Source: an uncultured Dehalococcoidales bacterium (lineage in GTDB: Bacteria > Chloroflexota > Dehalococcoidia > Dehalococcoidales > DAOVUZ01). From it: a DNA stretch of 44,536 nucleotides. The notes under the pieces are model-generated. The model worked only from the letters and a program-made list of their open reading frames with translations, made no database searches and was not told where the DNA came from. Made by a program: the position numbers and the translations under genes. This document shows, in pieces, positions 1 to 44,536 of the stretch. Positions within the stretch are counted from its first letter, which is position 1. Every line of letters starts with the position of its first letter. Where the stretch lies: positions 1-44,536 of the forward strand of contig CAZTRJ010000005.1 of the NCBI GenBank assembly GCA_964616615.1, in the 5' to 3' direction.

Positions 1-2
1 GA

Positions 3-278
3 TACAACAATGCTAAATACTCTGTCTGGATAGAGTCAATCAGGAATGTTGTCATACAGGTATTCGGAAGAGAGTCATCTGAATATCAGAAATTAGCAAC
101 TCGCTATAAAATCTCGGGTTCATACGAAGAAGAATTCCAAGACTCCTATAAACGAAATTTGCGAAAGCAAACGATAGCTATAAATTCTATTATACAGACC
201 TGGAAAAAATCAGGATTTGAAACCGAAACAAAGGGAGGTTCAGAACCACCAGAAGCCTTTACTGCAAAGCCAGACTAG
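3..278 (+). CDS. 3' part of an AT-rich hypothetical protein, truncated by the window edge
   Basis: Open frame from position 3 (YNNAKYSVWIESIRNVVIQVFGRESSEY...PPEAFTAKPD) to TAG at 276-278; no start codon in the window. Confidence 0.6.
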   Translation, partial: YNNAKYSVWIESIRNVVIQVFGRESSEYQKLATRYKISGSYEEEFQDSYKRNLRKQTIAINSIIQTWKKSGFETETKGGSEPPEAFTAKPD

Positions 279-326
279 AAAACCATTGAGGGTGAAAAGG
301 TGCTTACCACTTTGCTTACCAGTGGT

Positions 327-356
327 TTGATTGAAAGTGCTATTTTATCGTATAAT
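327..356 (+). promoter_or_regulatory. sigma70-type promoter of tRNA-Met
   Basis: TTGATT-18 nt-TATAAT, 10 nt upstream of the tRNA. Confidence 0.55.
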
Positions 357-366
357 AAGCGTGAAT

Positions 367-438
367 GGCAGCGTAGCTCAGGGGTAGAGCAGAAGACTCA
401 TAAGCTTTTGGTCGTGGGTTCGAATCCCTCCGCTGCCA
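367..438 (+). tRNA. tRNA-Met(CAT), elongator type (Ile2 not fully excluded)
   Basis: GGCAGCG/CGCTGCC acceptor stem, TAGCTCAG D arm, CTCATAA anticodon loop, GGTTCGAATCC T loop; G1-C72 paired so not initiator; CCA not encoded. Confidence 0.92.
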
Positions 439-486
439 GTTATTTTTCATTATGCTTCAGCCGCCTCTCCTCTTTATTACCCTGCC

Positions 487-1335
487 TTATGCTGCTCCCT
501 TTTCCCTAAAAACCACCGCCAGAGCCCCGGGACCAGTATGTACCCCCAGCATAGGTCCTACCCTGGCTAATTTAATCTGCTCTTTGGCAAATATGTTGCC
601 TATACGCTCTCCCAAGGTTTGGGCTTCATCAGGTGTAGTGTTATACACCACGGCTAAATCCTGAACATTTGACGCACTTTTTATAAAATCAAATAACCGG
701 TCTATACCCTTAGCCCGACTGCGAACCTGACCAGTCGGCACTACCTCCCCATCTTTAAAGGTAAGCACCGGTTTTACATTTAATATTGAGCCCAGTAGCG
801 CCTTTGCCTGACCAATGCGCCCGCCCCGGAGCAGGTACTCAAGGGTATCAAGGAGAAAGAGTAAATGTATATTGGGAATAGCCTGCTTTACCTCTTCCAC
901 TACCGCCGGTAAATCTCCTCCAGCCTTAGCCACAGTGGCAGCCGCTATATCTATCAATCCCAGACCCATTGATGTTACTTGTGAGTCAACCACCTCAATG
1001 GGGCACCCCTTCTCTATCATCTCCTTACCCTGCAGTGCCGAGTTGCAGGTGCCACTTAATTTAGCCGAGATGTGGATAGAAACAATCCCATCAGCCTCCA
1101 GTGATAGTTTCTGATAGACATTGGCAAAATCCTGTGGTGTCGGCTGAATGGTGCTGGGGTGGATAGGGTCGCGTAACAACCTCTGATAAAACTCATCTTC
1201 GCTGATATCGACCCGGTCACGATAGACCTCTTCCCCAAAACGCACATATAAGGGGACCACTGTAATCCCCAGCTCTTGAACTAATGGGGCAGGCAGGTCA
1301 GCGCTGCTATCGGTAACTATTTTTACGGTCATCAT
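487..1335 (-). CDS. degV: DegV family fatty-acid-binding protein
   Basis: IVTDSSADL, HISAKLSGT, LEYLLRGGRIG, LGVHTGPG motifs. Confidence 0.95.
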   Translation of the reverse strand: MMTVKIVTDSSADLPAPLVQELGITVVPLYVRFGEEVYRDRVDISEDEFYQRLLRDPIHPSTIQPTPQDFANVYQKLSLEADGIVSIHISAKLSGTCNSALQGKEMIEKGCPIEVVDSQVTSMGLGLIDIAAATVAKAGGDLPAVVEEVKQAIPNIHLLFLLDTLEYLLRGGRIGQAKALLGSILNVKPVLTFKDGEVVPTGQVRSRAKGIDRLFDFIKSASNVQDLAVVYNTTPDEAQTLGERIGNIFAKEQIKLARVGPMLGVHTGPGALAVVFREKGAA

Positions 1336-1389
1336 CCCCCCTTCACATTTAGTAACTGAAGATTCCTTTCCTCACCTGAAGTTGGTTAA

Positions 1390-1417
1390 ATTATAGAGTC
1401 TTTATCCATTTTGTCAA
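1390..1417 (-). promoter_or_regulatory. sigma70-type promoter of degV
   Basis: TTGACA-16 nt-TATAAT on the minus strand. Confidence 0.6.
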
Positions 1418-1453
1418 TTCAGCATCCTTCTGGCTAATGCCAGCGGTAGATAA

Positions 1454-1969
1454 TCAATCTATATTTTCCTGTTGATAGGCTCCATGGTAGCCTTCTGTCT
1501 CCTCAGTTAGCCTCAGGAAAATGAGCTGCACAATCCTGGCATTCCTCTGTAAGCGAAACCCCTGAGGATTATAGACCACCATCAGAGATTGGGAACGACC
1601 AGAGTAGCCAGCATCCCATACCGCAGTATTCACAGTAACACCACAACGAAGCAGGCTTGACCGGGGCGTAGCTAGCGCCATAATATTCGTGGGTAAGTGA
1701 ACAACCTCATTGTAGGTAATAACATAAACACCGGGCATCAGGTCAATAAAACCCATTCCATCAAATACTAGCGGCGCTAAACTAGATACCAGTCTCTGGC
1801 TGTCTTCAACTGCTATCTTACCCGATGACTGGAGCAAAGCGACTTCACGCAGGGTAAAGTCAATGCCATTAGGCTGCACCTGCTCCTCAAGGTTAATACC
1901 GCCTTCTACCAGAGGTGGCTGCTGCTGGACTAACCTTTGAATATCCTGCCTGGATAAAATAGCTGTCAT
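1454..1969 (-). CDS. dut: trimeric dUTPase / dCTP-deaminase-like protein (archaeal-type dUTPase)
   Basis: QPNGIDFTL, PRSSLLRCG, WDAGYSG, RIVQL, C-terminal YxGxYQ. Confidence 0.85.
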   Translation of the reverse strand: MTAILSRQDIQRLVQQQPPLVEGGINLEEQVQPNGIDFTLREVALLQSSGKIAVEDSQRLVSSLAPLVFDGMGFIDLMPGVYVITYNEVVHLPTNIMALATPRSSLLRCGVTVNTAVWDAGYSGRSQSLMVVYNPQGFRLQRNARIVQLIFLRLTEETEGYHGAYQQENID

Positions 1970-1982
1970 TTATAAGCCCTCT

Positions 1983-2465
1983 CTAACCCAAATAGCTTAT
2001 TCGGGATGAGGGTCTTTTCTTTAGGTCAACCTCTATGTCGGCTTCCTTGAACAGGTCAACAAACGCATTATCGTCATACTTGCCGAAACTAACATATCGC
2101 TTTATCCTGGCATTCACCAGCATTTTGCTGCACAGCACGCATGGGGTATGGGTGGCATAAATAGTGCTCCCCTCAAGGCTAACGCCGTGGAGAGTAGCCT
2201 GTATGATTACATTTTGCTCGGCGTGAATGCCCCGGCATATTTCCTGCCTTGTCCCTGACGGTATGTTCAACTCATCTCTGAGACAGCCGAGCTCAAGGCA
2301 GTCCTTAGCGCCGGAAGGGGCACCATTATAGCCCGTAGCCAGTATATGCTTATTCTTTACTGCCACTGCCCCGACGTGATGACGTCGGCAGGTTGAGCGT
2401 TCCGCCACCACCGAGGCTATCTTTAAAAAATACTCATCGCTATCCGGTCTGGTCAATCTTTTCAT
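1983..2465 (-). CDS. dCMP deaminase family protein (ComEB-like)
   Basis: RSTC, ATGYNG, HAEQN and PCVLC zinc motifs. Confidence 0.9.
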
Positions 2466-3004
2466 CTTAATCCAGAGATAATCCTTTTTGATTCTCGCCT
2501 CAGATTTTCTAAGGAAGATTCATTGATGATAGTGAAGTCAGCCATAGCAATAGGTCCACCCTTATTAAGATTCTCAACCTCCGCCCTATCCCGGCTGGCA
2601 GCCTCTTCCACGGTCAGCCCTCGGTTTAATCTACTGGTCAGCCGAGCATACCTTGTTTGCGGCGATGCCCAAACTGCTACCACACAAAAGTCTTCCTTAT
2701 AATAACCCTTCAAATAAGTATACTCCTCCCAGGAGTAAAGCCCATCAACTACCACATCCGAATGTTTCAGCGCTGAGTCAATTCGGGGTTGATTCAGCCG
2801 GGCATAAGCCGACATCCCGTGCTCTTGCCTCAGCAGTTCTCTGATATAGCGCTCATTTTCCTCGTTTAGCTCTAAACCCCTCTGCTTAATTTCTTCGTCG
2901 GTTACATCGCCGAACCTTATCCTAGTAAAACCATTCTCCTCAAATACTTGGGCAACTTCCGATTTGCCAGCGCCGGTCATCCCCACAATTGACACCACTA
3001 TCAT
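2462..3004 (-). CDS. P-loop NMP-kinase / dephospho-CoA-kinase-like protein (UPF0200-like)
   Basis: GMTGAGKS Walker A, VVVDG, RYARL..R lid, ADFTIINE; ATGA overlap with the deaminase. Confidence 0.75.
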
Positions 3005-3098
3005 AATTTATACCTTTATCGGGCTCATTATAAGCAAATAGCTGGCGGATAACAACCTGTGATATAATTCAGATTAAATTGCACTTGATAAAACAAGA

Positions 3099-4358
3099 AT
3101 GCCTGAGATTATTAACTTAGCCAGCAAAATTGAGAGACAGCTACCAGCCGAGCCGGTTAGTTTTATACGATTAGCCGGTGAGATGGCTCAAAGTCAAGGG
3201 CAAAACCTGTACCTTGTCGGTGGTGTGGTTCGTGACCTGCTCCTGGAACAAACCAACCTTGACCTTGACCTGGTATTAGAAGGTAATGCCATAGATTTAG
3301 CCCGAAGGTTAGCCAAGATTAACCAGGGGAAAATCACAATCCACCCCCGTTTCGGCACCGCTAAACTGCGATGGAATAAATGGAGTATTGACCTAGCTAC
3401 CGCCCGTTCCGAGACCTATATTAAGCCCGGAGCCTTACCCAGTGTGGAGCCGGGCTCTATTGATAGCGACCTTTTTCGGCGTGACTTCACCATCAACACC
3501 ATGGCTGTTTACCTTAATCCCAGCCACTACGGCGAGTTGATTGACCGCTATAGGGGGAGGGATGACCTTGAGCATAGACTTATACGCATTCTACACGAAA
3601 AGAGCTTCACTGATGATGCCACCCGTATCTGGCGTGGTTTGCGTTACGAGCAACGGCTGGACTTTCAACTGGAATCAAACACCCTCAAGCTACTTAAACG
3701 AGATATACCGATGCTGGATACCATCAGCGGCGACCGAATACGACACGAGCTGGAGCTCATATTAACCGAAAAATACCCGGAGAAAGTCCTGCGCCGGGCT
3801 GAGGAGCTAGAGGTGCTGCCCAAACTACACCCGGCGCTAAAGGGCAATGGCTGGCTGGCCGAAAAATTTGAGCAAGCCAGGCAGTTAAGCTCTCCCGATT
3901 TACCACCGATAGAACTCTACCTGGCACTTATGGCTTATCACTTAAGCGATGAAGCCAATGAGCAGTTTATTTCACGCCTCAGATTACCCAAATCATTAAC
4001 CCAAACCCTTCGGGATACTAATAGCCTCAAACCCAAACTTGAGTCGCTGGCTGACCCTGAACTTGACCGAAGTAGTATCTATCGCCTTCTCCACGGCTAT
4101 TATTTACCAGCAATTACGGCTAATTCTTTAGCCGGTGACTCTTCTGTAGCCCGCCAGCACATTCACTTATTCCTAGACGAACTACGTTATGTCAAGTCAT
4201 CCCTCACCGGTGACGACCTGAAAAGGATGGGGGTAGCCTCTGGTCCCCAGATTAAGGAAATACTCCAGCGACTACATAAAGCCAGGCTGGATGGGAAGGT
4301 AACAACCAAGCGAGGGGAGGAGGATTTGGTGGAGGGGTGGCTGGCCAGGAAGAGATAG
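3099..4358 (+). CDS. cca: class II tRNA nucleotidyltransferase (CCA- or A-adding)
   Basis: VGGVVRD, DLDL, DLFRRDFTIN, SFTDDATRIWRG. Confidence 0.9.
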   Translation: MPEIINLASKIERQLPAEPVSFIRLAGEMAQSQGQNLYLVGGVVRDLLLEQTNLDLDLVLEGNAIDLARRLAKINQGKITIHPRFGTAKLRWNKWSIDLATARSETYIKPGALPSVEPGSIDSDLFRRDFTINTMAVYLNPSHYGELIDRYRGRDDLEHRLIRILHEKSFTDDATRIWRGLRYEQRLDFQLESNTLKLLKRDIPMLDTISGDRIRHELELILTEKYPEKVLRRAEELEVLPKLHPALKGNGWLAEKFEQARQLSSPDLPPIELYLALMAYHLSDEANEQFISRLRLPKSLTQTLRDTNSLKPKLESLADPELDRSSIYRLLHGYYLPAITANSLAGDSSVARQHIHLFLDELRYVKSSLTGDDLKRMGVASGPQIKEILQRLHKARLDGKVTTKRGEEDLVEGWLARKR

Positions 4359-4373
4359 AAGCTGTTCCGTCTG

Positions 4374-4456
4374 AACCCCTCACCCTTTATCCCTCTCCCC
4401 TTATAAAGGGAAGAGGGAATTTATTTTTTAAAGGGGCTTCGCCCCTTTTAATCCCC
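4374..4456. repeat. G/C-run palindromic intergenic repeat, copy 1
   Basis: CCCTTTATCCCTCTCCCCTT..AAGGGAAGAGGG hairpin plus AGGGGCTTCGCCCCT (4432-4446), between convergent genes. Confidence 0.85.
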
Positions 4457-4469
4457 TTACCAAATAAAC

Positions 4470-4973
4470 TTACTCCACACGCTTAAATACCTTGCAGGGG
4501 GCACCACAGATGGGGCATACCTCCGGGGCTTCCCCGGCTACAATGTGGCCACAGACCTGACAGACAAAGTAAGGCTCGTCCTTTAGCTGCCCTCGCGCCT
4601 CAAGGGTTTCAAGCGCCTTCTGGTATAGTTCGTGATGGACTTTCTCTACCTCATTGGCGAACTCGAAACTAAGCTGAGCCCTCTTATTATTTTCCGACTC
4701 TGCCTGATTAATGAAAGCGGGATACATCTGGGTAAACTCGTAGTTTTCTCCCTTGATAGCCGCTCCCAGATTATCCTTGGTTTCCCCGAAGCCACCTATA
4801 GCCCTAAGGTGACTGCGGGCATGAACCGTCTCCGCATCAGCCGTTGCCCGAAATAATCTGGCTATCTGGGGATGACACTCCTTTTCCGCCTTGTCAGCAA
4901 AGAACAGGTAGCGGCAGTTAGCCTGGCTTTCTCCGGCAAAAGCTTCCTGCAAATTCTCCTGTGTGTCGCTCAT
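4470..4973 (-). CDS. rbr: rubrerythrin
   Basis: FAGESQA, ETVHA, GENYE, EKVHH diiron motifs plus C-terminal CQVC...CPIC rubredoxin domain. Confidence 0.93.
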   Translation of the reverse strand: MSDTQENLQEAFAGESQANCRYLFFADKAEKECHPQIARLFRATADAETVHARSHLRAIGGFGETKDNLGAAIKGENYEFTQMYPAFINQAESENNKRAQLSFEFANEVEKVHHELYQKALETLEARGQLKDEPYFVCQVCGHIVAGEAPEVCPICGAPCKVFKRVE

Positions 4974-5014
4974 TTAAGACCTCCTTTATTTAATAAAATC
5001 CAATTATAGCTTAT

Positions 5015-5890
5015 TCACTCTATCTTTTCTACCGTGGTTAAAGTATCAGTTAGATAGGATTCCAGCCCCTGTTGCTGGAGGCGAAGATATAGCTCCTCAG
5101 CCTGAGCCTTATCTTCTAACATGGTGAACAGAGCCGGTCCCGAGCCAGCGAGGTGAACTTGTTGGGCGCCGGCTTCCATGAATTGCTGCCAGTATTCCCC
5201 CAGTCCGGTAAAGCGAGCAAGGGCAACACCATCAAACACATTAAAGATATTGCTTACCAACCTCTCCCCCTTCAAACTTCCCCCGGTCAATAATGCGACA
5301 AGCCTCTCTGTAACCTGCCCATCGGTATAGTGGCTGGCTTTAAGACAGGCGTAAAGCTGTTTTGTCTTCCCTGACAATCTAGGCACATCCGGCACCATCA
5401 GCACCACCCACATACGGGGTAAGGGGGGTAAGGGGGTTACCATCTCACCCCTACCCTTGACCACCGCCGTGCCACCGTAAACAAAAAAGGCTACATCCGA
5501 ACCCAACTGTGAGGCTAACTCCAGCAATTCCGGTGGTGATAAGCCCAACCCCCAGAGCTTATTGAGCCCGCGCAAAGTAGCGGCGGCATCACTGCTATCG
5601 CCACCCAATCCTGAAACCAACGGGATACGCTTGGTAACCTCTATTATTGCCCCGCTGGAGCACCATGTAGCCTCCCCAAGCAAGCTAGTTGCCCTAGATA
5701 CCAGACTATCCTCTGGAATCAACTCAGGCACACTGGACTTAAACTCAATATTCGGGCTCAACTGGAAGCAGAGGCTATCACATAGATTTATGGTCTGAAT
5801 AACACTGCGGATTTCGTGAAAGCCGTCACGGCGTTGAGCCAGAACCTCAAGGGTCAGGTTTAACTTAGCTGGCGCCAGAACAGTCAGCAT
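5015..5890 (-). CDS. ispE: 4-diphosphocytidyl-2-C-methyl-D-erythritol kinase
   Basis: APAKLNLTL, KRIPLVSGLGGDSSDAA, LGSDVAFF, LAGSGP; start placed at MLTVLAP. Confidence 0.93.
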   Translation of the reverse strand: MLTVLAPAKLNLTLEVLAQRRDGFHEIRSVIQTINLCDSLCFQLSPNIEFKSSVPELIPEDSLVSRATSLLGEATWCSSGAIIEVTKRIPLVSGLGGDSSDAAATLRGLNKLWGLGLSPPELLELASQLGSDVAFFVYGGTAVVKGRGEMVTPLPPLPRMWVVLMVPDVPRLSGKTKQLYACLKASHYTDGQVTERLVALLTGGSLKGERLVSNIFNVFDGVALARFTGLGEYWQQFMEAGAQQVHLAGSGPALFTMLEDKAQAEELYLRLQQQGLESYLTDTLTTVEKIE

Positions 5891-6806
5891 GCGATTCTCC
5901 GAGGCGGGTAAATACCTGCCACAGTTGTGCCCACTCATCAAGGGTCAGGGTCTCCGCCCGCCGCTGTGGCACAATACTTGCCCTTCCCAATAAGGATGAA
6001 ACCTCAGGCTTTGATAGTCCCAGACCCTGGGCTAAAGAATTGCCTATCTGTTTGCGGGAGGCAGTAAAACCAGCCCGCACCAGCCCAAAAAAGCTGCCTT
6101 CATCGGTTACCGCCACCGCTGGCTGAGGATATACATCAACCTGCAGTATAGCCGAATCAACCTCCGGCGCCGGATAAAAACACTGAGCTGGCACATTGCT
6201 GATTATCCTTGGCTCCCCATAAAACTGCACACTGATACTGAGCAGGCTCATCTGACCAGGCTCAGCCACGATAGCCTCGGCTACCTCCTTTTGCACCATT
6301 ACCACCATGATCTGAGGCTTAACTGATGCCTCAAGGAAATGGCGTAAGACAGGAGCGGTAATATAATAAGGAAGGTTAGCCACTACCTTGTAGTTAAAAG
6401 GGTTATTTATTGCTGGAGGAAACCCGGTCTTTTGCTCCTGGAGTAAATCTTCCGGATTAATACCAAGTATATCCTCATTGATGATAGTAACATTATCAAA
6501 AGGAGCCAGGGTCTGTTCTAGGATAGCCGCCAGCTTGCTATCCAGCTCAATAGCAACCACCCAACCGGCTTGCCTGGCTAGCTCGGTGGTCAATACTCCC
6601 AGACCAGGCCCTATTTCCATAATAACATCGGCAGGGGTAAGCTCGGCGGCGGAAGTAACAAGCCCGAGCACCTCCCTATCAATAAGGAAGTGCTGCCCCA
6701 GTCCTTTTCTTGCCTTGAGGTCAAAGTGGCGCAACAATCCTCTGGTTTCAGCTAAAAGTGATTCTGCCTTTGGGCGATGCCTTCTACTGGCTACTTTTTT
6801 AGCCAC
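5865..6806 (-). CDS. rsmA: 16S rRNA A1518/A1519 dimethyltransferase
   Basis: LGQHFL, EIGPGLG, ANLPYYIT, FYPAPEVDS, RAETL. Confidence 0.95.
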   Translation of the reverse strand: MAKKVASRRHRPKAESLLAETRGLLRHFDLKARKGLGQHFLIDREVLGLVTSAAELTPADVIMEIGPGLGVLTTELARQAGWVVAIELDSKLAAILEQTLAPFDNVTIINEDILGINPEDLLQEQKTGFPPAINNPFNYKVVANLPYYITAPVLRHFLEASVKPQIMVVMVQKEVAEAIVAEPGQMSLLSISVQFYGEPRIISNVPAQCFYPAPEVDSAILQVDVYPQPAVAVTDEGSFFGLVRAGFTASRKQIGNSLAQGLGLSKPEVSSLLGRASIVPQRRAETLTLDEWAQLWQVFTRLGESHADCSGAS

Positions 6807-6831
6807 CTACTGCCCTACCACAAAAATTAAT

Positions 6832-7102
6832 GAGGTCGTGCACCTACCCTTGACCTCGCCTCATAGCTTGCCCCAGCCAGCCAGCTCCAGCCAGGTAGCC
6901 CTACGGCACCCAGAAGCTACTACTTACCGCTGCTTCCTCTCAGACCTGACGGGGTTCATAGTGCTCTGCCGCGTAGGACCCAGCCTTCAACACCACTTAG
7001 CCCAGGCAGTCCTACCAGACAAAGGCCTCAAGCAGGAATTCAACCCTGCTATAGCGGGTTGCAGGTTCAGGGCACCGCTAGCTCCCCATCTAGCACGACC
7101 TC
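6832..7102 (-). ncRNA. ffs: large (Alu-containing) bacterial SRP RNA
   Basis: Minus strand reads GAGGTCGTGCTAGATGGGGAGCTAGCGGTGCCCTG..AACCCGCTATAGCAGGG (Alu domain) and TCAGGTCTGAGAGGAAGCAGC (helix 8); ends GAGGTCGTGC/GCACGACCTC pair. Confidence 0.93.
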
Positions 7103-7108
7103 GGAAAA

Positions 7109-7137
7109 ATCCTAATCGGTCTGTGGTTCTTTGTCAA
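7109..7137 (-). promoter_or_regulatory. sigma70 promoter of SRP RNA (probably also rsmA-ispE)
   Basis: TTGACA-17 nt-TAGGAT, 6 nt upstream of the RNA. Confidence 0.75.
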
Positions 7138-7159
7138 GCCAGAAGTTTGTGCCCGATGA

Positions 7160-7894
7160 TTACATTCCATAATTGAGGCGAGCCACCAGGCGCACAGGTA
7201 ATCTATACTCTACCATCCTGGCTTGCGTAACCCCTATATTATAAGGAATACGGTAGAGACTGATAGTCCCGGCTTTACTATCGTAGATGGCATAGCTGGC
7301 TCGGGGGTCACCATCCCTGGGTTGTCCCACCCCACCAGGGTTAATAATCAACCGGTTCTGGGCAAGCCCAAGCACCCCCTCAGCCGGGAACTGACTAAGG
7401 GAACAGACACCAGCCTCACTATACTCAAATATTAAAGGCACATGAGAATGACCTACCAGGCAGAATTGCGACTGAAAGCAAGTAAAATTTTCCCTGGCGC
7501 TGGTGGTTGATAGCAGGTATTCCCAGATAGGCTCCCTGGGGCTACCATGCACCAGGGTAAAATCACCCCTCTCAACAACTAATGGCAGGCTCTCAAGATA
7601 CTGTATATCCTCAGGGGTTAGTTGCTGCCCTGTCCAGCGACAGGCGGCAGCGGCATCGGGGTTAAAATCGGAGGTATCGAGCTTACCTATGGCTGCCCAA
7701 TCGTGATTCCCGGCCACGCAGACATGGTTATATTGGCATAAAAGCTCAATACACTGGTGCGGGTCGGGACCATAGCCGACAACATCTCCTAAACACCACA
7801 CCTCCTCCACCCCTCCCCTGCCGTCAATGTCCTTCAACACTGCAGTAAAAGCAGACAGATTAGAATGGATATCAGCAATAATTGCGTAGCGCAT
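7160..7894 (-). CDS. metallophosphoesterase family protein
   Basis: DIHSN, GDVVGYG, GNHD, HGSP, GHSH, NPGGVGQPRD; start at MRYAII. Confidence 0.9.
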   Translation of the reverse strand: MRYAIIADIHSNLSAFTAVLKDIDGRGGVEEVWCLGDVVGYGPDPHQCIELLCQYNHVCVAGNHDWAAIGKLDTSDFNPDAAAACRWTGQQLTPEDIQYLESLPLVVERGDFTLVHGSPREPIWEYLLSTTSARENFTCFQSQFCLVGHSHVPLIFEYSEAGVCSLSQFPAEGVLGLAQNRLIINPGGVGQPRDGDPRASYAIYDSKAGTISLYRIPYNIGVTQARMVEYRLPVRLVARLNYGM

Positions 7895-8061
7895 ATATAA
7901 AACTATAACAGCTTTTGCGGGAGATGAGAAGAGGGGATTGTTGTTCAAGCACAAGCCTTGTATGGTATTTTAAATAATCAAGTGTTTGCTATTAGACAAT
8001 GCGTTGCTGCTGTTTCCTAAAGTCATTCGATGGTATAATCCTTTATGAGGGGGAATCACTC

Positions 8062-8904
8062 ATGGCAATCTACCTTAAACACCTTCATAGGCGTTTGGCG
8101 AGGGCAAGGAAGCACCTGAACGATTTCGAGCGTCAAGCCACTAAATACCTCACTAGTGCGCAGAAAAAAGTGGTGACCGAGATAGATAGTGATGGAGTTA
8201 ATCAATTCAAGCGGTATAAGGTGAAGGGTATCAAAGAACCTCCATTGAGATTGAGCTTTATTGTTGGGGATTGTATCCATAACCTTCGTTCTATTCTGGA
8301 CAACCTTGTTTGGCAACTTGGGGTTCTGTCGGGATGCTCCAAGACGAAACTGGGTGATTTGGCTTTTCCTGCCTACAAAGGTAGCACTGATTTTGATGCT
8401 TGGAAGAAAAAGTTCCATCGCCTCCCTCAATCTGCTATAGACCTCATTGGAAGTCTCCAACCCTACCAGCCGTACAAAGGAAGGAACGACCCAGACTCGC
8501 ATCCTCTCTGGATTCTCAATCGCCTCTGGAACGATGACAAACATCGAAGCCCCACCCTTATGCTGGTCATCCCTAAGAGTGTAGCTGTCACCATAACAGG
8601 CCCCATGCACACTATCAAGTTGCCAAATGGTCGGTTGGTACGTGGAGTTAAGGTTAGCAGCCCTGTCGGTAGACCCATCCGTATGTCCACAGGGGACAGA
8701 CTTCAAGACGGCCAGACAATCATAACTATACCCTTTGGCATTGGTGAGCCTGAGCCACAACTCAAAGCCATGGTCTCCTTCGATATAGCTTTCGACAAAG
8801 GGGGACCAGCCAAGGGGCAACTTGCCTCCAAGTGCATCAGAAATCTTCACGACTTTGTTCGTGACGAAGTGCTCACCCCGTTTGAGCCTATCTTCCCAAA
8901 ATAA
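8062..8904 (+). CDS. hypothetical protein, possibly HEPN-like (Cthe_2314-related fold)
   Basis: GAGGGGG SD and own TGGTATAAT -10; GDCIHNLRSILDNL and LNRLWNDDKHR motifs; family call is tentative. Confidence 0.6.
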   Translation: MAIYLKHLHRRLARARKHLNDFERQATKYLTSAQKKVVTEIDSDGVNQFKRYKVKGIKEPPLRLSFIVGDCIHNLRSILDNLVWQLGVLSGCSKTKLGDLAFPAYKGSTDFDAWKKKFHRLPQSAIDLIGSLQPYQPYKGRNDPDSHPLWILNRLWNDDKHRSPTLMLVIPKSVAVTITGPMHTIKLPNGRLVRGVKVSSPVGRPIRMSTGDRLQDGQTIITIPFGIGEPEPQLKAMVSFDIAFDKGGPAKGQLASKCIRNLHDFVRDEVLTPFEPIFPK

Positions 8905-8948
8905 ACTAGGGTTACTCATCCCCCCAACCCCCTCCACTCAAACGGGAG

Positions 8949-8963
8949 TTTCGCAACAAGCTC
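8949..8963. mobile_element. isolated copy of the terminal inverted repeat (right-end orientation)
   Basis: TTTCGCAACAAGCTC matches the ends at 9111-9125 and 9619-9633. Confidence 0.65.
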
Positions 8964-9017
8964 TATATAGCCTGTCTTATCAGGTAAATGCTATAAAAAC
9001 CGAGAAAGTGGGTGTCT

Positions 9018-9090
9018 AAGAGGGGCTTCGCCCCTCTTTTTATTATCTTCCCCCTCCCTTGATAAGGGAGGGGGATAAAGGGGGTGGGTT
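9018..9090. repeat. G/C-run palindromic repeat, copy 2 (reverse orientation)
   Basis: AGGGGCTTCGCCCCT (9021-9035), then CCCCCTCCCTTGATAAGGGAGGGGG ATAAAGGGGG. Confidence 0.85.
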
Positions 9091-9134
9091 CCCTAATAAA
9101 AAGCTAATTTTAGCTTGTTGCGAAATGCTTTGGC

Positions 9135-9162
9135 TTGACGCCACCTATCTTAGTGGTATAAT
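9135..9162 (+). promoter_or_regulatory. promoter of the GIY-YIG gene, overlapping the inner end of the left inverted repeat
   Basis: TTGACG-16 nt-TATAAT with extended TG. Confidence 0.7.
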
Positions 9163-9185
9163 CCACGCTACAAGGGAGGTGCTTT

Positions 9186-9512
9186 ATGTTTGATGAACCC
9201 CTAGTAACATTGGTGGGCAAATCAGGGAAAAAGTATACCTATATGGTCTTTGAAATTGGCAAAGCTTTTGGTGCAGCCCCAGCCAACTACATATTCTGCA
9301 AAAAGACTACAGAGGGCAAACTACAAGCGATTTACATAGGACAAACTGGCGATTTTAGTGAACGGTTTGATAATCATCATAGGATGCCTTGTATTAAACA
9401 AGAAGGTGCAACACATATTTGTGCTCACAAAAGCTGTGGTAGTGAGCCAACACGCAAAGCTGAGGAAGATGACTTAATTGCCAAATATAACCCTATATGC
9501 AATCGCCAGTAG
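9186..9512 (+). CDS. small stand-alone GIY-YIG nuclease family protein
   Basis: ANYIF...IYIGQT...ERF..H...EEDDLIAKYNPICN pattern; GGGAGGT SD. Confidence 0.75.
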   Translation: MFDEPLVTLVGKSGKKYTYMVFEIGKAFGAAPANYIFCKKTTEGKLQAIYIGQTGDFSERFDNHHRMPCIKQEGATHICAHKSCGSEPTRKAEEDDLIAKYNPICNRQ

Positions 9513-9674
9513 TTTCGGCAAATTCACCTATAACTTTGGCTACAAGCCAAACAGGTTATCAACCACGATTTATTGGAACCCTGTCCAATTCCTCGGTGTA
9601 TCGGAAAAAGCCAAAGCATTTCGCAACAACCTCTAATTTGTGCCCCCAGCTATGGGCATGCTATAATTTCAACC

Positions 9675-10688
9675 ATGAAGGTCTCGGAGCTCGGGGAATT
9701 TGGACTGATTGACCTCCTGGCTAAAATGGCTAATAGCTCACCGGCCAATCAAACAGCATCCCGACAACAGCTCATTATCGGTATTGGCGATGATGCCGCT
9801 GCCTGGCATGGCGATGCTTCAACTCAACTGGCTACCGTTGATTCCCTTATCCAGGATATTCACTTTTCCCTGGGTATCGCCCCCTGGAGCGAACTGGGCT
9901 GGAAAGCACTGGCCGCCAGCCTGAGCGATATTGCCGCTATGGGTGGCATCCCAAGATACGCACTGGTATCTTTAGCCTTGCCCGACAACACGGAAGTGGA
10001 CGATGTTACTGCCCTGTATAAGGGAATGATCGAACTGGCACAGCAGTGGGGAGTAGCTATAATTGGCGGAGATACCAGCAGTGCGCCGCTGGTAGCTATT
10101 ACGGTTACTATTCTGGGTAACGCCAGAGACCATAATAAACAAATACTCACCCGCTCCGCAGCCAAGCCCGGGGAGAAAGTAGCCGTTACCGGTGAACTAG
10201 GGGCAGCTGCCGCTGGTTGGGAAACACTTAATAAACAGCTTCAATTTGACCCTGAAGCCACGGCATGTTTAAAAAATGCTTATCTCCACCCCCACCCCCG
10301 AATAAGTGAAGGGCAACTACTGGCAGACAAGGGGGTAAAGACAGCTATAGATATCAGCGACGGGCTGATTTCAGACCTGAAGCATATATGTAAATCAAGC
10401 CAGGTTGGTGCCCGAATAGAAGTTGACCGGGTGCCAATTCAGCCCACAGTCAAAGCTAACTTCGGTGATAAATGCCTCGAACTGGCACTATCAGGAGGAG
10501 AGGACTACGAGCTTCTGTTTACCGGAAACGATAAGGTCATTGGTGAGGTAACAACAGCCGCCTCTTGCCCGATAACAGTAATCGGTGAAATCGTAGCTGA
10601 TAAACCGGGGGCAATAACTCTGGTTGACAGTAAGGGAAACCCATTTAATCTGGGCAAGACAGGATGGGAGCACTTTATTACGAGATGA
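9675..10688 (+). CDS. thiL: thiamine-monophosphate kinase
   Basis: LGEFGLI, GIGDDAA, SDIAAMGG, GGDT, IDISDGL, GGEDYEL, GWEHF; start at MKVSELGE. Confidence 0.95.
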   Translation: MKVSELGEFGLIDLLAKMANSSPANQTASRQQLIIGIGDDAAAWHGDASTQLATVDSLIQDIHFSLGIAPWSELGWKALAASLSDIAAMGGIPRYALVSLALPDNTEVDDVTALYKGMIELAQQWGVAIIGGDTSSAPLVAITVTILGNARDHNKQILTRSAAKPGEKVAVTGELGAAAAGWETLNKQLQFDPEATACLKNAYLHPHPRISEGQLLADKGVKTAIDISDGLISDLKHICKSSQVGARIEVDRVPIQPTVKANFGDKCLELALSGGEDYELLFTGNDKVIGEVTTAASCPITVIGEIVADKPGAITLVDSKGNPFNLGKTGWEHFITR

Positions 10689-11194
10689 AGCTAAATCAGT
10701 TCATGAGCCAACTTGAGTTAATCAGCCATAGCCCGGAACAGACCCAGAGGCTCGGTATCCATATCGGTGAGCTAGCTCTGCCTGGCGACATTCTGCTCCT
10801 CGTCGGTGCCCTGGGAACAGGAAAGACCTGCCTCACGCAGGGGATTGCCTGGGGACTGGGCATTGAAGAATATGCGTTCAGCCCCTCCTTTGTCATAGTC
10901 AGAGAACACTATGGCAGGCTGCCCCTATACCACGTAGACCTGTATCGGCTTGACCACATAGAAGAAATTGCCGACTTAGGCCTGGACGACTACCTGTATG
11001 GCAATGGTGTCTGTGTCGTAGAATGGGCGGAAAAGGGGTTAAGCGTATTGCCCGTAGAGCACCTGCTAATTCAAATAAGCTATCTTTCCGATACCGAGCG
11101 TAGCTTTCAACTCCAAGCTAATGGCAAACGCTACCGGGAAATACTGGGGCAAGTTAGCGACCTCTCCCTTGATTCACAGAAAGGGCTAAAATAG
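10685..11194 (+). CDS. tsaE: t6A biosynthesis ATPase
   Basis: GALGTGKT, SPSF, HVDLYRL, VVEWAE; ATGA coupling to thiL. Confidence 0.93.
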   Translation: MKLNQFMSQLELISHSPEQTQRLGIHIGELALPGDILLLVGALGTGKTCLTQGIAWGLGIEEYAFSPSFVIVREHYGRLPLYHVDLYRLDHIEEIADLGLDDYLYGNGVCVVEWAEKGLSVLPVEHLLIQISYLSDTERSFQLQANGKRYREILGQVSDLSLDSQKGLK

Positions 11195-11197
11195 CTA

Positions 11198-11899
11198 ATG
11201 CAACTGGCAATAGATACCTCAACCAATACGGCGGGCATGGCTCTGGTTCAAGATAGTGAAGTGCTGGCTGAATTAACCTGGCGCTGTGGGCAAAACCACA
11301 CCACCCAGCTACTACCCCAACTGGCTCACTTGCTAAAGCAAACGGGGACGAATCTTCAATCTATTAATGGTATTATAGTAGCCAGGGGACCGGGAAGTTA
11401 CAATGGATTGCGGGTAGGAATGAGCACCGCCAAAGGATTAGCCTTCAGCCTGGGAATCCCAATAGTTGGTATCAACACCCTGGAAGCAGAAGCCTACCAG
11501 CATGCCGAAACCGGTTTGCCCATCTGCCCGATACTGAATGCCGGTAGAGGAGAGGTTGCCACTGCTATGTATCACAGGAAACACGATGTCTGGTGTCAGC
11601 TTACTACCGAGCACATAACCACCATTGAAGCTCTATGCTCACAGATAACTACAGCAACAATATTTTGTGGTGAATTGACACCACTCATTACTACACAGCT
11701 AACAGAACAGCTCAAGCAAAGAGCAATAATACCACCCCCAGCCACCCTGCTCAGGCGAGCCAGTTTTCTCGCTGAGCTGGGACTCAAGCGGCTGAAAGAC
11801 GGTGATTATGACAACCCGGCTAGCCTGCAGCCAATATACCTTAGGCGACCACCAATTACTAAACCCAAACCCGGCAAAGAATGGAGACCAAAGTGGTAA
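11198..11899 (+). CDS. tsaB: t6A biosynthesis protein
   Basis: LAIDTST, GPGSYNGLRVG, PIYLR. Confidence 0.93.
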   Translation: MQLAIDTSTNTAGMALVQDSEVLAELTWRCGQNHTTQLLPQLAHLLKQTGTNLQSINGIIVARGPGSYNGLRVGMSTAKGLAFSLGIPIVGINTLEAEAYQHAETGLPICPILNAGRGEVATAMYHRKHDVWCQLTTEHITTIEALCSQITTATIFCGELTPLITTQLTEQLKQRAIIPPPATLLRRASFLAELGLKRLKDGDYDNPASLQPIYLRRPPITKPKPGKEWRPKW

Positions 11900-12999
11900 C
11901 CTGGCCCAAAATATCAATTGATACTGAAAAAGACCTTGCTACGTGTTTCGGCTGCGGGCAGGATAACCCCATTGGCTTGAAATTAAATTTTAAGTGGGAC
12001 GGTAAAGTAGCCAGTGCCCGGTTTACCCCTAATAAGCTTTACCAGGGCTGGTCAGGGCTCGTTCACGGCGGCATTATAACTGCTCTCCTGGATGAAGCTA
12101 TGGCTTACGCCGCCCTATTCGACGGGGCTAACACCATAACCGCCACCATGCAGGCTAAGTTCAGACGCCCGGCTCCCCTAGATAAGCCCCTGATTATCAA
12201 TGGGTCGGTAATCAAAAAGACCAGAAGGCTGGTGGAAACCAAAGCCACCATATCGCTGACCAACGGCACCCTGATCGCCGAAGGCACGGCTACCCAGTTT
12301 ATCGTTAACACCAGACTGAGCGAGGCAAGCAAAGCTAAGGCAGTTATTTGGGATATGGATGGGGTAATTGCTGACACCGCTCCCTATCACCTAAGGGCGT
12401 GGCAAGAGGTCTTCCAAAAAAGGGGCGTTGCCTTCACCGAAGAGGATTTCAGGCGTAACTTTGGTCAAAGGAACGATACTATAATCCGCAATACCCTAGG
12501 TGAACTCACATCACCAAGCGAAATAGATGCCATTGGCAAGGAGAAAGAGAGGAAGTTCCGTAATGCGGTAAGGCAGAACATAAAACCATTACCCGGGGCG
12601 ATAGAACTGATAAAATCGCTTGCCCCACACGGATTTAAACAAGCACTGGCTTCGTCAGCCCCCGTAGAGAATATCAAGTTGCTCACCAAAGGTCTAGACA
12701 TAGATAAGTGTTTTCATGCTATCATCTCAGGTAGCGATGTAACCGAGGGTAAACCTAGCCCGCAGGGTTTCTTGCTGGCGGCCCAAAGATTAGGGGTCGA
12801 GCCAAAGAACTGTATTGTAATTGAGGACGCTATTGCCGGAATTACCGCAGCTAAGAGAGCCGGAATGCACTGTCTGGCGGTCACAAATACCCACCCCAAG
12901 CCGAGCCTGACCGAAGCTGACCTTGTGGTTGACACACTGGAAAAAGTAAGCGTGAATGACTTGGAGAAGCTTCTTCGCCCTCAAAAGGAGGTCGTTTAG
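11881..12999 (+). CDS. PaaI-type hotdog thioesterase fused to a HAD (beta-PGM-like) phosphatase
   Basis: CFGCG.DNP.GL and HGG...LLDE in the N-terminal part; WDMDGV, ASS, GKPSP, IEDA in the C-terminal part. Confidence 0.85.
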   Translation: METKVVTWPKISIDTEKDLATCFGCGQDNPIGLKLNFKWDGKVASARFTPNKLYQGWSGLVHGGIITALLDEAMAYAALFDGANTITATMQAKFRRPAPLDKPLIINGSVIKKTRRLVETKATISLTNGTLIAEGTATQFIVNTRLSEASKAKAVIWDMDGVIADTAPYHLRAWQEVFQKRGVAFTEEDFRRNFGQRNDTIIRNTLGELTSPSEIDAIGKEKERKFRNAVRQNIKPLPGAIELIKSLAPHGFKQALASSAPVENIKLLTKGLDIDKCFHAIISGSDVTEGKPSPQGFLLAAQRLGVEPKNCIVIEDAIAGITAAKRAGMHCLAVTNTHPKPSLTEADLVVDTLEKVSVNDLEKLLRPQKEVV

Positions 13000-13360
13000 T
13001 AACCTATCCCCCTGACCCCCTTCCCTTAAAAGGGAAGGGGAAAATAGAAAAGAGGGACTGTCGTCCCTCTAAAACTCCCTAATTACTGCTTCGGGGTAGG
13101 GAGAGTCAAAGAGAGGCGAAACCCCTCTTCAGAAAAAACATTAAGGAGAGGCAAAGGGAGGCAAAGCCCCTCTCTAAAATCTCTTCCCACTGCTTGTAGA
13201 AGTGCGGAATTGGCAATAAGTTCGGTGATACAGTAGGCAAAATAGGGGTTTAAGGGGCGAAGCCCCTTTTAAAAATAGTTTCCCCCTTCCCCTTGATAAG
13301 GGGAAGGGGGATAAAGGGGGATGGGGTTGCTATAAAATTTAAAGGGGGTGAGGTTGATAA
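12997..13360. repeat. G/C-run palindromic repeat, composite copy 3 with inward-facing units at both ends (MITE-like)
   Basis: TAGTAACCTATCCCC..CCCTTCCCTT/AAGGGAAGGGG at the left; CCCCCTTCCCCTTGATAAGGGGAAGGGGGATAAAGGGGG at the right; AGGGGCGAAGCCCCT at 13253-13267 and degenerate hairpins inside. Confidence 0.85.
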
Positions 13361-13391
13361 TCAATCTTTTAATAAATAACAGGAGTTTAGA

Positions 13392-13811
13392 ATGGAAAGG
13401 TCTCTAGTTCTTATCAAACCTGACGCTATACAGAGGAGGTTAGCCGGCACTATCATCAGCCGCCTGGAGAATCAAGGACTCAGGCTGATAGCGCTCAAGA
13501 TGCTCCACCTGGATAGAGCTTTAGCCCAACGGCACTACGCTATTCACAAGGACAAACCTTTCTTTGATGATCTAGTAAACTATATCAGCTCTGCCCCGAT
13601 AATTGCCCTTGTCTTTGAGGGTAACAAAACAGTGGAAATAATCAGAAAAACAATGGGGGCAACCGACCCCGCCCAGGCTGAGGCAGGAACCATTAGAGGT
13701 GATTTTGGCTTGGATATCGGACGCAACACAGTCCACGGCTCCGATTCGGTAGAGACTGCCGAACAGGAAATCAGGCTGTTCTTTACCCAAGATGAAATGT
13801 TCAGTTACTGA
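13392..13811 (+). CDS. ndk: nucleoside-diphosphate kinase
   Basis: LIKPD, GTIRGDF, NTVHGSDS. Confidence 0.96.
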   Translation: MERSLVLIKPDAIQRRLAGTIISRLENQGLRLIALKMLHLDRALAQRHYAIHKDKPFFDDLVNYISSAPIIALVFEGNKTVEIIRKTMGATDPAQAEAGTIRGDFGLDIGRNTVHGSDSVETAEQEIRLFFTQDEMFSY

Positions 13812-14149
13812 ATCCTGACCACAGGGCTCGCCTGGCTCCACAGCTCATCCAGCTGGTAGTATTCCCGCTCAAAGGGAGCAAAAATATGCACGATAACATC
13901 ACCAAAATCAAGCAAGAGCCACCCCGAATCTACAGTGCCCTCACAATGGCGAGGTAAAATACCCTCCCTTTTCAGTATATGCCCAACTTCATCGCGAATA
14001 GCCTCAATCTGCCTATTAGAATCACCACTGCATATCACAAAATAATCGGCAAAACTACATACCCCTCGGGCATCCAGCAACAGAATATCACTAGCCTGCT
14101 TATCACTGGCAGCTTCAACTACTTTGCGGGCTACTTCTATCGCTTCCAG
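13805..14149 (-). CDS. rsfS: ribosome silencing factor
   Basis: DKQASDI, ADYFVICS, WLLLDFGDVIVHIF, YYQLDELW; start uncertain (CTG 14149 behind GGAGG, or TTG 14164). Confidence 0.92.
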   Translation of the reverse strand: MEAIEVARKVVEAASDKQASDILLLDARGVCSFADYFVICSGDSNRQIEAIRDEVGHILKREGILPRHCEGTVDSGWLLLDFGDVIVHIFAPFEREYYQLDELWSQASPVVRIQ

Positions 14150-14340
14150 AGTTGTCCTCCCCAACTCTATAATAACCCATTAGTATTAAAAAGTGTAGCT
14201 CAAGCCAATTCCTACTCAGACACCAATCAACCATCTCCTGTGAAAAACAGCCTCTTACTTTATAACAGAAAAAGTGCTATAATAGACAGCACCTATGATG
14301 CTCAAGCTGAATTAACCAGGACATATTAAGGAGACTAAAT

Positions 14341-15861
14341 TTGAAAATACTTCTGGTTTATCCCCGATACCCGGACACCTTCTGGAGTTTCAGGACTGCC
14401 TTAAAAATCGCCTCTAAGAAGGCAAACTTCCCACCGCTAGGTTTATTAACGGTAGCGGCGATGCTCCCTGAGGCATGGGAGAAAAAACTGGTAGATATGA
14501 ATGTAACCGGCCTAACTGACGAAGACCTGAAATGGGCTGATTATGTGCTTATCAGCGCGATGGTGGTACAGATCGATTCAGTAAAAGAGGTTATTGCCAG
14601 ATGTAACAAAATGGGCACCAAGATTGTTGCTGGCGGTCCCCTGTTTACTACCAGATATGAAGAATTTGATGGGGTAGACCATTTTGTGCTTGATGAGGCT
14701 GAAATTACGCTTCCTCCCTTTTTACAGGATTTAGACCGAGGGTGTGCCCAACACATTTACACCTCTACCGAACGACCAGACCTGAGAAAAACTCCTGTCC
14801 CCCTGTGGTCACTTGTCAACATGAAAAAATACTCATCTATGGATATTCAGTACTCCCGGGGCTGCCCTTTCAACTGCGAGTTCTGTGATATTATCATACT
14901 AAATGGGCATAAGCCACGAACCAAAGATAAAGACCAGTTACTTGCCGAATTTGACGCCCTATATAATCGTGGTTGGCGTAGTGGTGTGTTTATTGTTGAT
15001 GATAATTTTATCGGCAACAAGAGAAAACTAAAGAGCGAAATCCTACCGGAAATAATTAAGTGGATGGAGGAGAAGAAATACCCCTTTGTTTTATCCATGG
15101 AAGCATCTATAAATCTGGCCGATGACGAAGAGCTAATGCGATTGATGGTCAAGGCAGGGTTTAACACAGTATTTGTTGGCATTGAAACCCCTAATGAAGA
15201 AAGCCTGGCTGAGTGTAATAAGATGCAAAACCAAAATCGTGATTTAGTGGCTTCGGTGAAGAAGGTTCAAAACTATGGACTAGAGGTGCAAGGAGGATTC
15301 ATTGTAGGCTTTGATAGCGACCCTGTCTCCATCTTCAAAAGCCAAATCAACTTTATTCAAAAAAGTGGAATCGTTACTGCAATGGTCGGTTTACTACAAG
15401 CTCCCCGGGGGACAAGGCTGTTCCAGCGTTTGCAAAATGAGAACCGCCTACTCAAGGGTTGTTCTGGTGACAATACCGACTTTTCCCTCAACTTCATTCC
15501 CAAAATGGACTATGAAACACTCATCAGCGGCTATAAATATATCCTAAATACAATTTATTCCCCCAAGCAGTATTACGAACGGGTCAAAACATTTCTAAAA
15601 GAATATAAACCCCGGGGAATGGCAAGGGGTAGAATCACTCTCTTCCATGTTAAGGCATTTACCAAATCTATATGGTTCTTGGGTATCAGGGAAAAGGGGA
15701 GAAGGTATTACTGGAAGCTGCTTATTCTAACCCTATTAAGATGGCCACGGTCTTTTCCTTTATCCGTAACCTTTGCTATCTACGGATTCCATTTCCGCAA
15801 GATTGCTGAGAAATACATTAACCGACAAACTGGGCCCCTGGAGACAGTCGACATCCGATAA
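14341..15861 (+). CDS. B12-binding radical SAM protein with DUF4070-like C-terminus (HpnP-like family)
   Basis: TFWSF, PPLGLLTVAA, AGGP, RGCPFNCEFC, DDNFIGN, GFIVGFDSD; AAGGAG SD before TTG. Confidence 0.88.
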   Translation: MKILLVYPRYPDTFWSFRTALKIASKKANFPPLGLLTVAAMLPEAWEKKLVDMNVTGLTDEDLKWADYVLISAMVVQIDSVKEVIARCNKMGTKIVAGGPLFTTRYEEFDGVDHFVLDEAEITLPPFLQDLDRGCAQHIYTSTERPDLRKTPVPLWSLVNMKKYSSMDIQYSRGCPFNCEFCDIIILNGHKPRTKDKDQLLAEFDALYNRGWRSGVFIVDDNFIGNKRKLKSEILPEIIKWMEEKKYPFVLSMEASINLADDEELMRLMVKAGFNTVFVGIETPNEESLAECNKMQNQNRDLVASVKKVQNYGLEVQGGFIVGFDSDPVSIFKSQINFIQKSGIVTAMVGLLQAPRGTRLFQRLQNENRLLKGCSGDNTDFSLNFIPKMDYETLISGYKYILNTIYSPKQYYERVKTFLKEYKPRGMARGRITLFHVKAFTKSIWFLGIREKGRRYYWKLLILTLLRWPRSFPLSVTFAIYGFHFRKIAEKYINRQTGPLETVDIR

Positions 15862-15887
15862 AGAAATCAGGCAAATTGCTGGTGAAC

Positions 15888-17336
15888 TTAACCCTCTAGC
15901 CTGCTCCTGTGACTTCGCTGATACTCTGCCTTCCTGGCTTCAATTTTTTCCGGGGGATGGTCCATTACCGTCATCCATTTCTCAGCCCAGGCATACTCCT
16001 TTTCCCAGATGGGTCGACAAATCTCCTCCACCCTGGCAGCGTACTCGTCCAATCCACTGCTCAACTCAGTGAAGGTTTTCTCTGCCCCCTCATGAGTGGG
16101 GTAAGCTCCCCACTTCTTTAGCGCCATCCGCATGGCTTCAGGGTGGTCAATAACGGGACAGGGGCGAAGGGTATTATAGCTGAAGGGTTGCATCTCTCTT
16201 AGCCCCCTAAAAAACGGCGAATTCAGCGCCTCGACCAGGGGTGTTTGCTTAATATTATGGGTAGCGAAGTGGACAAAGATGCAGGGTTCAACATCTCCTT
16301 TGTGGTTGATATGGAAATATATGCGACCACCATTAATGCAGCCAGCGGTGAGGGGACCATCGCTCCAGAAATCAACGAGCAGAATCGGCTTAGTCTTTCT
16401 GAACCGAATAACAGCAAGCCTCAGCTTGTTTCTTTGCTCCGGGCTGGGCATCCTCTCCAATTGAGGATTTCGTCCTACAGGCATATAGAGAAAATACCAG
16501 CCATCAAGGGCACCCTTATCTATAATTAAATCAATGAACTCGTCACTGGTAACAACATCAATGTTGTCGGGAGTAACCATAGTGCTGAAACCGAAGATAC
16601 AACCCTTTTGCCGCAAATTGTCCATGGCTTCGATTGCCCGCTCAAAAGCACCTTCCCCCCGCCCGGCATCGGTTTGTTCCTTGAAACCATCAATGCTTAT
16701 CTGGGGCGCCACATTCCCCAGTTTCACAAGCTTGGCAGCCATACCTTCATCAATCAAAGACCCATTGGTATATACCTGGAAGCTGACATTCTTATGTGCG
16801 GCGAAGATATCGAGCAATGGACGATAGATAAAAGGCTCGCCACCCAGTATGGTAATGAATTTGATACCGATTGCCTCGGCTTCGGTAACTACCCGGTCAA
16901 AGACCTCAGGTGGCAGGTCATCATCCGCAGTATAATTACCAGCATAGCAGCCCACACAGTGGTAATTGCACCGCATAGTGGGAGAGAGCAACATTACCGA
17001 GGGGGGATTAAAACCATACTCTGCCCTGAGGCGGGCATAGACTTTCTGGTCTCGGAAGAACAGGTGCACTATTGTGTTAGCTAGAAAGTTTTTGCGCACA
17101 TTGGGATGAACTCCCTTCAAAACTCTGCTAAGGAAAAGTGCTCCAGGATTCCCCTCCGAAAGCCAGTTACTAATCCAGTCAGCAATCATCCTTTGGTGTT
17201 CAGTTTTAGCTATCCTAGCAAAGACGCTTGCGAGTCGGCGGTAATTCCTCTCCGAGGAGTGAGCCAGCAACATCAGAGCTTGGCTGAGAATATTTTTTGC
17301 CGCCTCCTGCTCCAGTTTATCTCTGATAGAGACCAT
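15888..17336 (-). CDS. radical SAM/SPASM-domain protein
   Basis: CNYHCVGC, GGEP, TNG, GCINGG..Y.HIN..GDVEPC, RPCP; AGGAGG SD before ATG 17336. Confidence 0.88.
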   Translation of the reverse strand: MVSIRDKLEQEAAKNILSQALMLLAHSSERNYRRLASVFARIAKTEHQRMIADWISNWLSEGNPGALFLSRVLKGVHPNVRKNFLANTIVHLFFRDQKVYARLRAEYGFNPPSVMLLSPTMRCNYHCVGCYAGNYTADDDLPPEVFDRVVTEAEAIGIKFITILGGEPFIYRPLLDIFAAHKNVSFQVYTNGSLIDEGMAAKLVKLGNVAPQISIDGFKEQTDAGRGEGAFERAIEAMDNLRQKGCIFGFSTMVTPDNIDVVTSDEFIDLIIDKGALDGWYFLYMPVGRNPQLERMPSPEQRNKLRLAVIRFRKTKPILLVDFWSDGPLTAGCINGGRIYFHINHKGDVEPCIFVHFATHNIKQTPLVEALNSPFFRGLREMQPFSYNTLRPCPVIDHPEAMRMALKKWGAYPTHEGAEKTFTELSSGLDEYAARVEEICRPIWEKEYAWAEKWMTVMDHPPEKIEARKAEYQRSHRSRLEG

Positions 17337-17416
17337 TTCTACCTCCTGGGCTTTCATCAAGGGTGCCAGGCTTTATCAGTCAGGGTACATGGTTTTAATT
17401 ATATTGACTTCCCTAC

Positions 17417-17677
17417 CTACTTATCCTCAACGCCGTGGTCTTTAAGATAATCAATGGCATCCTGGACAGTTATTATCTTTTCAGCATCCTCATCAGGTAT
17501 CTCAACCTTGTGGGATGGATTGCTAAACTCCTCTTCTAAAGACATTATCAGTTCTACTAAATCCAGAGAATCAGCACCTAAATCGTCAATAAAGCTAGCT
17601 GATGGTACTACCTCATCAGCCTCTACGCCCAACTGGTCGACAACTATCTTTTTTAGCCGCTCATCAATGGTTGGCAT
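17417..17677 (-). CDS. acpP: acyl carrier protein
   Basis: [28 protein letters not shown]. Confidence 0.96.
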
Positions 17678-18113
17678 TTTCTCCTTTCCTTTCCAAAAGC
17701 ATTCTATTTACGGCAAGAGCGCTCACTGAGCCCAAGACTCCATTAACAAACTTGGCTGAATTATCACCACCAAACATCTTGGCTAACTCAACTGCCTCAT
17801 TTATAGCTACCTTAACCGGCACTTTATTATCAAGTAAAATTTCGAATATTGCAAGCCTCAGAATGTTCCTATCAACTACCGGTATCTGTGCTACCGGCCA
17901 GGCAGGAGCAAAGCTTTGAATATTGCAGTCAATCTGCTCCCTATTCTGGATAACACCGCTTACCAGCTCACGGCTAAAAGCAGCATTTTCCTCCGAGAAC
18001 TCCCCCTTAGCCAGAAGACGGCTCACTACTGCTTCCATCTCATGCCCCACAGAGTCAACCTCATACAGTGCCTGCAGAGCCAGTGCCCTCGCTTTTCGCC
18101 GCTCCCCTGCCAT
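17664..18113 (-). CDS. nusB: transcription antitermination factor
   Basis: [35 protein letters not shown]. Confidence 0.96.
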
Positions 18114-18194
18114 AGATTACCCCTAAAACTAAACCGCATTATATCACATCGGTCAACAATAGTATCACTCAGGTAATAGCCAAATAAGCAGCCG

Positions 18195-18545
18195 TCAGCA
18201 GGTAAGATGGAGAGCGGCTATTACCTGCTGAGAATGGCAAAGCTGGTTATAGGTAGAGCAAGCATTACCCGTAGCCTCCACAATAAGCTTGATACCCTGG
18301 GCGTCAACACTCTCTTTTACCTCAGGCAACACCTTCATCAAGCCTGATGCCCCGGTGCCAACTACCAGCACCTCGGGACTTTCAGTTATAACCTCAGCTA
18401 TATCACCAAGGCATAGCTGATGAGACGTCTTTCTCCACCAGTTATCCCTAACCCTATCGGGGAAAATGATTACATCCGAGGTATACCTCTTGCCGTTAAC
18501 TACAACCTGTCCAAACTGATAAGAATCAATAATATTCATATACAT
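18195..18545 (-). CDS. Mth938-like domain protein
   Basis: YQFG, WWRK.SH, VVGTG.SG, C-terminal HLTC. Confidence 0.85.
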   Translation of the reverse strand: MYMNIIDSYQFGQVVVNGKRYTSDVIIFPDRVRDNWWRKTSHQLCLGDIAEVITESPEVLVVGTGASGLMKVLPEVKESVDAQGIKLIVEATGNACSTYNQLCHSQQVIAALHLTC

Positions 18546-18548
18546 TGT

Positions 18549-18720
18549 TTATCAACCTCACCCCCTTTAATGCTTCTTCAGTAACCCTATCCTCTTTATC
18601 CCCTTCCCCTTAACAAGGGGAAGGGGAAGGGGAAGATATTTTAGAGAGGGGCTTCGCCCCTCTCTTACCTACACCCCCCCTTCCCTTAGTAAGGGAAGGG
18701 GGCAGGGGGATAGGTTGCTA
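18549..18720. repeat. G/C-run palindromic repeat, composite copy 4
   Basis: ATCAACCTCACCCCCTTT, CCCCTTCCCCTTAACAAGGGGAAGGGG, AGGGGCTTCGCCCCT (18647-18661), CCCTTCCCTTAGTAAGGGAAGGG. Confidence 0.85.
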
Positions 18721-18730
18721 AATGACCTCT

Positions 18731-19483
18731 TCATAGCCAGGCTCCAGCCATACCTCCGTCCACACTGAGCACCTGCCCGGTAATATACCTTGCCTCTTCC
18801 GAAGCCAGAAAAGCCACCGCCTCAGCCACATCACAGGGAGAACCGAAGTAACCGAGAGGGATTTGCTTCTTGAGCTGCTGCTTCCAGTCTTCTTCCAGCC
18901 GCTGGGTCATCTCAGTATCAATAAAGCCAGGGGCAATAGCATTAGCCGTGATACCACGAGCAGCCACTTCCTTGGCAACCGTCCGGGTAAGGCCAATAAT
19001 GCCGGCTTTAGCTGAAGCATAGTTAGCCTGTCCCGGGTTGCCCACCAGCCCAACAATACTGGCAATACTGATAATTCTACCCCAGCGCTGCTTAATCATA
19101 TGTCTTAATACCGCTCGGGCACAAAGAAAAACGCTCCTCAGGTTGACACTTAATACCTTGTCCCAGTCTTCGTCCGACATCCGGATGATAAGCTGGTCCC
19201 GGGCAATGCCAGCATTATTTACTAAAATATCGACCTTCCCATAAGCAGCTATAGTTTCTTCCACCAGCCTGGCGACATCTGATGATGAACTCACATCAGC
19301 CAGAACCGCCAGACTCTGCCCACCCATAGCCTTGATTTCCTCAGCCACACTGCCAACAGGAGAATCCTCACCAATATCATTGACGACGACGGTAGCCCCA
19401 ACCTCAGCCAATTTCAGAGAAATAGCCCGCCCTATGCCCCGACCACTGCCAGTAACTATCGCCACCCTATTAGCAAGATTCAT
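18731..19483 (-). CDS. fabG: 3-oxoacyl-ACP reductase
   Basis: TGSGRGIG, NNAGI, YASAK, PGFIDT. Confidence 0.95.
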   Translation of the reverse strand: MNLANRVAIVTGSGRGIGRAISLKLAEVGATVVVNDIGEDSPVGSVAEEIKAMGGQSLAVLADVSSSSDVARLVEETIAAYGKVDILVNNAGIARDQLIIRMSDEDWDKVLSVNLRSVFLCARAVLRHMIKQRWGRIISIASIVGLVGNPGQANYASAKAGIIGLTRTVAKEVAARGITANAIAPGFIDTEMTQRLEEDWKQQLKKQIPLGYFGSPCDVAEAVAFLASEEARYITGQVLSVDGGMAGAWL

Positions 19484-19506
19484 AATCGCCTCCTTGGGTT
19501 TTAACT

Positions 19507-19807
19507 TAGTAACCCTATCCCCTTTATCCCCTTCCCCTTAATAAGGGGAAGGGGAGGATAATTTCTTTAGAGGGGCTTCGCCCCTCTAAAACTCCCCCAA
19601 TTACTACTCCAGAGCAAGCAGAAGGGGAAATATTCCATAAAGAAAGGCTCTGTCTTTCTTTAACTCTCCTAGTATTTGCCCGCCCAAACAAGGTTGCTTA
19701 TCAAGGGAAGATTGAAGGGGCGAAGCCCCTTCAAAACCTCTAGTTCCCCCTCATGCAAGGAAGATATTCCTATCATGGAGAGGGGGATAAAGGGGGTGAG
19801 GTTGATA
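19507..19807. repeat. G/C-run palindromic repeat, composite copy 5 with inverted units at both ends
   Basis: TAGTAACCCTATCCCCTTTATCCCCTTCCCCTT.. at the left; GGGGGATAAAGGGGGTGAGGTTGATA at the right; hairpins at 19571-19585 and 19716-19730. Confidence 0.85.
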
Positions 19808-19817
19808 GACAACCCCC

Positions 19818-20741
19818 CTAACAAACTATTTTTCTAATAGCCGGGACATCACCTATATTTATCAGCTTAACCCCTCTGTTTATTCGTTTAATGAGACCGG
19901 TAAGCACTCTGCCCGGCCCTATCTCAATAAAGGTAGACACCTCATCATTTACCATATACTCAATTGAGGGCTGCCACCGAACGCAATGGCACAGTTGCCC
20001 CAGCAACTCTGCCTTAACCAATTCAGCAGTGGTCAATGGCTGGGCGGTAGTATTAGCTATAATAGGAATAGCTGGGTCGTCAAAGGAAAGGGTAGCTATA
20101 ATCTCAGCCATACCATCAACTGCCGACTGCATCAGTGGCGTATGAAAGGCACCACTTACCGCCAATGGGATGGTGCGATAAGCCCCTCTGCTACTAGCTA
20201 AATCTACAGCCTGGGTTAAATTCTCCTTTGCCCCACTGATTACTAGCTGACCAGGGCAGTTAATATTAGCAATTCGGGTATTCGTCTGGACACATACCTC
20301 AGCCAATGAAGCTTCATCAAGCCCGATTATTGCCACCATGCCTCCAGGTTGGCTCAGCCCAGCTTCATCCATTAACCGCCCCCTCTCTCGGGTCAGATAA
20401 ACAGCATCGGCAAAATCAAGCACTCTGGCTGCTGCCAGTGCCGTATATTCACCCAGGCTATGACCAGCAACAAAGGCAGGGGATGGTAACCCATTGCTAC
20501 CGCTCACATCATAGATAGCCTTCAGGCAAGCAAAACTGACGGTTACTATTGCTGGTTGAGCATTGATAGTCTGACGAAGCTCGTCTTCTGGCCCGTCAAA
20601 GCATAACTTGGATAGGGGAAAGCTTAAAGCCTCGTCAGCCTGCTTAAAGACGGCTTTAGCTGAATCAAAATTATCATAAAGGTCACGACCCATGCCTACC
20701 CACTGAGAACCCTGACCGGGAAAGACATAGGCTACCTTCAT
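19818..20741 (-). CDS. fabD: malonyl-CoA:ACP transacylase
   Basis: FPGQGSQ, GHSLGEY, AFHT, EIGPG. Confidence 0.96.
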   Translation of the reverse strand: MKVAYVFPGQGSQWVGMGRDLYDNFDSAKAVFKQADEALSFPLSKLCFDGPEDELRQTINAQPAIVTVSFACLKAIYDVSGSNGLPSPAFVAGHSLGEYTALAAARVLDFADAVYLTRERGRLMDEAGLSQPGGMVAIIGLDEASLAEVCVQTNTRIANINCPGQLVISGAKENLTQAVDLASSRGAYRTIPLAVSGAFHTPLMQSAVDGMAEIIATLSFDDPAIPIIANTTAQPLTTAELVKAELLGQLCHCVRWQPSIEYMVNDEVSTFIEIGPGRVLTGLIKRINRGVKLINIGDVPAIRKIVC

Positions 20742-20821
20742 CGGCTCAGCCTCTCTTCTAGATTAATGCCGCCACAATGTAACCAAAAAGCGGCTCTAAT
20801 CCTGTAACCGCTCATCGGTCA

Positions 20822-21022
20822 TCAGCCAGCCTTCTTTTTCGAGCTCTTAATCTCAATGACCTCCCTGCCAGCATAGCTGCCACAGACAGGACAAACATGG
20901 TGAGGCAGTTTAGGACTATGGCATTGAGGGCAAAAGTCCCGAGGAGGAGAAGACAGGCTAATATGGCTACGCCGCTTACCCCGACGTGCCTTAGCTATTT
21001 TTCGCTTCGGTAAAGCTCCCAT
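20822..21022 (-). CDS. rpmF: 50S ribosomal protein L32 (zinc-ribbon type)
   Basis: ALPKRK..RRSH, CPQC, PHHVCPVCGSY. Confidence 0.95.
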   Translation of the reverse strand: MGALPKRKIAKARRGKRRSHISLSSPPRDFCPQCHSPKLPHHVCPVCGSYAGREVIEIKSSKKKAG

Positions 21023-21121
21023 AACCTACTCCGTTCCTGGTGAAATTCTAAACAAACTCTAATTTCAAAATGACAAACTGCTTTGAGTTTTTAACTTCGT
21101 CATCGGCAAGGATTTATGTCA

Positions 21122-21631
21122 TCACCTATAAAGCAATTTACTTAACTCAGACCAGCGAGGGTCCATCCCCCGAGACGGGCAATCACAAGGTCCGTAGTTA
21201 AGATTGTGACCGCAATTGGGGCATAACCCGGCACAATCTTCACTACAAAGCGGCTTCATCGGGATAGCCAGTAGCGCATACTGACATACCGCCTCGGTTA
21301 AATCAAGGGTATGATGTTCATCAATAGTAAAGCAACCGGGCTCATCAGGCACAGGCAGCCAGGCACCAGTAACTACATCAACCGTAGGGAAATATTCCTC
21401 CTCAATATTCAGAGCCAGAGGACAACTAAACAAACTCACACAGCGGCTACAGGTAACCTCAACCTCAGTGTGTAGTGTACCTTTAGCCAGGATACCACGG
21501 TCGGTACGCATCAACCTAAGCTCACCCTGAACCAGGCTACCAGCACCAGCAATATCAACAACCTCACTCACCTCATAATTTCGCATTGAGCCTATAGAGG
21601 ATTTAAGCAACTGAGAAACATTTATCGGCAT
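21122..21631 (-). CDS. DUF177/YceD family protein
   Basis: CSRC, PMKPLC..DCAGLCPNCG, DPRW; upstream of rpmF; GAGGTGG SD before ATG 21631. Confidence 0.92.
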   Translation of the reverse strand: MPINVSQLLKSSIGSMRNYEVSEVVDIAGAGSLVQGELRLMRTDRGILAKGTLHTEVEVTCSRCVSLFSCPLALNIEEEYFPTVDVVTGAWLPVPDEPGCFTIDEHHTLDLTEAVCQYALLAIPMKPLCSEDCAGLCPNCGHNLNYGPCDCPSRGMDPRWSELSKLLYR

Positions 21632-21711
21632 TATATTCCACCTCAACTCGAGCTGGAGTCAGCTTATTATAAGCTGAGCCGCATCCTTAGTGCAAGCTTA
21701 ATCCACAATAT

Positions 21712-22869
21712 TCATTCACGCATTGCCTTCCTCTTCCTGAGTTCAGAGGCGATGGCATTTCTCAGGACCTGATTGGTGCCTTCATATATCTGGGTGATTT
21801 TGGCATCTCTCATCATTTTCTCAACAGGATAATCACGCATGTAACCAACGCCACCAAAAACCTGCACCGCATCAGTAGTAACTCTCATCGCTGTATCTGA
21901 AGCAAAGACCTTAGCCATAGCCGCTTCTTCGGTAAAGTTCCTGGCTCCGCTATCTATCGTCCTGGCGGCGGCATAAACCAGTAACCTGGCGGCTTCCACC
22001 TGGATATCCATGTCAGCTAGCATGTGCTGGACAGCTTGAATAGAAATGATAGGGTGCTCAAATTGGATACGCTGTTGAGCATAGTCTACCGCCGCCTCCA
22101 AAGCTCCTTGAGCCAGCCCCACCGCTTGAGCTCCTATCCCGGGGCGGGAGCAGTCTAGCACCCTCATCGTCATAATAAATCCCATTCCCTCCCGACCAAT
22201 CATATTCTCCTCAGGAACCAGACAATCTTCGAAAACCAGTTCCCTGGTTGAAGAAGCACGAATGCCCATCTTCTTCTCTTTCCTGCCAAAAGAAAAGCCG
22301 GGCGTGCCCTTCTCCACCAGGAAAGCGCTAGCGCCACGGGCACCCTTTGCCTTGTTCGTCAAAGCAATAACGGTATATATCTCAGCCTCACCGCCGTTGG
22401 TGATAAACTGCTTAGTTCCGTTAAGCATATAGCCCCCCTTTACTCGATTGGCAGTAGTTTTTATGGCACCGGCATCACTGCCGGCGGTGGCCTCAGTCAG
22501 AGCAAAGGCAGCTAGCTTCTTTCCCGAGGCAATATCAGGCAGGTATTTCCGCTTCTGTTCTTCAGTTCCATACATTGTCAGGGGAAAGCTTCCCAGTGTG
22601 CTAGCAGCATAGCTAATAGCTATACCACTACATACTCGGCTTAGCTCTTCCACAACCAGACACAGCGTAAGGCATCCTTCGCCTACACCCCCATATTCTT
22701 CAGGAATAAAGACACCAAACATGTCAGCATCGGCGAGGTTTTTCATTATCGTCCAAGGGAACTCTTCCCCCTGGTCAAGCTCTGCCCGAACTGGTAGTAT
22801 CTTTTCCTCGGCTATCGTTCTTGCCAGACGCTTTATTGCCTTTTGTTGCTCACTTAACAAATACTCCAA
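21712..22869 (-). CDS. acyl-CoA dehydrogenase
   Basis: ALTEATAGSD, GTKQFITNG, KMGIRAS, FGGVGYM, IYEGTNQV; GGGAGG SD before TTG 22869. Confidence 0.93.
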   Translation of the reverse strand: MEYLLSEQQKAIKRLARTIAEEKILPVRAELDQGEEFPWTIMKNLADADMFGVFIPEEYGGVGEGCLTLCLVVEELSRVCSGIAISYAASTLGSFPLTMYGTEEQKRKYLPDIASGKKLAAFALTEATAGSDAGAIKTTANRVKGGYMLNGTKQFITNGGEAEIYTVIALTNKAKGARGASAFLVEKGTPGFSFGRKEKKMGIRASSTRELVFEDCLVPEENMIGREGMGFIMTMRVLDCSRPGIGAQAVGLAQGALEAAVDYAQQRIQFEHPIISIQAVQHMLADMDIQVEAARLLVYAAARTIDSGARNFTEEAAMAKVFASDTAMRVTTDAVQVFGGVGYMRDYPVEKMMRDAKITQIYEGTNQVLRNAIASELRKRKAMRE

Positions 22870-23184
22870 GATAATCCTCCCTTTTTCCATTAGTCAATTA
22901 CTTATCGTGGCTAGGGGGAATACACACCCACAGCTAAGTCTGTTATTATAAGCCGAGTTACATAGTTACTGTCAAGCTAGCAACAAAGCGCATTGGCACC
23001 TGAGCCTGAACCAAGTAAAATTCACTTGGGGCAAGGTAGATGCGACAGATTCCGAACCACCCGTCCTTGATGCAATAAGGGCGAATGGCGAGTTGAGTTC
23101 TACCTTTTCAACACAAGTGGGGAGAGGTACGAGTCAGTTGTGCCTGTGAAACCACTGTTTCCGGGCCTTATAAGGAGTATCAAG

Positions 23185-23379
23185 TTACGGTTTCTGAATA
23201 GAGTGCTGATGATGGCTAATTTCCTGCTTCTTTTCTTCTGCCAGGTATTTCTCAGGGGATTGGTCAAAGGCTTTCTTGCAGCCTGCGGCACAGAAGTAGT
23301 ATTTCTTTCCCTTGTACTCGGAGGTGGCGGCTGCCTTGGTCTCATCAACCTCCATCTTGCAAACTGGGTCAATTGCCAT
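23185..23379 (-). CDS. YHS/TRASH metal-binding protein
   Basis: DPVCKM, YYFCAAGC; GGGAGG SD; downstream of copA. Confidence 0.88.
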   Translation of the reverse strand: MAIDPVCKMEVDETKAAATSEYKGKKYYFCAAGCKKAFDQSPEKYLAEEKKQEISHHQHSIQKP

Positions 23380-23396
23380 TGGAGCACCTCCCTTAA

Positions 23397-25679
23397 TCAG
23401 TTTTCAAGTTTAGTTGGCTTAAACCTTCTTAGACGGAGTGAGTTGAATACTACGGTTATAGAGCTAATGGTCATTGCTGCAGCAGCTAAGATTGGATTCA
23501 GAAATCCATAGTCACCCAGAATGAAATGAAGCCCTGAGGGAACACCGGTTTGGCCGAAGGCAAGGTACAACACTCCTGCTGCTACCGGGATAAGAGCAGT
23601 ATTATAGGCAAACGCCCAGAAGAGGTTCTGCTTAATCGTCCTCATGGTGCGTTTGCTCAGGGATATAGCCGTTACAATTCCGCCTAGATCACCGCTAATC
23701 AGCGTGATGTCCCCTGTCTCCATGGCAACATCGGTGCCGGTGCCGAGGGCAACACCAACATCTGCCTGAGCTAGTGCCGGAGCATCGTTTATCCCGTCAC
23801 CTACCATTGCCACCACCTTTCCCTCATTCTGAAGCTTTTCTACCTCCTGAGCCTTATGCTCCGGAAGTACCTCAGCCAAAATACGGTCAATGCCTACCTC
23901 TTGGGCAATAGCCTGAGCGGTGCGCTGATTGTCTCCAGTGAGCATCCCTATCTCAATACCCATTTTATGTAGCGCTCTCAGCGCCTCTTTGGCGTTGGGC
24001 TTAAGGGTATCAGCCACAGCAATGATGCCCACTACCTGGCTATCTACGCCTAAAAACATCACTGTCTTACCTTTTTCCCATAGGCGCTCTGCTTCTTCCC
24101 CCAATCCGTTCAGGGAAAGGCCCCTATCCGTTATTAATCTAAGGTTACCCAGCAAAAGCTGTTTCCCGACCAATGAAGCCTCGACACCTTGTCCTGGGAT
24201 GGCGTTAAAGTCTAAGGTTGGGGCAACTTCCAGCTTCTTCTCCAGAGCTGCGTTGACTATGGCCGCGCCCAGCGGATGTTCTGAGCCATATTCCGCAGAC
24301 GCCGCTAGCTGAAGAACCTCTTTCTGGGAAGAAAAGGGGGTAGCGATGACATCGGTCACCTTAGGTTCGCCCTGGGTGAGTGTACCCGTTTTGTCCAGCA
24401 GTATGGTACCTATTTGGTGAGACCTTTCCAATGCTTCAGCATTCCGGATAAGAATACCCTGCTCAGCTCCTCTACCGGTGCCTACCATAATTGCGGTGGG
24501 AGTGGCCAGTCCCATGGCACAGGGGCAGGCAATAATGAGCACAGCAACAAAGTTGAGGAAGGCGAAGGTCAAGGTTGGGGCTGGCCCTACAAAGTACCAG
24601 AGGGCGAAGGTACCAACAGCGATGCCAATCACCATCGGTACGAAGTAACTGGCGATGACATCGGCTAGTCGTTGAATAGGTGCCTTGCTTCCCTGGGCTT
24701 CCTCCACCAGCCGGATAATTTGAGCCAGTGTTGTATCCTTACCTACCTTGGTAGCCTCAAATTGAAAACTACCTGTTTTATTGATGGAACCACCGATAAC
24801 CTCATCATCCGTTTTTTTCTCCACCGGGATGCTCTCTCCGGTAATCATAGACTCATCAATACTGGAATACCCCTGTTGAATGATGCCGTCCACAGGAACT
24901 CGCTCACCCGGTCGCACCAAGATGATATCACCAACCTGGACATCTACGATGGGGATTTCCATCTCCTTGCTATCACGAATAACGAGAGCCGTCTTCGGCT
25001 GCATGCCAATAAGTTTCTTTATCGCCTCTGAGGTCTGTCCTCTAGCTCTAGCCTCGAGAAAACGGCCAAGGAGAATCAGGGTAATTATCATGGCTGAGGT
25101 GTCGAAGTAGAGATGTGGTTCCAGTCCGCCAGCGGTAAGAAGTCTGGGAGAGAGAACAACTATCATACTGTAAAAATAGGCAGCCGAAGTGCCTACAGCA
25201 ATGAGGGTATTCATGTCGGCGGTTCGATGCCTGAGTGCTCCCCAGGTCCCAAGGTAAAATCGCCAGCCTGCCCAGAACTGTACCGGTGTCGCCAGAGCCC
25301 AGAGCAGGTAGGCCTTGCCTATAAAGAGGGGAGTCCACATTAGAGCCATGATTGTGCCCGCTAGGATAGCTGCCAAGATAAACTTGTTCCGTATGGTTCT
25401 AATCTCCCGCTGGGCAGCAGTGGTAACATCTTCTAAGGTCTCTGCTTCTGAGCCTAGTTCATAGCCAGCGTCTTTCACTGCCCATCTGAGGTCAGCTAAT
25501 TCCGTTCCCTCGATATATTCTACAGTAGCTTTCTCTGAAGCCAGATTCACATTAGCCGAAATTACCCCAGGCACGCTTGACAGAGCTTGCTCTACGCGGG
25601 CAACACAGGAGGCACAGGTCATACCGGTAATGTGGATATGAGCCTTCTCAGACTTTTTGGACTTTGATTTCTCCGCCAT
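23397..25679 (-). CDS. copA: Cu(I)-type P1B ATPase with a single HMA domain
   Basis: GMTCASC, TGES, CPC, DKTGT, SEHP, GDGIND, YN and MxxSS transmembrane ligands. Confidence 0.93.
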   Translation of the reverse strand: MAEKSKSKKSEKAHIHITGMTCASCVARVEQALSSVPGVISANVNLASEKATVEYIEGTELADLRWAVKDAGYELGSEAETLEDVTTAAQREIRTIRNKFILAAILAGTIMALMWTPLFIGKAYLLWALATPVQFWAGWRFYLGTWGALRHRTADMNTLIAVGTSAAYFYSMIVVLSPRLLTAGGLEPHLYFDTSAMIITLILLGRFLEARARGQTSEAIKKLIGMQPKTALVIRDSKEMEIPIVDVQVGDIILVRPGERVPVDGIIQQGYSSIDESMITGESIPVEKKTDDEVIGGSINKTGSFQFEATKVGKDTTLAQIIRLVEEAQGSKAPIQRLADVIASYFVPMVIGIAVGTFALWYFVGPAPTLTFAFLNFVAVLIIACPCAMGLATPTAIMVGTGRGAEQGILIRNAEALERSHQIGTILLDKTGTLTQGEPKVTDVIATPFSSQKEVLQLAASAEYGSEHPLGAAIVNAALEKKLEVAPTLDFNAIPGQGVEASLVGKQLLLGNLRLITDRGLSLNGLGEEAERLWEKGKTVMFLGVDSQVVGIIAVADTLKPNAKEALRALHKMGIEIGMLTGDNQRTAQAIAQEVGIDRILAEVLPEHKAQEVEKLQNEGKVVAMVGDGINDAPALAQADVGVALGTGTDVAMETGDITLISGDLGGIVTAISLSKRTMRTIKQNLFWAFAYNTALIPVAAGVLYLAFGQTGVPSGLHFILGDYGFLNPILAAAAMTISSITVVFNSLRLRRFKPTKLEN

Positions 25680-25722
25680 TGTCTCCTCTTTAAACTCTCC
25701 TTACAGGCTACCCTATTTATGA

Positions 25723-26535
25723 TTAACCGAAGGCGACGTCAAGTAACATCATTACTGCAAAGCCAACCATCCCGCCCATGGTGGCTAAATCCGTATTGCC
25801 GCCGCGCTGCGCTTCTGGGACTACCTCCTCTATCACGACAAATATCATAGCACCGGCAGCAAAAGCCAAAGCGTATGGCAGGATAGGCTGGGCAATGATA
25901 ACGGCCGCAGCTCCAATAACACCAGCGACGGGTTCAACAACTGCGGATAGTTGTCCATACCAGAAGCTCTTCCGACGAGACATACCTTCACGGCGAAGAG
26001 GTATGGAAACTGCCAGCCCCTCAGGGAAGTTCTGAATACCGATGCCGATGGCCAGAGCAATAGCCGCTCCCAAAGTAGCCGAAGGTAAACCGACAGCAAG
26101 AGCTCCGAAGGCCACCCCAACGGCAAGACCTTCAGGGATGTTATGCAGTGTTATAGCCAGAACGAGCAAGGTGCTTCGCTGCCAGCTTGTCTTGATCCCC
26201 TCCGCTTCCTCAGTGGCAAAGCCAAGGTGTAGATGGGGTAGTACCTTATCAGCACCTCTCAGAAAGATACCGCCAAACAAGAAGCCTACAACAGCCGGAA
26301 CCCATGCCGGGATGTCCTTCCCTTGTGACATCTCAATAGCTGGCGCCAGTAGCGACCAGTAGCTGGCAGCAATCATAACCCCACCAGCAAAACCAAGCAT
26401 TGCATCGAGGAACCGTCGGCTTATGTCCTTGGCAGTAAATACGGCAGCTGCCCCCAAAGCAGTCATGGCCCAGGTAAAGCATGTTGCCAGAAGCGCCTGT
26501 ATAACCGGGTGAAGGTTTTGAAAAAAATACATCAT
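25723..26535 (-). CDS. ZIP family metal transporter (GufA/ZupT-like)
   Basis: LHNIPEG, QNFPEG, multiple hydrophobic helices. Confidence 0.92.
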
Positions 26536-26565
26536 GCTTTCAACCCAGCTCAGACAGAAGGTTTC

Positions 26566-27201
26566 TTATTCCGTAAATTCAACCGCTACTTCTTTAACAT
26601 CCCAAAGTGGTTCTATCTTCTCCACAATTTCTTCCTTCATGGCGGAAGCAAACTGGTTATCCGCAGGCAAATCCACAATCACTCGCACAGCTCCATCCTT
26701 TACCTCAATATCTTTCACCAAGTTAGTGCGAACCAAGTCTAACCCGCTTAATGGATTCATGACTTTCTTCAGGCGGCTACGCACCGTCTCCACTGTGGTC
26801 GGTTTTTTCTCCTTGACCAGGCCGTGGCGCTCTTCATAGTTTTCAATGGCGGAACGTAAGCCTTCTACCGCAAGTACTGAGCAATGAGCCTTGATTTTGG
26901 GAAGTCCTCCCAGTGCTTCCGAAGCTTCCTTCCAGGTGATATTCTTGGCTTCATCCAGTGTTTTCCCCTTGGCCAGTTCGGTAATGATAGAGCCGGTGGC
27001 AATGTTAGAAGCACAGCCGTAAGATTCAAACTTGATGTCGGTGAGTTTATTGGTATTGGGGTCAACACTTATGTAGACCGAAACCATATCGCCGCAGGCT
27101 GGACTACCCTCTATTGTCTTTCCGTCGGCATTCTCAATCTTGCCCACATTGCGAGGATGGCGGAAGTGTTCCAGCACAGTTTCACTATATGGGAATTTCA
27201 T
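26566..27201 (-). CDS. iscU: IscU/NifU-N scaffold fused to a C-terminal DUF59-like domain
   Basis: HFRHPRNVG, ACGD, YGCAS, LPKIKAHC; C-terminal V.NPL..LDLV..LVKDI without Cys. Confidence 0.88.
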   Translation of the reverse strand: MKFPYSETVLEHFRHPRNVGKIENADGKTIEGSPACGDMVSVYISVDPNTNKLTDIKFESYGCASNIATGSIITELAKGKTLDEAKNITWKEASEALGGLPKIKAHCSVLAVEGLRSAIENYEERHGLVKEKKPTTVETVRSRLKKVMNPLSGLDLVRTNLVKDIEVKDGAVRVIVDLPADNQFASAMKEEIVEKIEPLWDVKEVAVEFTE

Positions 27202-27215
27202 TTCTATCTCTCCTA

Positions 27216-28388
27216 TTATTCTTTCTCTTTGCCCAACGGGCTGATACTCCTCAACTCCTGCACCACCTCAGCCAGCGTCTCAACCACGGTGTCGACATCT
27301 TCCATAGTGTTGTAACGCCCAAAGGTAAAACGAATCGAACCGTGTGCCCTTTCGTGGTCACCGCCGATTCCAAATATCACATGGCTGCCCTCCAGAGAGC
27401 GGCTGAAACAGGCAGAGCCGGTGCTTACGGCGATACCATGCATATCAAGATGCAGGGTGATAGATTCACCTTCCACAAAATGGAACGTAATATTGGCATT
27501 CTGCGGAAGTCTCTTCCAGCGATGGCCGTTGAGGGTACTGTTTGGTATCTCGGTAATCATACGGTCAATAATACGGTCACACATAGCTTGTAGCCGCTCG
27601 GTTTCTTCCGGGGTGACCAGTTGTACCGCTTTGGCAAATCCCACTGCACTAGGTATGTTTTCCAGCCCCGCGCGAAGGTTAAACTCCTGAAATCCACCAT
27701 CTACCCATTTGGCTATTGGTGTTCCTTGACGGATATACAGGCCTCCTATACCCTTTGGTCCGTGTATGGTATGGGCAGACACGGTGACTAAATCCACTGG
27801 TATTTCAGTCAAGTCGATAGGGACTCGGGGGAAGGTATGAGTGGCATCAGTATGAAAAAGCACCCCTTTCCCACGACAGATACGACTGATACTTTCGATA
27901 TCCTGAATGGTGCCAATCTCCTGGTTGGCATGCTGGATGGAAACTAGAATGGTCTCACCTGTTATAGAATCTGCCAGCTTGCCAAGGTCTACCAAGCCAT
28001 CACTATCCACGTCCAGATAGGTCACCCGGAAGCCCTGTTTCTCCAGGGTTCTTACACTGTAGAGTACAGGAAAATCTTCGATTTTTGACACGATTACGTG
28101 TTTGCCCTTCTTCTCACCAAGAGCCAAGGCCACTCCCTTCAGGGCAATGTTCGAGGATTCGGTACTTCCTGATGTAAAAATGAACTCTTCAGGTGCCGCT
28201 CCCATAGTTGTAGCAACAGCCTCTCTAGCCCCGTCTAGAGCTTCTCGGGCTTCTATACCCTGCGAGTAGGCAAACTCCGAGGTGGCTACAGCGTACTTAT
28301 CGAAATAGTACGGCATCATTGCCTCCAGTACTCGCTCGTCAAGCCGGGTAGCCGCTGCGTTGTCCAGATAAACAGGCCTGTTAGACAT
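27216..28388 (-). CDS. IscS/NifS-like protein lacking the PLP-binding lysine (probable pseudo-desulfurase)
   Basis: YLDNAAAT, FTSGSTES, ANQEIGT, STGSAC and SIRFT retained; SAHTIHGPKG replaces SxHKxxGPKG; IEDFPV replaces xEHxxV. Confidence 0.88.
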   Translation of the reverse strand: MSNRPVYLDNAAATRLDERVLEAMMPYYFDKYAVATSEFAYSQGIEAREALDGAREAVATTMGAAPEEFIFTSGSTESSNIALKGVALALGEKKGKHVIVSKIEDFPVLYSVRTLEKQGFRVTYLDVDSDGLVDLGKLADSITGETILVSIQHANQEIGTIQDIESISRICRGKGVLFHTDATHTFPRVPIDLTEIPVDLVTVSAHTIHGPKGIGGLYIRQGTPIAKWVDGGFQEFNLRAGLENIPSAVGFAKAVQLVTPEETERLQAMCDRIIDRMITEIPNSTLNGHRWKRLPQNANITFHFVEGESITLHLDMHGIAVSTGSACFSRSLEGSHVIFGIGGDHERAHGSIRFTFGRYNTMEDVDTVVETLAEVVQELRSISPLGKEKE

Positions 28389-28400
28389 TTCCTTCTCCTA

Positions 28401-28820
28401 TCATATGAACAGAGTTACTGTTGATTCCTTAGCCTCATTTATGTAGGTACCAACTGCGCAGTAATCCGATATCAAATCATCACGGAGGTCTTCTTTCTTT
28501 ATCCCCATTATCTCCATGGTCATGTCACAGGCAAGGAGTTTGCCTCCAAGTTCCTTAAAGTCCTGTAGGAGCTTCTCAAGGGAGGCTACACCGACCTTCT
28601 TCATCTTCCGTTTCACCATCCACTTACCGAGTCCCAGCATGTTCATTTTGGACAGAGCCCCCTTTTCCAGACCGCCTTTCTTGAGACGCTGAAGCCCCCA
28701 GAACGTGAAGTAGAGTGATACTTCCATCCCCATTGACAGAGCGCCATTGGCGATAATAAGGGCGCTGTAAACCTTGTCCATATCACCACTGTGAACTATT
28801 ATGGTAGCTTTGTCAGCCAT
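28401..28820 (-). CDS. DsrE/DsrF/DrsH-like sulfur carrier
   Basis: SGDMDK, YFTFWGL, LLACDMTMEIMG, terminal TLFI. Confidence 0.88.
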   Translation of the reverse strand: MADKATIIVHSGDMDKVYSALIIANGALSMGMEVSLYFTFWGLQRLKKGGLEKGALSKMNMLGLGKWMVKRKMKKVGVASLEKLLQDFKELGGKLLACDMTMEIMGIKKEDLRDDLISDYCAVGTYINEAKESTVTLFI

Positions 28821-28835
28821 GGTCGCTTCCTCCTT

Positions 28836-29057
28836 CTACCTCTGTATCCTTATCTTCCAAACTCCGTCCTTTTCCTCCACGGCAATAAGTTCCAGTCCCA
28901 ACGCCTTGACCGCCATTGGTATCTCTTTCTTGGAAGAGGGATGTGTTCCGATAACCTCGACCACATCACCTTCTTTTGCTTTCCTCAAAGCTTTACGGGT
29001 TTCAATCAAAGGGACCGGGCAAGTTTCGCCAGTGCAGTTCACCTTTATCTCAGCCAT
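28836..29057 (-). CDS. tusA: TusA family sulfur carrier
   Basis: CTGETCPVP motif, 73 aa, GDVVEV. Confidence 0.88.
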   Translation of the reverse strand: MAEIKVNCTGETCPVPLIETRKALRKAKEGDVVEVIGTHPSSKKEIPMAVKALGLELIAVEEKDGVWKIRIQR

Positions 29058-29172
29058 TTTTCATCACCCCCCGTCACCTGTCTGTGGCTTTCTTTGCTAG
29101 ACTCTAAGGATTATTCATTGTTAATTAGCGAGTCCTTGCTCTGCTCACAATTAACCTCTGGCGACTCTATAC

Positions 29173-31140
29173 TTAAGCTGTGTCCAGCTCTCGCCGCATT
29201 GCCATATCGTAGAGCACCCTCTCTCTAGCCTTGTCAATACCAAGTGCTTGGCGCTTGTTGTCAATGTGCTCAATCATAAGGGTCGCTGCCTTAATCGGAT
29301 CCGGCTCATAGGCCCACATACCGCCGTATATCTCTTCGAAATCATGGAAGAGGAACTTGGTGACTTCTTCATTGCCGATAGTGGGCCAATTAACACCGAA
29401 TACCGTAAACACTCCTGAGCCAACAAAGTACTGGCCAATGGAAAGTGCCTTCTCACTCATCCATTCAGGAGCTGCCCCGGCTACAGGGAGGTCACTGAGG
29501 TCATCTCCCAAGCCACCGTCTTTAACCATGGCAGTAGCCGCTATCAGAATGCGTGCGTTGTCAACACAGGAGCCAAGATGTAATACTGGTGGAATACCAA
29601 CCGCTTCACATACTGAAGCCAGTCCCTTACCAGCATACTTCGCTGCTGCCTCCGGGGTCATCAGTCCTGCTTTGGCGCAGGCCATGGCACTACAGCCGGT
29701 TTGTAGCACCAAAACATCGTTTTTAATTAGTTCCTTAACCATAGTGACATGAACATCATCGTGAGCAACCCGAGCGTTATTACAGCCGACGACCCCAGCC
29801 ACGCCCCTGATTCGGCCATTGATGATGTTGTCGTTTAACGGTCGGTAGGAAGCGCGGAACAGACCACCCAACAGGTAGTTAATAGTTTCATGGCTGAATC
29901 CAGCAATAAGGTCAGTTCTATAATTTGGAATACGAACGTTACTACCTCTATTAGGAAAATTGTCAATGGCGGCTCGGACTATATCCTTGGCGGTCTCAAT
30001 GGCATTATGCTCATCAAATTCGATGTGAGTTGCACCTTGGATATGGGCTCTGGGGTCAGTGGTAATAACCTTAGTATGGAAGCATTGGGCTACATCGGTA
30101 ATTCCCTGCATAATACACTGGACATCAACTACCATAGCCTCGAGCGCGCCAGTAACTATAGCTAACTCCTGCTGTAGGAAGTTACCGGCGATGGGTATCC
30201 CATGGCGCATCAATATCTCATTGGCGGTGCAGCACATACCTGCCAGGTTTATGCCGCTGGCTCCTTTCGATTTGGCGTATTCAATCATCTCAGGGTCTTG
30301 AGTGACGACGGCCAACATCTCAGCCAGCTGTGGCTCGTGACCGTGAATAATGAGATTCACCTCGTCTTCCTTTAGTACCCCCAGGTTTATCTGGCTGAGC
30401 ACCGGCGACGGTGTACCAAAGAGAATATCCTGAAGCTCAGTGGCGAGCATACTGCCGCCCCAGCCATCGGCTAGCGCGGTTCTAACCGACTGGAGGAGTA
30501 AGCTTTTATAATCCTGGTCAACGCCCATATGGGTGCGGTGCATAGCCTCTACCACCTCTCGGTCTATACCGCGAGGTGCTACCCCTAGCCCTCGCCACAG
30601 TTCCTGCCGCTTTAACGGCGCCCGTCTTAATAACAAAAGCTCTCCATCCTGTCGGCCAAACTCCCTTATCGCGAGTTCGCCAATATCAACGGCTATTTCG
30701 TCATTGGTGCGCTCCCCAATCTCGACGCCAAAATCCAGGGCCAGTTGCAGCAATTTCTGCTCATCTTTAATCTGAAAGCCTGGTTCCTCTCCTTTGGCTG
30801 TAGCCAGAAAGGCCTCGGTCACCTTTCGACCATGGTCACTATGGGCGGCAGCTCCGGCAGCTATCTTGCGCAAGAAGTTACGGGCTGCGATAGTCTCAGG
30901 AGTAGCACCACAGACACCGACTCTTTTTCGTTTCTCCTCCGGGGTTTCCTCTTTTCCTTTAGCTAAGGCGACCCGACAGGGCCCCATAGCGCAAATACTA
31001 CAGCAACTACCTACGCTGCCTATGGGGCAAGCCCTAGTCGACTCCGCTCGCTCAAAAACAACCCGAGCGTCGTCTTGAGCCGCTTTCTCTATCATCTCTA
31101 TGGTAGCCTGGTCAATGCTTTTAGCTTGTTTCTCTTCCAT
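29173..31140 (-). CDS. cooS: anaerobic Ni,Fe carbon-monoxide dehydrogenase catalytic subunit
   Basis: CX7CCX2CX4C D/B-cluster motif, AAHSDH, C-cluster ligands HGH, CCTANE, DVQC, GCNN, TGC, GSCVD, and PEWMSEKA. Confidence 0.95.
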   Translation of the reverse strand: MEEKQAKSIDQATIEMIEKAAQDDARVVFERAESTRACPIGSVGSCCSICAMGPCRVALAKGKEETPEEKRKRVGVCGATPETIAARNFLRKIAAGAAAHSDHGRKVTEAFLATAKGEEPGFQIKDEQKLLQLALDFGVEIGERTNDEIAVDIGELAIREFGRQDGELLLLRRAPLKRQELWRGLGVAPRGIDREVVEAMHRTHMGVDQDYKSLLLQSVRTALADGWGGSMLATELQDILFGTPSPVLSQINLGVLKEDEVNLIIHGHEPQLAEMLAVVTQDPEMIEYAKSKGASGINLAGMCCTANEILMRHGIPIAGNFLQQELAIVTGALEAMVVDVQCIMQGITDVAQCFHTKVITTDPRAHIQGATHIEFDEHNAIETAKDIVRAAIDNFPNRGSNVRIPNYRTDLIAGFSHETINYLLGGLFRASYRPLNDNIINGRIRGVAGVVGCNNARVAHDDVHVTMVKELIKNDVLVLQTGCSAMACAKAGLMTPEAAAKYAGKGLASVCEAVGIPPVLHLGSCVDNARILIAATAMVKDGGLGDDLSDLPVAGAAPEWMSEKALSIGQYFVGSGVFTVFGVNWPTIGNEEVTKFLFHDFEEIYGGMWAYEPDPIKAATLMIEHIDNKRQALGIDKARERVLYDMAMRRELDTA

Positions 31141-31227
31141 ATCACGTCGTCTTCCTTTTCCTGATTATCCTTCGCCGTCAGTTTAGCTATTACCTACGGA
31201 TTAAGCCTATGGCGTTTAGTCCATATG

Positions 31228-31749
31228 TTAGTCTCGTAGAGCTTCAATTATTGCTTTATTGAATCTCGGCAAGTCTGCTGGCTTGCGCGATGTGATAAGA
31301 TTTCCATCCTGAACTACTGGTGCATCGACCCAGTCTGCACCAGCATTTCTAAGGTCCACGGCTACCGAAGACCAGGAGGTAACACGGTGTCCTCTAACTA
31401 TTTCAGCTGAAATAAGGAGCTGCGGTCCATGGCAAATAGCCGCTACCACCTTACCTAAGTCATATACCTTTCTCACCAGCTCAACCATGGATTGGTTAGA
31501 GCACATCTTATCAGTAGCATAGCCACCAGGCACGATAATGGCATCAAAATCCTCGGCCCTGATATTATCAGCAGTAGCATCGACTCTTACAGTACTGCTA
31601 CCGCTTTTGCCTTTGTAAGTTTCCTTAGAACCACTGCCTACAATCACTACTTTAGCGCCAGCATTCTTCATTGCCCTCAGTGGTTCAATAAGTTCAGAAT
31701 CCTCAAAGCCATCTTCTGCTAGAATGGCAATCTTCTTTCCATCGAGCAT
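31228..31749 (-). CDS. PfpI/DJ-1 family protein
   Basis: GFEDSEL, VPGG, AICHGP, ITSRKPADL. Confidence 0.92.
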   Translation of the reverse strand: MLDGKKIAILAEDGFEDSELIEPLRAMKNAGAKVVIVGSGSKETYKGKSGSSTVRVDATADNIRAEDFDAIIVPGGYATDKMCSNQSMVELVRKVYDLGKVVAAICHGPQLLISAEIVRGHRVTSWSSVAVDLRNAGADWVDAPVVQDGNLITSRKPADLPRFNKAIIEALRD

Positions 31750-31879
31750 ACCCTTTACCCTCCTTTTCTAGGGAATATCCAATTGGCTTTACTGTGCTGA
31801 CAAAGCCGCTTTGAACCTCCTTTCTTTGCACTGGTTCTACTCCGTTGAGAAAGCTTGGGAGAAGTAGCACTATTTAATA

Positions 31880-31943
31880 ATAGCGAGCCAGTAATAACGA
31901 AGTCATAAAATGGGAGGAGAAAAAGTTACAAAATTATGACATT
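31880..31943 (-). promoter_or_regulatory. 64-bp promoter/operator block of the leftward arm
   Basis: Inverted 58/64-identical copy of 34639-34702; TGTCATAATTT-TGTAAC tandem repeat; ends in a TATTAT -10-like hexamer. Confidence 0.75.
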
Positions 31944-32013
31944 ACAGGCAGTACTCTCTAGGGGAAAGCTTACAATATAAGTAGAATCTTGGAGGGCGAA
32001 ATCTTGAAGCTAT

Positions 32014-32712
32014 TCAGGCCGAGGGTTGGTCTATGATATAGCCCGTCTTGGCGATAGTGCGAATCAGCCTGGGATGGTTAGGGTCACTTTCCAGCTTGTT
32101 TCTTAGCCGACTAATCCATGTCCTGAGGATTTGGACATCATCTCGGTATTCCGGTCCCCAGACCCGGGTTAGTAGCTCTTCATAGAGCATGAGACGGCCA
32201 GCATTATTGACAAGCTGGCTGAGCAGAAGCCATTCAATGCGGGTCAGGTATTTTTCCTCACCGTTGACAAGCACGGTATGCTTCTTAAAATCGATGGTCA
32301 CCTGCCCTAAATTGAAAACCTCTGGGATTTTGCGTCTTTCGCCGGGTTCGAGCCGGCGCCTGACCGACTCGATCCTAGCTATGAGTTCGTCAGGGTTGAA
32401 GGGCTTTGGCAGGTAGTCATCAGCCCCTAATTGTAACCCTTTGATTCGGTCAGCATCGGCACCTTTGGCAGTAAGCATAATAACTGGCACCGCCGAAAAA
32501 CTACGCAACTCCTTAAGCATCTCCAGTCCGTCCATTTTGGGCATAAGCAGGTCAAGTACAATCAGGTCAGGTTCTTGAGCCTGAGCCTGCTCCAGGCCCT
32601 CAATGCCATTGCTGGCGGTCAGTACTTCATACCCTGAGGCTTTAAACTTGGTTCTGAGGAAATTGATAATCCGTTCCTCATCGTCAACTACCAGTATGCG
32701 AAATTGCTTCAC
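32014..32712 (-). CDS. OmpR/KdpE-family response regulator
   Basis: VVDDE, VLDLLMP, LTA, KPF receiver; winged HTH (LRTWISRLRNKLE, IRT..KTGY). Confidence 0.94.
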   Translation of the reverse strand: MKQFRILVVDDEERIINFLRTKFKASGYEVLTASNGIEGLEQAQAQEPDLIVLDLLMPKMDGLEMLKELRSFSAVPVIMLTAKGADADRIKGLQLGADDYLPKPFNPDELIARIESVRRRLEPGERRKIPEVFNLGQVTIDFKKHTVLVNGEEKYLTRIEWLLLSQLVNNAGRLMLYEELLTRVWGPEYRDDVQILRTWISRLRNKLESDPNHPRLIRTIAKTGYIIDQPSA

Positions 32713-32892
32713 AGAAATATCTCCGGGTTTATCTACTCCAAGTCAGAATGATAGTTCCAAGGTCAGCGGATGTCAAAGCCTCTTCATAATATGGATGCTG
32801 CCTTGACTAGACTACTGGCTGAAACTAGAATGTTAGACATCGGTGTACAGGGCCAACGTCTCGCGATAAAGAGCTAATTAAGGAGCACCCCG

Positions 32893-34596
32893 GTGAGGAG
32901 TTATAGCAAAAAACGGGGAGTGGCACAGGAACCATCGAACCGGTCCGCCAGGGTTGGCTTGAAGGGTATAACTGCAAACGTGCAAGCGGAGAGGGATTTA
33001 CTTGTTGGTGTCCTGGAAATACTGAGCCAGAGCCGGCACGCGAACGAATACCTGGAGCGACTCGTCGAGCAACTCAGGAACTATTCAGGCTGCCGCTGTG
33101 TGGGTATTCGTCTCCTGGACGATGACGGGAATATCCCTTACAGTTCGTACACCGGTTTCAGCCGTGAGTTTTACGAAAGTGAAAACCCTCTATGTATCAA
33201 GTCGGACAAATGCATGTGCGTTAATGTGATAATGGGAAATATCCAGTCGGGGCTTCCCTCCTATACCAAGGGTGGCTCCTTCCTCAGCAATAGCACGACC
33301 AAGCTTCTGGCATCAGTTTCTGAGGAAATCAAAGGCCAAACCAGGAATGTGTGCAACCAGTGCGGCTACGAATCGGTAGCTCTGGTGCCGATGCGGCATC
33401 AAGGCAAAATCTTGGGCTTAATTCACCTGGCTGATGAAAGCGAAAACAAAATTCCTCTACAAAGAGTCCAATTCCTAGAGCAAGTAGGGACCTATATTGG
33501 TGAGATCCTGCACACATTCGTGGCTGAAGGTGCGCTTCAGGAAAGCGAAAGGCGCTACCGAGACCTCTATGAAGAGGCTCCCAATGCCTACTTTGCGGTT
33601 GGGGTAGACGGCTGCATTAAACAGGCAAACCGCAGTGCTACGAAACTGCTTGGCTATAGCTTGGGTGAGCTGGTTGGGCGTCCGGTGTTTGACTTGTATG
33701 CCGATACGCCAAACGGCAAAGCTAAGGCACAAGGAGTATTTCAGAGGTTTCTTGCTGGCGAGGAGATTCGTGACGAAGAGTTGGAGATGTGCCGAGCCGA
33801 CGGCAGTAATGTGTGGATTAGCCTATCAGTGAGGCCAGTACGCGACAGAGAAGGGCGGGTGGTGGCCAGCCGGTCGGTGGTAGTGGATATCACCGAGCGC
33901 AAAAGACTAGACCAGCTAAAAGACGAGTTCATTGGTCTTGTATCCCATGAGCTCCGCAGCCCCTTGACGGTTATCACCGGAGCGGTCAATACAGCTTTAA
34001 CCGAAGGAGAACGTCTGTCTCCAGAAGAAACACGTCAACTGCTGCAGGACGCAGCTCTGGAAGCTGAATCGCTGTCCCACATGTTGGGAAATCTCTTGGA
34101 GCTGTCCAGAGTGCGGGCAAACCGCCTGTTCCTTCATGCCGAAGCAATCAGTGTCAGAAAAGTAGTTCAAGACACCGTTGAAGAAATAAAGCGCCAGTCT
34201 TCATCGCATCAGTTTGTGGTGGACATCCCGGAGGAAGTGCCCTCGGTTTATGCTGACGAATTGAGACTGGAGCGTATCCTCTACAATCTCCTTGAAAACG
34301 CAGTTAAGTACTCACCACAAGGAGGGGAGATACGAATCTCCGCCAGACCAGAGGAAAAGCACCTGGTTATCGGGGTTAGTGACTAAGGGATAGGCATATC
34401 TCATTCTGACCAGGCTAAGCTATTTGGGCCTTTCCAGCGCCTCGAAGAGTCCAGACCTGATGGAGTTGGAGGAGTAGGACTGGGACTATTGGTGTGTCGC
34501 CGGCTGGTGGAGGCGCATGGCGGCCGAATCTGGGTCGAATCGGAACCCGACCAGGGTTCCACCTTCTTTTTTACCATACCCTTGAGCCATAGTTAA
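32893..34596 (+). pseudogene. GAF-PAS sensor histidine kinase interrupted by in-frame TAA (34384-34386)
   Basis: SHELRSPL H box and NLLENAVKY N box; after the TAA the same frame continues GIGI..LFGPFQR..GVGLGL..HGGRIWVES..GSTFFFTIP to TAA at 34594-34596. Confidence 0.88.
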
Positions 34597-34638
34597 CCTG
34601 GCGGGAATTCTGAACCTTCTTCAGGGACTAAAGCCGGC

Positions 34639-34702
34639 AATGTCATAATTTTGTAACTTTTTCTCCTTTCATTTTATGACTTTGTCATCGCTGGCTCGCT
34701 AT
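34639..34702 (+). promoter_or_regulatory. 64-bp promoter/operator block of the rightward arm
   Basis: Inverted copy of 31880-31943; TGTCA/TGTAA at 11-bp spacing, ATGAC-TTT-GTCAT palindrome, TATGAT -10-like hexamer at 34700-34705. Confidence 0.75.
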
Positions 34703-34775
34703 GATTATTGCTGGATACCCTACGGGCCTGGGAAGTGGGACCTTAGTTGAGACAATAAACTAAAGGAGGTGAGCT

Positions 34776-35270
34776 ATGGAAATAGAGAGATGGAAGCCGG
34801 GGAGAGGACTAATTCCCTGGAGACCATTTAGCGAGCTAGGGGAGATAGAACGGCATTTTGAGGATATTTTAGGTCGGCCGTTTCTACCTGCGGCATGGAG
34901 ACGTATCCCTACGGTGGAGATGGGATGGGCACCAGCGATAGAGGTGTTCGAAAAAGAGGATAAGTTCGTGGTAAAGGCTGAAATCCCGGGGATGAAGGAA
35001 GAGGACATAGATATCTCAGTGGTAGGCGATACATTAACCGTAAAAGGGGAGCGGAAGGCTGAGAGCGAGGTCAAAGAAGAAGATTACTACTGCTGTGAGC
35101 GTTCTTACGGCAGCTTCTCCCGCTCGATAACCGTGCCCTCTAACGTAGATGCCACAAAGATTGAAGCCAGTTATGAGAATGGAGTCCTGGAGGTTAGCCT
35201 TCCCAAAGCCCCAGAGGTTAAGCCAAAGAAGATAGCAGTTACGGCTAAGAAGGAGAAAGCCAGTAAGTAA
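34776..35270 (+). CDS. Hsp20/alpha-crystallin small heat-shock protein
   Basis: AEIPG, ERSYGSFSR, ASYENGVLEV.LPK; AGGAGGTG SD. Confidence 0.94.
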   Translation: MEIERWKPGRGLIPWRPFSELGEIERHFEDILGRPFLPAAWRRIPTVEMGWAPAIEVFEKEDKFVVKAEIPGMKEEDIDISVVGDTLTVKGERKAESEVKEEDYYCCERSYGSFSRSITVPSNVDATKIEASYENGVLEVSLPKAPEVKPKKIAVTAKKEKASK

Positions 35271-35362
35271 TCTACTGAGCCTTTGTCGTCCCGCTTCCCA
35301 ACCTTTGGGTGTCATATTAAAGAGATTAGCGTCTTCTAAAAGTAATACTAAGGAGGTATGAA

Positions 35363-35941
35363 ATGACTTACTCAGCAAAAGACTACAGCAATCTCATCGG
35401 AATGGAGGGCTTCAGTGAAACCTTACTTAAGAATCACTTCACTCTCTATCAAGGTTATGTAGCCAATACTAACAAACTTTCAGACTCGCTCAGTGGCATG
35501 CTAAGAGAGGGGAAGACCGGCATTCCAGAATACTCTGAGCTTAAACGCCGTTTTGGTTTTGAGTTCAACGGCATGCGTCTCCACGAATACTACTTTGAGA
35601 ACCTGGGAGGTAAAGCCCCCCTGGACCAATCGGGCACTCTAGCCAAGAAGGTAGCTGGTGCCTATGGCAGCTATGATGCCTGGGAGAAGGATTTCAGGGC
35701 TACCGGAGCAATGCGTGGCATTGGCTGGGTGATACTTTATCAGGATGATGTGACCGGCTGGCTGTTTAACCAGTGGATCAATGAGCATGAAGTTGGTCAT
35801 TTTGCCGGTTGCCTTCCTATCCTGGTAATGGATGTCTTTGAACATGCCTTCATCACCGATTATGGGCTGAAGCGAGCTGATTATATAGAAGCCTTTTTCA
35901 GGAACATAAACTGGAATGTGGTGGAAGGTAGGTTGAGATAG
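35363..35941 (+). CDS. sod: Fe/Mn superoxide dismutase family protein
   Basis: NH..LY.GYV, LHEYYFENL, MDVFEHAF. Confidence 0.88.
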   Translation: MTYSAKDYSNLIGMEGFSETLLKNHFTLYQGYVANTNKLSDSLSGMLREGKTGIPEYSELKRRFGFEFNGMRLHEYYFENLGGKAPLDQSGTLAKKVAGAYGSYDAWEKDFRATGAMRGIGWVILYQDDVTGWLFNQWINEHEVGHFAGCLPILVMDVFEHAFITDYGLKRADYIEAFFRNINWNVVEGRLR

Positions 35942-35968
35942 GTAGCCTACTGCTGGAAGGAGGCATAA

Positions 35969-36535
35969 TTGAAAAGTCTGGGGATTATGGGAAGCCCGAG
36001 AATAGCAGGCAATACAGATCTACTACTGGATGAGGCTTTAAATGGGGCACAAAGTCAGGGGGCAAAGGTCGAGAAGATTGTCGTAGGTAGTCTCAACATA
36101 GCCCCGTGCCGTGAGTACTACGGGTGCTTGAGGGATGGCAACTGCGTCATCAGAGACGACATGGATGGTATATATCCAAAGCTCCTTGATGCCGATGTTG
36201 TAATAGTTGCCTCACCGATGTTTTTCTACGGACTGACCAGTCAGCTTAAGGCGCTCATCGACCGTTGCCAAGCGCTATACGTCAGAAGATACGTTCTTAA
36301 TCAGAACCCGCCTAATTCTGCGAGGAAGGGGGCGTTTATCGCTGTCGGAGCCACCAGAGGCGAAAAATTGTTTGACGGGTCGATACTAACTGTAAAATAT
36401 TTCTTCCAATCCATCGGAGTCAAGTATGTTGACGAGCTTCTTGTCCGGGGTGTAGATAGGAGAGGGGCGATTAAGGAGCATCAAACTGCACTCTCGGACG
36501 CATTTGAACTGGGTAGGAGGCTAGCTCAAAAGTAG
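35969..36535 (+). CDS. flavodoxin-fold / iron-sulfur flavoprotein-like FMN reductase
   Basis: GSPR..GNT, PC..Y..C.....C, ASPMFF, KALIDR. Confidence 0.85.
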   Translation: MKSLGIMGSPRIAGNTDLLLDEALNGAQSQGAKVEKIVVGSLNIAPCREYYGCLRDGNCVIRDDMDGIYPKLLDADVVIVASPMFFYGLTSQLKALIDRCQALYVRRYVLNQNPPNSARKGAFIAVGATRGEKLFDGSILTVKYFFQSIGVKYVDELLVRGVDRRGAIKEHQTALSDAFELGRRLAQK

Positions 36536-36638
36536 GGGAGAATGAAGGCACTTACACTGAGGGTCACAGGGCTGTTTTTACCGATGACTAGGTCATTAGC
36601 GAAATGGCGACTAAGGCGAAAAACAGGAGGATGCAACA

Positions 36639-37109
36639 ATGGAAACTCACTTAACCCTCAAAGCGGTTTTGGGAATGGCGATACGGAAGGAAATTGACTC
36701 ACAGCACCTGTATAGTCACTTAAGCCAGCAAATGACCGACGAAGCTGCCATAGATGTTTTGCGAGAGCTAGTCCGACAAGAACAGGGGCATCAGCAGCTA
36801 CTGGAACAATATTTACGGGGTGAATTACAGGGAGGGATGCTAAGTCAGGAACAGGGTATAGATTATAAGATTGCAGAGCGATTGGACCAACCGGAAATAT
36901 CTCCTGATATGAGGATAAAAGACGTCTTCCTTTTGGCTGCCAACCATGAAAAGGAATCCCACGAGTTCTATCTTGCTCTTGCTCAAATCCATCCTGCTGG
37001 AGAGGTGAAAAGACTAATTGAAGGGCTAGCAGCACAAGAACTGGAGCACAAGCAGAGAGTGGAGTTTCTATATACGGAAGTTGCTTTTCCTCAGACAGAT
37101 GGTGGGTGA
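36639..37109 (+). CDS. ferritin-like (rubrerythrin diiron) protein
   Basis: AIRKE..S..Y, EQGH, HEKES.EFY, ELEH; ends FPQTDGG. Confidence 0.85.
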   Translation: METHLTLKAVLGMAIRKEIDSQHLYSHLSQQMTDEAAIDVLRELVRQEQGHQQLLEQYLRGELQGGMLSQEQGIDYKIAERLDQPEISPDMRIKDVFLLAANHEKESHEFYLALAQIHPAGEVKRLIEGLAAQELEHKQRVEFLYTEVAFPQTDGG

Positions 37110-37331
37110 GACTGCCAATATTCACCAAAATGGTTCCAAGCGGGCACAATTCCTGTGGAAGGGGGCAGATAAAAAGACACGCGTTTAACCAAGCTAGGCA
37201 TTGCCATCGGCTTGAGCTCAGAGGGAGGTGTGAAATGTAAGCACAAACCAAGAACCGACAGGGAAATCCCAGTTTAGGCACTACAATAGTGCTTAAACAG
37301 CCTTACTAAATTATAAAGGAAGGAAACCATA

Positions 37332-37763
37332 ATGACAAAGGAAGAACTGGCAAAGACGTTGAATCAGGCTTTGGAATTGGAGCATGCGGCGAGGATACAA
37401 TATCTGGCTCACGCCGAACAAGCGACTACTCCGGCGGTAATCGCTAGGCTGAAAGAGATTGCAGATGACGAGAAAAATCATGAAGACGTATTCCGAGGGC
37501 TAATAGGGGGTTACTTAGACGCGGTACCTTCTATGGGTATGGCAGAAACCCACACTGCCAAAACTGAAAGGGAAATTCTGGAAGTAAACCTTGATGACGA
37601 GAAACATGCGGTTGACGTTTACATGGGAATATTGGACAAAATGAGGGAAATGAAAGAAGACTTGAAGTACGAATATCTCCAGTTAGAGCATGGGGTTAGG
37701 CATGTAATACAGGATGAAGAGGACCATATATCAGAGTTGAAACTCCTTCTGGAAAGGGGGTGA
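37332..37763 (+). CDS. ferritin-like (bacterioferritin/DPS-like) protein
   Basis: ELEH.A.IQY..H, EKNH, EKHAV.VY, EEDH. Confidence 0.85.
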   Translation: MTKEELAKTLNQALELEHAARIQYLAHAEQATTPAVIARLKEIADDEKNHEDVFRGLIGGYLDAVPSMGMAETHTAKTEREILEVNLDDEKHAVDVYMGILDKMREMKEDLKYEYLQLEHGVRHVIQDEEDHISELKLLLERG

Positions 37764-37764
37764 T

Positions 37765-38115
37765 ATGAGTGATATGGTTCAAGTAAGCAGAAGCATTGAA
37801 CTCGAAGACGGCGCTATGAAACAGGTCCTAGCTCAGGGGCGAGAAATACTTCTGGCCAGGGTCGGGGATAACTACTACGCCGCTGACAACCGCTGTCCTC
37901 ACCTGGGAGGCAAGTTATCGGAGGGCAAGCTGGAAGGGACTGTAGTCACCTGTCCGATGCATGGCTCTCAGTTCGACCTCAGTGATGGCCGGGTAGTCCG
38001 CTGGTTGAAAGGTTCTGGGCTAGTCTCGGCAGTGGGCAAGGCTCTGAAATCACCCAGACAGCTTACCCTATACAATGTAAAGGTCGAAGACGACAATATC
38101 TTGGTAGAAATCTAG
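37765..38115 (+). CDS. Rieske [2Fe-2S] ferredoxin
   Basis: CPH...CPMHGSQFD. Confidence 0.92.
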   Translation: MSDMVQVSRSIELEDGAMKQVLAQGREILLARVGDNYYAADNRCPHLGGKLSEGKLEGTVVTCPMHGSQFDLSDGRVVRWLKGSGLVSAVGKALKSPRQLTLYNVKVEDDNILVEI

Positions 38116-38168
38116 TCTCTAGCATTTAATAAATAGTCGCCTAGGAACAGGCTGGAGGGGGTGTTACT

Positions 38169-39020
38169 ATGGCGAAGATAGCTTGTGCTGTTGATGAAAT
38201 ACGAAGCCTAACCTCTGATGAAATCAAAACCATTCTGGATAGGGACAAAAAGGGTGAGTTTCTCCTTCTGGATGTTAGGCAGCCTGAGGAGTACGAAGCC
38301 GGACACATCCCAGGAGCTACGCTTATCCCGCTGGGCGAACTGGAAGCTAGGCAGGGAGAATTAGACCGGAATAAGAAGATTATCGCCTACTGTCGCTCAG
38401 GGCGCAGGAGCATGGCAGCAGCTATAGCTCTATGTGGGCTGGGATTCAACGGTGTTCAGCACTTGGACGGCGGTATTCTTGACTGGTCTTATGAGACTAT
38501 CACCGGAATACCTGAACGGAGACCGGTGTCGGTAGCTGAAGCAGCTGATGTTAGAGATATCCTCATGCTGGCTATCAAACTGGAGAAAGGCTCACAGGAC
38601 TTTTATATGGTAGCCAGGGATAAGGCCCAGTCATCCCGCATAAAAGAAACTTTCCAGATTCTGGCCAACGCCGAAGACGGACACATGCAGAGGTTGTATG
38701 AGCGTGCGATTAGTCTGCTCGGCGAGGAGGTTCTGCCACCTTTGGAGAAGCTTAAGCAGGAACTAAAGGTGGAACACATGGAAGGCGGTATTGAAATCAG
38801 TCCAGCCCTAGCTAAGTTAGACGAGAAATTCGTTGATGAGATGGAAGCACTGGAGATAGCATTGGAGAAGGAATACATGTCATACGATTTCTATAAGCGG
38901 GCTTCGACCTTGGTGGAGAACCCAGATGCGAAAACACTACTCCATGAGTTAGCTCTGGAGGAGCGGAATCATGCTAATACTCTACTCAAGTGGGTGGCAG
39001 AAATCGTCAGGAAAAGATAG
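38169..39020 (+). CDS. rhodanese fused to a ferritin-like diiron domain
   Basis: LDVRQPEEY..GHIPGA, YCRSGRRS; then LEKGS..FY, EDGH, LEKE..SY.FY, ERNH. Confidence 0.88.
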   Translation: MAKIACAVDEIRSLTSDEIKTILDRDKKGEFLLLDVRQPEEYEAGHIPGATLIPLGELEARQGELDRNKKIIAYCRSGRRSMAAAIALCGLGFNGVQHLDGGILDWSYETITGIPERRPVSVAEAADVRDILMLAIKLEKGSQDFYMVARDKAQSSRIKETFQILANAEDGHMQRLYERAISLLGEEVLPPLEKLKQELKVEHMEGGIEISPALAKLDEKFVDEMEALEIALEKEYMSYDFYKRASTLVENPDAKTLLHELALEERNHANTLLKWVAEIVRKR

Positions 39021-39038
39021 CTGAAAAGGAGGCCGGGG

Positions 39039-40409
39039 GTGGTCTTTGAACGCATAAAATCAGAAGGAATTGCCCACAATTCTTACCTGATTGGTTCAGG
39101 AAGCGACGCAACTGTGATTGATCCTCGACGCGACTGCCAGACTTATGTTGAGCTGGCTCAGCAGCACGGCTTAAAAATCAAGCATATCTTTGAGACCCAC
39201 CGTAATGAGGACTATGTAATCGGCTCCGTAGAGCTGAATAATCTGACTGGAGCTGAAATCTACCACGGCCCAGGGCTGGAGTGGAAATACGGTAATACAT
39301 TAAAAGACGGTCAGGAATTTCAAGTCGGCAGTTTAAGGTTAACGGCTATCCATACCATAGGACATACTGATGAGAGTATGTCCTATGCCGTGGCTGACCT
39401 CTCCTCGGGTAAAGCTACGGTAATGGTATTTACTGGAGATGCACTCTTTGTGAATGATGTCGGGAGAACTGACCTCTATGGTCCCCAAGATGCACCGAGG
39501 CTGGCCTCAAATCTATATGACAGTATCTTTAACAAGCTCCTTCCCCTGGGTGACGAGGTTATCCTGTGTCCTGCTCACGGTGCGGGCTCAGTCTGTGGAC
39601 TGAATATTGCTGACCGGGATGAAAGCACCCTTGGTATAGAGAGAGCCCAAAACCCACTACTTCAGAAGAATAGAGATGACTTCATAAAACATAAAGTAGC
39701 TGAGCAGCCAGAGAGGCCCCATTACTTCCGCCAGATGGAGAAGTATAACCTAGAAGGTCCTCCCCTGCTGGGATGTATGCCTTTGCCTTCTCCGCTTACC
39801 CCAAGTGAATTCAGGGAGAAAATGGAAAAGGGGGCAGTGGTGGTGGATACCAGCGAACCGACTGCCTTCGGCGGTGCCCATATCAAGGGAGCCTACAGTA
39901 TCTGGCTCGAGGGGCTACCTGCCTTTGCCGGCTGGGTACTATCTTACGATAGGCCCATACTACTGGTATTAGAAGACCAGTGTCATCTGGAGAGAGCAGT
40001 TCGCTACTTAATTCGTGCTGGCTATGACCAGATAACGGGCTACCTCAAGGATGGTACCGAGGGCTGGTATAATGCCGGGTTTCCTACCGAAAGTCTGCCC
40101 TTGCTTTCGGTATACCAACTCAAGGATAAGATAGACCGAGGTGAAGAGCTATTAGTGCTGGATACCAGAGGGCAGAACGAGTGGGACTCAGGACATATAG
40201 AGGGAGCACTTCATATATATGTCGGGCACCTTGAGCAGAGATTAGCTGAAGTGCCTAGAGGTAAACCGGTGGCAGTGATTTGCAACGTGGGACATAGGGC
40301 CGGGCTTGGTGCCAGTATCCTCCTCCGTGCTGGCTACCAACAGGTATACAATGTTCTGGGCAGTGTAAAGGCATGGGTCGCTGCCGGTTTTCCTACCACT
40401 ACTGATTAG
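39039..40409 (+). CDS. MBL-fold persulfide dioxygenase-like protein with two rhodanese domains (CstB-like)
   Basis: ETHRNED, GHT, TGD, PAHGAGSVCG; Cys-less middle rhodanese; C-terminal ICNVGHRA. Confidence 0.85.
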   Translation: MVFERIKSEGIAHNSYLIGSGSDATVIDPRRDCQTYVELAQQHGLKIKHIFETHRNEDYVIGSVELNNLTGAEIYHGPGLEWKYGNTLKDGQEFQVGSLRLTAIHTIGHTDESMSYAVADLSSGKATVMVFTGDALFVNDVGRTDLYGPQDAPRLASNLYDSIFNKLLPLGDEVILCPAHGAGSVCGLNIADRDESTLGIERAQNPLLQKNRDDFIKHKVAEQPERPHYFRQMEKYNLEGPPLLGCMPLPSPLTPSEFREKMEKGAVVVDTSEPTAFGGAHIKGAYSIWLEGLPAFAGWVLSYDRPILLVLEDQCHLERAVRYLIRAGYDQITGYLKDGTEGWYNAGFPTESLPLLSVYQLKDKIDRGEELLVLDTRGQNEWDSGHIEGALHIYVGHLEQRLAEVPRGKPVAVICNVGHRAGLGASILLRAGYQQVYNVLGSVKAWVAAGFPTTTD

Positions 40410-40424
40410 TCAGGAGGGTTAAGG

Positions 40425-40880
40425 ATGCTAGATGAATTGACTGACCTATTGGATACTGCCATATATAAAGAGATTGCGTCTCAAGCTTTCTATATAGCTG
40501 GACAAAGCAAAACGCAAGACCCTGGTGCCAAGGCGTTGATGAAGGAGCTAGCCGAAGAAGAGTCAAGGCATTCAGAGTGGCTGAAGGAGCTTAAGGGAAA
40601 ATGGGTAGGAAAGCAGGATTGGCACCAGGAGAGGGTGCAGAACCTGAAGATTAGTGAGTATCTGACTGGTGGCGAGATGCTGGAAGGTGCCAGCCTCCAG
40701 GACACGCTTACTTTCGCTATGAAGCGTGAGCAACAGTCTATTGAGTTCTACTCAAAATTGATGAGTGTAATGAGAGACGAGGCAGCAAAACGCCTCTGTG
40801 AAAGGCTAGTCCATGAGGAACTCAAGCACAAGCTGATATTGGAGACGTTCTACGATGACTTTTTCTATGGAGAGGACTGA
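40425..40880 (+). CDS. ferritin-like (rubrerythrin diiron) protein
   Basis: AIYKE.AS..FY, ESRH, REQQS.EFY, ELKH. Confidence 0.85.
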   Translation: MLDELTDLLDTAIYKEIASQAFYIAGQSKTQDPGAKALMKELAEEESRHSEWLKELKGKWVGKQDWHQERVQNLKISEYLTGGEMLEGASLQDTLTFAMKREQQSIEFYSKLMSVMRDEAAKRLCERLVHEELKHKLILETFYDDFFYGED

Positions 40881-40929
40881 GCAGTTGTCTTGTTATCGTT
40901 AGCAAAATCAGGATACAGGGAGGTGGAGG

Positions 40930-41256
40930 ATGGAGATTTTTCGTGGCAAAGTTCACTTACCCGGTGCCGATAAAGAATGGAATGTAGAATTGGAGATAGA
41001 CTGGGGGGAAAGGGAAGTTAATGTTCATATTGATGACGCTCCGGGGGGGTTCGCAGATTGGCCTGGTCTGGTCGTGCAAACCTTCGGTATGGAGGAGATA
41101 GCATTCAGGACTAAAGGCATACCCCCGCTATTTACACACTGGTGGCATTTTGTCCGTAGTGGAAGTGGTGACCTATGGGGGATTGTACTAGCCTTACCTG
41201 ATGCTCAAGGCGTATGGAGAACCTGCCCTGTGTCACTTGAGAAAGTTAAGCAATAG
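40930..41256 (+). CDS. hypothetical protein (Trp-rich, predicted beta)
   Basis: Strong GGAGGTGGAGG SD, co-oriented in the arm; no family recognised. Confidence 0.7.
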   Translation: MEIFRGKVHLPGADKEWNVELEIDWGEREVNVHIDDAPGGFADWPGLVVQTFGMEEIAFRTKGIPPLFTHWWHFVRSGSGDLWGIVLALPDAQGVWRTCPVSLEKVKQ

Positions 41257-41541
41257 CGCGGTAACTATAATAGAGAAGTCAACTACGAACCAGGCACGCT
41301 TACTAGTAGACAGTAAACCAGCAAAGGAGTTACTCCAGAGAGCGGCCGGGGTAACGTAAAACATATGCAGTAAAGGGGGTAAAATGTAGCAAAAGTAAAC
41401 AAATAAGATTACCGGAGTGTTGTTTAGAAAATACTTCGCGGCAAAAATATAAATGCGAGGTAAGGAGGTTTTTTATGAAAAAGGTACTATTCCGGTATTA
41501 GCGGCGCGACTGAAAAGGTAATAAAACTTAACAAAGGAGTT

Positions 41542-42261
41542 ATGATGATGAAAACATTTATTATTGTCGGGATTCTACTTCTGGCTACATTAATAGTGGG
41601 TGGTTGTACGCAACAACAGGGATCCCCCCAGGATACGTATATCGATGTCACTCCTGCCGAAGCCAAGGCGTTAATCAACGAAAACCCGGATTTAATCGTA
41701 ATCGATGTTTCACCGGCTTACGCGGATGGGCACCTGCCGGGAGCGGTGAGCTACTATCTGGGTGACGGCTCGCTGGATGCAGCGATTCCGATGCTGGACC
41801 AGAACGCAACATACCTGGTCTACTGCCATGTGGAGAGTGTGGCGATTCAGGGAGCGCAGAAGCTGGTGGATGCCGGATTCATGAACGTGTATCGGCTGGA
41901 GGGTAACTACGCGGCCTGGGTTGATGCCGGTTATCCGATAGAGTATGTGTATGTTGATATCACTGCTGCCGAAGCCAAGGCATTAATCGACGAAAACCCG
42001 GATTTAATCGTAATCGATGTTTCACCGGCTTACGCGGATGGGCACCTGCCGGGAGCGGTGAGCTACTATCTGGGTGACGGCTCGCTGGATGCAGCGATTC
42101 CGATGCTGGACCAGAACGCAACATACCTGGTCTACTGCCATGTGGAGAGTGTGGCGATTCAGGGAGCGCAGAAGCTGGTGGATGCCGGATTCATGAACGT
42201 GTATCGGCTGGAGGGTAACTACGCGGCCTGGGTTGATGCCGGCTACCCGATAGAAACATAG
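41542..42261 (+). CDS. lipoprotein with two tandem rhodanese domains
   Basis: Signal peptide with IVGGC lipobox; two copies of VIDVS..Y..GHLPGA, VYCHVESV, LEGNY.AW. Confidence 0.85.
   Translation: MMMKTFIIVGILLLATLIVGGCTQQQGSPQDTYIDVTPAEAKALINENPDLIVIDVSPAYADGHLPGAVSYYLGDGSLDAAIPMLDQNATYLVYCHVESVAIQGAQKLVDAGFMNVYRLEGNYAAWVDAGYPIEYVYVDITAAEAKALIDENPDLIVIDVSPAYADGHLPGAVSYYLGDGSLDAAIPMLDQNATYLVYCHVESVAIQGAQKLVDAGFMNVYRLEGNYAAWVDAGYPIET
41656..42255 (+). repeat. 312-bp-period tandem duplication
   Basis: 41678-41930 is identical to 41990-42242 (253 bp). Confidence 0.92.
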
Positions 42262-42279
42262 CAGATAATAAGAGGTATT

Positions 42280-44304
42280 ATGTCTAATCGCCTGGCTACG
42301 GAAACAAGCCCATATTTATTGCAGCATGCTGATAATCCGGTAGACTGGTATCCCTGGGGGGAGGAAGCACTCAACCGTGCCCGAGCCAAGGACAGGCCTA
42401 TTCTGTTGAGTATCGGTTACTCGGCATGTCACTGGTGCCACGTTATGGCGCATGAGTGCTTTGAGAACAACGAGATTGCTCGCCTAATGAACGAGAACTT
42501 TGTTAATATCAAGGTCGATAGGGAAGAGCGTCCTGACCTTGATGCCATCTATATGGAGGCAGTACAGACAATTACCGGCGGCGGTGGCTGGCCTCTAACT
42601 GTATTTTTAACCCCGGTGGGTAAGCCTTTCTTCGGTGGTACCTATTTTCCACCGGAAGATAGGCACGGTATGCCTGGTTTTCCCAGAGTCCTCAGGGCTG
42701 TTGCTGATGCCTACCAAAACCGCCGTAGCGAGATTGAGATGGCGGTCCAACAAATAGTGAGGGCGTTGACTTTAAAGACCGAGAGTAGTGCTGTTAGAGA
42801 GCCGTTAGTAACGAATATTCTTGAGCAAGCCTATCGGGGTCTCGGACAGTACTTTGATAGTGACAACGGTGGCTTTGGAACAGCACCTAAATTCCCCCAG
42901 CCAATGGCACTTGAATTCCTGCTGAGATATTTCCACCGTAGTCAGGATACAGGTGCTTTGGAAATGGTGGGCTTGACCTTGGAAAAGATGGCTGGGGGCG
43001 GCATCTACGACCAACTTGGAGGTGGCTTCCATCGCTACGCCACAGATAGCTCTTGGCTGATTCCACATTTTGAGAAGATGCTATATGATAATGCTTTGCT
43101 CAGCAGGGTATACTTACATGCTTACTTAGTTACTGGCAAGCAGTTATTTCGCTCTATAGCTGAAGAGACCCTGGACTATGTGCTCAGAGACATGACTGAC
43201 CCGCGGGGCGGCTTTTACAGCACTCAGGATGCCGATAGCGAAGGCGTTGAGGGCAAATACTATTTGTGGACGTCTCGAGAAATCGACGAGGCTCTGGATA
43301 AAAAGACCAGTCAGATAGTTGGTAATTATTTCGGCGTTACTGCTCAAGGCAATTTTGATGGTCAAAATATTCTCCATGTTGTTGCCGAACTTGAGCCAGA
43401 AGCGTCAAGCATTATCAAGGAGGCAAAGGTTTCTTTACTGCAAAGGAGAGAGCAGAGAGTCAAACCAGGTCGAGATGAAAAGATATTAGCTTCTTGGAAT
43501 GGGCTGATGTTAGGCACTCTGTCCGAAGCGGCCTGTGCCCTTGAACGCGAGGATTATTTAGCTGCTGCGGTAGCCAATGGCTCATTTCTGTTGAACTCAA
43601 TGATTCCAGACGGATATCTCAAACATACTTACAAGGATGGTCGTACTAATATGGGCGGTGCTTACCTTCAGGATTATGCCCTAGTCATTGAAGGGCTTCT
43701 GTCTTTACATCAAGCCACTTTTTCTGGCGAATATCTCAGGCAGGCCTTCAGGCTAGGTAAAGTTATGGTTGAGCAGTTCTGGGACGAGGCTATACATACG
43801 TTTTACGACACCAGTGACAGGCACGAGGGTTTGTTTGTCCGTCCCAGGGGCACATACGATGGAGCGCTACCATCAGGTCCTTCGGCTGCTACTCTAGTCC
43901 TAATCAAACTGGCCAAGCTGACTGACGATGAACAATTCGAACAAATAGCAATGAGGTCACTTGAATTAATGCAAGAATCGATGCGTCAGCACCCTCTCGG
44001 CTTCAGTAATTGGCTTTGTGCCTTAGACCTGTACCTCTCCACTCCAAAAGAAGTTGCTATTATAGGCCCTAGAGACAATCCAGAAACTTCAGAGCTGTTG
44101 CATATCTTATGTAGTAATTGGTTGCCTAATAAAGTAGTCGCCGCATATGACCCTAATGACCCAGCCCCAGTTTCGGAGCTCAAGCTATTTAAGGATAGGC
44201 AAATGGTTGACAATCAACCTACGGTTTATATATGTGAGCACTATACTTGCCAAGCACCGGTTACTGACCCATCTGCACTTTGTGCTCAGCTACAAGGAAG
44301 GTAA
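42280..44304 (+). CDS. thioredoxin-domain DUF255 protein (YyaL/SPATA20-like)
   Basis: [39 protein letters not shown]. Confidence 0.93.
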
Positions 44305-44321
44305 AGTTGCGCCTAACATAC

Positions 44322-44350
44322 TTGACTGCGTAATGTGACAGCAATATAAT
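44322..44350 (+). promoter_or_regulatory. sigma70 promoter upstream of tRNA-Val
   Basis: TTGACT-17 nt-TATAAT. Confidence 0.75.
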
Positions 44351-44462
44351 ATCATTCAAGAGCGAAGCAGGAGGTGCTGAGACTTGTGTCACCAGCTAAA
44401 AAAGAGACCTCTTGCTTTGGCAGATTTTCGCCCGGATTTGAGGACAAGCTAGCTACGATTGG

Positions 44463-44536
44463 GGGCGGTTAGCTCAGTGGTTAGAGCGCTTGCTTCACAC
44501 GCAAGAGGTCACTGGTTCAAGTCCAGTATCGCCCAC
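44463..44536 (+). tRNA. tRNA-Val(CAC)
   Basis: GGGCGGT/ATCGCCC acceptor stem, CTTGC-TTCACAC-GCAAG anticodon arm, GGTTCAAGTCC T loop; the window ends at its 3' end. Confidence 0.95.

Follow-up and report, generated by a model that had tools for sequence, protein, structure and literature searches.

Loss of the Schiff-base Lys has precedents among IscS-like proteins, and the primary papers on one of these, the IscS-IscU pair of Archaeoglobus fulgidus, are reportedly Yamanaka 2013 and Pagnier 2015. The A. fulgidus protein is said to have no desulfurase activity but to contribute one Cys that ligates the [2Fe-2S] cluster carried by IscU (PMC7585200, PMC13066941). Methanosarcina acetivorans IscS1, a paralogue of the MIS type that is missing the essential Lys, has been suggested to act in the same way; it formed inclusion bodies and is uncharacterised, its genome also holds an active IscS2, and the text of the paper contains 0 occurrences of TusA (PMC7585200). 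The MIS system itself (MisS-MisU) is described as an IscS-like and IscU-like pair that lacks chaperones and A-type carriers, occurs in anaerobes and archaea, and can use sulfide; in the review text, DsrE is unmentioned and TusA appears in an E. coli context only (PMC13066941).

E. coli IscS obtains sulfur by PLP chemistry and loads it onto TusA, which supplies tRNA thiolation and Moco. Salt bridges join TusA Arg27 and Arg31 to IscS Glu49 and Asp52 (PMC2854127). The single changes H104Q, Q183E and K206A are each reported to abolish the activity of E. coli IscS, and some PLP is still held by the K206A protein (PMC9978102). CPxP TusA proteins and DsrE-family Cys proteins also work together in relays of sulfur oxidizers (Rhd-TusA-DsrEFH-DsrC of A. 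vinosum and DsrE3A-TusA of Metallosphaera) and in YeeD/TsuB, and carriage of thiosulfonate or persulfide on TusA and DsrE cysteines has been documented (PMC11073785 citing Liu et al. 2014; PMC3397948). S. thermophila YeeD is reported to decompose thiosulfate, its CPxP Cys carrying persulfide, thiosulfonate, and perthiosulfonate (PMC11073785). In the literature searched, we found no description of the gene cassette analyzed here.

A four-gene cassette with an altered IscS

The window (the whole 44,536-nt stretch of DNA) contains a cassette that is read from the minus strand with tusA first. The tusA gene (28836..29057, minus strand) encodes a TusA-family sulfur carrier of 73 aa (Pfam TusA, E 8e-24) with a CPxP motif and Cys13, and is followed by a dsrE gene (28401..28820, minus strand) for a DrsE_2-type protein of the DsrE family, here DsrE2 (139 aa; Pfam DrsE_2, E 2e-38), with Cys98 in an AC.MTM motif. 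The third gene (27216..28388, minus strand) encodes a 390-aa IscS-like pseudo-desulfurase, which we call IscSx (Pfam Aminotran_5, PF00266, E 1.9e-68, residues 6-367). The last is an iscU::DUF59 fusion ORF (26566..27201, minus strand; 211 aa; Pfam NifU_N plus FeS_assembly_P/DUF59), in which an IscU/NifU_N scaffold domain (26824..27189, minus strand; E 6e-41, residues 5-126) precedes a C-terminal DUF59 domain (26581..26790, minus strand; PF01883, E 1.9e-13, residues 138-207) that contains no Cys. The initial annotation had claimed tight tusA-dsrE-iscS-iscU/DUF59 linkage with gaps of 12 to 15 nt, and the ORFs and gaps are as it described (15 nt for tusA-dsrE, 12 nt for dsrE-iscSx, and 14 nt for iscSx-iscU::DUF59); a purine-rich ribosome-binding stretch is present at each of the four genes. 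Downstream on the same strand are genes for a ZIP transporter (25723..26535, minus strand; Pfam Zip) and a CopA-like P-type ATPase with N-terminal GMTCASC and CPC motifs (23397..25679, minus strand), both of which are context rather than a conserved part of the cassette. A rhodanese cluster, local to this genome, is located 9 to 13 kb from the cassette in the window.

IscSx aligns over its full length with solved IscS and NFS1 chains, i.e., with the aminotransferase class V fold, and among solved structures it best matches A. fulgidus IscS2 (4eb5/4r5f, E 3e-105), whose Schiff-base column holds Asp in 4eb5 and Lys in the engineered 4r5f. The remodelling of the PLP pocket that had been read from the ORF (Thr207 encoded by ACC, Asp105, DATH, and VATSE, with Cys327 kept) was borne out by the codons and by three alignments, made with solved IscS chains including that of A. 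fulgidus, with E. coli K-12 IscS, and with the canonical IscS of the same genome. In all three, Thr207 (codon ACC, 27768..27770, minus strand) is placed under the PLP Schiff-base Lys (E. coli Lys206), Asp105 (GAT, 28074..28076, minus strand) under the PLP-stacking His (His104), His184 (CAT, 27837..27839, minus strand) under Gln183, and VATSE under GNPSS/GNPAS; the local strings are AVATSEFA, DATHT, VSAHTIHGPKG, and VSTGSAC. The persulfide or cluster-ligand Cys of the STGSAC loop, Cys327 (TGT, 27408..27410, minus strand; E. coli Cys328), and Asp181, the counterpart of Asp180 at the pyridine N, are each retained in 80/80 loci, and Arg353 is also kept. As judged by alignment, IscSx has the class V fold and does not have the PLP Lys, His, and Gln of a class I cysteine desulfurase. 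It scores below the NCBIfam cut-offs for NifS (442.5 versus 530.75) and IscS (390.8 versus 548 and 376.1 versus 643.2).

These substitutions are a family trait. In the closest 120 protein clusters, T207 is present in 117, D105 in 120, H184 in 117, and C327 in 120, and the residues at positions 105, 184, 207, and 327 in 80 genome loci are D-H-T-C in 79 and D-H-S-C in 1 (Thr at position 207 in 79/80 and Ser in 1/80; D105, H184, and C327 in 80/80 each). Over a wider alignment of 152 sequences, in which 150 distant representatives (ca. 40 to 50% identity) were joined by IscSx of the window and the canonical IscS of its genome, Cys327 is present in 148 and the Schiff-base Lys in 130. A base-call error or chance was rejected, as the substitution pattern goes far beyond either. 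The possibility that the changes are private to a decaying gene, which the annotation had named as a refutation of its own reading, fails as well: 79/80 related loci carry them, and dN/dS is not near 1. Against the five closest loci, dN/dS was 0.046 to 0.102 for TusA, 0.018 to 0.041 for DsrE2, 0.070 to 0.114 for IscSx, and 0.055 to 0.088 for IscU::DUF59 (0.02 to 0.11 overall), with synonymous sites in this comparison close to saturation (median pS, 0.69 to 0.76). The four cassette genes are under strong purifying selection.

A relocated catalytic Lys in the GPKG motif was considered and rejected, as this Lys is also found in canonical IscS and varies within the family (Lys in 65/80 loci). Together with the conserved substitutions and the low dN/dS, this makes it very likely, from sequence comparison, that IscSx lacks PLP-dependent desulfurase chemistry. 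Three further residues, Thr76 (78/80 loci), His206 (79/80), and Ser204 (63/80), are located over positions that bind the PLP phosphate in IscS structures. Since these are mostly kept, IscSx may hold PLP or another phosphorylated ligand noncovalently.

Partner proteins and the history of lysine loss

The window TusA is the sole TusA-family match in its genome and scores under every NCBIfam cut-off. Among solved structures, it is closest to TM0983 and to the YeeD portion of S. thermophila YeeE-YeeD (E 7e-11), E. coli TusA being more distant (E 2e-4); this closeness and the behavior of YeeD suggest that TusA-family proteins are able to take inorganic sulfur. Cys13 and Arg21 are each present in 46/46 aligned cassette TusAs and Arg25 in 39/46, the two Arg residues matching E. 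coli Arg27 and Arg31 with unchanged spacing from the Cys. On the IscSx side, the counterparts are Glu49 (Glu in 45/49 and Asp in 4/49), Asp52 (Asp or Glu in 44/49), and Arg55 (49/49), while E. coli Trp45 is replaced by Ile. By these alignments, the IscSx-TusA docking surface is kept, so that the likeness to the E. coli IscS-TusA and IscS-IscU complexes (3lvj, 3lvl) would extend to fold, partner types, and the central TusA salt-bridge residues on both proteins. As IscSx would be unable to make sulfur, any transfer must go from TusA toward IscS or IscU. Continued purifying selection on TusA and DsrE2 after the loss of the PLP residues means that accepting sulfur from IscSx's own PLP chemistry cannot be what they do.

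DsrE2 Cys98 is conserved in 40/40 aligned sequences, as well as in 72 main-family and 3 sister sequences, and the same Cys is kept in the solved relatives 2qs7 and 3pnx; the NCBIfam DsrE2 score of the window protein is 74.9 bits versus a cut-off of 210. In the scaffold, Cys36, Cys63, His106, and Cys107 are identical in 71/71 main-family and 15/15 sister sequences. Whereas the relays of sulfur oxidizers and YeeD feed dissimilatory sulfur oxidation or thiosulfate uptake, the cassette ends in an Fe-S scaffold; its DsrE belongs with the small, soluble DrsE_2 proteins, and neither a rhodanese nor a DsrC, Hdr-like, or YeeE partner was found in its conserved flanks. No rhodanese adjoins the cassette in the five other genomes checked, two of which yielded no rhodanese at all, and YeeE was not found in the window's own genome (96% complete). 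No enzyme that makes sulfane sulfur was seen to co-travel with the cassette.

All four components occur together in 60 of the 63 loci having at least 700 bp of flank on both sides, a result that answers the synteny question raised in the annotation with a conserved tusA-dsrE-iscS-iscU order, and all 60 complete cassettes have the IscU::DUF59 fusion. In the three unlinked genomes, an IscU::DUF59 orthologue (84% identity) and a homologue of DrsE_2 are encoded at other sites. The loci belong to Chloroflexota, Nitrospirota, Syntrophia, Clostridia, and two archaeal lineages. Between the four proteins, the matrices of pairwise distances are correlated (Spearman, 0.54 to 0.75; 0/300 permutations reached the observed value), and the only flanking gene shared beyond the cassette is a CopA-like gene, located after IscU::DUF59 in 13/80 loci. 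HscAB, IscA, and Fdx genes were not found in the cassette or its conserved flanks. As in MIS, an IscS-like and IscU-like pair stands without chaperones or carriers; while MIS is defined by the lack of any further component (PMC13066941), the cassette adds TusA, DsrE2, DUF59, and an IscS/MisS that is probably PLP free. It also resembles the M. acetivorans case in placing a putative pseudo-desulfurase paralogue beside a working desulfurase.

The A. fulgidus IscS2-IscU system (4eb5, 4eb7, and 4hvk; D199K form, 4r5f) shares with the cassette the loss of the Schiff-base Lys, the retention of the loop Cys, and an IscU encoded alongside. However, A. fulgidus IscS2 still has GNPSS and the stacking His, with Asp in place of the Lys, in contrast to Asp105, VATSE, His184, and Thr207 of IscSx, and the A. 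fulgidus IscU is not known to have a DUF59 tail. In a FastTree phylogeny of 149 representatives, A. fulgidus-like H-A-D proteins (P0155 and P0214, with P0200) fall apart from a nine-member clade of the IscSx family (support, 98), which suggests, with deep branches weakly supported, that the Lys was lost in IscSx independently of the A. fulgidus-type loss. The inactive A. fulgidus IscS is the nearest known case, though of an apparently separate lineage.

All IscS-like genes that are paired with IscU::DUF59 fall into one clade (SH-aLRT, 99), in which TusA is present at most loci and DsrE2 at some, with the gene order permuted; the fusion is also found in the sister lineages. Within this clade, the triad runs from HQK through HLK, HYK, and HMK to HLL, HRL, TWL, VYL, and DHT, a series which, by parsimony, suggests stepwise erosion of the PLP residues with about four losses of the Lys. 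Sampled relatives outside the clade mostly have HQK, a plain IscU, and neither TusA nor DsrE2, an exception being a separate Lys-to-Gln lineage (H-A-Q-C) in which a TusA gene is located behind IscU at some loci. TusA is absent beside two sister-lineage genes with long flanks (L100 and L111). Basal relatives with an intact HQK and the same partners (L101 and, for the portion on its contig, L141) indicate that the linkage to TusA, DsrE, and IscU::DUF59 predates the loss of the Lys and is not its consequence; these partners may have allowed that loss. In such relatives, TusA may accept sulfur as it does in E. coli, and linkage therefore does not reveal which way the sulfur flows.

Sulfur flow and competing explanations

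A role of the cassette in Fe-S assembly is likely on the sequence evidence. The reading that we favor, at evenly balanced chances, is that IscSx is a PLP-independent adaptor and IscU::DUF59 a scaffold that take sulfane sulfur from TusA and DsrE2. The four genes would then form a self-contained Fe-S cluster assembly module, inherited and transferred as a unit. Sulfur would arrive as a protein persulfide or thiosulfonate on TusA Cys13, the DrsE_2 protein loading or buffering TusA through Cys98, and TusA would dock on helix alpha-2 of IscSx as in the E. coli IscS-TusA complex, with transfer in the opposite direction. IscSx would dock IscU::DUF59, and its flexible-loop Cys327 would hold and pass on the sulfane sulfur, possibly also ligating the nascent cluster as in A. 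fulgidus IscS. IscU would provide three Cys and one His on which the cluster is assembled, with DUF59 helping to pass it on. We infer a flow from DsrE/TusA via IscSx to IscU, in which TusA and DsrE2 are about as probably as not the sulfur donors.

An alternative closer to the A. fulgidus model does without a relay: IscSx would be structural, Cys327 would be the fourth cluster ligand, and free sulfide would be the sulfur source, leaving TusA and DsrE2 with a different linked task, e.g., to buffer reactive sulfur species, shield the scaffold thiols, or regulate the scaffold. The inactive A. fulgidus IscS that still ligates the [2Fe-2S] cluster on IscU (PMC7585200, PMC13066941), the capacity of the minimal MIS and SMS systems to use sulfide according to a 2026 review (PMC13066941), the absence of DsrE2 beside many sister-lineage genes, where it is evidently dispensable, and the stress, iron, or metal genes that neighbor the cassette in several genomes (rubrerythrin, ferritin, glutaredoxin, and CopA) are all consistent with this model. 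We nevertheless regard it as unlikely, as TusA is the most constant partner over the deep clade and keeps both its reactive Cys and an Arg pair matching an acidic pair on IscSx, and as the A. fulgidus type forms a lineage apart, in which His is retained, Gln has become Ser or Ala, and Lys has become Asp.

The origin of the sulfur is a separate matter. Each of six cassette genomes checked (the window's own and five others) encodes one or more canonical H-Q-K-C desulfurases, and the own genome also has two genes of the SufBD core. Cysteine could therefore still be the ultimate sulfur source, and the cell has no need of a route that is independent of cysteine. Of the initial proposal of a pseudo-IscS that bypasses cysteine, the loss of desulfurase chemistry is well supported by sequence, whereas the bypass as stated is unsupported; on balance, we incline against an ultimate source other than cysteine. 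A cysteine-dependent branch line, in which a canonical IscS or NifS makes a persulfide that TusA ferries to IscSx and IscU::DUF59 as a specialized scaffold (stress tolerant or dedicated to certain targets), would fit these canonical enzymes, the loading of E. coli TusA by IscS (PMC2854127), and the canonical IscS-IscU pairs located within 3 kb of the cassette in Dehalococcoidia (L037, L053, L055, and L074) and Altiarchaeales (L083). However, such pairs adjoin the cassette in only these 5 of 80 loci, and in the one genome compared, the canonical IscS has Gly in place of the TusA-binding Glu49 that IscSx keeps, and we consider this branch line quite improbable.

The rebuilt pocket might instead have gained a new ligand. 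Asp105, Asp181, His184, and His209 (80/80 loci of the crown family each) together with His206 and Thr207 (79/80 each) make up a candidate site for a metal, e.g., ferrous iron, or a small molecule by the Cys327 loop, in which case IscSx would be a donor of iron or something else to the scaffold. The changes of Gln to His and of Tyr to His (position 209) add imidazoles and that of His to Asp adds a carboxylate, and only 37% of columns (144/390) are conserved to that degree, although the high overall conservation inflates the apparent specificity. As sister lineages have Leu, Trp, Tyr, or Val at these places, which resembles the filling of a pocket rather than a metal site, we hold this explanation to be very doubtful. 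That IscSx is still an enzyme, desulfurating cysteine or a related substrate with noncovalent PLP or another cofactor, is highly improbable: the fold, Asp181, Arg353, the Cys loop, and most of the putative phosphate-binding residues are retained, and E. coli K206A keeps some PLP (PMC9978102), but three residues, each of them indispensable in E. coli IscS, are altered together, the GPKG Lys is no replacement, and all NCBIfam desulfurase cut-offs are missed.

Significance for Fe-S assembly in anaerobes

Returning to the PLP-independent adaptor that receives sulfane sulfur from TusA and DsrE2, a broader and more tentative proposal can be made, which we put forward as doubtful though worth stating: the cassette would give anaerobes an additional, horizontally mobile Fe-S route whose starting point is not free cysteine. 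Sulfane sulfur from inorganic or low-molecular-weight sources (polysulfide, thiosulfate, or persulfides) would be captured by TusA and DsrE2 and handed to Cys327 of a PLP-free adaptor with an Asp- and His-rich pocket, whose new ligand is possibly iron, and IscU::DUF59 would build and deliver the cluster. The cassette, common to many oxygen-avoiding microbes, points to a way of building Fe-S clusters that may not start from cysteine. If this is true, the losses of the PLP Lys that occurred repeatedly and independently in the clade that first took on these partners would be the trace of a switch in sulfur source.

Cassette architecture and the remodeled cofactor pocket

Four open reading frames (ORFs) lie head to tail on the minus strand, separated by intergenic gaps of 15, 12, and 14 nt, and their Pfam domains were all confirmed: TusA (29057-28836; 73 aa), a DsrE protein of the DrsE_2 type (28820-28401; 139 aa), an IscS-like protein (28388-27216; 390 aa), and an IscU domain fused to a DUF59 (FeS_assembly_P) domain (27201-26566; 211 aa). 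A purine-rich ribosome-binding stretch precedes every gene, and the G+C content is nothing out of the ordinary. An Rfam search of 26000-31500 returned no match at E values up to 0.1. A sequence scan counted 15 promoter-like sites, compared with 9.1 +/- 3.2 in shuffled sequence, and 5 terminator-like sites, compared with 7.9 +/- 3.0, with none convincing in the 115-nt gap 5' of tusA. Sampled words from 26400-29200 were at least half present in six DNA sequencing runs from two studies, labeled marine or seawater metagenome, two of which are possibly the source sample; no RNA run was among those listed for this interval. The cassette was not found on any plasmid in a collection of plasmid records; the 312 records matching the IscS-like protein are all below 60% identity and represent canonical IscS/NifS. 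Among NCBIfam models, all four proteins fall under every curated equivalog cutoff. The top match of the cassette TusA (28836-29057, minus strand) is the selenium-metabolism protein YedF, at 45.5 bits against a cutoff of 79, above TusA itself.

The initial annotation had described the IscS-like ORF as having a remodeled PLP pocket and a retained Cys327, and alignments to solved IscS chains, to E. coli K-12 IscS, and to the canonical IscS of the same genome all agree in confirming this. Thr207 (codon ACC, 27768-27770, minus strand) occupies the column of the Schiff-base Lys (E. coli Lys206), Asp105 that of His104, and His184 that of Gln183, and VATSE, with a one-residue insertion, is aligned with GNPSS/GNPAS; Asp181, Arg353, and the STGSAC loop with Cys327 are retained. 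The substitutions H104Q, Q183E, and K206A are each reported to abolish desulfurase activity in E. coli IscS (PMC9978102), and all three of these essential positions are altered here. The best solved relative, A. fulgidus IscS2 (E value, 3e-105), has Asp in the Lys column and keeps the His and GNPSS, whereas all of these are replaced in the cassette protein (Thr207, Asp105, and VATSE).

To judge conservation, we used the best 80 of at least 535 relatives (73 to 89% identity) from a scan of species-representative genomes. The Lys of the GPKG motif is not a credible stand-in catalytic residue, because it is common to canonical IscS and varies across these loci (K in 65, R in 12, H in 2, and N in 1). 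In the rebuilt pocket, D105, D181, H184, and H209 are fixed in 80/80 loci and H206 and T207 in 79/80, while equally conserved columns make up only 37% of the protein. Such conservation hints at a new role of the pocket, perhaps structural or ligand binding, although the hydrophobic pocket fillings of the sister lineages (the nearest other IscS-like genes in the same clade) call for caution. Residues that we presume to bind phosphate in IscS are mostly retained across the 80 loci. Database source names call the protein a cysteine desulfurase, a name that is probably wrong for this family.

Conservation, distribution, and the order of PLP-residue loss

The substitutions are not private to this genome. 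The positions aligned with E. coli 104, 183, and 206, followed by the loop Cys, read D-H-T-C in 79 of the 80 loci and D-H-S-C in the remaining one; in the 120 closest protein clusters, all 83 to 100% identical to the query, D105 and C327 are present in 120/120 and T207 and H184 in 117/120. Nei-Gojobori dN/dS values against the five closest loci range from 0.018 to 0.114 over the four cassette genes, far from the value near 1 that decay would give, and a decaying gene or a sequencing error is therefore rejected. The gene order noted initially is likewise conserved: of the 63 loci flanked by 700 bp or more on either side, 60 have TusA, DrsE_2, and IscU::DUF59 inside a 4-kb span, almost invariably in the order seen here. 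In the three exceptions (L031, L038, and L058), labeled Anaerolineae, other contigs carry an 84%-identical IscU::DUF59 and a homologue of DrsE_2.

Record labels of the best 80 loci comprise Dehalococcoidia (50), Syntrophia (7), Anaerolineae, Thermodesulfovibrionia, and "Myxococcia" (4 each), Nitrospiria, Clostridia, and unclassified Chloroflexota (2 each), four labels occurring once, including Methanobacteria, and one unlabeled record titled Altiarchaeales; these labels come from metagenome-assembled genomes, some of which may be misbinned, and several of the loci come from complete chromosomes or from contigs 0.27 to 0.69 Mb long. Within its own class the cassette is patchy, with an orthologue at 76% identity or more in only 5 of 201 evenly sampled genomes, the present one counted. 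Mean pairwise identity is about 78 to 80% for each of the four proteins, and identity is 76% between phyla versus 80% within phyla. Since synonymous sites are near saturation in most comparisons (median pS, 0.69 to 0.76), this high identity reflects constraint rather than very recent transfer. The four protein distance matrices correlate with one another (Spearman coefficients, 0.54 to 0.75; observed value reached in 0 of 300 permutations). Patchy occurrence, coinheritance, and strong constraint together fit an accessory function that moves horizontally, and they suggest that the cassette is a valuable one spreading between bacteria and archaea.

In clustering at 50% identity, the family consists of one full-length representative (P0121, 69% identity) and fragments, beyond which scores step from 596 bits to 456 and lower. 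In an alignment of 152 sequences (the cassette protein, the canonical IscS of the same genome, and 150 representatives), the Schiff-base column holds Lys in 130 and another residue in 22. The non-Lys sequences are scattered on the tree, requiring nine label changes, at least three of them forced by well-supported branches, and the A. fulgidus-like H-A-D proteins are placed away from the cassette family.

We then fetched metagenome loci around the nearest sister representative, P0123, scored their neighboring genes, and built a quick IQ-TREE tree of 56 sequences rooted on the canonical IscS of the genome; the tree search was short, the sampling favored sequences similar to P0123, and the genes lie close to the end of several contigs. 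One clade (SH-aLRT, 99) has the IscU::DUF59 fusion after every member with enough flank, TusA in most members, and DrsE_2 in some. The order is IscS-IscU::DUF59-TusA(-DrsE_2) in L101, L105, and L141 and TusA-DrsE_2-IscS-IscU::DUF59 in L102 and the crown family, that is, the cassette proteins proper. Within this clade the triad of residues aligned with E. coli His104, Gln183, and Lys206 reads HQK in L101 and L104 (L141 reads QK, its His column lying beyond the contig), HLK (for example, in L094 and L114), HYK, HMK, or GYK in a further nine loci together, HLL in L096 to L098, HRL in L105, TWL in L091, VYL in L092, and DHT in the crown family. If Lys is ancestral, four separate losses are needed on this tree. 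Outside the clade, most of the sampled relatives read HQK and have a plain IscU but neither TusA nor DrsE_2. Read in this way, the tree places acquisition of the partners first, followed by stepwise loss of the PLP residues, apparently about four times independently. None of the reactive residues changed during this decay, whether the Cys of the loop, the ligands of the scaffold, or the cysteines of the carriers.

An unrelated H-A-Q-C lineage, with Lys replaced by Gln (L127-L156, e.g., L131 at 3721-6956 and L150 at 967-2484; also L111 at 6025-6936), encodes an IscU of 186 to 196 aa and sometimes TusA, which lies behind IscU in 3 of 11 loci. A gene that resembles quinolinate synthase in its N-terminal sequence is often close by, and a small Nfu-like ORF lies upstream in L131. 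This IscS and IscU may be a dedicated NadA-maturation pair with a PLP-Lys loss of its own.

Genomic surroundings

The window is contig C5 of a 1.19-Mb genome that is 96% complete and, judged by the names given to near-identical proteins and loci, belongs to a Dehalococcoidia bacterium. This genome also encodes a canonical IscS (GNPSS, EHH, DAVQ, SAHK) and a plain IscU on contig C7, a third NifU_N-type gene (NifU_N/SufU-like) on contig C4, and two SufBD-core genes. Its Fe-S assembly genes thus form three sets (the canonical IscS-IscU, the two SufBD-core genes with the NifU_N/SufU-like gene, and the cassette), an unusual redundancy for a genome of this size. The canonical pair (C7, 1-2075) directly follows a 93-aa ORF and the tail of a larger one, which we take to resemble the NIL-domain/ferredoxin and threonine-synthase-like genes of sulfide-dependent homocysteine synthesis in anaerobes.

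Directly upstream of tusA, after the 115-nt gap, lies a stand-alone anaerobic CO dehydrogenase catalytic subunit (29173-31140, minus strand; TIGR01702, 657.8 bits against a cutoff of 478), with DJ-1/PfpI beyond it, an adjacency seen in none of the 80 loci. On its downstream side the cassette is followed, in the same orientation, by genes for a ZIP transporter and a CopA-like P-type ATPase (23397-26535, minus strand). A CopA-like gene (HMA domain and CPC motif in the product) lies behind IscU::DUF59 in 13 of the 80 loci, all of the Dehalococcoidia type, and is the only flanking content shared beyond the four genes; besides the present locus, the linkage is recorded for L016, L017, L022, L024, L026, L028, L032, L035, L042, L050, L052, and L089. 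In the present locus a ZIP-family metal transporter intervenes. This linkage suggests coregulation with metal supply or metal stress.

Beside the cassette, an island of stress and sulfur genes on both strands (31228-44304) encodes DJ-1/PfpI, a response regulator, a PAS/GAF histidine kinase, Hsp20, an Fe/Mn superoxide dismutase, an FMN reductase, and several rubrerythrin/ferritin-like proteins, together with a rhodanese-rubrerythrin fusion (38169-39020), a metallo-beta-lactamase-fold protein with two rhodanese domains (39039-40409), a double-rhodanese protein (41542-42261), and a DUF255 thioredoxin-like protein (42280-44304). The protein at 39039-40409 presumably resembles persulfide dioxygenase-sulfurtransferase fusions. 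Every rhodanese-domain match of the genome, five in all, falls within this island. In Anaerolineae-labeled genomes (L058, 2200-6361; L054, 2683-7410), the IscS-like gene lies apart from its partners and has as neighbors a CRP/FNR-type regulator, rubrerythrin, a ferritin-like protein, glutaredoxin, and a ferredoxin-thioredoxin-reductase/rubredoxin fusion; in L054 the IscS-like gene and IscU::DUF59 are separated by an inserted ferritin gene. These neighborhoods point to an iron or redox-stress context.

Sulfur supply and significance

The cassette TusA and DrsE_2 are, respectively, the sole TusA-family match and the sole strong DrsE_2 match in the genome. Sister lineages included, TusA Cys13 (CPxP motif) is invariant in 46/46 aligned sequences and DrsE_2 Cys98 in 40/40; IscU Cys36, Cys63, His106, and Cys107 are invariant in 71 main-family and 15 sister sequences, and the DUF59 domain is without Cys. 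The central salt bridges of the E. coli IscS-TusA complex join TusA Arg27 and Arg31 to IscS Glu49 and Asp52 (PMC2854127). Their counterparts are conserved on both cassette proteins, which is consistent with docking of TusA on the IscS-like protein as in E. coli; the canonical IscS of the genome has Gly at position 49. A complex prediction from the IscS-like, DrsE_2, and TusA alignments, with TusA as the scored partner, gave a score of 0.15 against a mark of 0.32, which speaks neither for nor against such a complex.

As TusA and DrsE_2 are still under strong purifying selection after the loss of the PLP residues, they are not merely acceptors of a product of the IscS-like protein. That they would act as the sulfur donors is the simplest account of the sequence data, one that we judge about evenly balanced, and Cys327 of the IscS-like protein would then relay or present sulfur to IscU. 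TM0983 and the YeeD part of S. thermophila YeeE-YeeD resemble the cassette TusA more closely than E. coli TusA does, and YeeD is reported to decompose thiosulfate and to carry several sulfur adducts on its Cys (PMC11073785); by analogy, this likeness may be a lead toward an inorganic sulfur source.

A strictly cysteine-independent version of this account faces several objections. At least one canonical H-Q-K-C desulfurase is present in each of the six cassette genomes examined, HQK-type relatives carry the same partners, sister lineages often lack DrsE_2, and L100 and L111 have no TusA beside them, and no enzyme generating sulfane sulfur was found to travel with the cassette in searches of the conserved flanks, for YeeE in this genome, and for rhodanese in five other genomes. 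With the mostly retained phosphate residues, these points make "cysteine-independent" a hypothesis. Of the initially proposed PLP-lysine-less sulfur relay, the loss of PLP residues and the conserved partners thus stand, and cysteine independence keeps that hypothetical status. More specific suppliers and clients are rejected: rhodanese as donor because the five matches at 38.2 to 42.2 kb are near the cassette but the linkage is not conserved in the five other genomes, YeeE-coupled thiosulfate uptake because a Sulf_transp match is absent from the genome, and CODH-specific maturation because in none of the 80 loci does a match to the upstream CODH subunit span half or more of the query.

An inactive IscS partnering IscU is described for A. 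fulgidus, and M. acetivorans IscS1 has been proposed to act likewise (PMC7585200). A 2026 review (PMC13066941) describes the MIS as having two components and nothing further, and it ranks minimal systems as least studied; which factors carry sulfur from sulfide to the scaffold is given as unknown in the paper on M. acetivorans (PMC7585200). We found no description of a tusA-dsrE-iscS(Lys-less)-iscU::DUF59 cassette in the full-text literature, where subscription papers are patchily covered and an earlier mention is possible. What is new is a distinct, very widespread, and tightly conserved IscS-like lineage, its constant association with TusA, DrsE_2, and a scaffold that has a DUF59 tail, and an evolutionary series connecting partner gain with cofactor loss.

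The cassette appears to be among the clearest examples of the conversion of an enzyme to a noncatalytic adaptor, and it bears on an acknowledged open question, the cysteine-free supply of sulfur to Fe-S scaffolds in strict anaerobes. Four small genes with invariant reactive cysteines make it a compact test system with a candidate named for each step, and natural intermediates in which PLP residues are still present add to its value. Sulfur delivery to the Fe-S scaffolds of anaerobes thereby becomes a four-protein experiment.
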